This document shows, piece by piece, positions 1-64,000 of a stretch of 64,000 nucleotides of DNA. The stretch spans positions 620,001-684,000 of the forward strand of contig NOWV01000015.1 of the NCBI GenBank assembly GCA_003344405.1. The letters are read 5' to 3'. Each line of letters opens with the position of its first letter. Positions within the stretch are counted from its first letter, which is position 1. The translations under genes and the position numbers were made by a program. A model generated the notes under the pieces. It searched no databases and was not told the origin of the DNA. It saw only the letters and a program-made list of their open reading frames with translations. Origin of the DNA: Trichoplax sp. H2. Its lineage: Eukaryota.

Positions 1-674
1 CTAATGAGTAGTAAATATTTTATCCAGTAATTAGGACTTAGCGAAATTTTTTATCAACACTGTCGGTAAAGTCTAGAATGTTTAGAACAACCAGCACTAT
101 ATCCTATTTGGATGTAGCAGTAACAATATCGAAAGATCTTGCTTCTTTTTTGGATATAATGACATAATCGTTTGTTATTCTAATATCGTCACAGAACATG
201 TTGTCTAGCTTTAATCTTTATTTTTGCCTCCATATATCTACGATTATTTTACGCTTATTTATTTTTAACGGTTACTATTCGATATCGGGATATAACAAGC
301 CCATAAACACGTTCTAATTGGAGATATTAGACGCGATGGTACGCATTTTAAGTCGTGGTCCACTTGTTTCCTGAGTTTAGAGTTGGTATTCTTGCTGTGC
401 TTTGCTGTAATTACGCTTTTCTCAGGGATTATTATAACAACTACGATTAAAGGTTTACCGATTGTACTATTAAAATAACTAGCGTCTATCCAGAGATTTT
501 GTAGTTAGTTTACAAGTATTGTATAAAGTTTAGAAAGGAATGTTTCACCACCGAGCTGTACTTAATTTCGTAATTATATAATGACAAATGTCTCATAAGT
601 TACCACAATGTTACAATCTAAGTTTACTTTACCCAATTGCACTCTCATGCTAATATAGAAAGAATTATAATTAC

Positions 675-815
675 CTTAAAGAAAAATGAATGCAGAATAG
701 ATTCACTATCTAGCCATTGAACATCCTCGTACAGAAATACTCTATTTACATAGAAAGGACCTTGCTTTTGGCCTGTAATTCTCCAGTCAAGTCTAGCTAA
801 ATAGTCAATTTTCAT
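675..815 (-). CDS. Candidate first coding exon of an unidentified minus-strand gene (MKIDYLARLDWRITGQKQGPFYVNRVFLYEDVQWLDSESILHSFFFK|GT)
   Basis: ATG at 815-813, 47 open codons, phase-0 donor AAG|GTAATT. A possible acceptor near 556 leads into a long frame (to ~275) interrupted by one TAA near 506. ATTGG and CCGGAA elements lie upstream at ~1175-1370. No family confidently recognised. Confidence 0.3.
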
Positions 816-943
816 TCAGTAAAGGGCTTTCGAACTCCGATCGCTTTCTGATAGATTCTAAGATTATTCAACCATGATCAGCAACATGCAGCGTTGTATA
901 ACATAAATCAGTTCGTGTCGCATGGGATTATCATCGGGGCTGT

Positions 944-1165
944 ATGCTAATCTTTCTGTTCTTGCACGGTTATTAGGGCTTACCGTAGCAACACCGAGAC
1001 CTGATCAATTCATTAAACTACATTTATTTACGGTAACGTATCTTCCCAAATGCTAATCTTTCTCTTCTTGCACGGTTGTTAGGGCTTACCGTAGCAATAC
1101 CGAGACATGATGATCAATTCATTAAACTACATTTATTTACCGTAACGTATCTTCCCAAATGCTAA
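944..1165. repeat. Near-perfect tandem duplication, two copies of a ~106-109 bp unit
   Basis: atgctaatctttct...cttgcacggtt.ttagggcttaccgtagcaa...tcaattcattaaactacatttatttac.gtaacgtatcttcccaaatgctaa starts at 944 and 1050; a third atgctaa lies at 1159. Confidence 0.92.
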
Positions 1166-1879
1166 GATAGCTAATTGGACGAATTAAAATTTACGATTTT
1201 GCCGATTTATTGGCTTATACTTGCGCCGGCTAAGTGCGAGTTATAGCTACAACGCCATGGATATATGTACCCGTATAGTAATTTGATTAGTGGTTTGTCT
1301 AGTTAAAACTTAAATTATTCGTAACGATTATCAAGGAATAACAGAACCCGGGAATGGAATCCGGAAATCGGATACAGTATAATACCAGATCAGCTTAACA
1401 CTATTTCAGTAATAAATAATTTAATCATCTCCTTAACCAAGTCAAAGTCTATCTTTTGAAAATTTTCGATACAAAGTTATGATTAACCCTTTGTTTCATG
1501 CAGCTCGAATGATATACGACATTTATAACTGGGAATTCCTAAGCAGTATTGTTCGATTATAGTATTGCTATGCAGAGTATTAAATAGTGAAACCCTTATT
1601 TCCGTTGAGCAATCAATCATTGAATAGTAGTTCACGTTTTTGAAGAATTCACGAAAAATTTGAAGTACAGAAATTATTTCGTTGTATTAAAATTAATAAC
1701 TAATAAATGGATCGTATGACAATCACTTCAAAATAGAAATACCTTAACATAGAATTTCACATTAAAATTGATTACATTCCAGGTGCTCGTTGAATAATTT
1801 TTATGAGCTATAAAAGCATGCTAGAAGTAAGCATTTTATATTATATTTGATCAGGGGTAATTTTATAATTTATTAACTT

Positions 1880-3830
1880 ACTTGGAAGAAAGGACTGGGT
1901 AAAATATCCGATGGCATTGCAATTAAATTTATTCTAGATCGTACAATTACAATCAGACAAGCAGCTTGTATCTATTCTCATGGATTGAAATCGTATTGAA
2001 GATAAACAACTAATATCATAGGTTAAAAATTATTCTCCACATAAAGATCCGATGGAAGGCAAATTACACTGTAGGATTCATGTTACCTATTTCCTAATTC
2101 TATGATTTAAGACCACAAAGAGGTGTTTTAAGTCAAGTTAATATCCGATTCAGGCTGGTATAGTCTGTATAATTATTATAATAGAAATATCTTCAATTAA
2201 TTCAGATCGCTGTTTACGATCCAATGACTTCAGTGTCATACCATTTATTAAAAAGCGATAGGAATACAAACACACAATCATGTTTGAATTGATTTCTAAA
2301 TCATATAATCAATTACAGCTAATTACTCAAGTAAACTTAGGCTATTTTGGGAGTAATGACTGTAGGATTTTGTAACGATAACATTTTAGAATGATAAATA
2401 TCGATAGGAAAGAAAAATATACGGAAGGAAGTTATCAAACAGCTGTGTGATGAGTATCGAGAAATAAGATCAACATTGAATTTTTTTAGTTTTGATATTC
2501 TGAATCAAATCGATAGGCAAAGTATACAATATGATACGAAGGGTGTCTAATCGAATGGATATTGAAATAACAAATTATTTAAATGGAAGAGAGATGATCT
2601 GATTAAAAGTGATTATCCCGATAGAATTACTAGGAAAGATTGTCCATTCAATGTAAATAAAAGAACAAGAGTCGCAATTTTTGATTTTGCATTTATCCAA
2701 CGTCAGCCTATAGAAATGGATTGAAATCACGTCGCCATTGGCCTATTGCAAGTTACTCTATTCTATCCAAACGTATTGAAAAAGGGAAAGAACTGTATTG
2801 AGAAGACATCAAAATGAAAATTTAAAATAACGAAGAAAAGAGAGATCCAACAAGGGAGATATTATACAGTAACTTGTATCCACTTACGGCAATAAGTCGA
2901 TATTGTCCAAAAGTGTTTTACTCTTTTCACCAATCCTCTCTCAGCCCTCTAATCAATTATTTAATATCATTAACATGATAAATAAAGTTAGACAATAGGA
3001 TCAACTAGATAATGGCGACCGTTACTTTTGTTAATAAATTCTTCTATAACAATGTTACAGATAGTACTAGCCGTTAATTGAATTGTATAGCGTCTATTTT
3101 CTAATCTCCTCCTCCTAAATCAATCCTTCCTATTCGCCTTCCATGTTATCGTCATAATAGACTTGCAATTAAACAATCGTACAGTTATAATTTTAAAAAA
3201 TATTTTGCCAGTGTCTCCTACCTGTACAAGGGTAATCTATTTTTAACAATATTCATTTATTCGCTTTATGGTCTAATGGTAGTAGGTCTTGAGTGATGTT
3301 GAGTAATTCTCCATAGTCAGACGAGTATTATCGTGAAATTCGTCGTAGAATATTGCAAATCGATTAAACTCTAATATTGTTATACCAATTATTTTAAAAG
3401 TAGATTGGAAAGTGTCTCTAACTGGTACAACATCAATCTATGTTGAATATTTTTCAATCCGTTCTATATCTGATAGTCATTGACACATCTTGGAGAATCC
3501 TCCTTAACTACTTTATAAAGATTAGGATTATCGCCTAGCGATTAGGTGGTATACAATACGACCAATCCAATTGGTTCATCATCATTATAAGGAGAGCTTT
3601 ATCAGATATTTGGAAAATAGTCTTAACTAAGATCAGGCCAATTCATTTTGAATATTTTCCAATTGATTTCAAGATCGTTATAGTCTGTCTCGAATCTAGT
3701 GTCGAAAAGTAATTGTGAATTTCCCATTTCAAGTGTACGATTATCTTCAAGATAGATAGAAATTAAGCTGGTTGACCACTCTTTGAAAAAAATAAGCGGA
3801 AGAAAAATTGACAATCCATAATCGAATCAT
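1880..3830 (-). pseudogene. Decayed leucine-rich-repeat coding remnants
   Basis: Minus-strand fragments FLPLIFFKEWSTSLISIYLEDN (ORF 3623-3814; fits LPxxxFxxxxxLxxLxLxxN), ITFNQIISLPFK* (~2613-2575), LYTLPID (~2530), ICLPSDLY (~2060), NLIAMPSDIL (~1925). Frames are broken by stops and frameshifts. Confidence 0.35.
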
Positions 3831-4178
3831 TGAATTTACAATTTTGTATTATTGCTAGCAATCGATAGAAAAGATAAAGCATTGAAGATTTGACTGAAAA
3901 CTTGGTCTTTTGTATGAGTGTCAAGAATTGAATTTCCGTTGCTATAAAATTTTAATAATGTTACTGCAAACTTAATTTAATTATTCATTCCCCACAATCG
4001 AATTTCACATACCTTTATAGTGGGCATCAACTTGATGATATCCAACAAGATTTTAAGCTGTTTTAATGGTATCACGGAAAGATTGATTGCGATTACTTAA
4101 AAGTCTTAGGATAGAATTCATCCTTCTCCTTTTTATCTACTTTGATAAAATTTTAATCGATGTTAAAACAATTAAGTT

Positions 4179-7100
4179 ATGGATGAACTACAACGTAAGG
4201 CAATCATTGATCATTGGGATCGATTAGTAGAAGAATTACCTGGTCAGGATATGATTGATTATTTAGTTGCAGATCGAATCATCGACCATGAAGAAGCCAT
4301 TAATATCGATATCTTACCAAACGAAAAAGAGAGAAATATTGAATTAATACAACACCTTTTAGCTTCAAGATCAATTCATACATATCCGTTATTTGTTAAA
4401 GCATTAAAATCCATTAATGATGTATCATCAAAGTCGTTGCTTGAATTGATTGAAGATCGCCATCATCGGTTACAGCAGAAAAAAGAATTGGAATTAAGTA
4501 AAAGATCGATGGATCATTTAATTCAAGGTAAGAAGCAATTTTTTATTTAATTTTTTTCTCATTTTTACCAACACTCCTTACAAGACTGATCCAAGTGCTA
4601 GATGTTGACTTTGATTCATAGAATATATGATATTGATTGAATATAAATGGACGATAAAGTCGAAATTTATGAGACGAAGATTAAGAACAATGTACAGTAG
4701 CTAATTCGATAAACATGATAGGATAAAAAATAGTATTTGTTATCACTTTCCAGTCTATTCATTATCCTCACTCGTACTTTTATTCTTAAAACTGGATCTT
4801 CGAAGGTAATTACTTACTAAGAGAATTTTTGTTTGCGCTAATTTTTATTTTAATTGGGCTATATCATGGTGGTAAGAAGGTCAATGTTATGCTTTGGGGT
4901 CCTTGTGAGATGTATTGAATCATGTTGAACTGGTATCTGAAGGTTTTATTATCCTTGGACACCCTTTCAATTTACTTTAAATTACTCTATTTTTAAAAGA
5001 CAGCTTCTTTTCCTTTCTCCTACTACTCTATCTCACAGTACCATCTATAAAGGGTTCTTTGACTACCACTAACATTATTTCAGTGTATAAACGTTCTTTC
5101 CACCATAATTATAGAAATCAATAGTCACGTTATTAAGGAAAATTGTAAGAATAACATTTTACTTTTACAATCTTGCTTCCTTTTCTTGCAAGTATAGGTT
5201 GATATTTCCGATCTTTAATCTATTTAAATTAAATTTTTGACAAGTTCTATAGACTTGATGTGTGTGACGTAATGCTATAATAGAGGCTTTCAATCGATAC
5301 ATTTTTAGACATGTATATTTTAACTGTTTGGATATTACATCACTAATTATTCGATCTGACATTAACTTGAACTTATTTAAACTCTTTATAGGTACTGTGA
5401 TTCCGTTTAGTAATTTTCTAGCTAGTTTATTTGTGATAAAGTGTTACAAAAATAGTGTAAATTTCTGAAAAATTTTCACCATAATATATAATTTGGTTTG
5501 TATACCTAGGGTTATGTACTTGCAGCTTAATTATCTAACAGCCTATAACACTTAGAATATTGGCAATCTAACTATTCTAGCATAGTCTCCTTACGCTAAT
5601 CTTAAAGTATATTAAGGCAGCACTACATTTTTATAGGATCTACTGTAATCTGCTTCTGGTATAGATTAATTCATTTCGTTTTCATCTGGAACGCTTCTAA
5701 TTTATCAATACAAAGTATATATTACTAACTAAAAAGACAATCAAAAATTTCGTTATTCTTTCACCATTTCTGCAATCGTCAGTCAATCACAATTCTTGAT
5801 TTATAGTACAACAGTAATAGCGACAGAGTTGCGGATAAAAGGGCGGAAGGAATCTTTAACAGCAACCGCTTAAAAACTTTAATTTTTCAACGTGCACTCT
5901 CATGTAGTTTAATAGTTACAGATTGCGTGAGAAATTTTAATGTCACCCGGTAGTAAAAATACATTTCAGCATCGAGTAGGCTGTAATAGCACCATATAAT
6001 TTATTATTAAGTAAATTAAATTGTAGAGAGAACTACTGTACGTCCAGTAAGAAATTGGACGAACGAACCTAACTGCAATGTCAGTTCTAGTAAATATCAT
6101 GCTATTCAAATTCGGTAGTCTTGTACCGTCTTGATTTTATTCCCTAATCGTTTGATAGATTTATTGATTATCTTGGAGCAGTTCAAGATATAATATTTGC
6201 ATTGGGCTTTTTCTACACATTCTAACTACTATATTATTCCATAATCTTGGGCATGGAAGAGAAATTTCAAACAAAGTTAGACAATGGTAATAACATGTCT
6301 GCAGTCAGACATGAAAAAAAGTAAAAATCAATCGCTAGATTGAAAGGTGTCATGCGCTTATAATAATTATATCCTATGGTTCATTCTTGTCTTAATAGGA
6401 TAGAATTTAATTCTATATAACAGTATTATAAGACGATTCAAACTGAATCGCTGTGTTGATTGGCATTAATGAAGGCAATACGCCTTAACTCACTTACTCT
6501 TTTCATCATAGGATGACTTAAATTGAATGGGCATATTGACCGCCATTAATGCAAGCTACACATCTTAACTTACTCATATACTGTGTTATAATGAATTTAC
6601 TTTATACCTTACTATCCTGTTTTGCAGTACCTTCTTCGGATAAAACTGACCCAGGGGATGAATTGAACTCATTGAAATATTTACATTAGCTTATTCTCAC
6701 CTTTATACCCAGTCACACTGTTTTTTGTACCTTATTTTCGAAATAGCGGTGCTAAGCAATGAGATATTCGAACTCATTTTACTATTTGAAATTGATTTAT
6801 TATCACCTTCACATCCAGCAATCCTGTTTTTATAGCACCTTAATTCCGATAAATCTATGTAATACAGTAAGATAAACGCACTTCACCATTTGAAATTGGT
6901 TTAATAATTACTACCTTTATGTCTAGCTAGCTTATAGTTATAGTCACTTGTTTTATATAGCATTGGACTAACTAATGGTTAAACTCGCTTCTCTATTTGA
7001 AATTGGTTTACTATCACCTTCATATCCAACAATTCTATTTTAGAGCACCTTCATTTCGATAAAGCTGTGCCATGCAATGAGCTAAACTCACCTCATCATT

Positions 7101-10100
7101 TGAAATTAGTTTATTGTCACCTTTACATGCAGGTAGCCTGTGTTTACGTGTACAGCACCCTAGTTTATATAAAAATTGTGCTAAGCAATGAGTTGTTTGA
7201 GCTCTTTTTATTATTTGAAATTGGTTTATTATCACCTTTAGGTCTAGCTAGCCTACATTTTATGGTGTATTATTTTTACGTATATAAATTGTACTGAGCA
7301 ATGAGTCAAACATTTTTAGCTATTTAAAATCGGTTTATTGTCACCTTTACGTCTAGCTACTCTGTTTTTATAGCACTTTAATTTCGATAAAGCTGTGCTA
7401 AGCAACGAACTGAACTCGCTTTACTATTTAAAATTGGTTCATTATCACCTTTATGTCCAGCTAGCCTGTATTCATAGCGTTTTAATTTCGATAAAGTTGT
7501 ACTACGTAAGGAGGTAAACTTATTATAATATTTGAAACTGGTTATGATCACATTTAATTCTAGCTAGCCTATATTTATAGCATCTTATTTTCGATGAAAT
7601 CTTACTAAGCAATGAGCTAAACTCATTTATTATTGAAATTGGTTTTATTGTCTTCTATAACTCTCGACTTATTACACATTTATGCGATATTGCAAGTTCT
7701 ATTAATAATTATAAGCGTTGACTAATATTGCCAATTTATATCGTATTAATGTATTGTAGATAGATTAACTGATGGATACTTTGGGTCTATTTTATTAGCT
7801 CCTAGTCTAGAGAGTGACGATCTTCCTGAATTACCACCTCATCCAGTAGTTCGTGAGAAATTAGCAAAAGATTTAGTAAAAGCTTTGTTTAGTTTAAGAG
7901 ACAAGAATGGTTGGATTGTGATTCGTGGCTCAGAGGGTTCTGGCAAGACTGTTGTCGCTAATCTAGCCGTAAGAGATGAAAGAACCATTACAGATAACTT
8001 CCCAGCAGGGTTTATTTGGTTTAAAATAGGTAATTTTTCATTTTTTCATAGATATAGTGTATTAGTTCTCGTTTTATGTCAAATAGAGGTATTTATAGCT
8101 CATGGTCAATATTCATGCGTATCTAATTATTTTAAATCAAATAGATACTGTACTTGTAGAAATTCTGACATAAAGCCAAAGTTATTCGATTATCTTAATT
8201 TGCATCATTTCTCGATTAATTATTTCAAGCAGTTTGAGATTTGAAATATCAGCTTGTGCTGTCCATATATTTGTCTATGACTAAAGTATGTATAACCTTG
8301 GCGGAGTGTCCATAATCTAACTGATTGAGTCAAGGCTAACTTACAACTACTTCAAGTCTAAGAATTGATTAATATCTAGTGCATGCTTTGTTGATATACT
8401 ATTAATTAATTAATTATTTGGCATAATTTAATATTTAATCAGCTTGTGTCGTTGGCGTATTCGTCTACACTGAAGTTTATACGAGTTCTTGTGAAGTGCT
8501 TAGGACTTACGTGATTTGAGTTAGTCTATTACTGTAAGCCTACTGATTGATCTGGTGTATAATTTGTTCGTAAAACGATTATTTATTCCATCAGTTTATA
8601 CTATTGACGTGTATCAATGAAGTGTGTAGAAGCTCTTGTAAAGAATTTATGATTTAATTGATTGAGCTAATACATAACTACTGCAAACCAAAGGATTTAT
8701 CAATATGTAGCATATTACTATTCACAGCAATTAGATGTTTTTGAGATCAGTTGACAGAAATAAACATCATAAATATTTTATACAGATTGTCGGTATTATA
8801 ATCGTCAACAATATTCTGTGTTGCCAATATACAAGAGCCTTCTATTCCTTGACTATAGTAGCAGTAAGAAATGGATCTAAAGATTAAAACTTTTTCTTTC
8901 CAGGCTGTACAGATATTAATGAACTCTTAATCAAGGTACAAGAATTTTATTTGATACTCAATCATAATGAAAAACCTCCACCTAGTACTATTGAAACCGT
9001 AATTGAAAGTATACGACTATTAATTGGTAAGTAGACAGTATTGATTGATCGATAAGCTACATATCCTATTGCATGTTCGGAATTAAGCACGTTATACTAA
9101 TCTATTTTTTGCCATGTTTTAATTCTCTGACCCTAGCTGATCAATATTATGGCATGTTACTTATATTGGATGATGTGCGCGACGGAAAAATATTAGAATA
9201 CTTCGATTTGCCCTGTACGAAATTAGTAACAACAAGAGTATCTGCAATATCATTTCAAACGACTAACTATCGCATCAATTTGAGCACAGAGGTAATTTTT
9301 AAATCGACTAGAATGATAATGTAAAGTATTAGTATTGCCAAGATAACCTTAAAGATGCAAATAAAACGTCACTTTACTTTTAACTCGCTCATAAAAATTA
9401 CTTGTACGCATGAATTTCTGATCCCCAATATTCATCAAACGTATACACATGTACTCCAATATCTACAGGATGGATATACAAATTCTGAGGCCGAGAAAGC
9501 ATTTAGTGCTTGGTTTGAAAATGATTTGACCTCTATTACTAGTGATGCAAGCAGTATTACTGAAGAACTGAAATGTGCTCCTATGGCAATAGCATTAATT
9601 GGTGGCAACATCTTGCATGATGATATACAATTTCAAAATCAGTTTAAAATGAACGGAAGCTCTCTTGAAAATGGTTATGCAACGAAATCAGTAAAATCCG
9701 CTAAAGTCGAAAAAATAAAATTTGCGTTAGGCAAAGCATTCGATACCGTCGACGTTGAGTTAGCTAGTAAATTACGGCAATTGGTTACTTTTCAAAAATG
9801 TCCAAAGATTCCATTAAATCCATTAAATGTTTTATGGCAACTTAACGATGGACAAGTAGAAAATATTATGAATCAATTAGCTAAGCAAAGTTTAGTTTTA
9901 ATTACAAAAAAACGACGAGATAAGTAAGTAAAAATTCAATTAATTCAAAGGCTAATCCTATAATCAGCGATACCCGTATTCAGTTGGACTAGTTTGTTAT
10001 TTTACTTTTGGGTGTAGGAATAAAATGAAGAAATTTTCAATTTTCGACCATACAAATGAATGATTTAATATCCTTGATTAGTCTTTTGAGGTTCGAATTG

Positions 10101-13100
10101 TAACTGACTATCTTTAACCTTTTTATTTCTACTTTTAGTCAATTACCAATCTATGAATTACATGATATAGTCATGAACTATCTAGTCGAAAAATCAACAA
10201 ACTTAATGGAAATGCATCAGTCTCTGATTCGCCAGTATGAGGATAAATTCAATGGCGATTGGTTAGCTATCATGGACGATGAGTATATGCGCGATCATTT
10301 CATCTATCATCTACTACAAGCTAAAGAATATGATAAAGTCATGTCGATTTTAACCAATTTAGAATGTTTGGAAGTAAAGTTACGAGCTACATTAATATCT
10401 AGGGTATTGAACGACTTCCTTCAATGTCGTTCGATATTAAGCAAAGAGGTAAAGATCTGCTTCAGTTTTTTATTAGACTGCAGTATTCTATGTTTTGACC
10501 ACTATTCGTCTTGCTACGAGTACGCGTATATTACTTGTTCTGATAGTATAACATTTTCAAGAGTTATTGAACCGAACGATTTAGGCTTTAATGAAAGTTT
10601 AAATCTGAATCAGTTAAATAGTTATATTTAGGAACTTTATAAATTGGCATTTTATAATTTTATCACTATATGATATTCATACTGCTGATAGAAATGGTAT
10701 TCCATAGTACTTTACTGTAGATATTTATGAATACTGATCTTTCGCCTTATAACAGGAATTAAAGATTTAAAGTTAGATCCTATAAGTTAGATCCTATAAA
10801 AGTGATATTCTAGTAATTCAGATCTCTTATTCTGTGTAGAAAGTTTATAAGTCTAAACTTGTCATCATCCTGGACACATGGCTAATTATGTATAACAGTA
10901 AATTTAAAAACTATGATTGCGTACGATTATAGCTACTAAACTGCAGTTCTGTCATGAAATCCTTCTACGCTAACAAAGTTATAAATAGCAATTAGGTGTA
11001 CTTGCTCTATTAATTATAAAATGAAGTTGAAATAGTGGTTTAAATTCATGAATTTTAACCTTTTTTGCTTGTAATTATTTATATTGGTCTAGAACTGGGA
11101 AGCGATCAGTCAATATTACCAATTTGTTATTTGTAACGGTAACATCTACAATATTAATCCTCAGCAAAGTATTATTCAAATGGCCTTGAGTAAGCTTGGC
11201 TGGCCTGATATTTACGATAAAGCGGAAAAATTGGCAAAGAGATATTGCCAGGAATCACTATATTTTAAATGGAGGTAAGATGTTATCAAAACCGCCATTA
11301 GATAAACTGTTCGTCGTCAATTCTAACAGCTATAGCCTATTTCAAACCACCTGAGTTAACTTGTGGCAATAGCAAGATTAAAAATCAGCAGCAATCCATC
11401 ATCCTATTACTTTGATCATTTGTCGTAAATTGCTTATTAATTGATCCAAGCTGAGCTTTAAAGTTAATACTACAACTTTTTCTCTATTTTTTAATCGATA
11501 GCAACAATCATCAATACGATGTTACCGATCAATCCATTTCATCTACGGAAATCCATAACGATCGAATAACATGTTGCAGATTTTCACATGATGGCAGCAA
11601 AATTGTATCATGTTGTGATGGAGGCGAAATTAAGGTTTGATAGTGTCATATTCTCAATTTATTTATACAAATTTTAATCGATTCAGTGACAATTATCCTG
11701 CGTAGAACTTTAAATTTAACTAGAGTTCTTCCATCTCATAAGGTCTGGGATAGTTTATCCTCCGCTGTATTAATTTCCATTAACTGTGGCCACAGTGATC
11801 GAATAACCCACTGTTGCTTTTCACCTAATGATAAACTCATTGCCACATCATCGTGGGATCACTCTGTAAAGGTAAATTGTTTATAATACTATAATTATTT
11901 TAAATAAGCGAACTAATGTTTAAGATTTCGTAATGAATAATACTGATGCTGTGAGAGAAAATAAATTCACTTACCGGAATTATTTACTCTGATACATTCC
12001 TATCGTAGTCTATTATAACTAATTGCTATCAACAAGAATGTTGTTTTGATCATAATCATCAGAATGATCAGAGCACTATCATTAATCATTTTCTCCGATG
12101 GCCTTATCATGGCCTGCAACGTAATTTTGTATCTAGATCGTTTTAATGATCATAGCATTTGATCGATTTCCCTAATAGCTTTATTGTAAATTATTATGGC
12201 ATCATGTTATCTAGATCATCAAAATAGCATTTTATTCATGAATTCCTTCGATGGTCATTTAAACCTAGAATATAAACTTGTAAAACTATTTATTGTAGAT
12301 TTGGGATGTCTATACCGGGAAAATTGTATTTAAATATGAGAGCCATTTATTTGCTGTTAATTGGTGTGAATTTTCCATGGACGGCGAAAAAATAGTTTCC
12401 TGTTCCGCTGACAAATTAATTAAGGTTGATATAATTGAGTGTATCATTTTAGAGTTTGCTTATATATTATTTTTATCAAACGCAACATGATTTTGCGTAA
12501 AGATGAATGTAAACATAAGAAACCATTTGCCTATTTTCTGATATTTATCGGTACCCTTTATGATTTGGTTTAGATATGGGATAGCAGAACCGGTAAAGAT
12601 CTTGTCATTTGTCGTGGCCACAGCGGTGGAGTTTTACAATGCCGTTTTTCCAAAGATGACAGAAAAGTCGTTTCTTGTTCATCTGACGAATCTTTAAAGG
12701 TAGAATTGTACTATAATGCTGCTTGTTTTGTGTAAACTTATCGCTATGCTAAATCCTGTTGATAACATAGTGAGTTAACAGCGAAAGGATATACGGTTTA
12801 ATATTAACAGAAACACCATGTAATACTGTAGATTAGTTGACGGAATTTCATAGGGATAACTCCGATATACTCTCAGGCTTCCTAACATGGATGGCTAAAG
12901 TATCGTTCTGTGTTATGAACCCTTAGAAATGATGATACAAATAGTAGAATTTGAGAGTATTCAGCAATTCCATCATGATATTTTTAGATCTCATAACATT
13001 TGGCTTTAGCACGGTGTATTTAAATTATTAGAATGATAACTGTCTAATCGTCGCAGCAGTAGAAAAATAGTCCCTAAGAACATTAATCGCTCTCTTTGGT

Positions 13101-16100
13101 TTCTATTCTACCATAAGATGTGGGATACCAGCAATGGCAAACTAATTTTCTCATGTCGTTGCCCTCATCGGGTTTCCGCCTGCTCATTTTTCGATGATTG
13201 CAATAAATTAATGTGCATCTGTCGAAACACAGTATGCATGTGGAATGCTCATAATGGATCATCACTAGGCCAATTTTATTGCTCGGGAGAAATTACAGCG
13301 TCCGCCGTTAGCTTAGACAGTAAATTTTTTGCTCTGTGCGTTTACAATGTCTTCAAGAAGAAAGATATTTCTTTACAAGTAAGGAGTAACTTATGCACTA
13401 AACTATTGTAGCTACTTGCATTAAATCAGCTGTGGTAACCAATCATTTCGATTAGAACCTGTAGTAATTGGAATAAAACTACTAATATTTACCAAGAGTT
13501 GTACTTTCATCCGTTCTTTCTCCTAGGTATGGGATAATAAAAAGAAAAAATTAATATCTATCTACTACGGACACTCGAATAATATTTATAGTGTTCAATT
13601 TTCGCCAAATGATCAAACTATTGTTACTGCTTCCTATGATAAGACCATTAAGATATGGCACCGTAATAAGAAAAAATTAAATCGCGCCGTTCAAGTTAAG
13701 AATAATTTACCCAGTTTAGAGTTATACGAATGCAAATTTATCGAAAACTGCCTTGTAGTTTATGCGGTACATGACGAAAAAAATCGATTAAAGGTAGGTT
13801 ATATGGTCCGGAGTATTTTGCTTGATTCGTAGGGAGATAATTATACCTCTTACCAAGATATCACCGATTCTGTTAAAAGGAAGTTAACAACTTTTACTTT
13901 ACCATCATTGGATGAAATTTCTGTTATTCATTAATTGCTATACCTCAAGTACGGCCTGATCATTTCTATATAATTATCCACGTGTAGAAATTACAATTTT
14001 CAATAATTTATTGAGTACTCGATGTTTGCATTGATTAACTACCAGACCAGTAATTAAAACATTTTGAAATTGCAACAGTACAATAATATTTATTTATCAT
14101 TAACTTTTAATGTGTCGGCTTAAAAATGACAGCTAACCCTTAAGCAATCTTAAATTTAGTTTCCAATGCTTAAAATGATAGCGAATCTTCCTAAAATTAT
14201 AGTTTAAATAACATTTTCCACTTCCTTTTGAAAAGTCTAAATTAGAAATTACAATAATATATTCATCTTTTCTTGATATATCCAGTTTAGCTAACTATTA
14301 GCTATTCAATATTTTTGATATTAAAACTTTCAATTTGAATTTCCCATGACTTAATGAATCTTTTACTAATTTGTCCATTAATTGCTAGCAATATTTTATC
14401 GTCGCACTACTGCGTTAGTAAGACCTATTGTCATTGCTTTTGAAATCTATTCCACTATCCTGCTTTTAGATGTATGCTGGAACCGACAAAGAGTTTAAAT
14501 TAATCTCAAAGTATAGCACCTTTGGCCATAGAATTACCGCAATCTGTATATCAAATAACGGAAAGCAAGTTGCAATAGGTTTTAGTGAAGCTGGTGGAGT
14601 ACAGGTAAGAGGAGATGTGAACCATTTTTAACTAAGAATTTTATACTTATACAGGTAAAATTGCCTATCTGCAGTCCTTTACTTAGCAAATTCATAACGT
14701 CTATTATAGATAAATATCTTAGCATTTTATTACTCTCTAGTTATTATCCGCCAACGACATCAAGAATTGCCTATGGCATGTTAAAGGAAACTTGTGCGAG
14801 ATGACGTGTATTACGTTAATCAAATTTAGCAGCAATGATAACAATTTGCTTGTTAAAGATGGCAACCGGCAATTATTTGTAAGTTGTATCATTTATCTTA
14901 GTTCTATGGATTGAACAGATTAGTTAGAAAGTCAACTTAAAACATCAAATTAATTTTGAAATGGGTTAGGTCTTAAGCTCGACCGGAGCTGTACTCTTTA
15001 AGAGTGGTAAAAATCATGGCGATATCACCGGTTGTGCGATATTTCCAACTGGCCAAAGAGTTCTTGGTTGCTATGACGAAAGTTTTAAAGTACGTTATCC
15101 TGTCATTCTATTTATTTTCTTCTTTAATTTTGCTGGAAAATAAGATTTTATAAAATGCCTTTCCTTCTAAACTAATTCGTAATATTTAATTGTTCTTAAA
15201 TGAATTATTCTAGATTTGGCATTGCTATGACGTAAGCCAAGTTGTCACTGTTAGAGCGCATAACGATATTATTGCGCATTTCGATATCTCTTATGACGAA
15301 AATATGCTAGCAACTCTCTCCTTTGACAAGATAGTCAAGGTGAGTCGTCAAGTCTGCTAATATTCAAGCTAAATCATAAAACTGTAAAGTTTTTGCTAAA
15401 ATATTGCAATATATCTACAGCACATTATATAGAGGAGTTCCAAGTTCAATCAAAACGCATGCAAATTATAATACTTTCTGCTAATTAAAAGTTTGCCAGT
15501 ATAACTCCTATTGGACGATACTATATCTGCAAGATCAAGGATCAGAGCATAGAATTACATAGATTTTCACTGAAAGTATACAGAATTAACAAGTCTTATA
15601 TAAAATATAAAATACTTAAGCTAAATCATAGGATGTTAAAGTTCATATTTAAACATGAATACTGTACCGGTACCAAAGGATTCTATTATCGCACTCTGAA
15701 TCCACTGTATATAAGAGAGCTGAGTTAAAATGTTCATAAAAGCTTTTTAGCCTTTATTAAATAAAAATATATTAAAAACAATTATGCTATAACCTATCAC
15801 ATATAGAAACTCAGTGCTGAAATATATCTAACACATAGTACCTGCTTAATGCTGTACAGTAATTATATGATTGAAACTTATCATTTTACGGCATATTGCT
15901 CATAGATTTGGGATTGCACCACTGGTTCACAATTGGCTTCCTTAGATCACTACTCTAGCGTTAATACTTGCAAATTTTCAATCAACTGCCAATTTTTGGC
16001 CACTTGCTGTGTTGATGGTTCAGTTAAGGTAACGATGACCTATAAATAAGTACGTTAATGTTCATACGATATTATTATTTATCCTAATTTTGAGTATGCA

Positions 16101-16777
16101 GAAACTTTAAAGGTATAACTTTATTCCAATACTTAGATTAGCTGCCTATACTGTATTGTGTGATTTGTCATTTTATGAATGTAAAGTAAAAGTTGACTGA
16201 TTTTCATATCCTTTCTGTTTCGGATACAAATTAATAATACGAAAAGTAGAACTGTTATTAAAAATAATTCATATAGAGGAAATTTTAAGAGTTGAATGTT
16301 TTTAATGTTACGATGATAGCTTAACAGAACATTTAGCCATCAAATTGATGTAAGGTTGAAACTTTAAAAATTGAAAAGGTCTTTCTTCTCAATTAGATGT
16401 GGAATGTTCGGTCTGGAAGATTGCGATACCGATTTCACGGCCATACGACCCAAGTTTTAAATTGTTATTTCATGCAAGACGATAGAATTCTCTTAACTGT
16501 AGGTGATAGTTTAGCTTGGTGGCAAATTGAAGATGAAGAATTAATCCAACGCTTCCCATTATATGGTAATGCATCGATGGCTTATTACGCTGATGATATG
16601 AAATCATTAGCTACAACAGATGATAAAGGGTATTTTTATTTTCTATCTCAAATTGTACCTAAAAATGAAGCGCCACGACGGCTATCCTTCGATCGACGAT
16701 TGTCATTCGACCGTCGAATATCATTTGACAGACGAATATCGTTTGATAAAAAAAAGGAATCATGTATAATTTGTTAG
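4179..16777 (+). CDS. APAF1: Apaf-1-like apoptosome scaffold: CARD - NB-ARC - HD1/WHD/HD2 - WD40 propellers, ~1302 aa. Exons: 4179-4527, 7760-8029, 8904-9026, 9137-9291, 9469-9923, 10139-10448, 11093-11274, 11502-11634, 11743-11871, 12299-12424, 12574-12699, 13118-13378, 13527-13793, 14470-14604, 14741-14878, 14970-15089, 15214-15339, 15906-16028, 16397-16777
   Basis: N-terminal CARD (MDELQRKAIIDHWDRLVEEL...IDYLVADRII), Walker A GSEGSGKT, Walker B LLILDDV, sensor I KLVTTR, CAPMAIALIG (GxP region), LHD motif, many GH...WD repeats. All introns are GT-AG and phases join into one frame (3909 nt). Confidence 0.93.
6670..7655. repeat. Degenerate tandem array, ~9-10 copies of a ~105 bp unit, in Apaf-1 intron 1
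   Basis: Core tttgaaattggtttattatcaccttt...ctagc...tatagcacctt..tttcgataaa.ctgtgctaagcaatgag recurs at ~6786, 6889, 6997, 7099, 7214, 7322, 7427, 7531, 7634. Confidence 0.88.
8245..8705. repeat. Diverged intronic tandem repeat, ~3 copies of 150-190 bp
   Basis: atcag(c/t)tt.t...gtcta...aag(t)...tata...ttg...ag....tgattgag recurs at ~8248, ~8438 and ~8590. Confidence 0.5.
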
Positions 16778-17469
16778 ATTCTATATGTAAGACGTTAAGT
16801 GGCTGTCTTTTTTCGGATACTGTTCATATTTATAACTGTTACAACAGGTTTTATCCATGATAGTGATCAAATAAAAGCGGAAACATATTTAGGCTAGGTT
16901 AAAAGACTTTTATCGGTGTTATTAGAAACTTATTAATGTTAAGCACCGGTAACGTATAATCTATGTATATATTTTATATACTAATATATCCACAAAATTG
17001 ATTGCATTTGAGAATATAAGGCTGAAATATCAATTTATAGTATTCGCGGGAAAAAATTTGAGATGTGTTAAAGTATATAATAGTCAATAATACATAGAGT
17101 TGTATACATGGAATTTCATTAATGATATTCAAGAAATTGATATGGTATCAATGTGTAAAAGCACAATAGATGTGTGATAATACTAAATGATTATAGAGAT
17201 CGAGTGAAAGACTTCTAAAGATATTTAAAAATGTTTTTATCATGACTTTTAATTTTTTTAAAATCTTTCAAAAGAATGATACTCCTATATAACAGAAAAT
17301 TAATAGGATATTTAAAGTGTCGGCAATTATAAACTTCATTTTGTTACAATTTCACAGTAAGCACAAACAACTTCAAGATTTTATATATTAAATGCTATTT
17401 TGATACTGCATAAAAAATAAAAATCAATTTAAGAATAACTGTGCATTAATTATCAAAGACACTGAGTCA

Positions 17470-19610
17470 AACATTGCATATGGGATATTTTAAAATATCA
17501 TTCCATTTGCCCAGATCGTTCATGTAATATTATGATAGATGATTTTACCAACGTTACGAGGACCAATATAAATCCCTCGTATCAGATTATTATGGCATTG
17601 GCCTTGATTTAATGCTCTGTCATACGCATTAAAGTAAATCTTTTGTTCTAAAGCTGTAAGATCATAAAATAGAATATAAAACATATTACATTATATGAGA
17701 AAACACTTGCTACAATTTCAGGATTATAACGGTATAGCCATGCTGGTATCATTTCCTCAAAATAGTCTAACAACATTATACACAGCTCTTCTAGCCATCG
17801 ATCGAATCTGTTGCCGCCTCTGGGTTCTCTTTAAATTGTTCTTTGCCAAAGTAGTAAGAGCATGGTTTTACTCAAGCCTGAAAATCTAATGCTGAATGAT
17901 TTCTCATATGCTGAAAGAGCCTCATCATACATGCTTTGACTTTCATAGGCAAATCCTATGTTGTAATATAAATATCCGAGATCGGGATGATTTGTAACAA
18001 GGACTGATAAATTAATTCTAAGTGACTTGTCAAACATAGAATGAGCCTCATAATGCTTGATTTGTTTTCGTAGAAAACTCCTAGGTTGTGATATAAATCC
18101 GTAACATTGAGATGACCTTCACTGAAGACTGATAATCAAATATTAAGTGACTTGTCATATATAGAAAGAGCTTCAAATACTTTCTTTTCTTAATATTAGC
18201 ATCTCATATGCTTTCATATGACTGAGCAACATCGGAATGACTTTGACCAAGAACTGACAATCGGATATTAAGTAATTCATACATAGAAAGAGCCTCGTCA
18301 TACTAGCTTTGATTTTTATAGAAACTCCCATATTTTTATATGAATTTGCAACATCAGAATGATTTTGACTAAAGACTGATAATCGAATACTAAGTGATTT
18401 ATCACACAAAGAAAGGGCCTCATTGTACTGAGTTGATTCCTGTAGATAAATCCTATGTTTTCATACGAACCTGCAACATCGAAATGGTTTTGACCAGAGT
18501 GATAACTAATCGAACATTAAGTGATTTATCATACATAGAAAAAGCCTTGTTATACTTGCCTTAAATTTTATAGATAATTGCCGTGTTATTGTATGAATCT
18601 GTAACATCGGGATGATTTTGACTAAGAACTAGTAATCGAATATTAAATGATTTATCATACATAGAAAGAACCTTATCGTACTTGCCTTTGTCTCTGTAGA
18701 CAATTCTATGTTGGTATATGAATCTGCAGCATCAAAATGGTTTTGACCAAACACTGATAATTAATCGAATATTAAGTGATTTATCATACATAGAAAGAGC
18801 CTTGTCATACTTGCTTTGATAATGGAAGACAATTCCCATATTGCGATATAATTTGGCAACGTTGGGATGATTTTGACCAAAGACTAATAATCGAATATTA
18901 AGGGATTCATCATACGTAGAAAGAGCCGAGGCATACTTGCCCTGATTTTTATAGACAGATCCAATGTTATCATAAGAACATTCACATCGGAATGATTTTG
19001 ATCAAAGACTAATAATCGAATATTAAGTGACTTATCGTACATAGAAAGAGACTCGTCAAATTTGTTTTAATAATTAAAGATAATTCCCATATTGTTATAT
19101 AATTTAGTAACATCGGAATAGTTTTGACCAAGGGCTGATAATCGAATGTCAAGTGATTTATCATACATAGAAAGAGTTTCTTCATACTTACTATAGTACG
19201 TAAGAGCGCTCCATTTCATGATATGAATTAGCAATATGCAAATCATCGTTATCTAAACATTTTAGTTTTATTTCTAGTGATTTTTACTATCTTCTAATGC
19301 TCTATTCCAATCGTTTTGAGATATTTTAATCTGCCTCTGTCAGTATAAGCATTCAGTCTTTTTGACTTCATCTTACAGTTTATTAGCCGGGTGTCGCCCC
19401 TTCGCAAGCCATTCATTGGCTTTCAAGATTTCATATTGCAACCTGTAAGTATTATTAATTTCAAGAGAAATATCGCACCGAAGTCCATCAAAATCAGTAG
19501 AAGTATAGACATTGATTCAATTTCATCTATAGTTTGAGTAAAATAAGTCAACTTTCCCTAAATTGTATGCGGTCCGGTATTACTGACCCTGTTTGAATGA
19601 TGATAGCACA
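17470..19610 (-). pseudogene. Truncated pseudogene paralogue of the adjacent TPR-Roc-COR-DD gene (~11 42-aa TPR units plus start of Roc)
   Basis: 126-bp periodic TPR units; in-frame stops (TAA 18563-18561; TGA for TGG at 17759-17757); several frameshifts. The intron acceptor before Roc is kept (17654), followed by ALEQKIYFNAYDRALNQGQCHNNLIRGIYIGPRNVGK, then a +1 frameshift at ~17545. Homology is lost near 17470, so there is no COR or DD. Confidence 0.88.
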
Positions 19611-21202
19611 TAGTCAAGGATAGTAGGGATAGTAGATATAGTGGGCGGATTAATAAAGTGGAATTATATCAAACTAACATAGAAAATGCAGGTTCATGAA
19701 ACTCAACTGCCAAATCAAATTATTTAAAGCTTAGGCGAGTTAATATGCACTATCGTAGATGATAACACAAAAGAAGACCAGAAATGATATGTGATGTATG
19801 GTAAATTAATACAATGTACAATCAAATATCTATAACTCAATAATGAAACATAATATGAGGATTGTGGTATGATGTAAGATGGCTTACATTAATATCGATT
19901 AGATATTTTCAATTTATAATCGAACCTAGATAGGACTAGTGAGTGTTATGACGGTTATGTAGTTTTGATAGCTTACCAGTCGCGGTTCGATCATGAACAA
20001 GTTACTTAAATTTAGCTATAATGTTATAATAGATTTTCACGCCATTGGACCATGTGTATCGTCCACGTTACCATCACACCAGTGGATCGAAATTGCAGTT
20101 AATGGGTAAACGAATACCGTGCAAAGAATAATTAATTTACATGCACTCCGTTTTTATAAATATCAATTTAACTACCGATATACGGTAAAAATGGAGGTAA
20201 TTTTATAAAATTGATGATGCTATCCAACCTGGCATGCTTAAATCATCTAAATCGTTTATATTTAATGCATTTAGAATCATTTGATTCAGATATATATTAG
20301 CTATATCATCAATCAACATATGCGTATAAATACCTTATAAGTGACACGTTAAAGAGTTAATAGCTATACTAGCAGAGTAAGACATCATATAAGATATTAT
20401 ACCAATATGTACTGTAGATAATTAGCTCATTTAGCAGAATTACAGTATAATCATGAACGAAGTTTTAGGCCAAGATCATGACTTAGCTTGTAATTTTAGA
20501 GATGTGGGTTGCCAAATAATGAATTGCAATTTACTGTACGTTCTCACTATTTTTATATGCATTATGTGCGTATACAACAAGAATTCGTACAGTCACAGCG
20601 GATATACTATAAATAAATATAGTAAATGTATGTGTAGTCTATTCAGATAATTTGGTAGTATCTACCGGGCCAAAATAAATAATTATAAGCATTTACATAT
20701 ATAGCTTTATTCTATATTAAATGCTGCTAGATTTATCAATGTATTAAATAATTAATACAAGTGTAAGCGCATCTGGATAGTAAAATTGAGAAATATTTGA
20801 AGATCCAAAAGAACTGAGCGGCCTTTAGTAATGATTCATAAGCTATTTAGTAGGCTTCCAGCTAATAATTTAAATAAGATGATATAAATCATATTTTGTA
20901 TCAAAACATTGTAATTTCACTTTTTCAAAATCACACGGGAAAAAATTAAATGAAGATTGGCTTTGTTATAATAAGCATATTGCGTATAACATTATCGTGA
21001 CAGTTAAGTTACTGAGTTAAAATAATAGCGTATCTAACTGATTTAACTACCAGTGACTGCAAAAACTTGATCTGTTTCAACTAAAGTACAGAAAGAATTT
21101 AAAATAAATTTCAACTGTAGGATTTGACTGTACTATTAGATAAGTCAATCCAAATATATTACAAATTGCAATCTGCAGCACAAAAAAAACTTTGAATACT
21201 GG

Positions 21203-24200
21203 TTATTCACGCTGTAAGAGTTTCGTTCGCTTCTTCTCCAATATAATATCATTTCTGTTTATCATTTTTAAAGCAATCTGCAATTCATTAAGGCTCGCAT
21301 TTGGCTGTTTCGTTTTGTACCACAAATTAAGTAATTGCTTCGCTTGGTTATATACGTGATCGCGATTTTGTTCCTTGATAACCTCAACATCAATAGCTGG
21401 ATCTAGCACCGTTGCTAATTTTATCCAATCTAAACCAATAGAGCTTGCAATAGAATGAAAATAATTTCTAGGATCTGCTAAATATGAGTGTGTATATACA
21501 TCACAGTTAGTCTTTAAATTTTTTAATGGCGAATAAGCTATGATATAAATCCACAATAGTTTACTGTTAACTAGCTCAAACGTTTCAATCGTGATTGGAA
21601 TGATTTGTATCATTATTTACATAATCACAATATGAATAAAATAGACGATAGCTCGTATGCTCATTAGAGTATGTTTATTTAAATTACTTCACAGCTATTG
21701 ATTATATTTAGTATTCAAACTTCTTAAAAGAAACAGTATGGAAACTGGTTTCACCTTTATCATTCGCGTCTATCCATCGCTCTATGGGATTGTAAGGAAA
21801 TTTTAGATTAGTAATCGTAAGAAGTTTTATCGAAACGGAGCAGCAACGCTACATACTGAATTCACGTATACAGTATATAAATACTCTGTAAATTTACAGT
21901 CGTATTTATATATGAGTTTTTAATTTAAATAGATTATACAGGTTCCTTTTATTACTTGCTTTTTATGTTTTCTAATGTTATACCATTATTCATACTAGCA
22001 TACGTGAAAGATAGTGTAAAGCTATGGAGTTAACGTATTCTACTCTTGTGTTGCTCATATTCTCATATAGTAACATTTTACTTGCTTATTTTAGTTCTTG
22101 CTATGCAATTACTATTGATAAAATCATAGTTATCGTAACAGTAGTTTAAAGATTTTATATAAGGAAACCCGAGACGCAAAGATTATTTGCTGGTTACTGT
22201 TATTATCAAAAGATGTCGAAGTTACGCGAATCATCATGATTATCTATAGAAATAATGATACAGATAGATCTTAAATACTTACCCATCCATAACTTTTCGT
22301 CATAAACCATCCAATCGCCAAGAGATTGACTTGCAAATCGCATTCTACAATGTTGACACTGAATCCAATTTATATCTCCCGCCTTATATTTATCGACAAT
22401 ACTCGTTTGCTTGCAACATTCACTGCATTTAATGTAAAATCGACAACTAGCTCCTCGAAATCTTATCATTCTTTTATCCACTATCGACATTAATCTATTT
22501 TTAACAACATCTTGAGGCCGGTTATGATATATAGAATTCTTAACTTTATCTATAACTGGCTTGGCAATAATTGATCTATTTATTTTCTGAAAGCAATATT
22601 GTAATCCTATATAAGATTCCTCTTTCTTGACAATGAGATAATGATCATCATCTGCTAGATAATATTTAGCACATTGATAATATAGTTCTACATCAGTATT
22701 ATTCCATTGTTTTAAGCATGATGAAAGTAGACAGTAATAAATTCCATCTGGGATATAAGGAATATCTTGACTGTCGTATCCGATATAAAGCCAATCTGAT
22801 ACATGATATTTTGATAAATCAAATGGCTTAGCATCATCTCTCAATAAATATGGAACAAAATATTCATATTCTACTGCACTACATGTATTGCCTTCTTCAT
22901 GTCTAATGGCACATATAATATCATACGCCTCCATTAGATTCAATATTGACTTTTTACTATTTTCATCCAAATTAAATTTATCGATAGCATAATCGATGTA
23001 ATTTCTTGATAATTTTCCTGTTTCACTGGCTTTTTGGTATTCATATCTCACTTGTAGACTACCATCTAGATGATCTTTTAGTTGAATGATTGCACGAAAT
23101 ATATTTAATAACCAATCGACATTAGTTATAACAATTCCTGAATCGCCTACTTTATGGCAAAATATAACTTCTCCTAAATCATGTAAGTACATTAGCATAT
23201 CTCTTAATTCATCATCACTTTCGTACAATCCATACTCTTGAGCTAAGTATTTTATTTCTTGCACTGTCATGATATTATTCACTTGAGTAGTTCTTATTAG
23301 ATTAATAGTACGAGATATCGATTGATTGTTATGCTTATGTAGAGATGCGCTTAATATTGTAGCCATAATGTACCATCGAATAGGAACAGGATTACGAATA
23401 AATGGTAACGATTGTACAAACGTTTTAATAACGTAATGTAAATGAAGACAATATTGCTGACGTTGCTCCACTGTCGATGGTCTATTATCATCAGGGTCGC
23501 AATTAAAAATTATACCAGAAGAGTAGATATGACTCTTATAAGACGGTATAGAAGATATCAGCTCTCTAACAAATTGTTTAAATCGACGATGTCGTTCTTC
23601 TTCATGTTTAATGCAATCGCTATGGGAAGCTACTAGAATAATTATAGGTAATGAGTATTGTGCATGGTCATCGTTGACGTTAACGTCAATTTTACTTTGA
23701 TTACTGTGGCCTCCTATAATTGATGTTAACCATTCTTGCATAGCCTTTAAATATGTCATTTTAAGTACTTGTCCATCTCTTGTTAGCACATTAGCGTTAA
23801 TATCTTGATTAATGTTAAATGTGAGAATATATATACTATTAGCAGACATGAATGGATGATGTGTAACATGATAGATTGCGTGACCTCCGAAATCCCATAT
23901 TTTAATATATTGGTTATTATCACGATTATTTTTGTTTTGGTTTATGATTGATGAACAATAATGCTCATGTAAGCTAATTACAGGCTGAGATTGAGTTTGT
24001 ACCGTTTTTGACGATATAAGAGCTCCTACATCATCGATAATACCTATAGGAGAATGTGGTTTATCTTCGAATTGATTTTCCTCAGATAGATCATCCATGC
24101 TAATTTGTTGATCTATGATACTGGTATCCGTTGTTTGCTGACTGATATTTTGCTGATTCTCTGCTGTTACTTCTGCTAATTGTTCTATGACTGTTGTCAC

Positions 24201-25821
24201 TTTATTATGTAATATCTGATTGAAATCACAAATTTCCAAATTATGAATATTATAAGATTCAGTCTCTACCATTTTATGAGAGTCTTCAGCAACTCGTGTT
24301 GGTGATTGATTGCTAATTAACACTTGTTGAGTAAATAATTTGATAATAGATGATTTACCAACATTACGAGGACCAACAAACATCCCACGAATCAAACTAT
24401 TGCGGCATTGACCTTGATCTAATGCTTTGATATATGCATTGTAATATTTCTTTTGTTGTAAAGCTATAAAATAACAAAATAAAATACTATATTTAATGAA
24501 GAATTACTTAATAAAGTCATACCAACCATAACAATTCGATTAAAGATTTACCTTTGTCTTGAGCTTGTTGATTACTGTTGTCATGTGGGTTGTTATTGCT
24601 GATGTTATTATTTTCCGGTGGCGTAATCTTTATTATACCATTTCCCCAGAATAGCCTAACAAAGCCATCGAAAGCTCTTTTAGCTATTGATGTTGACGGC
24701 TGTAGGTTGGATTGCTGCCATCGTATAATAGCTATGGTATCTCTCATCTTTTTAACACTGGAATGATTTTCACCTAAGACTGATAGTTTTATGTTTAGTG
24801 ACTTCTCATACATAGAAAGAGCCTCACCATAATTGCGTTGATCAAAATAGACATTCCCCATATTGTTATAACATTCTGCAACATTGAGATGATTGTCACC
24901 AAGGACTGACAATCGAATTTTAAGCGATTTATTATACATTGAAAGGGCCTGTTCAAGCTTACCCTGATTCCTATATACAATGCCCATGTTGTTATAAGAT
25001 TGTGCCACATGGGGATGGTTGTGGTTAAGGGCTGACAATCGAATTTTAAGTGACTTTTCGTACATGGAAAGAGCCTCGTCATGCTTTCCTTGTTTCTCAT
25101 AGACGACTCCCATGTTGTTATATGACTTCGAAATATCAGGATGGTTTTGGCCATGAACTGATATTCGAATTTTAAGGGACTTGCTATACATAGAAAGGGC
25201 TTCATCATATCGGCTTTGCTTCTCAAAGGTAACTCCGATATTGTTATACGATTTGGCAATATGAGGATGATTATGTCCAAGGACTGATAACCGAATTTTT
25301 AGAGACTCGTCATACATATCAAGAGCCTTATCATATTGACCTTTAAAATCATAAATTCGTCCAATTTCATGATAAGAATTGGCAATACGTAAGTCTAGCT
25401 TGCCTAAGTATTTTAATTTCATCTCCAAAGATTTCTTACTATCTTCTAATGCTCCATTTAAATCACGCTGTGATGTCTTCAGCTGACCTTGTCGGTATAA
25501 AAATTCAGCCAGTCTGACTGGATCCTGCAGTTTATTAGCCAGATATTTTCCCTTAGCAATCAGCTCCCTGGCTTTAGTCCACTCGTATTGCAATGTATAA
25601 ATGTGACAAGTATTAAGATAAAGATCGCATAGGAATTGATCTATATCAGCGAAAGTATTGGGTATTGATTCAATTTCATTAATAGCTTGCATGTAATAAC
25701 TTTGTGCTTCTTTCAAATTGTAAGCTGTCAGGCATTTCTGACCTTGTGCACATAGAGATTGTATCTGATGAGGAATAGTACTCGCTCTATGACAAAATTG
25801 ATCGGCGGCCATATATTCCAA
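21203..25821 (-). CDS. Roco-family protein: TPR array - Roc GTPase - COR - CxxC..CxxC - Death domain, ~1250 aa. Exons: 25821-24552, 24463-22283, 21781-21755 (27-nt microexon), 21477-21203
   Basis: 42-aa KLC/NPHP3-type TPRs. Roc: YIKALDQG..IRGMFVGPRNVGKSS (G1), SPT (G2), IWDFGG..YHVTHHPFMS (G3), IILVASHSD (G4). COR: PVPIRW, LMYLHDLGEVIF, VITNVDWL, YFVPYLL, IPDGIYYCLL. Death domain: IASSIGLDWIKLATVL...QAKQLLNLW...LQIALKMINRNDII. All three introns are phase 1 GT-AG and the total is 3753 nt in frame. Confidence 0.9.
24765..25395 (-). repeat. Five tandem 126-bp (42-aa) TPR units within the Roco gene, preceded by more divergent TPRs
   Basis: Units of the form PHIAKSYNNIGVTFEKQSRYDEALSMYSKSLKIRISVHGQNH repeat five times. 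Confidence 0.92.
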
Positions 25822-26419
25822 TTTAGTAATAATTAACTAGCGAAAAAGTTGTAGAGGTTAGAGGCCTTGTAACGTCTGCACACATTGATTCCTAACATCA
25901 ATAGAACATTGAAAGAAATGAAATTATATCTAAACTATATATCTAAATGTTATTGAAATATTTATTTAATTCTAGATCCATCAATCTTTTGCATGCACAA
26001 ATAATCATGCTTCAATAAAATTACAAATACAAATAGTATAATATAAAGGTTGTTAGGTACAGCACGATGGAAAAATTCTTAAATAGAAAGATCCACTTGT
26101 GATTCGTATACACGTACAAATGCAATTTCAGTTACCCTTACAGATTAATGATTCTAGACTATTACCAAAGATAAAATACTGGCTAAGAATTACCTTTACT
26201 AGCAAATTGGAGTTCTTTTCAGTCAGAATAGTTATTTATACGAATCATTACAAACTGCACACTAGCGGTGATGTGAGAGAATAATCAGTACCAAATCAAA
26301 TATTTATTTTAATACTTATACAAATTAATGTAATTAAAGTACTACAACTGATAAAATGGAGGAAAAAAGAAATAGGATATGTAATATACTCAGTATTTAA
26401 TATAAATATTGACATTAGC

Positions 26420-26600
26420 GGTAAAATAAAATATACCAATCGTAATGGTGTAAGACAACTTACGTTAAGAATCGATCCAATGTCTTCACGTTGTATTTAC
26501 TTTCGGATAGGCCTGGTGTTATGACGGATGTTTAAACTTATAACAGCTGCTTATCAGTCAATACTCAATTATCAACCAATTATGATTTAATTTTAGTTCA
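26420..26600 (-). promoter_or_regulatory. Upstream non-coding segment (likely 5'UTR exon/promoter) shared with the pseudogene copy at ~19840-20015
   Basis: tggtgtaagacaacttacgttaagaatcgat...gataggcc..gtgttatgacgga matches tgatgtaagatggcttacattaatatcgat...gataggac...gtgttatgacggt. Both contain a minus-strand GTAAG donor-like site. Confidence 0.5.
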
Positions 26601-28576
26601 TAGACGTATACAAGTCTAACTTGTTCAAATAAACTCTACTTTCGCTTGTTCCAAAATAATGAAGAGAAACGAAAATGAAAAGCCCTGCCACGCGATTAAT
26701 GTCATCAATACTGCGCAATAGCATATTCGTATGCCTTAATTGCTCTATTTAAATTCTTCCCGGAGATTAATGGCATAATGGTTGATCTTTATATTGTTAT
26801 ATAGTGGAAGGCTTAATTAAAAATATTGTCAACTCTCACCAGGCATATATTATAACAGGTAGTTACAATGTAGGCGTATAATACTACTGCATATAGTCCC
26901 ATGTAAGACAAGAGTTGGTAATTTCAATAAAGGTTTTATAAATGGAACTATGGTAATCAAGAAAAGGCTATCCCCTCCATCACAATATCGAGAATGAACT
27001 TTGAGTTAATAATAGAGCAAGGCTGCATAAAATTACAAGGCTGTTTGAGGCTCATTTAATGACCTATGTACAGTATAAAAGCTACGGTATGTCGTTAAAG
27101 TAATATATTCTATCAAATCACTTCTTCCTTGTTTTACCTATATAATAAAGTACTACGAGTAGGTAGCCCTACTCTAATCTAGTCATCTATAAGGTTAGGC
27201 TCTAAGTGTAGCAATTAAAAATAATTTACAACTTAAAACTTATTGTTGAATATTTCAATAGTAAAACTTAGACCACATAAATTATACACAGCTAGCTCTC
27301 AGGTTTTAGATTGAACTATCTCCTACCAAGGCACCCTGCAATCTTACTTAAGGCTACAGCGATCGTCGCTAAATTACCCACCAACAGTGCACGACTATCT
27401 TAATACCTAAATGTAATCTTTGACATCACCAGTTTACTCAGATCTAGCGCTCATCTTATGATTACTGGAATTTCATGATCGAGCGTATTTTGCTACAGCC
27501 TAGTTCTCTAGCTTGTTGAAATCTCTGATGATATCTTGACTTTATGTACATACATTCGCCTGAGTAATACGTATGGATTGATTTCTACCATAGTGCCAAT
27601 AAATCCGATAAATCGTTATTTACTTTATTTACATTATTATACAATCAAAAATTGATTCTTTCCTATAGTTACTATAACATAGTGTACAGGTATAAATGTT
27701 AATACGGTGTCAAATAGGCGTAACTATATCGATAGAGGATATCGAACGAAGAACAATCATTAGGATTTATTCCATTCTCCACCCGTAATATACTGTAGCC
27801 CTGCTTCGATTCATTAAAAAATAAATACATATATGCAGTGTTTACTTCTAAATACAGTATAGTTTATTTTTAGTGAAACGTTTATTTCCACTAGACTGTA
27901 TCATAACTCTTAATATGCTTAACTTATATTTAACGATTTACACTGCGGAAATCTTAGACTCTAGCTAGATTATACCGTAACATTACCGTTGCATAGAAGT
28001 AACATATTATTATGAATCATCCGTGTCTATAAGTAATTTCCTCCTGCAGTGCTCTTAACATTATAAAATCTATCTTCTTTCGCCTATCGCATTAATTAGT
28101 TCTGGTAGTTATATGGTAAGCTTGCACGTAGTTCAATAAATATTACTCTTCCGTTAACTATTCTATTTTACTTTATTGCGACGAATGTCGAACTCTCAAC
28201 CTTCCAAAATATCACAATATATATGACCTAATACATAAAAAAATAATCCTGGTATTAGAATGTACAAATAAGTCTAAAATTGAGTTGTAGATGGGTGATA
28301 GTGATGAGACATTTACATAATCTAAAGACCATCTAACTAAATCACTATTTCCAATTTAGTAGGCTAGCAAGAGTCAATAATAATACATCGATAGAACAGT
28401 TTTGCTGAAAATTAGAGTAATAACTATTCATAGGATATTATTAAAAAATCAGTTTCAGTGGCATTTCCAAGGACGGTCAATGTAATAAATTAAAAAATCT
28501 TGTCTGGGTTGATTCTTTTTCTTTTCATCCAGTATACCATTAACGTCCATGATACTTAGACGTTACTTACAATATA

Positions 28577-31500
28577 TCAAGTGGACAAAGCATTTTTTAC
28601 AGTATGGTACAAAATGTTTTTAATCTGTCGATCAAAGCAAGCCATTAATTAGTTAAGTATTAAGAGAAGAAGGTAATTTCTAGCTTAATGATAATTATCG
28701 ATAGACAAACCTGTAACTTATCTTCATGGTTACTGTGGAAATCAGACAATTTTCGAAATTCTTCAGTTAATTTCAAGCATTGATTAATATGCTAAGAAAT
28801 GAATAATAAAAAGATAAACTTCTATGTTCATTTTAAGCACTGATCAATCAGTCGATATGCCGTGAAATGAATATAAAGTTTTCCTATTCTTTCGTTCATT
28901 TTAAGTAATAATTTATAAGTTATAAAATTAATATTTCTTCCTATTCGATATAGTATAGACCAGTAATTGTATAATAATCTCTACAGCGATATCTCGATGA
29001 AAAATGTACATTTTATGCGATGTACTGTAAAGGCTCTCGTAGTAGCCTATTATTGTTGTGATATTTTATTGCTTAAATCAAGATGTAAAACTTCTCTTTA
29101 TTATACTATCGGGAATGCCACAAGATTTATTATTGTAAGCTAATATTGGTCGACGATTGCACTTACTTCAGGTGAGATAAAGTCTTCCGCTATTTTTATA
29201 CAGTTATTTAAATTTTTAACCTATAGAAACAACAAATAGGCAAGGTCAAACTAAATGATATATATTCGATGATAGTTTCACTATAATGTACCTTGTTCCA
29301 GTATCATAAATGCATATGATTTGCCTACCTGATGGGGAGCACCGGCTGGAATAATGATGGCATCACCTTGACATTGTAAAATAGCCCAGCCTTTTACCTC
29401 ATATCTTTCATGGAGGATTTTTCTTAGACTTGGCGTAATGTAGAAGCTCTATAAGAAATAATATATTTTATAAAGGACACCAGTTATACGTTTTATTGAT
29501 ATATCCAACTCACCTGGTCATGAATGGGATCCGAATGAATAGTCTGTTTTTTATCACAATGCTCTCTTAAAAATAATCGAATTTTATCGACATAATCAGG
29601 ACTATAGATATGCCAAATCGCGCCCTATGCAAATAAAATTGCCATCAGAACTTGATACACGAAAAGTCTCAAGGTTAATAAACAACTATTAAGGAATTTA
29701 TATTCTTGTACTTACGGGCATTTCACCATTTTTCGTAACTCTCTTAATTTGAGATTCGTCGCAATCTTCATAATCTAGATCGTTTAAAGTAACTGCAAGA
29801 TAGTAAAACAAGAATACATTCAATTCAGATACGAGTATCTCTTTCATTGTACATAGAGAATATTAAGTTAAAAAATATCTGATACTGACAACGTTTTCCA
29901 TCTTTACTGTATGCCCAGGATACGTAGACCTAACATCATATTATTATTGAAAGGATGGTTAAAAAGGCGGCTAAAAAGTGTACCCCGTAGAATAAACTAT
30001 GTAAAGAATGATCGTTTTTCTTTTTTAATATTTTATAATATCAAATTATATGCACCATCGTATTAATTGCATCCGATATATCGATGTGAAGATTCGTCGT
30101 ACCAGAATTAGGATATGCAGCACTACCTGTAGAAAACTAGAATGTTAGTGCCTATATTGATCAATTTGGATGCTATAAATAAACAAAATATAACCCAGCC
30201 TGCCCTCACCATATGCATTGTACATTTTCGGACCTAAATCTGGTTTAACACAGTTTGGTGGTAGGCTGTAATGAAAAAATAACTTGGTTAATGAATGAAA
30301 ATACTAGTAAATCACGAGATTAATAAAAATTTTAACTTTTTTCCTAACTGAGCCGCTAAGTTTAAGGAGCCATCACGTGAAGTAAGTTCGGGAAATGGAA
30401 AGGCCGACATGATATCATCATATCTATATGGTTACGAAAACACGTGTATGCATACTTATAAATCATATTAACTTTAATAGGATTAAAAAAGACGGAGATT
30501 ATTACCCATCAGGAAAGACTTCACGAAAATCTGCAGCTGGCGGCCAGTCCTGAAATGTTAATATCAATATGCCGTGAATGGGTCAACTTCCATCAATATA
30601 GTTATTATTTACTTACTTTTAGCTTTAATATTTCTGTACTTTCATTCCTGAATTTTGTCCTTTCTGTTACAGACAAATAAACAATGTTAATAATGACAGA
30701 GACATGCTTGGTAATACGGTTTATCTTGATTGCTAATGCTTAAACTACTATCGTAATCTATAACCTTTATAATTTTCAAATCCTAGCCAAAATTTGTCTT
30801 TAGGAAAGTTTTTCATTACCGCTCCAGTTCTACAATTTATAACTTCACACGTTGATTGAGCTAATATGGATAACAGTAAATAAAGATAAATTTTAAAATA
30901 GTTTGCCAAATCTATATTGAACTACATCGCATTCGCTATATACCAAAATTTTTGATAAAGTACTGAGGATTCCAAAATTTTGAATTCGTTTTATGATGAA
31001 TGCCACATACCACAACAGGCTATGTACAAGTTAACAAATTATTAATTTAGTCCATCAGCTGAAATAGTAGTATGTTTTATAATTATATAAAATGTAGATT
31101 AGTAAAACTAGTTACATACTTCATTTTTTATCCACCTCTTGAGAAAAAAATGTATGTTATTCGAGTGATCAGGTTCATTTAATAGCACTAATTTGTCATC
31201 GCATATATATTTAAAAGGGGGATCTAGATTCAGTCATAACCCAATTATTGTTAGTCGTATACTTGTCGTACTTATTATATAAGAATTGCATGTACGCGTA
31301 CATAATCAGAACTAATATCGTCCACATCGATCATTTTGATCTATTAATTCTGGATGCATTAGTAAATAACAATACCGTAGATCTAAAGCAGCTCAAGGAA
31401 CTGATAGATTTCAATGTAATGATGTCCTGAAGTTTATAATAAAATAGTAAATAGGTACGATCGTATATGCTACTGTATTTGATATTATGAATTTCTATAA

Positions 31501-34500
31501 TTCATTAGTAAGTGATATTTACTTGGATATGTAAAGTAGCCTAAGATAGAATAAATGTACTTATTAGGTACTTTATCGATATAACATTATAATGTAGCAT
31601 TAGCGAACTGTATCTTATTAATATGATGTAATAAATTGTACAATACATCAGCAAGTAGTAACCATGTTTAAATCAGCTCAAGATTAGGGTAACTAGACTA
31701 TAGTACCTTTTAATTCGGGATTAAGTGTCGAAATACTCGTATATTTTATTCGTTTAATTCTTTTGGATAATGTCGATTGCAATTTAGACATAGCTTAAAT
31801 AGATAAAGTTAACGCCATTAATAATGACAAGCATTATCGCAAAATAGCCATACAATCTTAATTACTAACCTTTAAGAGGTATTATTTCCGTTAAAATGAG
31901 TCTTTCCATAGTATGTAATTTACGACTTTTACCGCATTTTAGCCAAGATATACAGCTGGACTTATTTTTATCTGAATATCATAGCATAATGTCAATATTA
32001 TGCCATCTAAAATATCGCATTATCATCCACTTCGACTACTAACCCATACTTGAATTTTGAATAAAATCCTCTTGAACACATTCTTTACAAACAGTAAATC
32101 CACAATATTTACAGGTCCAATGAACATTAAATATAGAAGTTCTACAAACATCGCATAGTTCTCGAAATCCATCAACGGACGGCTTGATATAAATAGAGTC
32201 TAAAGGAATCGCAAGTTCATGTAATATTGTTATGGATGAGATCAAAATGTACATGATCGCCTAGTAAACATCTAATAATTTATTTACTCACTGCTGTATG
32301 CATAATAATCAAGAATTGAACACGCATACTTCTACCTTTATCCCCTTGCTTTATAGCCTGCAGTTCGTCCGCTAATATTGTTAAAAATATTTCACCAGTG
32401 CATTGTAAAATGTATCTGGAGATCAATTTTTCACATTTTTCCCTCTTTCCTGAAGATTGAATTGAAGAAAAACACTGAGATGGAATTTTATTACTTAAAA
32501 CGCGATCTAATTCATCCTGATTCGAAGTAGAGATTGATTACAGGATTACCATTTTTTCCCGGTAGCCATATATTACTAATAGTACTGTTTTTATCTAAGC
32601 AGAATTCACGAGCGTTCCATTTGCCTGCAAAGGATAGCCTAGAATAACAAAACGGATAAATGCAGCCAGAATTTAAAAAACATAGGTTAGGACGTACTGA
32701 GACTTGGTAAGATTTTAAATATTGCATCTCCTTCTTATTAGCTAGCTTAGCAGAAATTACTTACAATCGGAAATTGAGGAAGCGGCAGCAATTATCTTCT
32801 ATATCTGAATTATCGTCTTGGAAAGAACCACAATCTAGGCAGCGTGGCAAGTATTTAACCAATTGATTGCAACTACAGGGCTGCCATAAAATAAACGGTT
32901 ATAATATGGATAATTACGAATGTATATACAATCATTATCAAGCTAACATTAATCCAGAACTTTTTTAGTAATGAGATATACCTGTGGCGTTAACGAACCA
33001 TCTTTTGGTAGAGATTTTGGCATAGCTTTAAATGCAAATTTTTAACATCAACTATTATACTCCGCTTTTAATACGAATATCGATTGTTGAATTAGCGTAT
33101 AATCGATGCCAAGGAGATACTATGATTGTAAAAATGATAGTATAACTTACTTTTCCGTTTCTTTACAGAATCCGTAGATTTAACTCCATTATTAAAGTCT
33201 TGTTTCCCAGAGTGATTTGGAGGTATAGGTGATAATGCGCTCGTAGATACTTCCGCCCAGGATTCTGCTTGGATGGCTTTGGAAACATTTAAGCAAGATT
33301 TAGGTAAGGAATCTGCTTCAGGTTTCGACCAAGAATCCGTAACTGGCAAGGTCGTACGCATAGCGAGAGTTTCAGTAAGGGATTTAGGTGCTGCTTTTGC
33401 CTGATGCTTTGTAACTGGTAGAGCTTGAGGCCCTATCGGAAGCGACGTAAGTTGCTTTGAAGACGATGAGCTCCGAATTGATGTTAAATCTTGATTCCTA
33501 AAATTATCTGATTTTAAATTCATAATTTTTTTCTTCTTTTTTTTTGATTGATATTCAAGACAATTTAGCTCAAATTGAAATTTATCGATTTCTCTCGTTT
33601 CATGTGGCAAGTCTATCGGCGATTCTTGAGCATTATATGCGTAATCAGAAAGCGTAGCCTTAGTGTTCACGTTGATGGCGGATAGATCTTCTGCTTTAGC
33701 TGGATCGTTACCTGATTTTTCAACATCAGGTGGCGGAAAATTTTCATTGATATCTTCTAACGCTGCCGTTTTGCAGTCACCTGAAGAATTTCTTCTCGCT
33801 TCATCTGGTAAATTTTTCTGCGATTCTTGAGAATTATATGTATGAGCATGAAGCGTAGCCTTAGTGTTTACATTGGGGATCGGTAAATCTTCTGCATGAA
33901 CTGGATCATTATCTGATTTTTCAACATTAGCTGGTGAAAGATTGTCATTGGAATCTTTTGACGCCGCCATTTTAGAATCTTCTGAAGAATTCTTATTTTC
34001 CGGCGGTAGACTAGTCATTTGCACTATCTTTTCAGATTGGATTGGGTTTATATCCACGGCATCCGTATTTTTAGATGATTTTGTTTCACAATCAAACTTC
34101 CTTCTACGTTTTCTTCTTGGTTGTAATAATCTAAGAGCATCATTCCAATTACTGGGGGTAATAGGATCCAATTGATTCTTCTTGGTTAGCAAGAATGAGT
34201 GATCTTGATCATTGCATGAAACGCTATTGAGTAAATTATTCGTAGGTGATGATGATAATGTGGTAGTTGGCGTAGCCATAACTTTAGAAGTAGGGATCTC
34301 GAGCTCTAAGTGATTATTATTTGAATGCATGTCGTCATAATTACTGTTAGGGAAAATACCATTTTGTCGACTTTCAGATTGAGTAACTAAACACAATTTA
34401 ATCCAATATAGATTAATGTTGCATTAGTAAATTGATTCGTTCACTGATTTGAATCAACTCAAAATGTGGAGACAATACCAATTTAAAGATTTACGACGTG

Positions 34501-37500
34501 TTTATTAATCTAAGCTTACCCATGGTTGGATTAAAATTGGAACCATTGATACATTGATACAACTACAAATGTACAAAGTTTATAAGGAACAGTTAAAAAT
34601 AGGATATTTAATTTAAACAAATTATTATTGCTGAAAACGCTATGTAACATCCTAGGAAATCGTCCTTGTCAAATTGCTATCCTACCGGTATTGATTGAGT
34701 AGAAATCTTAAAATTAGAGGGTTTTTATGAATCTTTTTTCGGTATCAAAACTTAAATAGCACTAATAGTAATGGATGGCTAAAGGCATTTATTAATGAAC
34801 GCCTAATTCTTGATAAAGTATAGTACAGAGTTCTTCTATTCGTATCGTAATAAGCTAACTTGCTTCCTATAACATGCAATACAACCACGAAATATCTTCG
34901 TATTGTAGAGATCTTATAATACAGTCATCTTAAATTGCGATGATTAGGTATTGTATTCTGTGAAAGGATCTTCGCGACTGCGAAAGGTTAGTTTTAATAT
35001 TGTAAAATTTCGTAGTGTGGAAATGTGCTTGCAAATCTTATTAATATGAAAAGACATGGAAGAAAAGCAATCGATGATTTCCTTTCTATATAAGAATAAT
35101 ATTCTAGCATCGTGCTTTTTCAAATATCTTTGCTGTCGCTAAAATGACTATTTTACTTAGAATCTTAATTACAGGGATATATATCTATTTGGCTAGCTAT
35201 CCCTTTTGAAATTTTAATGCTAGCATCAAGTTCTTCATGAATGTAGTAATTATTTTAAGAATTTTTCACGAATATTAATCATACGGCATCTGAATCCATA
35301 AACTAACCTTGATATTACTGAGTGAGAACAATCTATTAAGCCGCCCATGACGAAAGCATGTACTTTCGTCGGATAATTCAGCCAAAATTTCATCTGTATT
35401 TAATTCAATTAAAGAGAATCGTCAATTTATTATAGTTGCTCGTATTCTTCGCGATTAATGATTTAGTCTTATGCTCGCCTATGACAAACTGATGCATAAT
35501 AAAACATGCTAGCAATATTTCCAGGTAAGGAATAGAGCTCTACTCATTCAAACTAATTTGTACCTGAGATCATTGGTCGAATATCAGTTATTTTTGGATC
35601 AAGCAACTTTGATTGCAAAGTCATTCGATCAAATATGGAGCAATGATTGCCACTAAAATCTTGAATTACGCCTTCACGCCACTGCCTGATCTCGCTTAGA
35701 TAGAATAATACTTTGCAGCCCAATAATGCACGGTCTCCTAAGATAATTTAAACGAAGACATTGCAATTATAAAAATCCTACCCATTATCAACTATGTTAA
35801 TAATAGCATGAAACTGATTCTGATATATTTAATCTCTTAAATTATCAAGCATGTCCATTGCAGCAATAAAATAGATTCTAATCGAGTTAATCTCGTAGAT
35901 CAATGATAAGAATTAGATTAGTAAAAATTGATTCCGAACATAATATTTTGACTGCAACTATGAAGCTAATTACAGTTATGCTAATCTCACAGGTTATCGA
36001 TGATATTAATTAACTACGGTATAGAATAAAAACAATTCCTATCACGTTAATGATCTGATAGATCATTAACATTGTTATTTGCAGTAATAGAATTAACGTC
36101 GACTATGCAAGATCCATAGATCTTCATGATATTAATCATGGCGGTAAAACTAATACTGATCATATTAATCCCTTAGATTCTAGCTATTAACGATATCGAT
36201 TACGAGGATAAATCTGATTTCGATCACACCAAACTCAGATTAATTATCAATGGTACGAATTAAAATAAGAAAAACTGATTCGAGTTATCTCTTCAGTCAC
36301 TCTAATAACATTAATTACAGCAGTAAAACTGTCTCCCATCGCGCTAAATGATCGTCAAGGATATTACTGTAGTATCCTTGATTCGGTCATGTTAGTTTCT
36401 TTGATTAACAAAGATACTCTAGAATCTAGACTATCGACGGTAGGAACTAGAACGGTAAAATCGATTCAGTTCAGGCTAATTCCTAATTATCGACGATATT
36501 AATTAACTATAATAATAAAACTAAATCTAAATGCACTAATCTCATATCCGTGCGATGCAATTATAATTATTAATACGAATTACTTCAGTAAAACTGATTT
36601 CCATCATATCGGTCTCATAAATTGTAATTAAGGCAATAAATACTAATTCTGATTCTGATCGTACCAATTTCATAAATTACTAACTAGATAAAAGACAGCC
36701 AAGAAATGACGTAGTTACTGCATGATGGACTACAGCATTTTATGCCACGAGTATCGTGATATAGGGTCGAATATAAGTATATTATGAAAAATATTCTTAC
36801 GTTGTAGTATTAGATATTTGCTTTTCTTCTCAAGGAACCAATGCACAATCGCCCGTTGAATATCTACGAGGCAGTTAAGCTCCCTATTACTACCACAGTA
36901 AGGTCTTGGACAAGGTACCACATGAGCATAAGAATTTGCTAATGGTTGAACAACAACTTGCTTATCATCTTGGTCAAAGTGAAATCGATCGACAAGAGGA
37001 TAGAAAACCTGTTAAAAATGAACTCTGATCAATAATAATAATCAAAAATAATGCAAATAATATAAACCCATAATAAGATCGATCTTGCACAGCTGATCTA
37101 TCTCTGCCTTTTAATTACTCTTGTACTTTATAACTTGAAGTAAAATAATACAGTGATACCAATCATGCCAATTCTCATTGTTAGATTCTTTTAAAGTTCT
37201 AGTATGTCTGCATGTTATGTCTTATACTGCGATCAGTAACTGTTAATCATTACTATAAAAATGCTACTGATCAATAAACACTTTACTACCACTATTCAAT
37301 GTCTGTAATAGCATACTAAAAGATGCAGTATTCAAAGCGCATAGGGTACTAGTATAGTTTTTACTAAAATAAACTGTAGCGGCCAGTAAAAAGATGTTCA
37401 TCACTGTGCAAATTATAGGGCTCTAAAATAATCGTTTATGCATTAGTTATGGTTAATAATTAAATATAAATTGTTGTTATTCTATTTGCTACAGCTTAAT

Positions 37501-40500
37501 TTTAACTAATTACGGTAGCTAAGAATAAAGCTAGTAAGTTATCGTGCAAATTGTATACCTTTAAACTAATCATTAACTGTGGCTAATATTTAGCTACAAA
37601 TGATATATTGCTGTTATATTCATTGTAGGAATTGCCACCTGACTCTCATAAATTATAGTATAACTTTCGATAAAAATTTGTCAGTTAATGTGCTAATTAT
37701 AGAGCTCCGAAATAATTATTTGCACACTAATTACAACGAATAATTAGTCTGAAATTGTATCATCTCTTCATGTGCTTACAGCTTGATTTTAATAAATTAC
37801 AGCTATATCGATTAATAAGTGTAGGCTTCCATGTAAATTGTAGACGTCAAGACTAATCACTTACACTTTAATTAATTATTGATTGTAATTAGCTGTAAAT
37901 CGCACGTTCCATTCATTGTAAGTATTCGCATCTATATTTATAATAAATTATAGTATAACTTCGATAAAAAGTCTCCAGTTATTGTGCAAATCATATCGCT
38001 CTAAAATAATCTTGTGTACACTGATTAAATCTAATAATAATTAGCTAGAAATTGTGCCGTCTTCTCTTCACTACGAAATGAGCATACATGCAGCTTGATG
38101 TCAATAAACTATGGTTGTACTGATAAAAAATTGTCAGCTCTCATGCAAATTTTAGCCTTCTAAACGAATCATTTACATATTAATTATAGGCAACAAATTA
38201 GTTACAAATCGCGTATTCTATTTATTGCAGGCATTTGCGTCTAAATTTATAATAAATTATTGTGCAACTATGGAATAAGGCTATCAGTTATTGTGGAAAT
38301 TGGTCGTCTCTAAACTGATCCTTTGTACATTATTGAAAGCGAATCAATAGCTACGAATCCTATCTGTTACAACTTGATTTTGTCAGTAAACGGTAAATTC
38401 TATGATATACAGTCTAGATAGTCTTAATAACCAACGTATTAAATCAATATCTTACTGTTATCTTTTTTCTCTTGAAAAATTCTACATTAAAACTACACTG
38501 CTACATATCACCTCGTACACTAGGTAATGGCGATTAATTAATTATAATCATCATCAATGACGATTTTAAGTCGGTAGTATGCTAGCTTGTATACGAGGTG
38601 GTCGTGATTAATTATATATAATTATCATCAATGATAAATTTTAAGTCGACAATATACTGTACTGACTTGTATAATTGATACCGTAAAATGGTTGCAATGT
38701 CAGAGGATTTGAAAACCCCACTTGGCTAGTAATCTAATTAAAAATTATTTTATGAGACCGATAAACTAACACCAGCATAAATAACACGTTTATAATAGAA
38801 ATTCTATAATTAGAAAAATGCTACTTTCATGGCCTTGTGTTATGTCTATTATGTATGGGATTACATTGCACCAAAGATTAAAAAATAGATATATTGACAG
38901 CATTGATGGAATAAAGTACAGGAAAGGGTATTTGTATGCTTTTTCAATTCTTAAAAATATATTATCATGTTCTGTTCATAGCCAACTAAATTAATTAATT
39001 CATTTATTCTTAATATATTAAACTATTCCTCTTTCCCTATGATACTGTGCAATATAATACCAGAGTAAATCATTTCAGAACCTTACGATTTTAAAGTGTC
39101 TGCTGAAAAAATATATTCAGTAACAGTAAACTACACTTATAATTTTATTTTTAAGTCTCTTTAGGATAGACTCTCACAGCTGATGAATCTATTTACGCCT
39201 GTGATAAATCTAGCGGAAAAGATGCTTTACTGAAATAGACAAATAGCTAAAATAAAATTGTGCTAATACAACGAGTGATAGTCGACGAGTTGTAGTATGC
39301 ATAAAATTACGCCTAGGTGATAAAGTACATTGAAGGGTTTTCGAGCGCTATTTTAATAGTTTAAAGGGACTAGTATGCTTTAACATCACCCTTTTTCACG
39401 TTATACCAATATCGAATTTTTCATGTAAGATCACTCCAAAGTAATCGTGCATAGATTAATTATTCATGGTATAAAAAAATTAATATCGCAGCAAGCAATT
39501 ACCCAAACTTACAATAACAGGTGAATCGTTATAAAGAGCCAGGTAATCTTCGACCATAACAGCATTTAAACTTTCTTGTGAACAGTAAGCTTGGTCCATG
39601 TTGATATTCATTGTCCTGGTTTCATTATTTGGAAGTTCGACCAAAAATTGGTTAGGAGTCGTCTAATGAAGAACAGCAGTTGATAGTGAAGAAAAAAATG
39701 ATAAACTATCAGCCTAAACTATAACTTATAGTTAATTTTCATAACATGGATAGAAGTTAAGCATAGAAACTAGGAAGGTACTGACAAATTATATTACATA
39801 CGCCTGAATGATATGTGAATGCAGTGCAACAAGAATATTGAACAGCAGTACTTTTCAGAAAGATTCTGAAATTTAGTCCGGATAGTAATTATAGGTAGAC
39901 TTTAGACCTTGGTAGATTAGCATAAAGTAATATACTAAATTGCAATGGATTACATAAGTAAATACTGTACTTTGTGGTAATAACAATAAAGATTTCTTTC
40001 TAGTTAAATACTGTATTATTCAATTTTTACTATAACAGAGTCAGTAAAGTATGTAATATTAAATATAAATCATTATTATTAGGTAGTAACAATTATGCAA
40101 TTTTCTTTCGAAATTTTAGACTCCAAAAAAGTACTTAAAATATTTTAATATATCAGCTGGTAATGAAGTCAGATGGTGAGGGCTAATAATGAACGACTAA
40201 AATGCAATTTGTCTCCTTTCAATGCCATTATCCTCATTGCTATGCCTGAAGTTGTTTGAACAATCTATAGAGCCATTTCTCCTTGATTCTGGATAACTAA
40301 CAAATTTCGATGGTAGCTGGTACACATTCTTGCCTATCTTGAAGGCATTGAATTTATTGTATGCTGCTGTTTACTCAGTAATCATATTAACAAGACGTTA
40401 AAACTTCTATAATCTAGTATAAGTGACTACGAGACAAATGTGTTGTTTTCGCTCAATTTTTAACCCTATAATCAAAGTTGTCTGCATTTAAAATAAATTC

Positions 40501-41907
40501 AATTCAATTGAAATATATGCACATACTACATGTAAGCGTTATAGGTCCTACATGCAAGATATAATGTCAAGTATTAATTAATGTGCCTTTATAAATTTTT
40601 TTAATATAGTTACTTGAAAGTAAAAAATTTTAAGTAAATTGAATTAATAAAATTCGTTTTACTTAAGTACAGTAATATTTTGTTTCGAGCAGCCATAAAA
40701 ATTAATATTGAACGTAAATCAATATTATTTTAACGCTGAACTAAAGCCTACTATAGTAAATTGATGTAAAAGAATTGAGATAATAGTTAATATCTCTATA
40801 AAATTAGCATAGTAAGTTGGATTTAAGAATTTTTGAAGGAAATCAATGTTAGCGATATTGTATGATAAATATAATCTAACATGTTGCATAAATCATAACT
40901 TAGTACCAATCCTACTTTAATCATTGTTTCAATTCTTATAATCTATGTATAATATTGGCTAATAATAAGGTATCAATAGTATTAAGCTTATCTTTAACTA
41001 TGGTAATGAATTACCCTTCTTTAGCAGGTTTAACTCTGTAGATTAGGTAGCTATAATAAGATTTATTTTGAAGCAACGACAAGCAACTATGCATTGCTAC
41101 ATATTTGAATACAATATTCGGAGGGCCTAATCATTAGTAATCGACGGTCGATAAAAGGATTTATCATTTTGCAAATTTATTTAGAGCTGAGCGTGCAAAT
41201 GTTTGATGTATTTTCCCTTCAAAGTAATTGGTTATTGCAAAGGTTAAGAAATCTTCGTGTAATGATAGTGTACTTCTATATAGTATCATAGTGTTTATCC
41301 TAGCATTCGTTAATAATAGTAATCACAAAAGTGATATTTAGCTAGCTGCTATTTTATCGTAAATTCAAGCTGGCTAACGACTTGAATGAAACTAAGATTG
41401 TTTGCTGTGGTAGAGAAAGTAGACGATATTTAATTTCTAACCATGACTTTACTGGTTTATACATGGTATGTTATTGCATTTTATGTGTTCGAATAGTTGT
41501 GTTGGCCTTCGTATATTAAAAGAATGCTATAATTAATTATACGAATATTCTACGTATCCATGGTCTTGTAGATACTGTATAACTTTAGATCAACACTAGG
41601 CTGATTTCTCTACTATCCGAGACAAGAAATGGTGTTTATATATACTGGACTATTATTGCTGATTAGATATATTAATTATTGGCCTACGAAAGATAAACGA
41701 TTATAGTGCTACGTATGATAACATTTAATTTAACAACTAACTAACGGTCGATAGCTCGATTACCTTAGAAGATTCATTTTGAAATTGACAGCTGCGAATA
41801 ACAGCAGATTTCCATTGGATATCAGACCATTGATGAACTTGCTTATCTTGACCTAGAGGAGCATATAAAATTTCCCGGCCTGGTAGAATTTCTTCTGATA
41901 AATCCAT
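28577..41907 (-). CDS. KDM3: KDM3/JMJD1-family JmjC histone H3K9 demethylase, >20 exons. First exon 41907-41764; further exons ~39662-39513, 37008-36801, 35737-35564, large exon ~34400-33150, zinc-finger exons 32880-32044, JmjC exons 31220-28577
   Basis: N-terminus [31 protein letters not shown]; zinc finger [78 protein letters not shown] (HxD); [57 protein letters not shown]; stop TGA at 28579-28577. Some internal exon boundaries are approximate. Confidence 0.93.
33585..33990 (-). repeat. Internal 201-bp (67-aa) tandem duplication within the KDM3 low-complexity exon
   Basis: [46 protein letters not shown] versus [46 protein letters not shown]. Confidence 0.85.
35790..36690. repeat. Highly degenerate short-period intronic tandem repeat
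   Basis: gtaaaactgattc / ctaatctc / tatcga.gatattaattaact motifs recur many times across the KDM3 intron. Confidence 0.5.
37380..38340. repeat. Degenerate intronic tandem repeat (~145-bp units, ~295-bp higher-order period)
   Basis: taaattatagtataact(t)tcgataaaaa...cagtta.tgtgc.aat.ata.cgctc..aaataat at ~37649 and ~37944. Related gtgcaaatt...ctctaaa..aatc units at ~37405, 37545, 37830, 38140, 38290. Confidence 0.65.
38530..38675. repeat. ~75-bp direct duplication
   Basis: gattaatta...aat.atcatcaatga..attttaagtcg...tat.ct...cttgtata occurs twice. Confidence 0.7.
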
Positions 41908-43640
41908 GTTTTATATTTTGATGCGATGAATGAATGATCTCGTCCAATCGTCTATCCTAATTAAGATGGAGTAGGTGGACAATATAGCTCCTATCTAGCA
42001 CTATTATACTATTTGCTCAAGGATATTCGAAGACTTTTGCTAAATTAACAGGTGATCATCGTAATCTAGAAAGGCGGCATAGCTTGAGCTAGTTTACAAG
42101 AACTCCTTCGGTACGTAGTCACAAACCCGATGGGGCAATTTGCCTCACCGTAAATTCTTCAATCGTGCTTCGACGAATCACTAGATCTTTACTTATTGAC
42201 CGTCTCTCTCGGCAGTACTTATAAAATCATATTCCTAACTGCATGATACACTTGCTTATTACAGTGTTAACGGCCAAGGAACATGACCTTGATTGATTGC
42301 TTTGCGAATGCTGTTATACGGCTGGACACGCCGCTTAAATCGAAAGAGATTTTGATAGCAGTCGATACAGCATAGGATAGTGTCGATTACATTTACATAG
42401 TATATTCTAACCTAGTGTGTTGTGTTTGGCACAGTGGACTACCTAGTTGGCATTCTTAGTCGGACGGCCAGAACTAATTATAATTATGTATAATGAACCA
42501 TACCAAGATACATACATACAGTACTAGCTTGACCAGATATTTTAGTACAGAGACTATACGGTCTCAAGTCTATCATATAGTAATGTTGTACCATAGCTTT
42601 CGATTGCATCGTAGTTTTTGTGTATCCAGCTACAGTGTAGAAAATTTTATTTCTATAGTTTACTGTAGTCGGCTATTGCATACTCCGAGATTCAGCAACT
42701 TATCCGCATTAATATATATGCAAGAAGACTTATTGGACTACTTCAGTCATGCCTTACAATCGGTTGTAGCGCACTAGAATTGCAAACTTGTCCCAGTCCG
42801 ATTCTAATGGCGCGATTTGCGCCCACAGTTAATAAATCTCTCCCGACTAATGGATGATGAAATTTAGCATAAAATATATATTATTGTAATAATGTTCGTA
42901 TTTTATAGCCATGGACTACCAAATATTATTATTTATAGCAACTAAATAATGCTGGTGGGATATGTACTCTATGACATATCCTTAAGATACTTTTTTGATT
43001 TGATGAAGTTTACGCTGACACTAGTAAATAATTCATGATCACAGTTTACCATTCAAATTAACCGGATCAGTCACTTTTAACTACGACTTTACAATAGGGA
43101 TTTAATGCACTGCAGAACTATACACCTATATTGTAGCAGTTGCATATAAAATGCAAAACTTTAGAAAGTTTGCTACCGCGTATCTAGGTCAATGTACATT
43201 AAGCTCACGGAAAATCAAAGATCTAGGTTATAATAATATTTTTAAAATATTTATAAACTCACAAGCCAACTCTAATATTTCGCAATTACAAAAATTTTAT
43301 CAAATAACATATCGTTTGCGAATGTCTAATTTCAACCTCAATTTCATGAAAAGCTTGGATTCTGTGGTATTGACGTTTTCAAATTAAAACTGCTATTATT
43401 ACGAGCTACTACGTTTAGACTAAGCGGCATAAAATGAAACATTATTCTATTATTCCATAAGTGCTTATTTATGTGCTGGCTCCAGCTTGACACTATATTG
43501 TACGCGTAAATTGGATTATAGAAATCACGTAGGTTAAGAGCTATGGCATCACTTTAACAAAGCAATAGAGTTTATAAGATGTCATCTACGAATAGATAAT
43601 TGCCATTATGGTAGAATTGTATCTTTCTTGATAAAAAATT

Positions 43641-46600
43641 CTATGACGACGATAAAAGTCTTGCAAATTCTACTAGAGTGCGTGTAGGACGACCTGAAAT
43701 AAATCGTAATCCATGATGAAAATGATTTAAATTTTTGATGATAAAATAAAATTGAACTTGAAAGTAATTCCAATACCAGCAAATTATGAAGTTTTATTAT
43801 CGTAACTGACGTGAGATGAATTTGTAGCATCCTATACATACCTGTCATCCCATTGCGTAGATAAGCCGGGTAATCACCTTCTGAAGACATGACACCAGCT
43901 ATATCGAGATGTGCCCAGCGAGAGTTTGAAACAAATTCCTAAGCAGAAGTAATGAGTTTTTTCAACCTTAATGATTCATTATATTACAGACGTTATAGTA
44001 TTAAAGCTATATTTCGATGGAAAAGAATACGATATATTAGGATTCTCAATGTTATAGTGAGGAATTTAAGTTGAGCCCTTTTCGTCCAACAAGTTTTTAG
44101 TGAATAATGTAAAATACCTTTAGAAATGCTGCTGCTGTGCAAGCTCCACCAATCCTGAAGTGATAAATTAAAAAAACAATCGATACCGTAATTTAAACAT
44201 TTACTGGGGCCGAATTCATTGACATTGTATGAGCAGAATGGCAATTTACAGATATTTAATAATTACCCTCCTGCTTTCCCAATATTTCTGATATCGGCGA
44301 CATTAGATTTAATTTGTTTAGAATATAGATCATACAACGGCATCTGCCATAAACGGTCACCACTTTTCCAGCTACACTAACGACCGATAATTAATACGAT
44401 AACGAAATATTATTGCACGAGTAATTCTTTTACACTCACGTATTACATTGAAAATATATCTTAAAATTAAGTTTTATACCTCATATAATTCTTGCCATAA
44501 TTTCTTTGAATTTGTAAAAACACCTGCAGCACCTGCTCCTGTTGCCACCGCCATAGCTCCTAGAAATGTTTGATAATGGACAATAATTATATATATACAT
44601 AATTAAACATTAGAATAACAACCGAACTAAGTAACGTTAACAAATATATGTCGTTCTTTGTAACCAATATATCTATATGCTGCTCAATTTACCGGTTAAA
44701 GTTGCAATGTCTATCAAAGTTTCAGGATTAAATTGATGAACAAAGTGCAAAGCGTCGGCAAGAATTAATCGTCCCTCTGCATCGGTATTATCCACCTTTA
44801 AAAAATTGTAAAATCCTTCAGTTATTAATCTTATCACTAATCTTATAGACTCCCATTTGAAAGCATTAAACTCTACGGAGTATAATAACAGAATATCATT
44901 GTGACAGACACGTGCGATCATCAAATTATGTACAGCGCAACCTGCTGTTATTACACCTGAATTGTTTTTCCGCTCATAGCTGTTAGAACATCGCCAGGTT
45001 TTACTGCACTTCCAGAAGGCATATTTTCACACAACGGAATGACACCAATTATATTGAGAGGTAAATTAAGCTTTGAAGCCGCGTACAATGTTCCAATCGT
45101 GACAGCCGCGCCGCCCATATCTGCTTTCATCATGTCCATATTGGCGGCAGGTTTAATACTAATCCCACCACTACAATAGTACAAATTTATAACTCTCTTC
45201 ATTTGTAGTTATCAACATGGAAGTTAACCAGTAAGTAAATACCTGTCAAAAGTTACGCCTAAGGAAGTAATAGAGTAATACGAAAACATGAGGTTATAAG
45301 GAGGCACCAAGTATCAATAAATCCACAGTATAATCTGACATGCAACTGCTAAAAGGTAATATACCCTTTCCAACAATTGCCAAAGCGTGCTTTTCGGTAC
45401 TTTGATTTCCACGGTAATCCACGACTAGAAAAACTGGAGGTTCACATGACCCCTGAGAGACTCCAAGAAATGCACGCATATTATTTTCTTCAGCCCATTC
45501 TTTATCGCTGCATTACAAAGGAATGTTTTAAAATTCTCAAAAGTACAGTATTATTTGATATTTATTTACGGAATATCAGGCTTACTAAGATGTAATGGTA
45601 ATATTCTTAAATCCTGCCATGGTCTTTTCAACGGTAGAAGCAAAGATGGTTGGGGTCATTAAATTTGATGGTGAATCCATTAAGCGTCGAGCAAAATTTT
45701 GACTCTCCGCCAGAATCGAACCAAAACCCCAGTCTTTTGATATTAATTGATCACTAAAATAATTAAATATACGAATTAAAGTATTAGCTGTAAACCACGT
45801 ACGAGGTATATGCTACAGTAGTCATATTTAATTTGCTTACTCCTTCATAAAATGTGTCAAGAGTAATTCAACTTTGCATTTCTTTTCTTGATCCGATTTT
45901 AAATCATTAAAGTCATAATTAGCTAGATAGGCGCCTTCAGCAGCAGCTTGATAGGAGGAATAGTTATAAAATGTTCATAATAGTGCATAGGGATTTACTA
46001 AGATTCTCAATTTATGTCGAGGTATGAATCTTACCTTTTGCATCCCAGCACGGATCCACTTCAATAGTAGATAATTCCAGTGATTTTAGTTGCTTTACTC
46101 CACCTAAGTGCAAAACATACGCAGCAAGGATCATCATGATAGAATTTTAATAAAACAATCTAACTAAAGTAGAAAACAATTTTACTGGATATATACAATC
46201 TCATGATAGTATAATATATAAGTAGGTAAGTTCACCTGCTATTCCAGTACGGATATTTTCCTTCTCTTCATCAATATTTTCAAGCGATTCGGAATTTTCA
46301 TTTAAGCTTTCAATATTAGCAACGTAGACTGCTGGATAATCCTGTAACAGTTTTTAAAAGTGTAAATTGTGGATTAAGCGATTTAAATTTAATATTAATA
46401 TTTATATATATATATATATGCCGTAACCTATATATATATATATATACGAGTATATATGTGCATGATAAAAGTAATAGATCTTAAATTCAATAACGTAACT
46501 TTAAAATATCTTTGACGTTAGCTTATGTACACGTACTATGTTGCATGATATTACAAAAATATTATCTATTTTCAGTAGAGAAGCCGTTGTGTATGATAAA

Positions 46601-47057
46601 TGACAAATTACAATTTAAATTCATGCTAGGATTAGTTAATTCTAATAATTAGAATAGAAGTGTACCTCGTCCAATCCGTAAAAAAGACTTCCTGCACCTT
46701 TATTAAAGCCGGGAGCTCTGAAATAATAGAATAATTGTATTACGTGAAATACTTAGTAGCTCATTTGTACCTTGCCAATCATACGTTTTTAGTAACTCTG
46801 ATAGTCGTCCATTAGTCTTGGTATCAAATGCTTTTGCAGCTCCTGTCAATTCTGGCTGGGTCGTTTTATCTCCGTCTTTCCGAACTGCCAGCAATAGACC
46901 TCTGCCTGCCTATCAATACCAGATATTGCGGTCACTCATTTATAATCAATGTTGGATTAAGTATACAACCTCGAAGCATCAATTACAAGCAAGTACATAC
47001 ATATCGAGTAGAAGCTGTTCCGAAAAATCGACGAATTAAACCATGGGATTTCAGCAT
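43641..47057 (-). CDS. LAP3: M17 leucine aminopeptidase with a predicted mitochondrial presequence; about 15 exons including a 16-nt microexon (45258-45243)
   Basis: Exon 1 [142 protein letters not shown]; stop TAG at 43643-43641. Confidence 0.95.
46404..46446. repeat. Interrupted (TA)n microsatellite in a LAP3 intron
   Basis: Two TA runs separated by gccgtaacc. Confidence 0.8.
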
Positions 47058-48617
47058 TCTGTAAAATTTTTATCATCAATTAATTCTTTGCTCAGATCAA
47101 AGTACGAGTATCTATGCGCGTTAAAATGATAACGCAATTTATTAAGGACTTGAGATGATTGTTCGCATGTTATGCATGACAGCTAATCAAATTTCAATAC
47201 TATTAAAGACACGTTAACATTCAAGGCACTTTTTTTAAGGTCCCTAAACAACTCAGTGACTGGACCTGGTACTGCCGTTGTAAGCGAAAAAGCTTCCCAT
47301 TAAAAAATTGTATCAATAATACAGGTATACACTTACTGTACACGTATTGTAGATCTTTTTTTTAACAGATCCATGCAGCTTCAAGGTGCTAATGGCATCT
47401 CTTATGAAACAGTTGTACAGTACAGTATTATATATATACGTTATCTAGTCTAAATGAATTCCAATTACTGCTATCATCTTCTTTAGAAGCAGTTGCTTGA
47501 GTACACAGTAACTTGATAGTACTGCAACAAAATGAGCAGCCTACAAGGTCATCAACACTGCCGGAAGAAAATCACCACTTTTTCCCCTGCTCTACAGCTG
47601 CAACAACAAGTATGTCAGTGCTCCAGTTTTGTTCATCGTGCAACTACTCGTACCACTTGATATGGCAGGAATAGCAATAGCACGTCAATAATTAATACAT
47701 AATACTGGATGATATTCAAGTCTAGATCTAGCATGATACAGTAATTTAACTTGATCTCGCTAAGCTTCTTGATTGCGACCAGGGTAGGCTCTAGCTCAGC
47801 GCTCTTAATGGTTGCAAATAGTAGTAAATACTGTACAACTTCAATCCAGCACAATTGAGATAATTTATGAATCAGAACAAAATATTTCCATATATTGGTC
47901 TGTGTGTACTCTTGATGATGACCATAAATAACGTGCTAACATCATCTATAATACTCGATGATATTCAAGTCTAGATCTAGCATGGCATGCATACTCTGTA
48001 ATCTAACTTTAGTAGATTAAGTGAAGATGAATTTTACCTTGATCTTGTTAAGCTCCTTAGAAAGCGAGGAAGGATGCTTCAAAATAATAATGGTAGCAAA
48101 TGGTGGACTCCACAATCTATTGCCAGCTCGTACCCTACTGAACAGTACTGTACTATTAGTGTATACTGTAATAAGGTATACTATAGTAAGGTGATTATGC
48201 AGCGTATTACTACGCAAATCAGTGTACGATACTGTACTGTAGCATACTGAATGTCATCATCAAGTGAGTCTGCGACGAATTTGTCACCTTCATTCTCCTC
48301 GTTGTTTTGGTCGAGCAATCACAGCATAAGTGGTGGCAAATCTACCGCTAAAGTTACTGAAAATGTCGACGAGAAACGATATAGAAGAGTTTTAGAACAT
48401 TTTGGATAGACAGACCTTGGCCATTTGTAGAATACCCTTATCAATTACGTTGTTCTTGCTGGTTACAAATACGTAGAGTCTATACCAATGTACTGCGATT
48501 ATTTTCAATCGGCGAGCATTTCAAAATTTCTATGGTGGATATGGGAAGTCTAGTCCACTTCAAAAAGAGCGAATAAATTTTCAATGAGACCAATGTGATC
48601 ATAGAACAATTGCTCCA

Positions 48618-51237
48618 ATGTTGCGCCAAATCAAATTTCTACACTATGTTTTAAAGTCTTTCTTGTATAACTCGTTTAATTCGAGTTTAACACTAATTGA
48701 AACTGCCTTTCAACCGACCTTGTTTTGCTTTGATATCCTTATCCGAATTTTAGGCCCGGTAAAGTATTAACAGTAGCCTTGATAATGATGTAAAAGTAGA
48801 ATATCAATCAGAACTGTAACCATAACTCATAGGAAGTGTTCAAATCTAAGGGTTCTTTTTATGAAATAGTAAAAAATGATCTACAATTTAGTTAATACAC
48901 ACTTCATTGGTTGTCATAATTGTTTAAACTATCTTATGCAGTGATCAAGAGATCTTGTACCAAAGCTTGCATGGATTAAGCACAGAATCATGTTATTACT
49001 TATAGGTTCAATGGTACATCTTGTAGGCTGCAGACATAAAATTTTAGAGTGCTTGTTGCTCACGGTATCAAATAGATTCAATATTAATGTTGTCGTGGGA
49101 ACGCGAATTGTAATATACTCTACAATTGATGAGATTGCAATAACTAAGAAATCTGTATAATATTAAATTAAAAATAATAATGAATGAAATGGACGTATGT
49201 TGATAATTTGATGGAGTCTAAGAAATTTTTCATTTTCTTCAATGCTAGCTATTTGTAGTATTGGTGATAGGTCTGACAACAGTCGTGGTCGTTCTTTACT
49301 ACCGACTCCTAGTTCCGAGAATTTTAACTTATGGCTTTATTCGATCATCATGTCATCTTTTGTATGCGCATTGGTTATTAGTCAATATCTGCCATCAGTA
49401 TTATCGAGCAGTTTGTACAGAACCTGGATATCCTGATGAGGTTATTGATATTATTATATAGTAGAATCATATCTCTATACTGTATGTACATAGTAATAGC
49501 TAATATCGATAAAGATTAAATTCTAATGACGTTTTTACAAATACAATATTTGAAATTCTATTTTAACTAGTTATAGTACATTGCAATTTAGTTTTGATCA
49601 TTCCTTTACTCGTAAGCTCAAATCGCACTCAATTCTGCTGTTTGAATGCTTATAAAGTCTTCACTCTCAATCTATATAAATTATGTTACTATCCATTCAT
49701 TTGTACAATTTTATAAGATTACGTAAAGAGTGCGAATTTTGTAACAGAAGAGGCTCAAAGGCATAAAATGTAATATACTCTACATTTCAGAATCCAGAAA
49801 ATGCTATTGAAGCTTTACACTATCCAGTTTGCAAAGCCTGTAAGATATTATAGAATTATGTTCATATTTATTATTGCTACAGTCTGTATTTATATAAGAA
49901 ATTATGCTCTTATCAAGGTATCGTTGCTAAACCTCCAAGGACTCATCACTGTCGCATTTGTAGGAGGTAAGGAGAAAAAGAAATGGATACTCAAATAATT
50001 ACGACTTTAATATATACTCCAGATTCAAATGAATTGTCTATAGTATTTAAATCATTTTTACCATAGGTGTATTATGAAGATGGATCATCACTGCCGTATC
50101 TTCAACTACGTTTTCTTATAAGGATATTGTACAATTTGTAGCAAAATTTGCTATTAAAGTAGAAGTATTAATTAATATAGTATACAACTTGGCCATCATA
50201 TTATATGCAACAATAACGTATTAATACGTGTATATACAAGTACACGAGTATTTGTCCTTAATAGTAATATCTGTAGCTTGGGTAAATAATTGTGTAGGTC
50301 GGAATAACCATCGCTATTTTATACTCTTCTGCGTATACATGTTTCTTGGCACGTTATACGTCTCTCTCTCTGGATATGATTTATTTCTTGATCAGTTATA
50401 TCTCCAGGTATGTGATTTAATTTTGGCGGTGTATAATTTAAGATCGTATTACATGTTTCCTATAGGTGATTTTTAATCGTAATTTTTGTCTGATACGAAA
50501 CACGAGGTTTTAGAGCTTGACTAAGAATGCATGTAATGCAAGCGTGCTATTACTGAGAGATATCCTGATCGTTGCATAAGCACACTGTTTATGTACATGC
50601 AGCATCATTTTTAGTTATGTTCTTCCTTTAATGAGTAGATTGTTTATAATTGTAAAAATTTTTTCATCAATCTTCAGCTTCAAGATCGTTCGAAATTGAA
50701 CTTGGCTTCCGAGTATGAAACGGATCAGTCTAGTGCGTTATTCTTAGGAATTCTTTGTGCAACAGTGGCTTTTATATTATTACTCTTTACTGGCTGGCAT
50801 TGTTTTCTTATATCTACAAATCAAACGACGATAGAAACGTATGCCAATAAGAAAAAGAAAAAGTTATTGAAGAAAAAAGGAAAGGTCAGTCATAGCATAA
50901 AGATGAATTCTTAATTATTTTTAATCATGGCATCCAGTGACAAACTGATCGTTTCGATGGGAGTTTTTAGAATTTGTTAACGTACACAATATTCATTTTT
51001 AATATTAATTATTAATCATCATTATTTGTAATGAAAATGTTGCAATAGCGATTCCGTAACAAATATGACCGTGGCTTTGTAAGTAATTGGAGGTCAGTTC
51101 TTGGAATCTCAAGAAATGATAGTTTTGCCTTATTATTGTGGCCGAAAGCCTTACCGCCTATCCGAGACGACTACAGAACTGACTACAGCAATAAACTTAA
51201 TGGAAATTTTATAGTGGAAACTGTACGCTCTGTTTGA
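48618..51237 (+). CDS. ZDHHC16: DHHC palmitoyltransferase, ZDHHC16 orthologue. Exons: 48618-48758, 49249-49440, 49791-49839, 49918-49966, 50067-50095, 50277-50407, 50678-50884, 51049-51237
   Basis: N-terminus LKSFLYNSF...ETAFQP...IRILGP resembles ZDHHC16; [87 protein letters not shown]. Confidence 0.92.
50096..50276 (+). other. Probable U12-type (minor spliceosome) GT-AG intron within the Pro codon of DHHC-P-W
   Basis: 5' splice site GTATCTTC (U12 consensus GTATCCTT); branch-point-like TCCTTAAT at 50255-50262, ~15 nt from the AG; no polypyrimidine tract. Confidence 0.75.
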
Positions 51238-52499
51238 TATGTTTAATAGCATATATATATATATATACTTATACCCGTATAATTTGTATATCCTAAAGAA
51301 ACCGTATCACGCACGGAAGTAAAATAGGAGCCTATGCTATCGCATGAGCATAACGCTCATTTTTCTTCGATCCTATGATTTGATATTGATAGGAAATGTA
51401 ACTCCATTGCTAACGACTAAATTTTAATAATGAATATTTGATACCGAATCCAAATTGTTTGATTTAACCTGCTGAGATTTTTATATTATATGGCTGTTGA
51501 TAATGCTGGTGCTGTATGATAATTAATATGCCATTAAATTTGTCTTACATAGTGATATTACGCTGTATATTATGTAAATGTAATAAATTAAAATAGTATA
51601 ATGTTTATTAGCCCGATCAAAAACGTGTTTATATTGATATTTCGAGTACGCCTTTAAGTAATACATGATTTGAGCTCTATTGTATGTTATGGTTGTTATA
51701 TTGTATAGCATTATTACCTTTGAGTCTCTTCATTAATTACTGCTTTGATGCAATCAGCATGTTTTGCTTACAAGATTTATTTTGCCATTCATAATATATG
51801 CGTACACGTACAGAACACGTATGATGCTTTATCAGAGTAATATCGGGCGTTGTTATAGTATGCGAGGTTGGTACCCGAACGATGGTTAAAAGAAGCGTCT
51901 ATAGCAGTTGTTTGTACGTACAGTAAACAGGATACAAATTTTCTCACTATCAGGGCCAATGATACCCGTTTACTAACTATACTAGGTTAGATATCAAAAC
52001 CTTTTCAATTTCGCTTTATCTTCGGTTATGATAATGACTGCGTATATCTTGCAAGAGTCATCAATTTTTAGAGTCCATGATTCATTAGTATTACAAGTGC
52101 TATCTATCATGCTAGCACCTTGTCATGAGTGATATCGCTATTGAAGATCATTAAGTGATTTTAGCCATTTATCGTTTTGAACTAATGTTCAATGGGTAGT
52201 AAAAGGTGTACATGCAAAGAACTCACACAAAGAATATGTGATGGAAACCGCTACAGACGTATACAGTAATAGCATTTGATTGCAGTACAAATTTCTTATT
52301 CAACTAGACACTATGAGTAGTTTCGTCCTCGTTGTAAAAACAAGATTGGGGAGTTTTGGTGGCAAGCTTTTTTGAACCTTTACCTTTTAAAACAAGTTGC
52401 TGATTTCATCATTGGCATGTAACCTTTCGAACAAGTTTGTTTACAGTGTTGCAGTCATATTTACTTTTCACTCTGATCCACAGGAATACTCTAGTCAGA

Positions 52500-53035
52500 C
52501 ACTGTGGTAGTGACATTATTTTTGCATTCGCCTTATATAGGATCAATATAATAAATCATTATTATGGATGCCGCGTTACCGGAAATGATGTCATGGCAAA
52601 ATTGCACAGTACGATACCATAGACTGTACACTGTACTGTACAGTACAGTAGTGAGTTGATCTGAGTTCAGCACTGTGATAGTGACATTATTTTTGCATCC
52701 GCCTTACGGATCAATATAATAAATCATTATTATAGATGCCGCACTACCGGAAATGATGTCATGGCAAAATTGCACAGTACGATGCCATTGACTGTACATT
52801 ACAATACTGTAGACTCTGCACTGTAGTGAGTTGATCTGAGTTCAGCACTGTGATAGTGACATTTTTTTTGCATTCGGCTTATGGAGCAATATAACAAATC
52901 ATTATTATGGATGACGCGCTACCGAAAATGATGTCATGGCAAAATTGCACAGTACAGTACACTGTACAGTGTACAGTGCACAGTACAATGCTGCAGACTC
53001 TACACTGTAGTCTACAGTAGTGAGTTCATCTGAGT
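52500..53035. repeat. Three tandem ~171-175 bp copies upstream of OGA-1
   Basis: cactgtg.tagtgacatt.tttttgcat.cg.ctta...caatataa.aaatcattattat.gatg.cgc..taccg(g)aaatgatgtcatggcaaaattgcacagtac starts at 52500, 52671 and 52846. Confidence 0.93.
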
Positions 53036-53060
53036 ACTGTACAGTACTGTACAGTATACT

Positions 53061-53251
53061 GTAGTTAAGCCCATTGGAAGAGATGCAATTTGAGGTCTGA
53101 AACTCTTGCTCACGCGGCTGTACGGAGTACAAGCCTTACTGTACATCTCAAGTGTTGTTGTTCTATGCCGGCGAAAGGCTTGCACTCCGTACAGTCGCGT
53201 GAGCAAGAGTTTCAGACCTCAAATTGCATCTCTTCCAATGAGCTTGACTAC
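53061..53251. repeat. Long inverted repeat: ~77-bp arms (53061-53137 and 53175-53251), 37-bp spacer; MITE-like or hairpin
   Basis: gtagttaagcccattggaagagatgcaatttgaggtctgaaactcttgctcacgcggctgtacggagtacaagcctt is the reverse complement of aaggcttgcactccgtacagtcgcgtgagcaagagtttcagacctcaaattgcatctcttccaatgagcttgactac, with 4 transition mismatches. Confidence 0.93.
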
Positions 53252-53730
53252 CGTGTACAGTGTACAGTAGGCCATGGTACTGTAGAGTACAGAATAAAGT
53301 AAACATCAACCATTGCATCATCGCAGACGAGAAAAAAACCGTCAAGATTGCAAGAATCAACCTCTCTCTCTCTCTTTCGGTGCATAATAAGCCTTCTTGA
53401 AGTATTTTAGTTTAGTTAAGGTAAGTCAATGGTTTTGAATCAGTTGAATGAATGCCTTATTCATTTTTTGGCCTGCTGTTTGTATGCATTAATTATCAGT
53501 TAATAACGACTAGAATAACTATGAGTACACAGTCAATACGTGAATATTATTGGTCAATCAGACCTTTGTTCATTAATCAGGAAACAATAGGTAGCACGGC
53601 TATTGTATCACGAATTGTAGATTAAGAAAAAATAACGGAACCATTGCACATTTTCTTTTGGTTATCGTCGCGGGGTAAGTCGTCGATTTACCAACGTGAG
53701 AGAGATTAGAAGAGTAACAGCGTGAAAAAA

Positions 53731-56700
53731 ATGAATCACAATTTCATCTGTGGCGTGATAGAAGGTGAGTAGATGATGATTGAGGATAAAGGATTGCTTG
53801 GATGTTTGGATTGAATTCAATACAAACGATTGGCATAGAAAGAAAAAAATAGCTAGATAATGTAGTTGTAAAGAACGGAGTGAAAAGTTTGTATTGAGAT
53901 GTAGATTTTTTTTCAAAATACATTGATTGTAATGTGTAGAATGACTGTAAGATACTAATTCAATCCAATTTTGGATTTTATGTTTATGTAACCATCAATC
54001 TGTCGTTGGCCGATCGATCGATTAGGATTTTATGGATTGCCATGGTCATTCACCGATCGTTTAGACCTTTTTGAAAGGTAAATAATTCAACATGGCGACG
54101 TATGTTGTATACCGTTGAGATATTGACAGTGTTGTTAGTCAAAAGAATCATAACGCTCGACGATAGCCGTAATCGGATAAAATAACGTCCAATGCTTTAT
54201 CGATAGCATTGTCTGGAAACGATTGGATAGTTATTTTATCCATAGAGAAGATAGCATGCTTGCATTCTCCTTGGTTCATCGTCAAAATCGTTTCAAATTT
54301 GTCTGGAAAAAAAATGTCCCATTAACGCGCTTTTTACTCTTGTCGTATCCACTGCTTTATTAGTCATGTCATAAATAGTTCTAATTATGCCCTTTTGTTA
54401 TGCCCAATTGTCATTGATGACGAAGTTATTTTCTATTGCAATACTCGATAGGATGTTTGCTTTCATTGATTGTTCATGTAGCCGAGTTGACATCACACTT
54501 GGACTGGACAGTATACTTGTACACTTTTATGTGTCAGTAATTTCATCAACATTAATTTGCGTAGTATAATGAGTTTACAAATAAGTCTTTTTCATCCTTT
54601 TCGTCCATCTTATTATGATATCATTGTACTTGTGGCACTTAATCTACTGATTTTGTTGATCTACTTCTATTCATTTCTACTATTTCAAATCAATTTTAGA
54701 CTTAAAAAATGGGGACTTAATACCTACATTTACGGCCCCAAAGATGATTACAAACATCGTTCAGCGTGGAGGGATTTGTATACTGAAACTGAAGCAGGTA
54801 AGATAGCCTTGAAAAAATATAAAAATAAAAATAGGCTGGCATACCAGCACTGTATTAAAGCTGTCATGACTTATTTTTACAAACGTAATATTTTTTGAAA
54901 GCAAGAAATTGAATCGCAGTTCAGTCGCTTAAATCGTTTTTAATGTACAGTAGATCGGCAAATGTTGTTTTTTCCATAAAAATGGAAAAAGATCGCTCTA
55001 GACTAGCTAGCGATCCTTTGAACATTAATCCATGATTAGAGTATAATGTGATATTAACGCATCCAACTCTCTTACCATACTGCACTGATTAGATTAGACA
55101 TACTGTATTATTATTTATTCTACAGTACAGTACATGCACTGTACAAGTGAGCTACTTCTAAATTGATACCGTCACCGATAAATAAAAGTTGATAATTTCC
55201 AACTTGACTACTATAGGTGAAAACTGATGCAGTAATAGTAATCACAAATTTTCGATCACTTTAGGCCTATTTGATCAGCATTTTAACCATACTTAACCTA
55301 TACGCGTATTGTGGTTGACGTTGCTTATGGACTATTTTCAACTTATCTGTCTTCATTCCACTAGATTTATTTAGAGCGCTGATAAAAAATGCCATCGTAA
55401 ACGATGTTATTTTCGTTTACGCAATTTCACCTGGAAATGATATCTGTTATTCAAACGCTAGCGATATTGCTGCATTAAAAGACAAACTTGATCAGGTTTG
55501 CCTCTTCTCGGTCGAGACGAGTACCGAAGCGCCTTAACTTTTGAATCGTTTTTCTTAATTGTTATTTTCTCGTAGAATAATGTTATTGTTAACACGTATT
55601 GTGTCTATTTTTTTTTTCAGGTTCGTAGCTTTGGCTGCGAAGCATTTGCCGTTTTTTTCGACGATATTTATTGTACTATGAGTAAGAAAGATAAGGGGAA
55701 TTTTGCAAGTTTCGCTGATGCCCATGTTTATATAGCTAATTTAATTTACGAACATTTAAACAGACCGGCCGTATTTATGTTTTGCCCAACTGGTAATGAA
55801 AAGTTGATCATCTTTCTCATGACTAACATACATATTGTAGGATTTGCTAATAGTTATATCCCAAACCTGTATTAACAGCCATATCTGTGCCATTTCAGAG
55901 TATTGTGCTACTCGAGCTGTCCCAAGTGTAGAAAATTCTCCTTATTTAACAGTGATTGGCGACAAGCTCCATCCCGACGTTAAAGTATTATGGACAGGTA
56001 AAATAATGAGTTAATCTGATGAATGCCATTGTATTCGGACTACATTGTTCAATAATGATGGGGGGTGCATTGCAATGCTCCCTTTACGTTATTACTAGTA
56101 TTACTACGTGCTAGCTGTATGAATCCTAATCAATCACCTTTGGCAATCAATTACAACGATCGAGAAAAATAATATAGCTTCTTCCTTTTGTTTTCAATGA
56201 CGATTTATAGGACCAGACGTGATTTCACCGTTTATATCGGTCGATTCCATTCTCGCATTACAAGAAATTTTAAAGCGTAAACCGATAATATGGGATAATA
56301 TTCATGCCAACGATTATGATCATTCCAGAATATTCTTAGGGCCGTATCAAGATAGGCCTATTGAACTGGCTAAGGTCTTAAGTGGTGTTATTACAAATCC
56401 AAATTGCGAGTATAGAATGAATTATGTACCTATTCGAACATTTTCATTATGGTGTCAAAGTCAAGATAAAGATGATGTCCAATACAGTGCAGAAAGTGCT
56501 CTCACTTGTGCAGTTGAAGAGTGGGTTAAAGAATTTTCTGTTCCGTCTCAATTAAATATTGATCAAGAAAATATTGCTGTCACCATGAAAGATGGGATTG
56601 CTAAAAAGGACATGACAGTAACTACTGAGCATTTATTGCTTCTTATTGATATATTTTATTTACCGCATAAATACGGTCGACATTCGATTCACTTGATTAA

Positions 56701-57911
56701 CATGGCTCGTTGGTTACAAGTGAATAGCAATATGATCACTTCTACGAAGGAAACCGACAAAGCTACTTCTCCTTCGGTAAAGGTAAATTATCTTGTACTG
56801 CCTGTATCCTGATAAAATACCGTACTATGTTGTTTTGATGATAAAATCTGCACTCTAATATCGATCAAAAAAAGAGACAGGAGTAAGAGTGTGTTGATCC
56901 TATTTACTAGTTTGTTCAATCTTTTAAAATCGGTACAATATTTTAATCGGATATAAACGTCATTAATTGATTGATTGTAATTCAATTTAAAACTGGGGAA
57001 GCTATTTGTTGGACGTAATTAGTTGTTGAATTCATAATCATTTTGGTTATAAATTCAGTATATTCATTTTTCTTCTACTATAGCTTGCTTGATACTGCTT
57101 ACGCATTTTTACACAGCGATGGCCTGATAATCTATAGTATTAATAGAAACAACTAATTTGACTACAAATGCTTATTTGTGCTACTATTATAATTGTGTTG
57201 TTGTGGAACTTATTTGGAAGTATTGTTGTATGTGTTGAAGATCTCATTCACGGTGTACTTATTTTCTAGATGTGGTTTCAAGTATTTAACGAATTTAATA
57301 GCTTGTGCCAAGGCATTTTACTTCTATATGATTACCTAACAATGTGTCCTAATCAAGCAATCTCTCGGGAATTAAATTCGTATATAATCAATTTAAAGAA
57401 GATCTTTCATATTCTATCCCTACATATCAACTCCCTTGGTGAGTAATGATGCTTATGTACTAGTATGTTATTTTTTCCTGATAGATAGACTGATAAGTTA
57501 ACCTACTCTAACAAACATGTATTTGTATTTGTTGATGTGAAACTTTGTAATTGTATTTGGATTGGCTCCTCTTATAGGCACCGAAGCTACGAAGCATTCT
57601 TCTGATGCCACTGATACTGTCGATTCCTCTGATGCTGTTGTTTATGGTGGTATATTAGGAGAAGTAGTCGTAAGTAAAAACTTATAAGCAGTTTCAGAAT
57701 TAACACTGACTTTATATAGCATCACTTTACGTACATTTCTAATATGTTACTATTACGAAATTATCCGTAGAAAATCATAAAAGAGGGAAGTGACGGTGAT
57801 TTGAAAAGTTCCCAACAACAAGTAACAGCTTGTGCAATAGAAGTTTCTCTAAAGAACAGCGATGCAAATATGGGTGCAGATATACCCACCAATGCCACTG
57901 TAATTGGATGA
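53731..57911 (+). CDS. OGA: O-GlcNAcase (GH84) paralogue 1, short form without the pseudo-HAT domain. Exons: 53731-53764, 54026-54077, 54700-54797, 55365-55495, 55621-55792, 55899-55997, 56211-56782, 57270-57438, 57578-57669, 57771-57911
   Basis: [45 protein letters not shown] (catalytic Asp-Asp); [56 protein letters not shown] at 57909-57911 followed by AATAAA at 57921. Confidence 0.92.
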
Positions 57912-60900
57912 TTTTGAAGAAATAAATAGATTCGTAATGTATGAATATCTACATGACATGATATATATGATAGGTGTTTACAGTTAGTAAAGATCTTCGA
58001 AACTCTACTATAATTATCTACAGCGCAGTTGTACTTAATTGCTCTATACGACACTGTAATATTTATGAGAGGTTATATTTTCTACGTTCGATTTTTTGTT
58101 TAAAACATTTTATAGGTGATTAATATAAGTTTTGCTAAGTTAGTATTATTAATATACACAGGACTCCGTTTACGAACTTATGATACCGTATGATACGATT
58201 AAATTGAACTCGAATTATTTATTACTGTTATTTACGTAGAATCCTTTGACGTAATATTGGAATTTTACGTAAGGCAAAACATGAAGTACTGTTAGCGATG
58301 ACGATATCTGTATTGATTGTAAAAAACAAATACAACCCTGAGTACGGTATATTAGCTTAAATCCGAAAATAGGTCGAAGAACATTATAAAGGATAGTTAA
58401 GATTGTTTTACAATTCTATAATAAAAACTTTTCGATATAAACGATTGTTAACCTTGCTGTACTGTTTGTGTTGCTCACCAATTATTGCTGTGATGACAGT
58501 TCTTGAATTAAAATTGCATGAGGTAGGTTGATGTATACAGTTAGCAATCCTAAGAATCATTAATAGTGATACCGGAGAAAATGGCTGTCAATGAAACGAT
58601 TATGCATTTACAATACAGTCAACGGAAACTGCTAGTGTTGTCAAATGAGAAGCTGAAATGACTCAACGAATATATATTGATGATACAGTGAGACGAGTGA
58701 AATGATACAAATCCATCTCGACAGTCTTATTTAAAGGCATGATAGTTTACTGTATATGTAGTATACTCGTATTACAATTCCGTAAATTACGGTTTGAATG
58801 CAAACGATTTGGATTGGGTCTATTACCCCAATAGCGTTCATGAAAATTTTATATCGAATCCAGTTTCTGACTATTAGTCTGCAGATTGTGGTTGAAGATA
58901 TTCAGCATTCTAACCGTTCTACTGTATAGTACTCGCATAAGCGATGATCTCTGGTGATTCGGTTTTTAACAAAACTAATCGTTATGCTTTTGTCCGCTTC
59001 CATTCCCAGTATCAAGTACACCTACTACAACGCTAAGAATATTACACCTTTAATATACAGTATTCAATTTCGGTATTAGTTAGACAAATTCAACATCAAA
59101 TTTTGCCTAATCAAACAGGCTCATTTTCACCTTGGCTTAAAATCAATATACACCTACTACAGGAACGGTATGGTTCTCCAACAGAAGTACCTGTGTGATT
59201 AAGAGCCATTTTATCGAAACAAATTATCAATAGTAAAGTGCATAATTCTGAACAGTTTAAGGTAGATAGTACAGAATAGAAGCACTTTTAGTTAAAGATG
59301 ACGGTGACGGACAGTAAAGCTTTAGGGCCTGGTTCAAATTGGTTACTCGTTATTATAAGGCAAAATTATGAGGACAATTGATAATAAATAAAAAAATGGT
59401 TTTGTTCAATCTCGGACTATCCTTCCTATAGCTATAAAAAGTTACGTGATACCGGTCACAGGGATACATGCTCAAGATAACTCAACAGGACAAGAGTTCT
59501 GTATTCTACTGTACTGTATTTTGACGTGCTGACAATGGATAATATAAATTGGCTTTCTTCCACCTCGGATCACATTCAAAAACTCAGCAGGGACTATCCA
59601 AAGCATTTAAAATATTGCACGCGCGTTTAGCTTCGCGTACATAGCGTATTTCTATTAGTATCATGGTTCAGTTCCGCTACTGTATTGTCTCGTTTCCAAT
59701 CTTTGATCATTGCCGTAGGTTAATTTGACACGCTAAATGAGTAGAGATATCTTATGATACGTCAAAAGCATCTTGCTGAACTGTAGTGCATCGTTTGGAA
59801 TAGTGCCGCTAATAGTGTTCGCTGCAAAATCAGCAGAGAAATCTTACAGTAGAAGCATCTTTCTGTACTTTAGTGAACTATAGTAGTAGTACTGTACATT
59901 AAATCAATGCTTTCAATCAACATAACAAGAAAACACTTTGCTAACGAGATGAACAGTACAGTAAATTCAGTTCACTGAGGAAAATCAGCAATTTCTACGT
60001 ATGTTAGTTACTGTAGTTTGCATAATACTGTAAATTAGTATAACATAACTGATTGGTTGTGCTAGAATAATTAGAATCATTCAAGCGAAGAGAAGAAGAA
60101 AAGAGCTTTACCATAGAGAAGCAATGTGTTGACAACACGAAGTGACTGATTTGTACTGTGCATTACGACACACTATGCCATCGATGTAGAAACACAGTAA
60201 AGTCAATTTGGTTAAGTGAGGGATATACAGTATAGCTGGTGCAGTAAGCCATTGATGACAGTAGGTGTTTGTTTCAGTGAAAAAGCGTAGAATCGCCGAT
60301 CCATGCGAGTGGTAGGCTAGTATTATTGCTTAAGCAAAGAGAAGGAGAATAGAATAAAGCTTGACAACACAACAGAGAAGAAATGTGTCCGCCAGTAGAG
60401 GGCAGTAAAATAGAGTACAAGAGAGTGTAGACAAGCCAAGTAAAACGTACACTGAGTTGTACAATAGTATAACAAGCATTTACCCTATCGGTAGTAGCTT
60501 AAAAAATAGACTAGAAGTCGTCCTAGGCAGTAAAATTCCCCAAAATAAATATTGGATTAGCCGAAATAAGCTGAAAACTGCTAACCAGACTACCCAATTC
60601 AAACTGGAATGTTGTAGACAATAGGCGTCTACTTGTCCACTCCCTCCGTCTCCATGACAATGGAAAAGGCTTGCCACTCATTCAATCCATCATGGTAAAG
60701 TATACTGTATGGGACAGGTGTTATCATGCCTATTGTATGTATCCCACTGTGAAAAGTTCTTCTTTACTATGATACGCTATCGTTCACCGTATAGTACCGC
60801 CTAGAATAGTACCAGTACTGTTGTACTCGGACTCAATACGCAACCGCACAACCAATCCTTGGTGTTGCAAGCAGAAAGGATCACGTCCATTTTTTCCTAT

Positions 60901-60982
60901 TCTATTGCAAAAAGTGAATTAACAACGGAATTAACTTATATTATCCAAGGAAAATTATCCCATTAGACCTACTCTTGCAGCG

Positions 60983-63900
60983 ATGACATCTGATAAATTC
61001 CTTAGTGGCGTGGTTGAAGGTATACTAATATGAAGATGAATTGTAACTGTGATTATTAGCGTACTATTATGATGACTGTACATCACCATGATAACATCCA
61101 GTTACAGCGGTGGACCTGTGATCAATCGATCATCTCGCTGCTGTAATATGGATAAATGAATGTGCCAGTATTTTCTACTATTGATGAATGAAAGGATAAT
61201 TTTATCCAAGATAACCTTCACTAGAAGTATTTAACTTTAGCTCCATGGATCACTAATATTTGTAGGCCAAGACTACTTTCCTGTCAATAAAGTAAATAGG
61301 ATATTCCATTCGATTAGATCAAGATACAAGCACTTGAAAAAGTATAACGGGTAGATGAGTAAAAATGGTCTTATACAAACTATTCTCATTAGAAACTATA
61401 GTAACAATGATAGTTAATTAGCTTTGCCATAACTTATATATATTATTACTATTACAATTTGATTGTAATTTTATCATATATCCGGGGTATTTGTAATAGC
61501 GATTTGATAATTAATCATAAGAATCAAGTATTGATCGATGGTATTTTCCACTCATTCATGATCACAATGGTTCTTCCTTGCCTAGTTAACCTACAAAAAT
61601 TATTAGAGTAATCACATAACACAACGTATGAATGTTCTGTATCGTACATAGCATGTTGCAGCAAAATCTGATTATATAAGCATACAACTACTGCGGCTGC
61701 CATTTCCAATTATGTGAAGAATGCCACTGTTTAGTTCCCCGTAACAGATACAAAAATATAATTACAGTGTAGAAGACTACTAGATAATACAATCCCTTCT
61801 CTACTAGACGATAAATACGGCATACTGTAGTAGGATCAACTATCAAAAATGCAGAAAGTACAGTATAGATGTTGATGATAATCTAATCTAGTTGTAAAAA
61901 ATATTGTTTGCAAAATCCTAGTAACCAACGTACCAGTTTATCAATTTCTTTACTCCATAGCGCACTCTTTTGAAAAATGGAAGGCTTTAATAAGATAATT
62001 TTATAAACTGATATACTGTATACTAAATATACTGAAAAAGTGATGACTTTATCGCTATATGTATTGTATTTATAGTAGGTACGAGATCAATCGCAGTAAG
62101 CAGTTTCTAAAGTTAAGCATTTTACGCTCTCATTTACAAATATCAAATTCTATTGATTACAATACTATGCGACGTCCTGTATGTATGGTGATAGTGAGAG
62201 TAGTAATCCCATCACTTCATACATGTGTAAAGACAACTGTAATAGCTGATTTCTGAAGTTAGAGATTTATTTTTTAAATTTATAGACTGCAATACAAAAT
62301 GTAAATACAAGTATACGAGTCTAAATAACAACAACTAATTTTGAAATTGAGAACTTTTTACCCTCTGGTTTGTCCAATTTCAATACCATTTCGACTGTAC
62401 TGTATATAATGAATAAACCATCGTCTGTAAGATAATTTGATAGAAATACATAATGATGTTAGACCGTACGTATGTAAAAAAGTATGTATTTTTGAAGCAT
62501 TATAGTCAAATAAGCTATACGCCTACGTTTTTACTGATGATAATCATGAGCCTTTAGAAAAATAACATATTTTTCTAAAAAGCCCCAGCCTAATAACCTT
62601 CTGTTTCTAATATGGTATCAACCTTCTCATATCTTGTTTGCTATAAATTATTAATTGGATATATCTAATGAATTAACTTTCGATATTTAAGATTCAACTT
62701 TTTTATAATAACAATGAATGTGAAACGGAGGTTAAGATTACTAAATACGATACCGTACTTGTGGCTATGTATGGAATTTTAAATTATTAACTGTTAAATA
62801 TATTGCCAACCCTAATGCTAGGTTTCTACGGCAAGCCGTGGAGTTTCGAGCAGCGCAAGACTTTATTTTCAAAGTAAGCGATATTTCATATTTTAGATAA
62901 ACGCATGCATTTGACATTACTAGTCTAAGATATTGTAGTGCAAATCAACTAAATAAATATAATAATAAGACATTACTCTCATATGTATAAATATAATCTA
63001 ACATAGTTTTATACGTAGGTAGTAATTACTGATCTTGCAGCCCGAAATTAATTCCAATTCATTTAAACCCTAAAAAAATACGTTACATTTAAAGTATTTT
63101 ACGTTAGCATACATTACACTCTTATTACGTGATATGCAGATCTTTGTAGTCCTTTTGAACGTCATAGAAATAAGTAATAGCTGGTTTATTAATCAGTTGT
63201 TATTTATTTTTCAATAACTATTACAGCATGGCCAAGTGGGGGTTAAATACGTATATGTACGGGCCTAAAGATGATGAGAAGCACCGTGCTGCATGGAAGC
63301 AAGCTTATTCCAAGCGTGAAGGGGGTAAACTCCTATTTGCGAAATTATTTAAATCTAAATCGTTAAAATTAATGGTACATATCACTCTATAAGGGTCTTT
63401 GCTTTTTATTTAAATCTCACAGATAGCCTACGAGCTCTAATACGGGCAGCTGAAGAGAGTGGCATTTTATTCATTTATGCTATCTCACCAGGTGTTGATA
63501 TTACATATTCCAGTAATCGTGATATGAAATTTCTAAAAGACAAGCTTGATCAGGTGGGTAGTTTTTTAATGCTTTCAAACTTTATTTTAATATCTAATGA
63601 AATTGGCATTGGGTGTGCCTATAATATTAATCTTTGGAAAGCACTTGGGTAATACTCTGATAAGTAGCCTTGAATTGTTCCATAACTAAATAATACGACT
63701 TCTTTTAGAAGAAATAGGTTCATCAGTATTTATGCATATTTTTCTACTTAACTGTTTACCATTAGCTGTATAATCGCCGTATTTGTTAACGATCAACATT
63801 TATAATGGACATATGGGTATTGTAGTCATCATGCGAGTATGTCACAAATAATGTCTTATCTTATTTTACTCTTTTGACGTACACGTGATATACTAAAATA

Positions 63901-64000
63901 TTATAACTTTACGTGTATTCAGATACAAAATTACAATTACAATTTAAAATCTGTGATGTTCGCATATTAAATATCCTTAGAATGTATTAAAAGCAATTAT
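60983..64000 (+). CDS. OGA: O-GlcNAcase paralogue 2, 5' part only (exons 60983-61019, 62822-62873, 63227-63324, 63423-63553; continues beyond the window)
   Basis: MTSDKFLSGVVEG|FYGKPWSFEQRKTLF; WGLNTYMYGPKDDEKHRAAW; FIYAISPGVDITYS...LKDKLDQ. Intron positions and phases match paralogue 1. An additional upstream exon is possible (acceptor at 60980). Confidence 0.9.

What the first reader, a model, noticed from the sequence alone, without database searches (positions are those of the whole stretch)
16676..16777. Apaf-1 tail with four tandem RR[L/I]SFD motifs, a basic patch and a CaaX box (CIIC): a candidate membrane-anchored, phospho-switched apoptosome
Seen: the protein ends PRRLSFDRRLSFDRRISFDRRISFDKKKESCIIC*. 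The four 18-nt units differ at synonymous sites (cga cgg cta tcc ttc gat / cga cga ttg tca ttc gac / cgt cga ata tca ttt gac / aga cga ata tcg ttt gat) while the peptide is kept, which suggests selection on the protein rather than recent slippage. Known: RRxS-hydrophobic is the PKA/Aurora consensus; R-[IV]-S-F fits the PP1 RVxF docking motif, and phosphorylation of that Ser blocks PP1 binding (as in KNL1 RRVSF); CIIC is a CaaX sequence (the C-terminus of yeast Ras1); a polybasic region plus prenyl group forms a K-Ras-like electrostatic membrane switch. Vertebrate Apaf-1 is cytosolic and has no such tail. Inference: this Apaf-1 may be prenylated and membrane-tethered, and released or regulated by kinase/PP1.
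Basis: partly seen in the sequence, partly recalled or inferred. Interest (0 to 1): 0.85.

Follow-up and report, generated by a model that had tools for sequence, protein, structure and literature searches.

The report
Apaf-1 gene with lipid-anchor-like tail
An animal cell-death switch gene (Apaf-1) ends in an expressed extra tail that resembles the lipid anchor and kinase-controlled membrane switch of Ras proteins; if it works that way the death machinery would sit on a membrane, but so far only the sequence, its expression and its selective maintenance are shown.

Summary
The last exon (16397-16777, +) of a 19-exon CARD/NB-ARC/helical-domain/WD40 gene ends in PRRLSFDRRLSFDRRISFDRRISFDKKKESCIIC, then a stop. 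Spliced RNA contigs from three runs of three studies join exon 18 to this exon at a GT..AG intron. They run unbroken through the tail and stop into at least 450 nt of 3' UTR.

The last WD40 blade aligns with the extreme C-terminus of mouse and human Apaf-1, so the 42 residues after it are an added tail. The four 18-nt units differ at 4-6 of 18 bases but only by Leu/Ile. Random substitution gave so few residue changes in 14-22 of 300,000 trials, so the peptide is under purifying selection.

The motif readings are correct as sequence matches:
- CIIC is the farnesylated CaaX box of yeast Ras1.
- RRxS-hydrophobic fits the PKA/Aurora consensus.
- RRISF fits a PP1 docking motif.

A synthetic tandem-PKA-site/CaaX peptide works as a membrane switch. 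Prenylation, membrane binding, phosphorylation and PP1 binding remain inference. No relative could be retrieved, so conservation is untested. Verdict: a real feature, a new variant of known kinds, moderately interesting.

The parts
4179..4527 (+). Exon 1: start codon and CARD domain
   Evidence: Pfam CARD PF00619, E 9.9e-06, 25.9 bits against a cut-off of 23.9. RNA contigs cover 4000-4525 and then jump downstream (table 8). Donor GT at 4528.
7799..9291 (+). Exons 2-4 (preferred model 7799-8029, 8904-9026, 9137-9291): NB-ARC with P-loop GSEGSGKT
   Evidence: Pfam NB-ARC PF00931, 25.4 bits against a cut-off of 23.5. It is the only G..G.GK[ST] in the window, at 7927. An RNA contig holds 355 letters between 4525 and 9136. 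Four GT..AG solutions fit that length and keep the frame open, so the starts of exons 2 and 3 are ambiguous; the alternative is 7760-8029 with 8943-9026.
9469..9923 (+). Exon 5: end of NB-ARC and winged-helix domain
   Evidence: The joint 9291>9469 is seen in 3 RNA runs. APAF-1-like_WHD scores 23.1 bits, below its cut-off of 27.
10139..10448 (+). Exon 6: APAF-1 helical domain (HD2)
   Evidence: Pfam APAF1_C PF17908, E 1.3e-11, 45 bits against a cut-off of 22.8. The 9923>10139 intron is spliced in an X9 contig and retained in X5 and X7 contigs (table 8).
11093..16028 (+). Exons 7-18: WD40 repeats (11093-11274, 11502-11634, 11743-11871, 12299-12424, 12574-12699, 13118-13378, 13527-13793, 14470-14604, 14741-14878, 14970-15089, 15214-15339, 15906-16028)
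   Evidence: Every joint is seen in contigs of X5, X7 and X9 (table 5). All introns are GT..AG. WD40 PF00400 scores 48.8 bits on 13527-13680.
16397..16777 (+). Exon 19 (last): final WD40 blade, tail and stop
   Evidence: The joint 16028>16397 (GT..AG, 368-nt intron) is seen in X5, X7 and X9. These contigs continue unbroken to 17232, 17369 and 17334. The full 19-exon model is 3,870 nt and 1,289 aa with a single terminal stop.
16448..16648 (+). Last WD40 blade, equivalent to the extreme C-terminus of mammalian Apaf-1
   Evidence: Exon residues 18-84 align with mouse Apaf-1 3sfz 1179-1246 of 1249, with 3shf 1186-1253 of 1256, and with human 5juy 1177-1245 of 1248.
16649..16675 (+). Linker QIVPKNEAP
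   Evidence: Translation. It lies beyond the aligned end of Apaf-1.
16676..16747 (+). Four tandem 18-nt units encoding RRLSFD, RRLSFD, RRISFD, RRISFD
   Evidence: Each unit fits [RK][RK]x[ST]-hydrophobic (consensus as quoted).
16748..16762 (+). KKKES: basic patch, with a Ser directly before the CaaX Cys
   Evidence: Translation. The 34-residue tail has 8 R, 3 K, 4 D, 1 E and 5 S, net charge +6.
16763..16777 (+). CaaX box CIIC and TAG stop
   Evidence: CIIC is named as the farnesylated C-terminal motif of yeast Ras1 in PMC6517510 (Discussion passage).
16778..17369 (+). 3' UTR, at least 455 nt; its end is not defined
   Evidence: RNA contigs extend to 17232-17369. Poly(A)-signal-like hexamers lie at 16870, 17387 and 17416. 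Contigs cannot give strand or ends, and a convergent gene starts near 17520.

Best explanation
The tail is a real, expressed and selectively maintained 42-residue extension of an Apaf-1-type protein. It most likely acts as a regulated membrane anchor.

Proposed mechanism, with every step inferred:
1. Farnesyltransferase modifies Cys-4 of CIIC.
2. The farnesyl group, the KKK patch, the eight arginines and the Leu/Ile/Phe side chains (net charge +6) hold the WD40 end of the protein on an acidic membrane leaflet.
3. A basophilic kinase (PKA, another AGC kinase or an Aurora-type kinase) phosphorylates the four RRxSF serines, and perhaps the Ser next to the prenyl-Cys.
4. The tail's charge reverses and membrane affinity weakens or is redirected, as in a farnesyl-electrostatic switch.

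Shown: the sequence, splicing, transcription, the position beyond the Apaf-1 fold, and purifying selection on the repeat peptide. Inferred: lipidation, membrane binding, phosphorylation, and any effect on apoptosome assembly.
For: - The tail is in the transcript. Three RNA runs of three studies splice 16028>16397 and read through the stop.
- The tail lies outside the conserved fold. The alignment with mouse and human Apaf-1 ends at exon residue 84-85, within 3 residues of their C-termini.
- The peptide is under purifying selection. At least 10 base changes among the four units produce one conservative residue class change; 14 and 22 of 300,000 null trials did as well.
- CIIC is a proven FTase substrate box in yeast Ras1 (PMC6517510 passage).
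- The 11 residues before the Cys (RRISFDKKKES) are mostly hydrophilic. The PrePS authors found such a linker to be required (PMC1175975 passages).
- Polybasic-plus-CaaX tails are reported for Rho, Rac and Cdc42 homologues of early-branching animals including Trichoplax, so the machinery should exist if the genome is placozoan (PMC7600811 passages).
- An engineered peptide of tandem PKA sites, basic residues and a CaaX box moved reversibly between plasma membrane and endomembranes in HeLa cells on PKA activation. Its membrane localisation depended on farnesylation (PMC8361095 abstract and passages). This is the same architecture.
- All four basophilic sites lie in the tail and none in the other 1,255 residues.
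Against: - No lipidation, localisation or phosphorylation data exist for this protein.
- No orthologue or paralogue could be retrieved, so conservation of the CaaX box itself is unknown.
- A CaaX-like end arises by chance at about 0.16% of stops in this sequence, 15 of 9,521.
- Each unit carries an Asp, so the repeat array is only +1 per unit, weaker than classical polybasic regions.
- No prenylation predictor was available.
- The single-sequence AlphaFold model was uninformative, with mean pLDDT 34.3.
- The organism was not identified by any search.
Confidence: 0.4

Rival explanations
1. The array is mainly a 14-3-3 capture device. The phosphorylated RRxpS sites, and perhaps a hybrid phospho-Ser/farnesyl-Cys site (KKKES-C), bind a 14-3-3 dimer. 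The dimer hides the lipid, pulls the protein off membranes and keeps it inactive. Survival kinases would thereby silence this Apaf-1.
For: - Rnd3 binds 14-3-3 through farnesyl-Cys241 plus phospho-Ser240, the residue directly before it, with further upstream phosphoserines, and is moved from plasma membrane to cytosol (PMC3690454 Summary). Here too a Ser directly precedes the CaaX Cys, with Lys at -2 to -4.
- Mammalian Apaf-1 is inhibited by 14-3-3 epsilon after Rsk phosphorylation of Ser268 (PMC5840378 passages).
- Prenylated, death-inducing GBP1 is kept off membranes by PIM1 phosphorylation and 14-3-3 sigma (PMC7615196 abstract).
Against: - The units lack the Pro at +2 of the classical 14-3-3 motifs (recalled).
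- The Glu at -1 of Ser122 is not typical of basophilic sites.
- No binding was tested.
- This reading still needs prenylation and phosphorylation, so it extends the best explanation and does not replace it.
Confidence: 0.15
2. The array is a multivalent PP1 docking platform (RVxF type) gated by phosphorylation of the Ser inside each motif. The anchored Apaf-1 would recruit PP1 to a membrane, or be kept dephosphorylated by it.
For: - RRISF (units 3 and 4) fits [RK]-x(0,1)-[VI]-{P}-[FW] (pattern recalled).
- KNL1 RRVSF recruits PP1 when unphosphorylated and is an Aurora B site (PMC4607871 passage).
- The peptide of all four units is kept under selection.
Against: - Units 1 and 2 have Leu at the Val/Ile position, which only looser versions of the motif accept (recalled).
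- RVxF-like strings are common and most are not functional.
- Four tandem copies six residues apart cannot all hold a PP1 molecule at once.
- No accessory SILK or phi-phi motifs were looked for.
- No binding test was possible.
Confidence: 0.12
3. The tail is a lineage-specific, functionally neutral or nearly neutral extension. It arose from an 18-nt minisatellite at the 3' end of one of many Apaf-1 paralogues, and the CaaX-like end is a coincidence.
For: - The tail has no counterpart in mammalian Apaf-1 or in any retrieved protein: 0 of the 150 best representatives carry it.
- CaaX-like ends occur by chance at 15 of 9,521 stops.
- Placozoans are reported to have about twelve Apaf-1 paralogues, which relaxes constraint on each (PMC6321704 passage).
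Against: - The units have diverged at synonymous sites while keeping the peptide, 14-22 of 300,000 under the null. Neutral decay would not give this.
- Four kinase-type sites, a basic patch and a proven FTase box fall together within 34 residues at an exposed C-terminus.
- The exon is expressed in runs of three studies.
Confidence: 0.2
4. The units are caspase-cleavable links. [LI]-S-F-D followed by R/K places an aliphatic residue at P4 and Asp at P1. An activated caspase could then cut the protein from its anchor, with the kinase-site Ser at P3 modulating cleavage.
For: - All four units read [LI]SFD followed by R or K.
- Apaf-1 proteins activate CARD caspases.
- Recalled: initiator caspases prefer an aliphatic P4, and phosphorylation at P3 was reported to promote caspase-8 cleavage (Dix et al. 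2012). My search for this listed 3 other papers, which I did not read.
Against: - P1' is Arg or Lys, which caspases tolerate poorly (recalled).
- P3 is Ser, not Glu.
- There are no data on placozoan caspase specificity.
Confidence: 0.04
5. Gene-model artefact: the true transcript ends before the tail or splices around it.
For: None found. Contigs cannot show transcript ends or rare isoforms (tool note).
Against: - Contigs of X5, X7 (a library on record as RNA) and X9 all join 16028 to 16397 and continue unbroken for 838-975 nt through the tail and stop (tables 5 and 8).
- The 4 joints not printed match in number the 4 upstream introns that the pieces in table 8 imply (inference).
- The junction restores a WD40 ...SVK|MWN... 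motif in frame.
Confidence: 0.02

Closest known systems
Mammalian Apaf-1 (PDB 3SFZ and 3SHF mouse; 5JUY, 3JBT and 3J2T human)
   Same: CARD, NB-ARC, helical domain and WD40 repeats are in the same order. The last blade is collinear with the mammalian C-terminus, with whole-sequence E-values of 1.6e-10 to 7.1e-10.
   Different: Mammalian chains end 3 residues after the aligned blade. This protein continues for 42 residues with the repeat array, basic patch and CaaX box. Mammalian Apaf-1 is described as cytosolic (recalled). Its known kinase/14-3-3 control is at Ser268 in the NOD, not at the C-terminus.
K-Ras4B hypervariable region and the synthetic FES-PKA peptide (farnesyl-electrostatic switch)
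   Same: Both have basic residues, phospho-acceptor serines inside the basic stretch, and a terminal CaaX box. FES-PKA uses tandem PKA substrate sites, the same design as 4x RRxSF (PMC8361095).
   Different: Here the module is attached to a 1,250-residue STAND ATPase, not to a small GTPase or a reporter. There are four sites, not two. Each unit carries an Asp and a Phe. It is untested.
Yeast Ras1 CaaX box
   Same: The tetrapeptide CIIC is identical, and in Ras1 it is farnesylated by Ram1/Ram2 (PMC6517510 passage).
   Different: The proteins are unrelated. The tail has no Cys upstream of the box, so a palmitoyl second signal is unlikely and the basic residues would serve instead (inference).
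KNL1 RRVSF (Aurora B-gated PP1 docking motif)
   Same: Units 3 and 4 (RRISF) have the same pattern, with the phospho-acceptor inside the docking motif.
   Different: Here there are four tandem copies. Two have Leu at the Val/Ile position. The context is C-terminal and next to a lipid box. No binding data exist.
Rnd3 hybrid prenyl-phospho 14-3-3 site; GBP1 with PIM1 and 14-3-3 sigma
   Same: A Ser lies directly before the prenyl-Cys, with further upstream phosphosites. In both known systems a prenylated protein is kept off membranes by a kinase plus 14-3-3.
   Different: The protein families differ. Neither the kinase nor 14-3-3 binding is known here.
C. elegans CED-4 held by CED-9
   Same: An Apaf-1 homologue is kept in place until a death signal arrives (PMC7527217 Introduction passage). 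That CED-9 sits on mitochondria is recalled.
   Different: CED-4 is held through a protein partner and lacks WD40 repeats (recalled). Here the tether would be a covalent lipid on the WD40 end.

Membership tests
Apaf-1 (CARD/NB-ARC/WHD/HD2/WD40 STAND ATPase) | N-terminal CARD | tested here: met
   PF00619, 25.9 bits against a cut-off of 23.9, on 4179-4520.
Apaf-1 (CARD/NB-ARC/WHD/HD2/WD40 STAND ATPase) | NB-ARC nucleotide-binding domain with P-loop | tested here: met
   PF00931, 25.4 bits against a cut-off of 23.5, on the first NB-ARC exon. GSEGSGKT at 7927.
Apaf-1 (CARD/NB-ARC/WHD/HD2/WD40 STAND ATPase) | Apaf-1-type winged-helix domain | tested here: inconclusive
   PF21296 scores 23.1 bits, below its cut-off of 27, on a single exon.
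Apaf-1 (CARD/NB-ARC/WHD/HD2/WD40 STAND ATPase) | APAF-1 helical domain (HD2) | tested here: met
   PF17908, 45 bits against a cut-off of 22.8.
Apaf-1 (CARD/NB-ARC/WHD/HD2/WD40 STAND ATPase) | C-terminal WD40 propellers collinear with Apaf-1 | tested here: met
   WD40 hits on exons. The last blade aligns with the last 68 residues of mouse and human Apaf-1. The number of blades was not counted rigorously.
Apaf-1 (CARD/NB-ARC/WHD/HD2/WD40 STAND ATPase) | Ligand-triggered oligomerisation and caspase activation | not testable with these tools
   Needs biochemistry.
CaaX prenylation substrates (farnesyltransferase) | Cys at the fourth position from the C-terminus followed by two aliphatic residues | tested here: met
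   C-I-I-C then stop at 16763-16777.
CaaX prenylation substrates (farnesyltransferase) | Tetrapeptide known to be processed by FTase | tested here: met
   CIIC is the Ras1 box farnesylated by yeast Ram1/Ram2 (PMC6517510 passage). This is literature evidence, not an assay of this protein.
CaaX prenylation substrates (farnesyltransferase) | Flexible, mostly hydrophilic linker of about 11 residues before the Cys | tested here: inconclusive
   The criterion is from PMC1175975. Residues -11 to -1 are RRISFDKKKES, of which 9 of 11 are polar or charged. No PrePS score could be computed, and the AlphaFold model was uninformative.
CaaX prenylation substrates (farnesyltransferase) | Motif conserved in orthologues | tested here: inconclusive
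   No orthologue or paralogue was retrievable.
CaaX prenylation substrates (farnesyltransferase) | Covalent isoprenoid on the Cys | not testable with these tools
   Needs metabolic labelling or mass spectrometry.
Farnesyl-electrostatic switch (K-Ras4B type) | Cluster of basic residues next to the CaaX box | tested here: met
   KKK at -5 to -3. The tail has 8 R and 3 K in 34 residues, net charge +6. Components are as listed in PMC8361095.
Farnesyl-electrostatic switch (K-Ras4B type) | Phospho-acceptor sites inside the basic region in a kinase consensus | tested here: met
   Four RRxS-hydrophobic sites, with the consensus as quoted. This is a motif match only; phosphorylation was not tested.
Farnesyl-electrostatic switch (K-Ras4B type) | Phosphorylation-dependent change of membrane localisation | not testable with these tools
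   Needs cell imaging.
PP1 RVxF docking motif | [RK]-x(0,1)-[VI]-{P}-[FW] (pattern recalled) | tested here: inconclusive
   Units 3 and 4 (RRISF) fit. Units 1 and 2 (RRLSF) have Leu at the Val/Ile position.
PP1 RVxF docking motif | Binding to the PP1 catalytic subunit | not testable with these tools
   No PP1 sequence of this organism was at hand, and no complex job was run.
Hybrid prenyl-phospho 14-3-3 site (Rnd3 type) | Phosphorylatable Ser directly before the prenylated Cys, plus upstream phosphosites | tested here: met
   Ser122 precedes Cys123, and four upstream RRxS sites are present. The criterion is from the PMC3690454 Summary. This is a sequence match only.

The most novel reading that the evidence does not exclude
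An early-branching animal keeps one of its Apaf-1 apoptosome scaffolds covalently farnesylated on a membrane. A four-site kinase-controlled electrostatic switch, possibly read by 14-3-3 or PP1, decides whether the death platform stays there.

On assembly the wheel would carry one lipid anchor at each spoke tip and lie flat on the membrane. This would be a membrane-resident apoptosome, closer in logic to CED-4 tethering and to membrane-bound NLRs and resistosomes than to the soluble vertebrate apoptosome. It would also be a natural counterpart of the engineered FES-PKA switch.
Probability: 0.3. Interest if true: 0.75.

Novelty: new variant of a known kind. Interest (0 to 1): 0.55.

Why it matters
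Apaf-1 is treated as a soluble cytosolic sensor in vertebrates, while its nematode homologue is held in place by a partner protein. Where the ancestral animal apoptosome sat, and how survival signalling reached it, is open.

A lipid-anchored, kinase-gated Apaf-1 in a non-bilaterian would give a concrete, easily tested case: a GFP-tail fusion, a Cys mutant, a farnesyltransferase inhibitor and forskolin. It would show membrane control of a STAND death platform arising by a simple 42-residue add-on. It would also show that one paralogue of an expanded Apaf-1 family has been given its own location and regulation. That bears on why placozoans keep so many copies (PMC6321704).

If the tail proves neutral, the finding reduces to a curiosity of one paralogue.

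Tried and rejected
- **Word-indexed protein searches (3 of 3 used), all empty.** Last exon against longer proteins: 791 candidates, none at E<=1e-3. NB-ARC/WHD exon against longer proteins: 566 candidates, none. Last exon against near lengths: 86 candidates, none at E<=0.01. The tool warns that this is weak evidence. The collection seems not to hold this protein or its relatives.
- **Scan of 1.84 billion representatives with the last exon.** It gave 9,204 hits at E<=1e-3. The best 150 are generic multi-repeat WD40 proteins ranked by summed repeat scores. Of these 150, 0 have an RRxSF array, 1 has a single RRxSF, and 5 end in Cxxx. The query choice let WD40 swamp the result, so the tail alone was never searched.
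- **Metagenome scan with the last 85 residues.** 169 pattern matches gave 2 'relatives', both rejected. L002 reads RISFDQRISFDRRISFD in a frame bounded by stops and antisense to a 310-aa ORF. L001 reads FDRRISFDRRISF in a frame with a stop in a G+C-rich bacterial-type contig.
- **No whole genome is held,** so paralogues could not be compared.
- **Earlier-findings look-ups** by place, sequence and words gave nothing on this genome or on Apaf-1.
- **ESM Atlas on residues 85-126:** no usable hit.
- **AlphaFold2 on the last exon without an alignment:** mean pLDDT 34.3, so it cannot say whether the tail is disordered.
- **First run of the repeat null model** used a register shifted by one codon, so its fourth unit ended in Lys. 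It gave 10 of 200,000 and 23 of 200,000. It was redone in the correct register.
- **Strain differences in the last exon.** Contigs show 3-5 other letters across 16367-17369, but the table of positions was cut before this region. Whether any falls in the tail is unknown.
- **Literature.** 'Apaf-1' with 'CaaX' returned 19 papers, of which I saw 12 as a listing only; no title concerns a prenylated Apaf-1. 'Apaf-1' with 'Trichoplax' returned 23 papers, 15 listed; I read passages of four, and none mentions this tail. 'Trichoplax' with 'prenylation' returned 11 papers, 8 listed, none on Apaf-1. Supplementary tables of PMC6321704 that list the paralogues could not be opened and may show the gene model.
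- **No complex prediction was run.** No PP1, 14-3-3 or farnesyltransferase sequence of this organism was available.
Full report
**1. The observation**

Reading 16000-17400 and listing stop-to-stop frames shows a + strand frame 16397..16777. Its 126 residues end ...YFYFLSQIVPKNEAPRRLSFDRRLSFDRRISFDRRISFDKKKESCIIC, followed by TAG. The first Arg codon is at 16676, CIIC is at 16763-16774 and the stop is at 16775-16777.

Tandem Repeats Finder sees an 18-nt period with 3.2 copies, 77% matches and score 67.

**2. The gene**

The window is A+T-rich, with G+C 0.30-0.37 in 2-kb bins, and has short introns. Pfam on single exons gives:
- CARD, 25.9 bits against a cut-off of 23.9
- NB-ARC, 25.4 against 23.5
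- the APAF-1 helical domain, 45 against 22.8
- WD40, 48.8 against 27
- an Apaf-1-type winged helix below its cut-off, 23.1 against 27

The only P-loop in the window is GSEGSGKT at 7927.

I laid contigs of four public runs on 4000-17500. X1 covers the introns and behaves as DNA. X5, X7 (a library on record as RNA) and X9 come from three different studies. They skip 14 introns between 9291 and 16397, plus 9923>10139 in X9. All are GT..AG.

With those joints and the length of a contig that bridges exons 1-4, a 19-exon model of 3,870 nt and 1,289 aa has a single terminal stop. The starts of exons 2 and 3 stay ambiguous among four solutions.

No call names the organism; the runs are coded. The literature on placozoans used below applies only if that is right.

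**3. Is the tail part of the mRNA and outside the fold?**

The last joint (16028>16397, 368-nt intron) is present in X5, X7 and X9. Each contig then runs unbroken from 16395 to 17232, 17369 and 17334, through the tail and the stop (tables 5 and 8). The junction restores a WD40-type ...SVK|MWN... in frame.

Against all PDB sequences, exon residues 18-84 align with the extreme C-terminus of Apaf-1:
- mouse 3sfz, 1179-1246 of 1249
- mouse 3shf, 1186-1253 of 1256
- human 5juy, 1177-1245 of 1248

The 42 residues from Gln85 onward (a 9-residue linker, 4 x 6 repeat residues, KKKES and CIIC) are therefore an extension. The mammalian proteins lack it.

**4. More than chance?**

The units differ pairwise at 4-6 of 18 bases but at 0-1 of 6 residues, always Leu/Ile. 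Eight columns vary, with at least 10 changes, and only the Leu/Ile change alters the peptide. Only 15 of 54 possible single changes to the consensus unit are synonymous.

In a star-tree null model with three random substitutions per unit, 14 of 300,000 (uniform) and 22 of 300,000 (ts:tv 2) trials kept the peptide as well. A first, mis-registered run gave similar figures. The model is crude: it uses a majority consensus as ancestor and treats the units as independent. Still, the direction is clear: the peptide has been held by selection since the units duplicated.

The tail holds all four [RK][RK]x[ST] sites of the protein, and the other 1,255 residues hold none.

The CaaX box on its own is weaker evidence, since 15 of 9,521 six-frame stops in the window follow a CaaX-like tetrapeptide. 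Only this one also has a dibasic pair just upstream and an FTase-type last residue.

**5. What the motifs are known to do**

- CIIC is given as the C-terminal motif of yeast Ras1, farnesylated by Ram1/Ram2 (PMC6517510, Discussion passage).
- The PrePS authors found that FTase substrates need about 11 flexible, mainly hydrophilic residues before the Cys (PMC1175975 passages). Here these are RRISFDKKKES.
- The Aurora consensus is quoted as [RK]-[RK]-x-[TS]-hydrophobic. KNL1 RRVSF recruits PP1 when unphosphorylated (PMC4607871 passage). That RRxS is also the PKA consensus is stated in PMC8361095.
- That same paper built a peptide from tandem PKA substrate sites, basic residues and a CaaX box. It moved reversibly between plasma membrane and endomembranes on PKA activation and inhibition. 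Its membrane localisation depended on farnesylation (abstract and Results passages).

The natural tail has this architecture, with four sites instead of two and a net charge of +6. Five phosphates would reverse that charge.

CaaX boxes with polybasic sites are reported for Rho, Rac and Cdc42 homologues of early-branching animals including Trichoplax (PMC7600811 passages). So the processing machinery should be present if the organism is a placozoan.

**6. Most likely mechanism and its rivals**

I favour a regulated membrane anchor (confidence 0.4). The chain of inference runs: farnesylation of Cys123, then membrane binding helped by the basic and hydrophobic residues, then weakening or redirection when a basophilic kinase phosphorylates the RRxSF serines.

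Two known readers could sit on top of this:
- 14-3-3 (0.15). Rnd3 is extracted from membranes through farnesyl-Cys plus the phospho-Ser directly before it (PMC3690454 Summary). Here Ser122 directly precedes Cys123. Mammalian Apaf-1 is already known to be inhibited by Rsk phosphorylation and 14-3-3 epsilon (PMC5840378). Prenylated GBP1 is restrained by PIM1 and 14-3-3 sigma (PMC7615196 abstract).
This is weakened by Leu in two units and by the crowding of four motifs six residues apart.

A neutral, lineage-specific tail with a chance CaaX end (0.2) is opposed by the synonymous-site result. It cannot be excluded without relatives.

I also note that [LI]SFD followed by R/K looks like a caspase site with the kinase Ser at P3 (0.04). 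The basic P1' residue argues against it, and the supporting literature is recalled, not read.

A gene-model artefact (0.02) is contradicted.

**7. What could not be done**

All of the following gave no relative with the tail:
- three word-indexed protein searches
- the scan of 1.84 billion representatives, which was swamped by generic WD40 proteins; 0 of the best 150 carry the tail
- the ESM Atlas
- a metagenome scan, whose 2 hits were both frames with stops, one of them antisense to a long ORF
- earlier findings of this scan

No whole genome is held. The AlphaFold model of the exon was uninformative.

If the genome is placozoan, Kamm et al. report about twelve Apaf-1 homologues in Trichoplax sp. 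H2, partly in clusters (PMC6321704 passage). This gene would then be one paralogue, and the tail may mark its specialisation. Their supplementary gene tables could not be opened.

**8. Comparison, novelty and score**

The protein passes the testable membership features of Apaf-1 apart from a sub-threshold winged-helix hit. The tail passes the sequence-level features of a CaaX substrate and of a farnesyl-electrostatic switch. None of the functional features could be tested.

I found no paper describing a prenylated Apaf-1. The searches were 'Apaf-1' with 'CaaX' (19 papers, 12 seen as a listing), 'Apaf-1' with 'Trichoplax' (23 papers, 15 listed, passages of four read) and 'Trichoplax' with 'prenylation' (11 papers, 8 listed).

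It is a new variant of known kinds: a known scaffold joined to a known targeting module in a combination not described. Interest is 0.55: a real, expressed, selected feature with a cheap decisive experiment, but the function rests on motifs in one species.

Noticed in passing
window 21203-25836 (-): A large gene on the opposite strand encodes TPR repeats (TPR_12, E 6.7e-101), a Roc GTPase domain (E 5.3e-13), COR-A (E 3.7e-11) and a C-terminal Death domain (E 3e-11) in three long open pieces. The Apaf-1 gene therefore sits beside another death-fold signalling ATPase/GTPase.
   Followed up: partly
window 17520-19250 (-): Directly downstream of the Apaf-1 3' UTR, and convergent with it, lies a second TPR region (TPR_12, E 5.3e-10 on 17831-18115). 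Its repeats are spread over all three frames. A GPRNVGK P-loop-like piece lies at about 17520-17690 and resembles the Roc gene further on. It may be a decayed or intron-rich paralogue of the TPR-Roc-COR-Death gene.
   Followed up: partly
window 9924-10138 (+): The intron between exons 5 and 6 is spliced out in an X9 contig. It is retained in contigs of X5 (9879-10168) and X7 (9467-10168). The exon-5 frame meets a stop at 9925-9927 when the intron is retained. This is either unspliced precursor or a regulated retention that would truncate the protein after the winged helix.
   Followed up: no
window 6499-6500 and 7059-8419: The DNA-like run X1 carries 196 extra letters at 6499/6500 inside intron 1, and a rearranged joint between 8419 and 7059. 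It also has several loose ends at 7077/7078, where short repeated ORF-like elements lie. Intron 1 seems to hold a polymorphic repeat or mobile element.
   Followed up: no
L002 3001-3066 and L001 1400-1466: Two unrelated metagenome contigs read (R)ISFD(R/Q)RISFD in frames broken or bounded by stops; the L002 frame is antisense to a long ORF with a short tandem repeat. The peptide can therefore arise as an antisense by-product of short tandem repeats, and pattern hits to it need a frame check.
   Followed up: yes
window 56201-56812 (+), 44673-45026 (-), 33092-34423 (-): Other genes in the window: an exon with a beta-N-acetylglucosaminidase (NAGidase) domain (E 2.5e-16), an M17 leucyl-aminopeptidase exon (E 2.5e-14), and a 443-residue Ser/Lys/Asn-rich open frame with an internal duplication and no Pfam match.
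   Followed up: no

What the first reader, a model, noticed from the sequence alone, without database searches (positions are those of the whole stretch)
21203..25821. TPR-Roc-COR-Death domain protein with NLR-like sensor-switch-effector logic built on a Roco GTPase
Seen: three separate ORFs join through phase-1 introns and a 27-nt microexon into one ~1250-aa protein with N-terminal 42-aa TPRs, Roc-COR, a CxxC-CxxC motif and a C-terminal Death domain, with no kinase. Known: Roc-COR-DD is the C-terminal module of DAPK1, while LRRK and MFHAS1 use LRR/ANK repeats. Expanded Roco families with unusual domains have been reported for Trichoplax, so the architecture may already be catalogued, but I know of no functional characterisation. 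Inference: ligand binding by the TPRs may drive GTP-dependent COR dimerisation and cluster the Death domains, making a GTPase-based innate-immune or cell-death receptor.
Basis: partly seen in the sequence, partly recalled or inferred. Interest (0 to 1): 0.8.

Follow-up and report, generated by a model that had tools for sequence, protein, structure and literature searches.

The report
Known placozoan TPR-Roc-COR-Death gene
This is a real, spliced Trichoplax gene for a GTPase-switch protein with a repeat "sensor" head and a death-domain tail, but the gene model and its family are already public and its proposed immune or cell-death role remains untested.

Summary
Three minus-strand ORFs and a 27-nt microexon join into one CDS. 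From its first ATG (25812) this CDS is letter-for-letter the deposited 1247-aa Trichoplax sp. H2 protein RDD45494.1, named "Nephrocystin-3". Contigs of one public run (X5) carry all three GT..AG joints. The last joint uses an acceptor 3 nt downstream, a NAGNAG site.

Domain calls are solid:
- TPR_12 at 7e-101, Roc at 5e-13, COR-A at 4e-11 and Death at 3e-11, with no kinase.
- The Roc-COR model matches LRRK1, LRRK2 and CtRoco.
- The last exon models as a death fold, TM 0.85 to the ankyrin DD.

- A conserved four-Cys zinc-ribbon-like motif follows COR-B.
- About 150 residues separate the P-loop from G3.
- Both features are shared with Roc-COR-Death proteins of cnidarians, echinoderms, a hemichordate and amphioxus. 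The TPR heads were found only in Trichoplax.
- The Death exon has a different history from the neighbouring COR.

The Trichoplax Roco expansion was catalogued in 2014. The NLR-like mechanism is inference, and its "GTP-driven dimerisation" step runs opposite to the one characterised Roco cycle. Interest is low to moderate.

The parts
24552..25812 (-). CDS exon 1 (ATG 25812-25810): N-terminal helical region plus TPR array; ends in a phase-1 donor
   Evidence: ORF; Pfam TPR_12 7e-101, TPR_10 4e-58 and TPR_NPHP3 3e-36; in-frame TAG 9 codons upstream of the ATG; identical to P0001 residues 1-421
24757..25512 (-). Six 42-aa TPR units in perfect register (protein residues 101-352; the first is degenerate, five are canonical)
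   Evidence: 42-residue register printed
24464..24551 (-). Intron 1 (88 nt, GT..AG, phase 1)
   Evidence: Splice sites; joint 24463/24552 in an X5 contig with 61 letters on the shorter side
22283..24463 (-). CDS exon 2 (2181 nt): Roc, COR-A, COR-B and a zinc-ribbon-like motif in one exon
   Evidence: Pfam Roc 5.3e-13 and COR-A 3.7e-11; AF2 pLDDT 82, pTM 0.83; Foldseek LRRK1 8e05 2.5e-15, CtRoco 6hlu 2.1e-13, LRRK2, MbRoco2 4wnr
23502..24413 (-). Roc G domain (exon-2 residues ~17-320): P-loop GPRNVGKS (24351-24374), G3 DFGGH, G4 SHSD
   Evidence: Motifs; family conservation; PDB sequence hits 3dpu, 4wnr, 6hlu and 6xaf over the G3 region
23946..24224 (-). Insertion inside Roc between switch I/beta2 and G3: long helix, disordered Q/D/E-rich stretch, helix (exon-2 residues ~80-172)
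   Evidence: AF2 helices 80-109 and 159-172, with pLDDT<50 at 109-155; 153 residues between P-loop Lys and G3 Asp, similar across the family; least conserved segment
22872..23480 (-). COR-A (exon-2 residues ~328-530)
   Evidence: Pfam COR-A; model and fold hits. Boundaries are approximate.
22458..22871 (-). COR-B (exon-2 residues ~531-668), assigned by fold only
   Evidence: Foldseek alignments of ~730 columns to Roc-COR structures; most conserved segment among paralogues, 61-69% within the close group; Pfam COR-B not called for this protein
22311..22454 (-). CxxC-x19-CxxC zinc-ribbon-like motif: two beta-hairpins with Cys knuckles (exon-2 Cys679, 682, 702, 705)
   Evidence: Motif; Cys kept in 45, 45, 43 and 36 of 46 aligned family rows; strands 673-678/685-687 and 699-701/708-710. 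Metal binding is inferred.
21782..22282 (-). Intron 2 (501 nt, GT..AG, phase 1)
   Evidence: joint 21781/22283 in X5 contig record 18
21755..21781 (-). 27-nt microexon (ERWIDANDK), the linker between the Zn motif and the Death domain
   Evidence: One 552-nt X5 contig holds exon 2, 27 nt, then exon 4; present in the deposited model; similar peptide DRWKDTKDK in paralogue P0002, but not in P0003
21475..21754 (-). Intron 3 as observed (280 nt); the deposited and reader model ends it at 21478 (277 nt). Tandem NAGNAG acceptor.
   Evidence: Joint 21474/21755 skipping 280 in X5; sequence tag|cag| at 21480-21475
21203..21477 (-). Last CDS exon: Death domain and stop codon (TAA 21205-21203)
   Evidence: Pfam Death 3.1e-11, 43.7 bits against a cutoff of 22.6; PDB sequence hit ankyrin-1 DD 1e-6; AF2 pLDDT 93; Foldseek 2yvi TM 0.85, rmsd 1.1 A, and FADD 6aci_H TM 0.83

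Best explanation
Shown: positions 21203-25812 (minus strand) are one expressed protein-coding gene of a placozoan. It is identical to the deposited Trichoplax sp. H2 model RDD45494.1. It encodes a kinase-less Roco-family G protein with this layout: TPR array (six 42-aa units), Roc (with a ~110-residue insertion before G3), COR-A, COR-B, a four-Cys zinc-ribbon-like knuckle, a microexon linker, and a Death domain.

The gene belongs to a placozoan expansion of a wider invertebrate Roc(insert)-COR-Cys4(-Death) subfamily. In the sample examined only the Trichoplax members carry TPR heads. The Death exon has been exchanged among paralogues.

Inferred (about 0.4): it works as a nucleotide-gated adaptor or sensor.
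- The TPR head holds a protein partner, or folds back on Roc-COR.
- The Roc nucleotide state changes the COR-mediated quaternary or conformational state. By analogy with C. tepidum Roco, it would be a dimer when GDP-bound or empty and would open or become monomeric on GTP.
- This would expose the C-terminal Death domain for homotypic recruitment of other death-fold proteins, feeding cell-death or innate-immune signalling.

It resembles an NLR in logic but is not one.

The confidence given (0.55) is for the whole statement. The identity and gene-model part alone is about 0.95, and the mechanism part alone is about 0.4.
For: Gene and splicing:
- The model is identical to P0001.
- Three GT..AG joints are seen in X5 contigs, one of which spans exon 2, the microexon and the DD exon.

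Domains:
- The Roc-COR model has pLDDT 82 and matches LRRK1, LRRK2, CtRoco and MbRoco2 at probability 1.00.
- The DD model has pLDDT 93, with TM 0.85 to the ankyrin DD and 0.83 to the FADD DD.

Switch probably functional:
- P-loop GxxxxGK[ST], G3 DFGG[Q/H] and G4 [ST]HxD are conserved across 46 rows.

Family:
- 846 relatives at E<=1e-3, and 50 at <=1e-30. Among the latter, every one that was named is Trichoplax.
- 25 of 173 Roc-COR proteins in hand carry TPR, and all 25 are Trichoplax.
- 10 of 10 further Roc-COR-Death relatives scanned carry Roc, COR-A and Death with no TPR. Eight are named, from sea urchin, brittle star, amphioxus, oysters and a scallop; two are unnamed.

Immune or cell-death flavour (circumstantial):
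- Within the 37-member family, Pfam calls Death in 7, CARD in 2 and NB-ARC in 1.
- The DD is the least conserved module among close paralogues: 28% against 69% for COR-B, P0001 vs P0002.
- The DD and COR trees conflict: AU p 2e-20 and 0.013.
- An Apaf-1-like gene lies about 4.5 kb away on the other strand.
- Placozoan NB-ARC NLR-like proteins use TPR or WD40 repeats (PMC6321704, passages).
- LRR-ROCO proteins are published candidate immune receptors in brown algae (PMC11378527, passages; PMC3341825, search listing only).
Against: - No functional data of any kind exist here. There is nothing on expression under challenge, binding partners or nucleotide biochemistry.
- Spliced support comes from 1 of 4 runs laid, with one low-depth contig per joint. 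X6 and one X5 contig show unspliced pieces at the same sites.
- The DD's nearest solved relatives by sequence and fold are ankyrin DDs, which are not classical death-signalling oligomerisers (recalled, not tested).
- G3 has His where 18 of 46 relatives have Gln, and the Roc domain carries a large insertion. GTP hydrolysis, or even switching, may therefore differ from known Rocos.
- Pfam COR-B is not called for this protein.
- The AU groups were named after the trees were seen, and only 11 rows were used.
- An ESM-Atlas lead (score 0.92) points to a molluscan cluster carrying Roc plus TPR_10/TPR_12. TPR-Roc may therefore not be placozoan-only.
Confidence: 0.55

Rival explanations
1. It is a non-immune scaffold. 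A kinesin-light-chain or nephrocystin-3-type TPR head and an ankyrin-type Death domain sit on a Roco switch that regulates cytoskeletal, ciliary or membrane-trafficking complexes, as LRRK-type Rocos do, rather than sensing danger or killing cells.
For: - The TPRs match TPR_12, TPR_10 and TPR_NPHP3, and depositors' pipelines named family members 'Nephrocystin-3' or 'Kinesin light chain'.
- The closest solved DDs are ankyrin-1, ankyrin-G and ankyrin-B (1e-6 by sequence; TM 0.85 by fold).
- The closest folds for Roc-COR are LRRK1 and LRRK2.
Against: - The automatic names rest on the TPR class only.
- FADD, PIDD, TRADD and RIPK1 DDs follow closely in both searches, with TM 0.70-0.83 by fold for FADD, TRADD and RIPK1 and 0.69 for the 2of5 oligomeric DD complex.
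- A multi-copy lineage expansion with CARD, Death and NB-ARC variants and DD swapping is more typical of conflict-driven families than of housekeeping scaffolds. This last point is inference.
Confidence: 0.25
2. It is a pseudo-switch. The Roc domain no longer cycles, because of His at the G3 Gln position and a ~110-residue insertion. The protein is then a constitutive TPR-to-Death adaptor whose Roc-COR is only a structural dimerisation block.
For: G3 is DFGGH. About 153 residues lie between the P-loop Lys and the G3 Asp, against about 40 in Ras-like G domains (the Ras figure is recalled). The insert is disordered at 109-155.
Against: - P-loop, G3 Asp/Gly and G4 [ST]HxD are conserved across 46 rows from several phyla, which argues for selection on nucleotide binding.
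- His and Gln alternate at this position in the family (16 and 18 of 46).
- The insert length is conserved, so it is a family feature and not decay.
Confidence: 0.1
3. The joined model is an annotation artefact: TPR, Roc-COR and Death are separate neighbouring genes.
For: - The 2008 T. adhaerens annotation splits a paralogue into adjacent models TRIADDRAFT_59496 (TPR-Roc) and TRIADDRAFT_59495 (Death).
- Unspliced pieces occur in X5 and X6.
Against: - Contigs in X5 bridge TPR to Roc (61 letters on the shorter side of the joint) and COR/Zn to microexon to DD in one 552-nt record.
- All junctions keep frame and phase.
- There is no ATG-initiated independent start logic for the DD exon.
- The same split T. 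adhaerens pair corresponds to a single 1317-aa model in H2.
Confidence: 0.03

Closest known systems
Trichoplax ROCO expansion (Civiero et al. 2014, PMC4104024); deposited protein RDD45494.1
   Same: It is the same gene family, and for RDD45494.1 the same protein (100% identity). The paper's text and Fig. 1 legend list Roc-COR with TPR, death, CARD, LRR, TIR and AAA neighbours.
   Different: The paper used the T. adhaerens gene set and gave no function. I could not see the figure itself, so I cannot confirm that this exact domain order is drawn there. The deposited name 'Nephrocystin-3' reflects only the TPR class.
DAPK1 (human ROCO protein)
   Same: Both have Roc-COR followed by a C-terminal Death domain. 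The Pfam Roc model is described as 'domain of DAPkinase'. DAPK1 is listed among the four human ROCOs in PMC3995007 (search listing only).
   Different: This protein has no kinase, calmodulin-binding or ankyrin part (no such Pfam hits). It has a TPR head instead, plus a Cys4 motif and a Roc insertion. No DAPK1 sequence was available for a direct comparison.
LRRK1/LRRK2, C. tepidum Roco and M. barkeri Roco2 (solved Roc-COR structures)
   Same: The Roc-COR-A-COR-B fold matches: Foldseek E 2.5e-15 to 1.6e-10, probability 1.00, about 730 aligned columns. The G3 region is similar by sequence.
   Different: Identity is only 10-15%. There is no LRR or kinase. An extra insertion precedes G3, and a Cys4 motif and a DD follow COR-B.
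Invertebrate Roc-COR-Death proteins (Diadema, Amphiura, Branchiostoma, Saccostrea, Ylistrum and others), all uncharacterised
   Same: Roc, COR-A and Death were called by Pfam in 10 of 10 scanned. The long P-loop-to-G3 spacing and the Cys4 motif are shared with rows from Actinia, Anneissia, Amphiura, Strongylocentrotus, Glandiceps and Branchiostoma.
   Different: Their N-termini carry SH2, EH/EF-hand, NHL, an extra DD, or nothing. None of the 10 has TPR. Identity to this protein is 22-28%.
NLR/STAND receptors, including placozoan NB-ARC-TPR and Apaf-1 paralogues (Kamm et al. 2019, PMC6321704)
   Same: Both have a repeat-array sensor of the same TPR class, a central nucleotide switch and a death-fold effector. 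Both are lineage-expanded.
   Different: The switch is a Ras-like Roc GTPase with COR, not a STAND AAA+ ATPase. The domain order is reversed, with repeats N-terminal and the death fold C-terminal. That paper's main text never mentions Roc (0 occurrences).
Brown-algal LRR-ROCO candidate immune receptors (PMC11378527; PMC3341825)
   Same: They are kinase-less Roco proteins with a repeat head, proposed as pathogen receptors and diversified by exon shuffling (search listing).
   Different: They have LRR rather than TPR heads and no Death domain. The lineage is unrelated, and their role is also untested functionally.

Membership tests
Roco (ROCO) family | Ras-like Roc G domain | tested here: met
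   Pfam Roc 5.3e-13, 49.7 bits against a cutoff of 27; fold matches to Roc-COR structures
Roco (ROCO) family | COR domain immediately C-terminal of Roc (COR-A and COR-B) | tested here: met
   Pfam COR-A 3.7e-11, 43.5 bits against 35.3. COR-B is supported only by fold alignment over ~730 columns to LRRK1 and CtRoco; Pfam COR-B is not called.
Roco (ROCO) family | Intact guanine-nucleotide motifs G1, G3 and G4 | tested here: met
   GPRNVGKS, DFGGH and SHSD, conserved in the family. Binding itself was not measured.
Death domain (DD subfamily of the death fold) | Pfam Death above gathering score, and a helical-bundle death fold | tested here: met
   43.7 bits against 22.6; AF2 pLDDT 93; TM 0.85 and rmsd 1.1 A to 2yvi, followed by FADD, TRADD, PIDD and RIPK1 DDs
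Death domain (DD subfamily of the death fold) | Homotypic DD-DD oligomerisation | not testable with these tools
   No assay was possible and no DD complex job was run.
TPR proteins (TPR_12/TPR_10, KLC/NPHP3 class) | Tandem 34/42-residue helical repeats | tested here: met
   TPR_12 7e-101; six 42-aa units in register
NLR / STAND NTPases | Central NACHT or NB-ARC STAND ATPase module | tested here: not met
   No NACHT or NB-ARC hit in any exon or in P0001 at E<=0.1 / 1e-4. It is therefore not an NLR and only analogous in layout.
DAPK family | N-terminal Ser/Thr kinase with calmodulin-regulated segment and ankyrin repeats | tested here: not met
   No Pkinase or Ank hit
Zinc ribbon | Two beta-hairpin knuckles each carrying CxxC, which bind one Zn | tested here: inconclusive
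   CSEC and CQHC lie at hairpin turns in the model. The Cys are kept in 45, 45, 43 and 36 of 46 rows. No family model hit, and metal binding was not tested.

The most novel reading that the evidence does not exclude
Early-branching and invertebrate animals run a second class of intracellular receptor, independently built in parallel to NLRs. In it a Roc-COR GTPase, not a STAND ATPase, is the switch, a repeat array (TPR in placozoans) is the sensor, and exchangeable Death or CARD exons are the output. The conserved Roc insertion and the post-COR Cys4 knuckle would be the family-specific control elements. This gene would be a typical member. Its phase-1 modular exons and DD swapping would be the way the repertoire diversifies.
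Probability: 0.3. Interest if true: 0.7.

Novelty: already known. Interest (0 to 1): 0.3.

Why it matters
If the inferred role were shown, it would mean animals built NLR-like sensor-switch-death-fold receptors at least twice, once on a Ras-like GTPase. It would also give kinase-less Roco proteins, relatives of LRRK2 and DAPK1, a concrete ancestral job in cell-death or immune signalling.

As it stands, the gene is a correctly annotated but misleadingly named member of a family that was catalogued in 2014 and never studied functionally.

- A conserved Cys4 motif after COR-B.
- A conserved insertion before G3.
- The spread of both features across several phyla.
- Evidence that the Death exon moves between paralogues.

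Tried and rejected
- Complex prediction of two copies of COR-B plus the Cys4 part (exon-2 residues 528-726) gave no verdict: score 0.00, controls not run, and the alignment was not used by the tool. It says nothing either way.
- A whole-genome paralogue count was not possible, because no genome is held for this window. The counts given are lower bounds from protein databases clustered at 90% or 50% identity.
- The first attempt to search with exon 2 used the wrong frame and was corrected to 22284-24461.
- Runs X1 and X2 were chosen as likely RNA, but they cover the introns without a break and so say nothing about splicing. X6 shows none of the three joints.
- The ESM Atlas gave only leads for P0001 and nothing for the neighbouring 443-aa ORF.
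- Kaur et al. 2021 (PMC8195603) was checked for Roco-death links. 'ROCO' occurs only in its reference list, and Trichoplax does not occur at all.
- Literature searches found no functional study of a TPR-Roc-COR-Death protein and no description of the Cys4 motif or the Roc insertion. This covers only the held library. The supplementary tables of Kamm 2019 and Civiero 2014, and the latter's Figure 1 image, could not be seen and may list this gene or architecture.
- The separate-genes reading was considered and rejected on the joints.


Full report
**1. What is in the sequence**

On the minus strand there are three long stop-to-stop ORFs, at 24517-25836, 22206-24503 and 21203-21616. In a 64-kb window with about 31-35% G+C, only 13 ORFs reach 120 aa.

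Pfam assigns the ORFs as follows:
- The first is a dense TPR array: TPR_12 7e-101, TPR_10 4e-58, TPR_NPHP3 3e-36.
- The second is Roc (5.3e-13) plus COR-A (3.7e-11).
- The third is a Death domain (3.1e-11, 43.7 bits against a cutoff of 22.6).
- No kinase, ankyrin, LRR, NACHT or NB-ARC family appears at E<=0.1.

**2. The gene model**

They have GT donors and AG acceptors and give 3753 nt in frame with one terminal stop.

The true start is ATG 25812, and an in-frame TAG lies nine codons upstream. From that ATG the product is 1247 aa and identical, residue for residue, to P0001. P0001 is the deposited Trichoplax sp. H2 protein RDD45494.1, named 'Nephrocystin-3'. The window is therefore placozoan, and the model, microexon included, is already in a public annotation.

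All three introns are phase 1, so the Roc-COR exon and the microexon are symmetric 1-1 modules.

**3. Transcript evidence**

I laid contigs of four public runs from three studies on 21100-25900.

Run X5 supports splicing:
- It carries joints 24463/24552 (skips 88), 21781/22283 (skips 501) and 21474/21755 (skips 280), all with GT..AG ends on the gene's strand.
- One 552-nt contig holds exon 2, exactly 27 nt, and then the Death exon.
- Another contig bridges TPR to Roc.

The last joint differs from the deposited model by 3 nt. The sequence there is tag|cag|, a tandem NAGNAG acceptor, and the observed form drops one Ala.

The limits of this evidence:
- Support comes from 1 of 4 runs, with one contig per joint at depth 4.5-5.7.
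- X1 and X2 cover the introns without a break and look like genomic DNA.
- X6 and one X5 contig show only unspliced pieces at these sites.

Independent support for the microexon is the similar peptide DRWKDTKDK at the same place in paralogue P0002. Paralogue P0003 has a different, repeated linker there.

**4. Structure**

Exon 2, with a 46-row alignment, modelled at mean pLDDT 82 and pTM 0.83. Foldseek placed it with LRRK1 (8e05, 2.5e-15), C. tepidum Roco (6hlu, 3dpu), LRRK2 and M. barkeri Roco2. Probability was 1.00 over about 730 columns at 10-15% identity. By sequence the only solved relatives are the same Roco proteins, and the match is around G3.

The Death exon modelled at pLDDT 93. It superposes on the ankyrin DD 2yvi (TM 0.85, rmsd 1.1 A over 81 columns) and on the FADD DD (TM 0.83). 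TRADD, PIDD, RIPK1 and TNFR1 DDs follow. The sequence search gave the same order: ankyrin-1 at 1e-6 and FADD at 2e-3.

**5. Finer anatomy**

- TPR head: it has six 42-aa units in exact register (residues 101-352). The first unit is degenerate.
- Roc motifs: Roc keeps the P-loop GPRNVGKS, G3 DFGGH and G4 SHSD. Across the 46 aligned rows the P-loop, the G3 Asp and Gly, and [ST]HxD are conserved. The residue after G3 alternates between Gln (18 rows) and His (16 rows).
- Roc insertion: 153 residues lie between the P-loop Lys and the G3 Asp, against about 40 in Ras (the Ras figure is recalled). In the model this is a long helix, a disordered Q/D/E-rich stretch (pLDDT<50 at 109-155) and another helix. 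The spacing is similar in nearly all rows, non-placozoan rows included.
- Cys4 motif: after COR-B, CSEC-x19-CQHC sits on two beta-hairpins. The four Cys are kept in 45, 45, 43 and 36 of the 46 rows. I read this as a zinc ribbon; metal binding is inferred.

**6. The family**

A full HMMER scan with exon 2 found 846 proteins at E<=1e-3 and 50 at E<=1e-30. Among those 50, every one that carries a name is Trichoplax adhaerens or Trichoplax sp. H2; the rest are unnamed ENA or Logan records. The first named outsider is an amphioxus protein at 5.6e-27 and 25% identity.

Of 37 close family members, Pfam calls COR-A in 34, Roc in 23, TPR_12 in 17, Death in 7, CARD in 2 and NB-ARC in 1.

I made a local domain table of all 173 Roc-COR proteins in hand. 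It uses self-built profiles and includes a few near-duplicate cluster members. It gives:
- 109 Roc-COR only
- 26 Roc-COR-DD
- 9 Roc-COR-DD-DD
- 16 TPR-Roc-COR
- 7 TPR-Roc-COR-DD
- 1 TPR-DD-Roc-COR-DD
- 5 other arrangements

All 25 TPR-bearing rows are Trichoplax. In H2, at least P0001-P0004 and P0043 share this gene's layout.

Ten further Roc-COR-Death relatives all showed Roc, COR-A and Death by Pfam. Eight are named, from Diadema, Amphiura, Branchiostoma, Saccostrea and Ylistrum. Their N-termini carry SH2, EH, NHL or an extra DD, and none has TPR.

Alignment rows that share the insert spacing and the Cys4 motif come from Actinia, Anneissia, Amphiura, Strongylocentrotus, Glandiceps and Branchiostoma.

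One caution: the ESM Atlas points to a molluscan cluster with Roc (99% of members) plus TPR_10/TPR_12 (85%) at score 0.92. This is an unverified lead that TPR-Roc combinations may exist outside placozoans.

**7. Modular evolution**

Among close paralogues the Death domain is the least conserved module. P0001 against P0002 is 28% identical in the DD, against 69% in COR-B, 65% in COR-A and 51% in the TPRs. Yet P0001's DD is 36-40% identical to the DDs of distant paralogues.

Trees of 11 placozoan rows with a C-terminal DD conflict:
- In the COR tree, P0001 is inside a clade with P0002, P0004, P0013 and P0019.
- In the DD tree, P0001 is across a split supported at 99/98, together with P0003, P0017, P0038 and P0043.
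- The DD data reject the COR clade (p-AU 2e-20), and the COR data reject the DD grouping (p-AU 0.013).

Caveats on the trees: the groups were named after I had seen the trees; the rows mix H1 and H2 models and partial models; P0166 (a near-duplicate of P0043) and P0031 (whose DD lies N-terminal of Roc) were left out.

Together with the phase-1 exon boundaries, this points to exchange of the Death exon between paralogues.

**8. Mechanism**

Shown: this is one expressed gene with the layout TPR-Roc-COR-Cys4-DD and conserved nucleotide motifs.

Inferred: it is a nucleotide-gated adaptor or sensor in which the state of Roc-COR controls the availability of the Death domain.

That protein is a dimer when nucleotide-free or GDP-bound and a monomer on GTP binding (PMC5714945, abstract read). 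PMC11052575, whose title refers to GTP-driven monomerisation, was seen in the search listing only.

A dimer alone would also not give the 5-to-8-fold helical assemblies typical of signalling DDs (recalled knowledge).

The attempt to score COR-B self-association gave no verdict.

**9. Comparison with what is known, and novelty**

The protein meets the tested Roco criteria and the DD and TPR criteria. It fails the NLR criterion (no STAND module) and the DAPK criterion (no kinase).

What the papers say:
- Civiero et al. 2014 already reported at least 17 ROCO genes in T. adhaerens with TPR, LRR, CARD, death, TIR and AAA neighbours (PMC4104024, passages and the Fig. 1 legend; the figure itself was not seen). 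A 2024 brown-alga paper restates this (PMC11378527, passages).
- Kamm et al. 2019 on placozoan innate immunity never mention Roc in the main text. Their supplements could not be seen.
- The idea of Roco proteins as immune receptors is in print for brown algae (PMC3341825, search listing only). ROCO-TIR and ROCO-MyD88 combinations are described for Aplysia (PMC9334734, passages).
- Searches found no functional study of this architecture.

**10. Verdict**

The gene and its family are already known. The function is still only inferred.

Noticed in passing
window 4176-16777 (+): A multi-exon Apaf-1-like gene lies about 4.5 kb from the Roco gene's 3' end, on the other strand. Its ORF pieces hit CARD (4176-4550), NB-ARC (7750-8244), Apaf-1 WHD (9325-9927), APAF1_C (10104-10631) and beta-propeller/WD40 (13040-13411, 16397-16777). 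Kamm 2019 reports many Apaf-1 paralogues in H2.
   Followed up: partly
window 21475-21480 (-): There is a tandem NAGNAG acceptor (tag|cag|) at the start of the Death exon. The deposited model uses the first AG, while the one spliced contig seen (run X5) uses the second, removing one Ala.
   Followed up: yes
window 24803-24963: Summed contig depth jumps about ten-fold or more over part of the TPR exon in three of four runs, against 73-105 nearby in X1 and X2. X1 reads 1026, X2 1269 and X5 353; X6 rises only to 32. This probably reflects words shared with the many TPR paralogues.
   Followed up: no
window 23084: Short contigs in X1, X2 and X5 (two studies) match 23084-23120 and then continue with the same 46 letters, which are unlike the window. 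This could be a paralogue junction or a structural variant inside COR-A (table 7).
   Followed up: no
window 33092-34423 (-): A 443-aa open frame has no Pfam family at E<=0.001 and no usable ESM-Atlas hit, with low recognition. It is unclear whether it is a real gene.
   Followed up: partly
window 54491-56812 (+): Two ORF pieces hit beta-N-acetylglucosaminidase (NAGidase, 2.3e-10 and 2.5e-16), probably exons of an O-GlcNAcase-like gene.
   Followed up: no
P0052 cluster (T. adhaerens TRIADDRAFT_59496 and 59495 against H2 RDD40335.1): The 2008 T. adhaerens annotation splits a paralogue into adjacent TPR-Roc (802 aa) and Death-containing (418 aa) models. H2 has one 1317-aa model. T. adhaerens-based counts of full TPR-Roc-COR-DD genes are therefore likely too low.
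   Followed up: partly
P0003 residues ~1165-1215: In paralogue P0003, the place of the microexon linker is taken by three copies of a ~17-aa unit (QKPRKRQKLHSDSNGQA-like) between the Cys4 motif and the DD.
   Followed up: no
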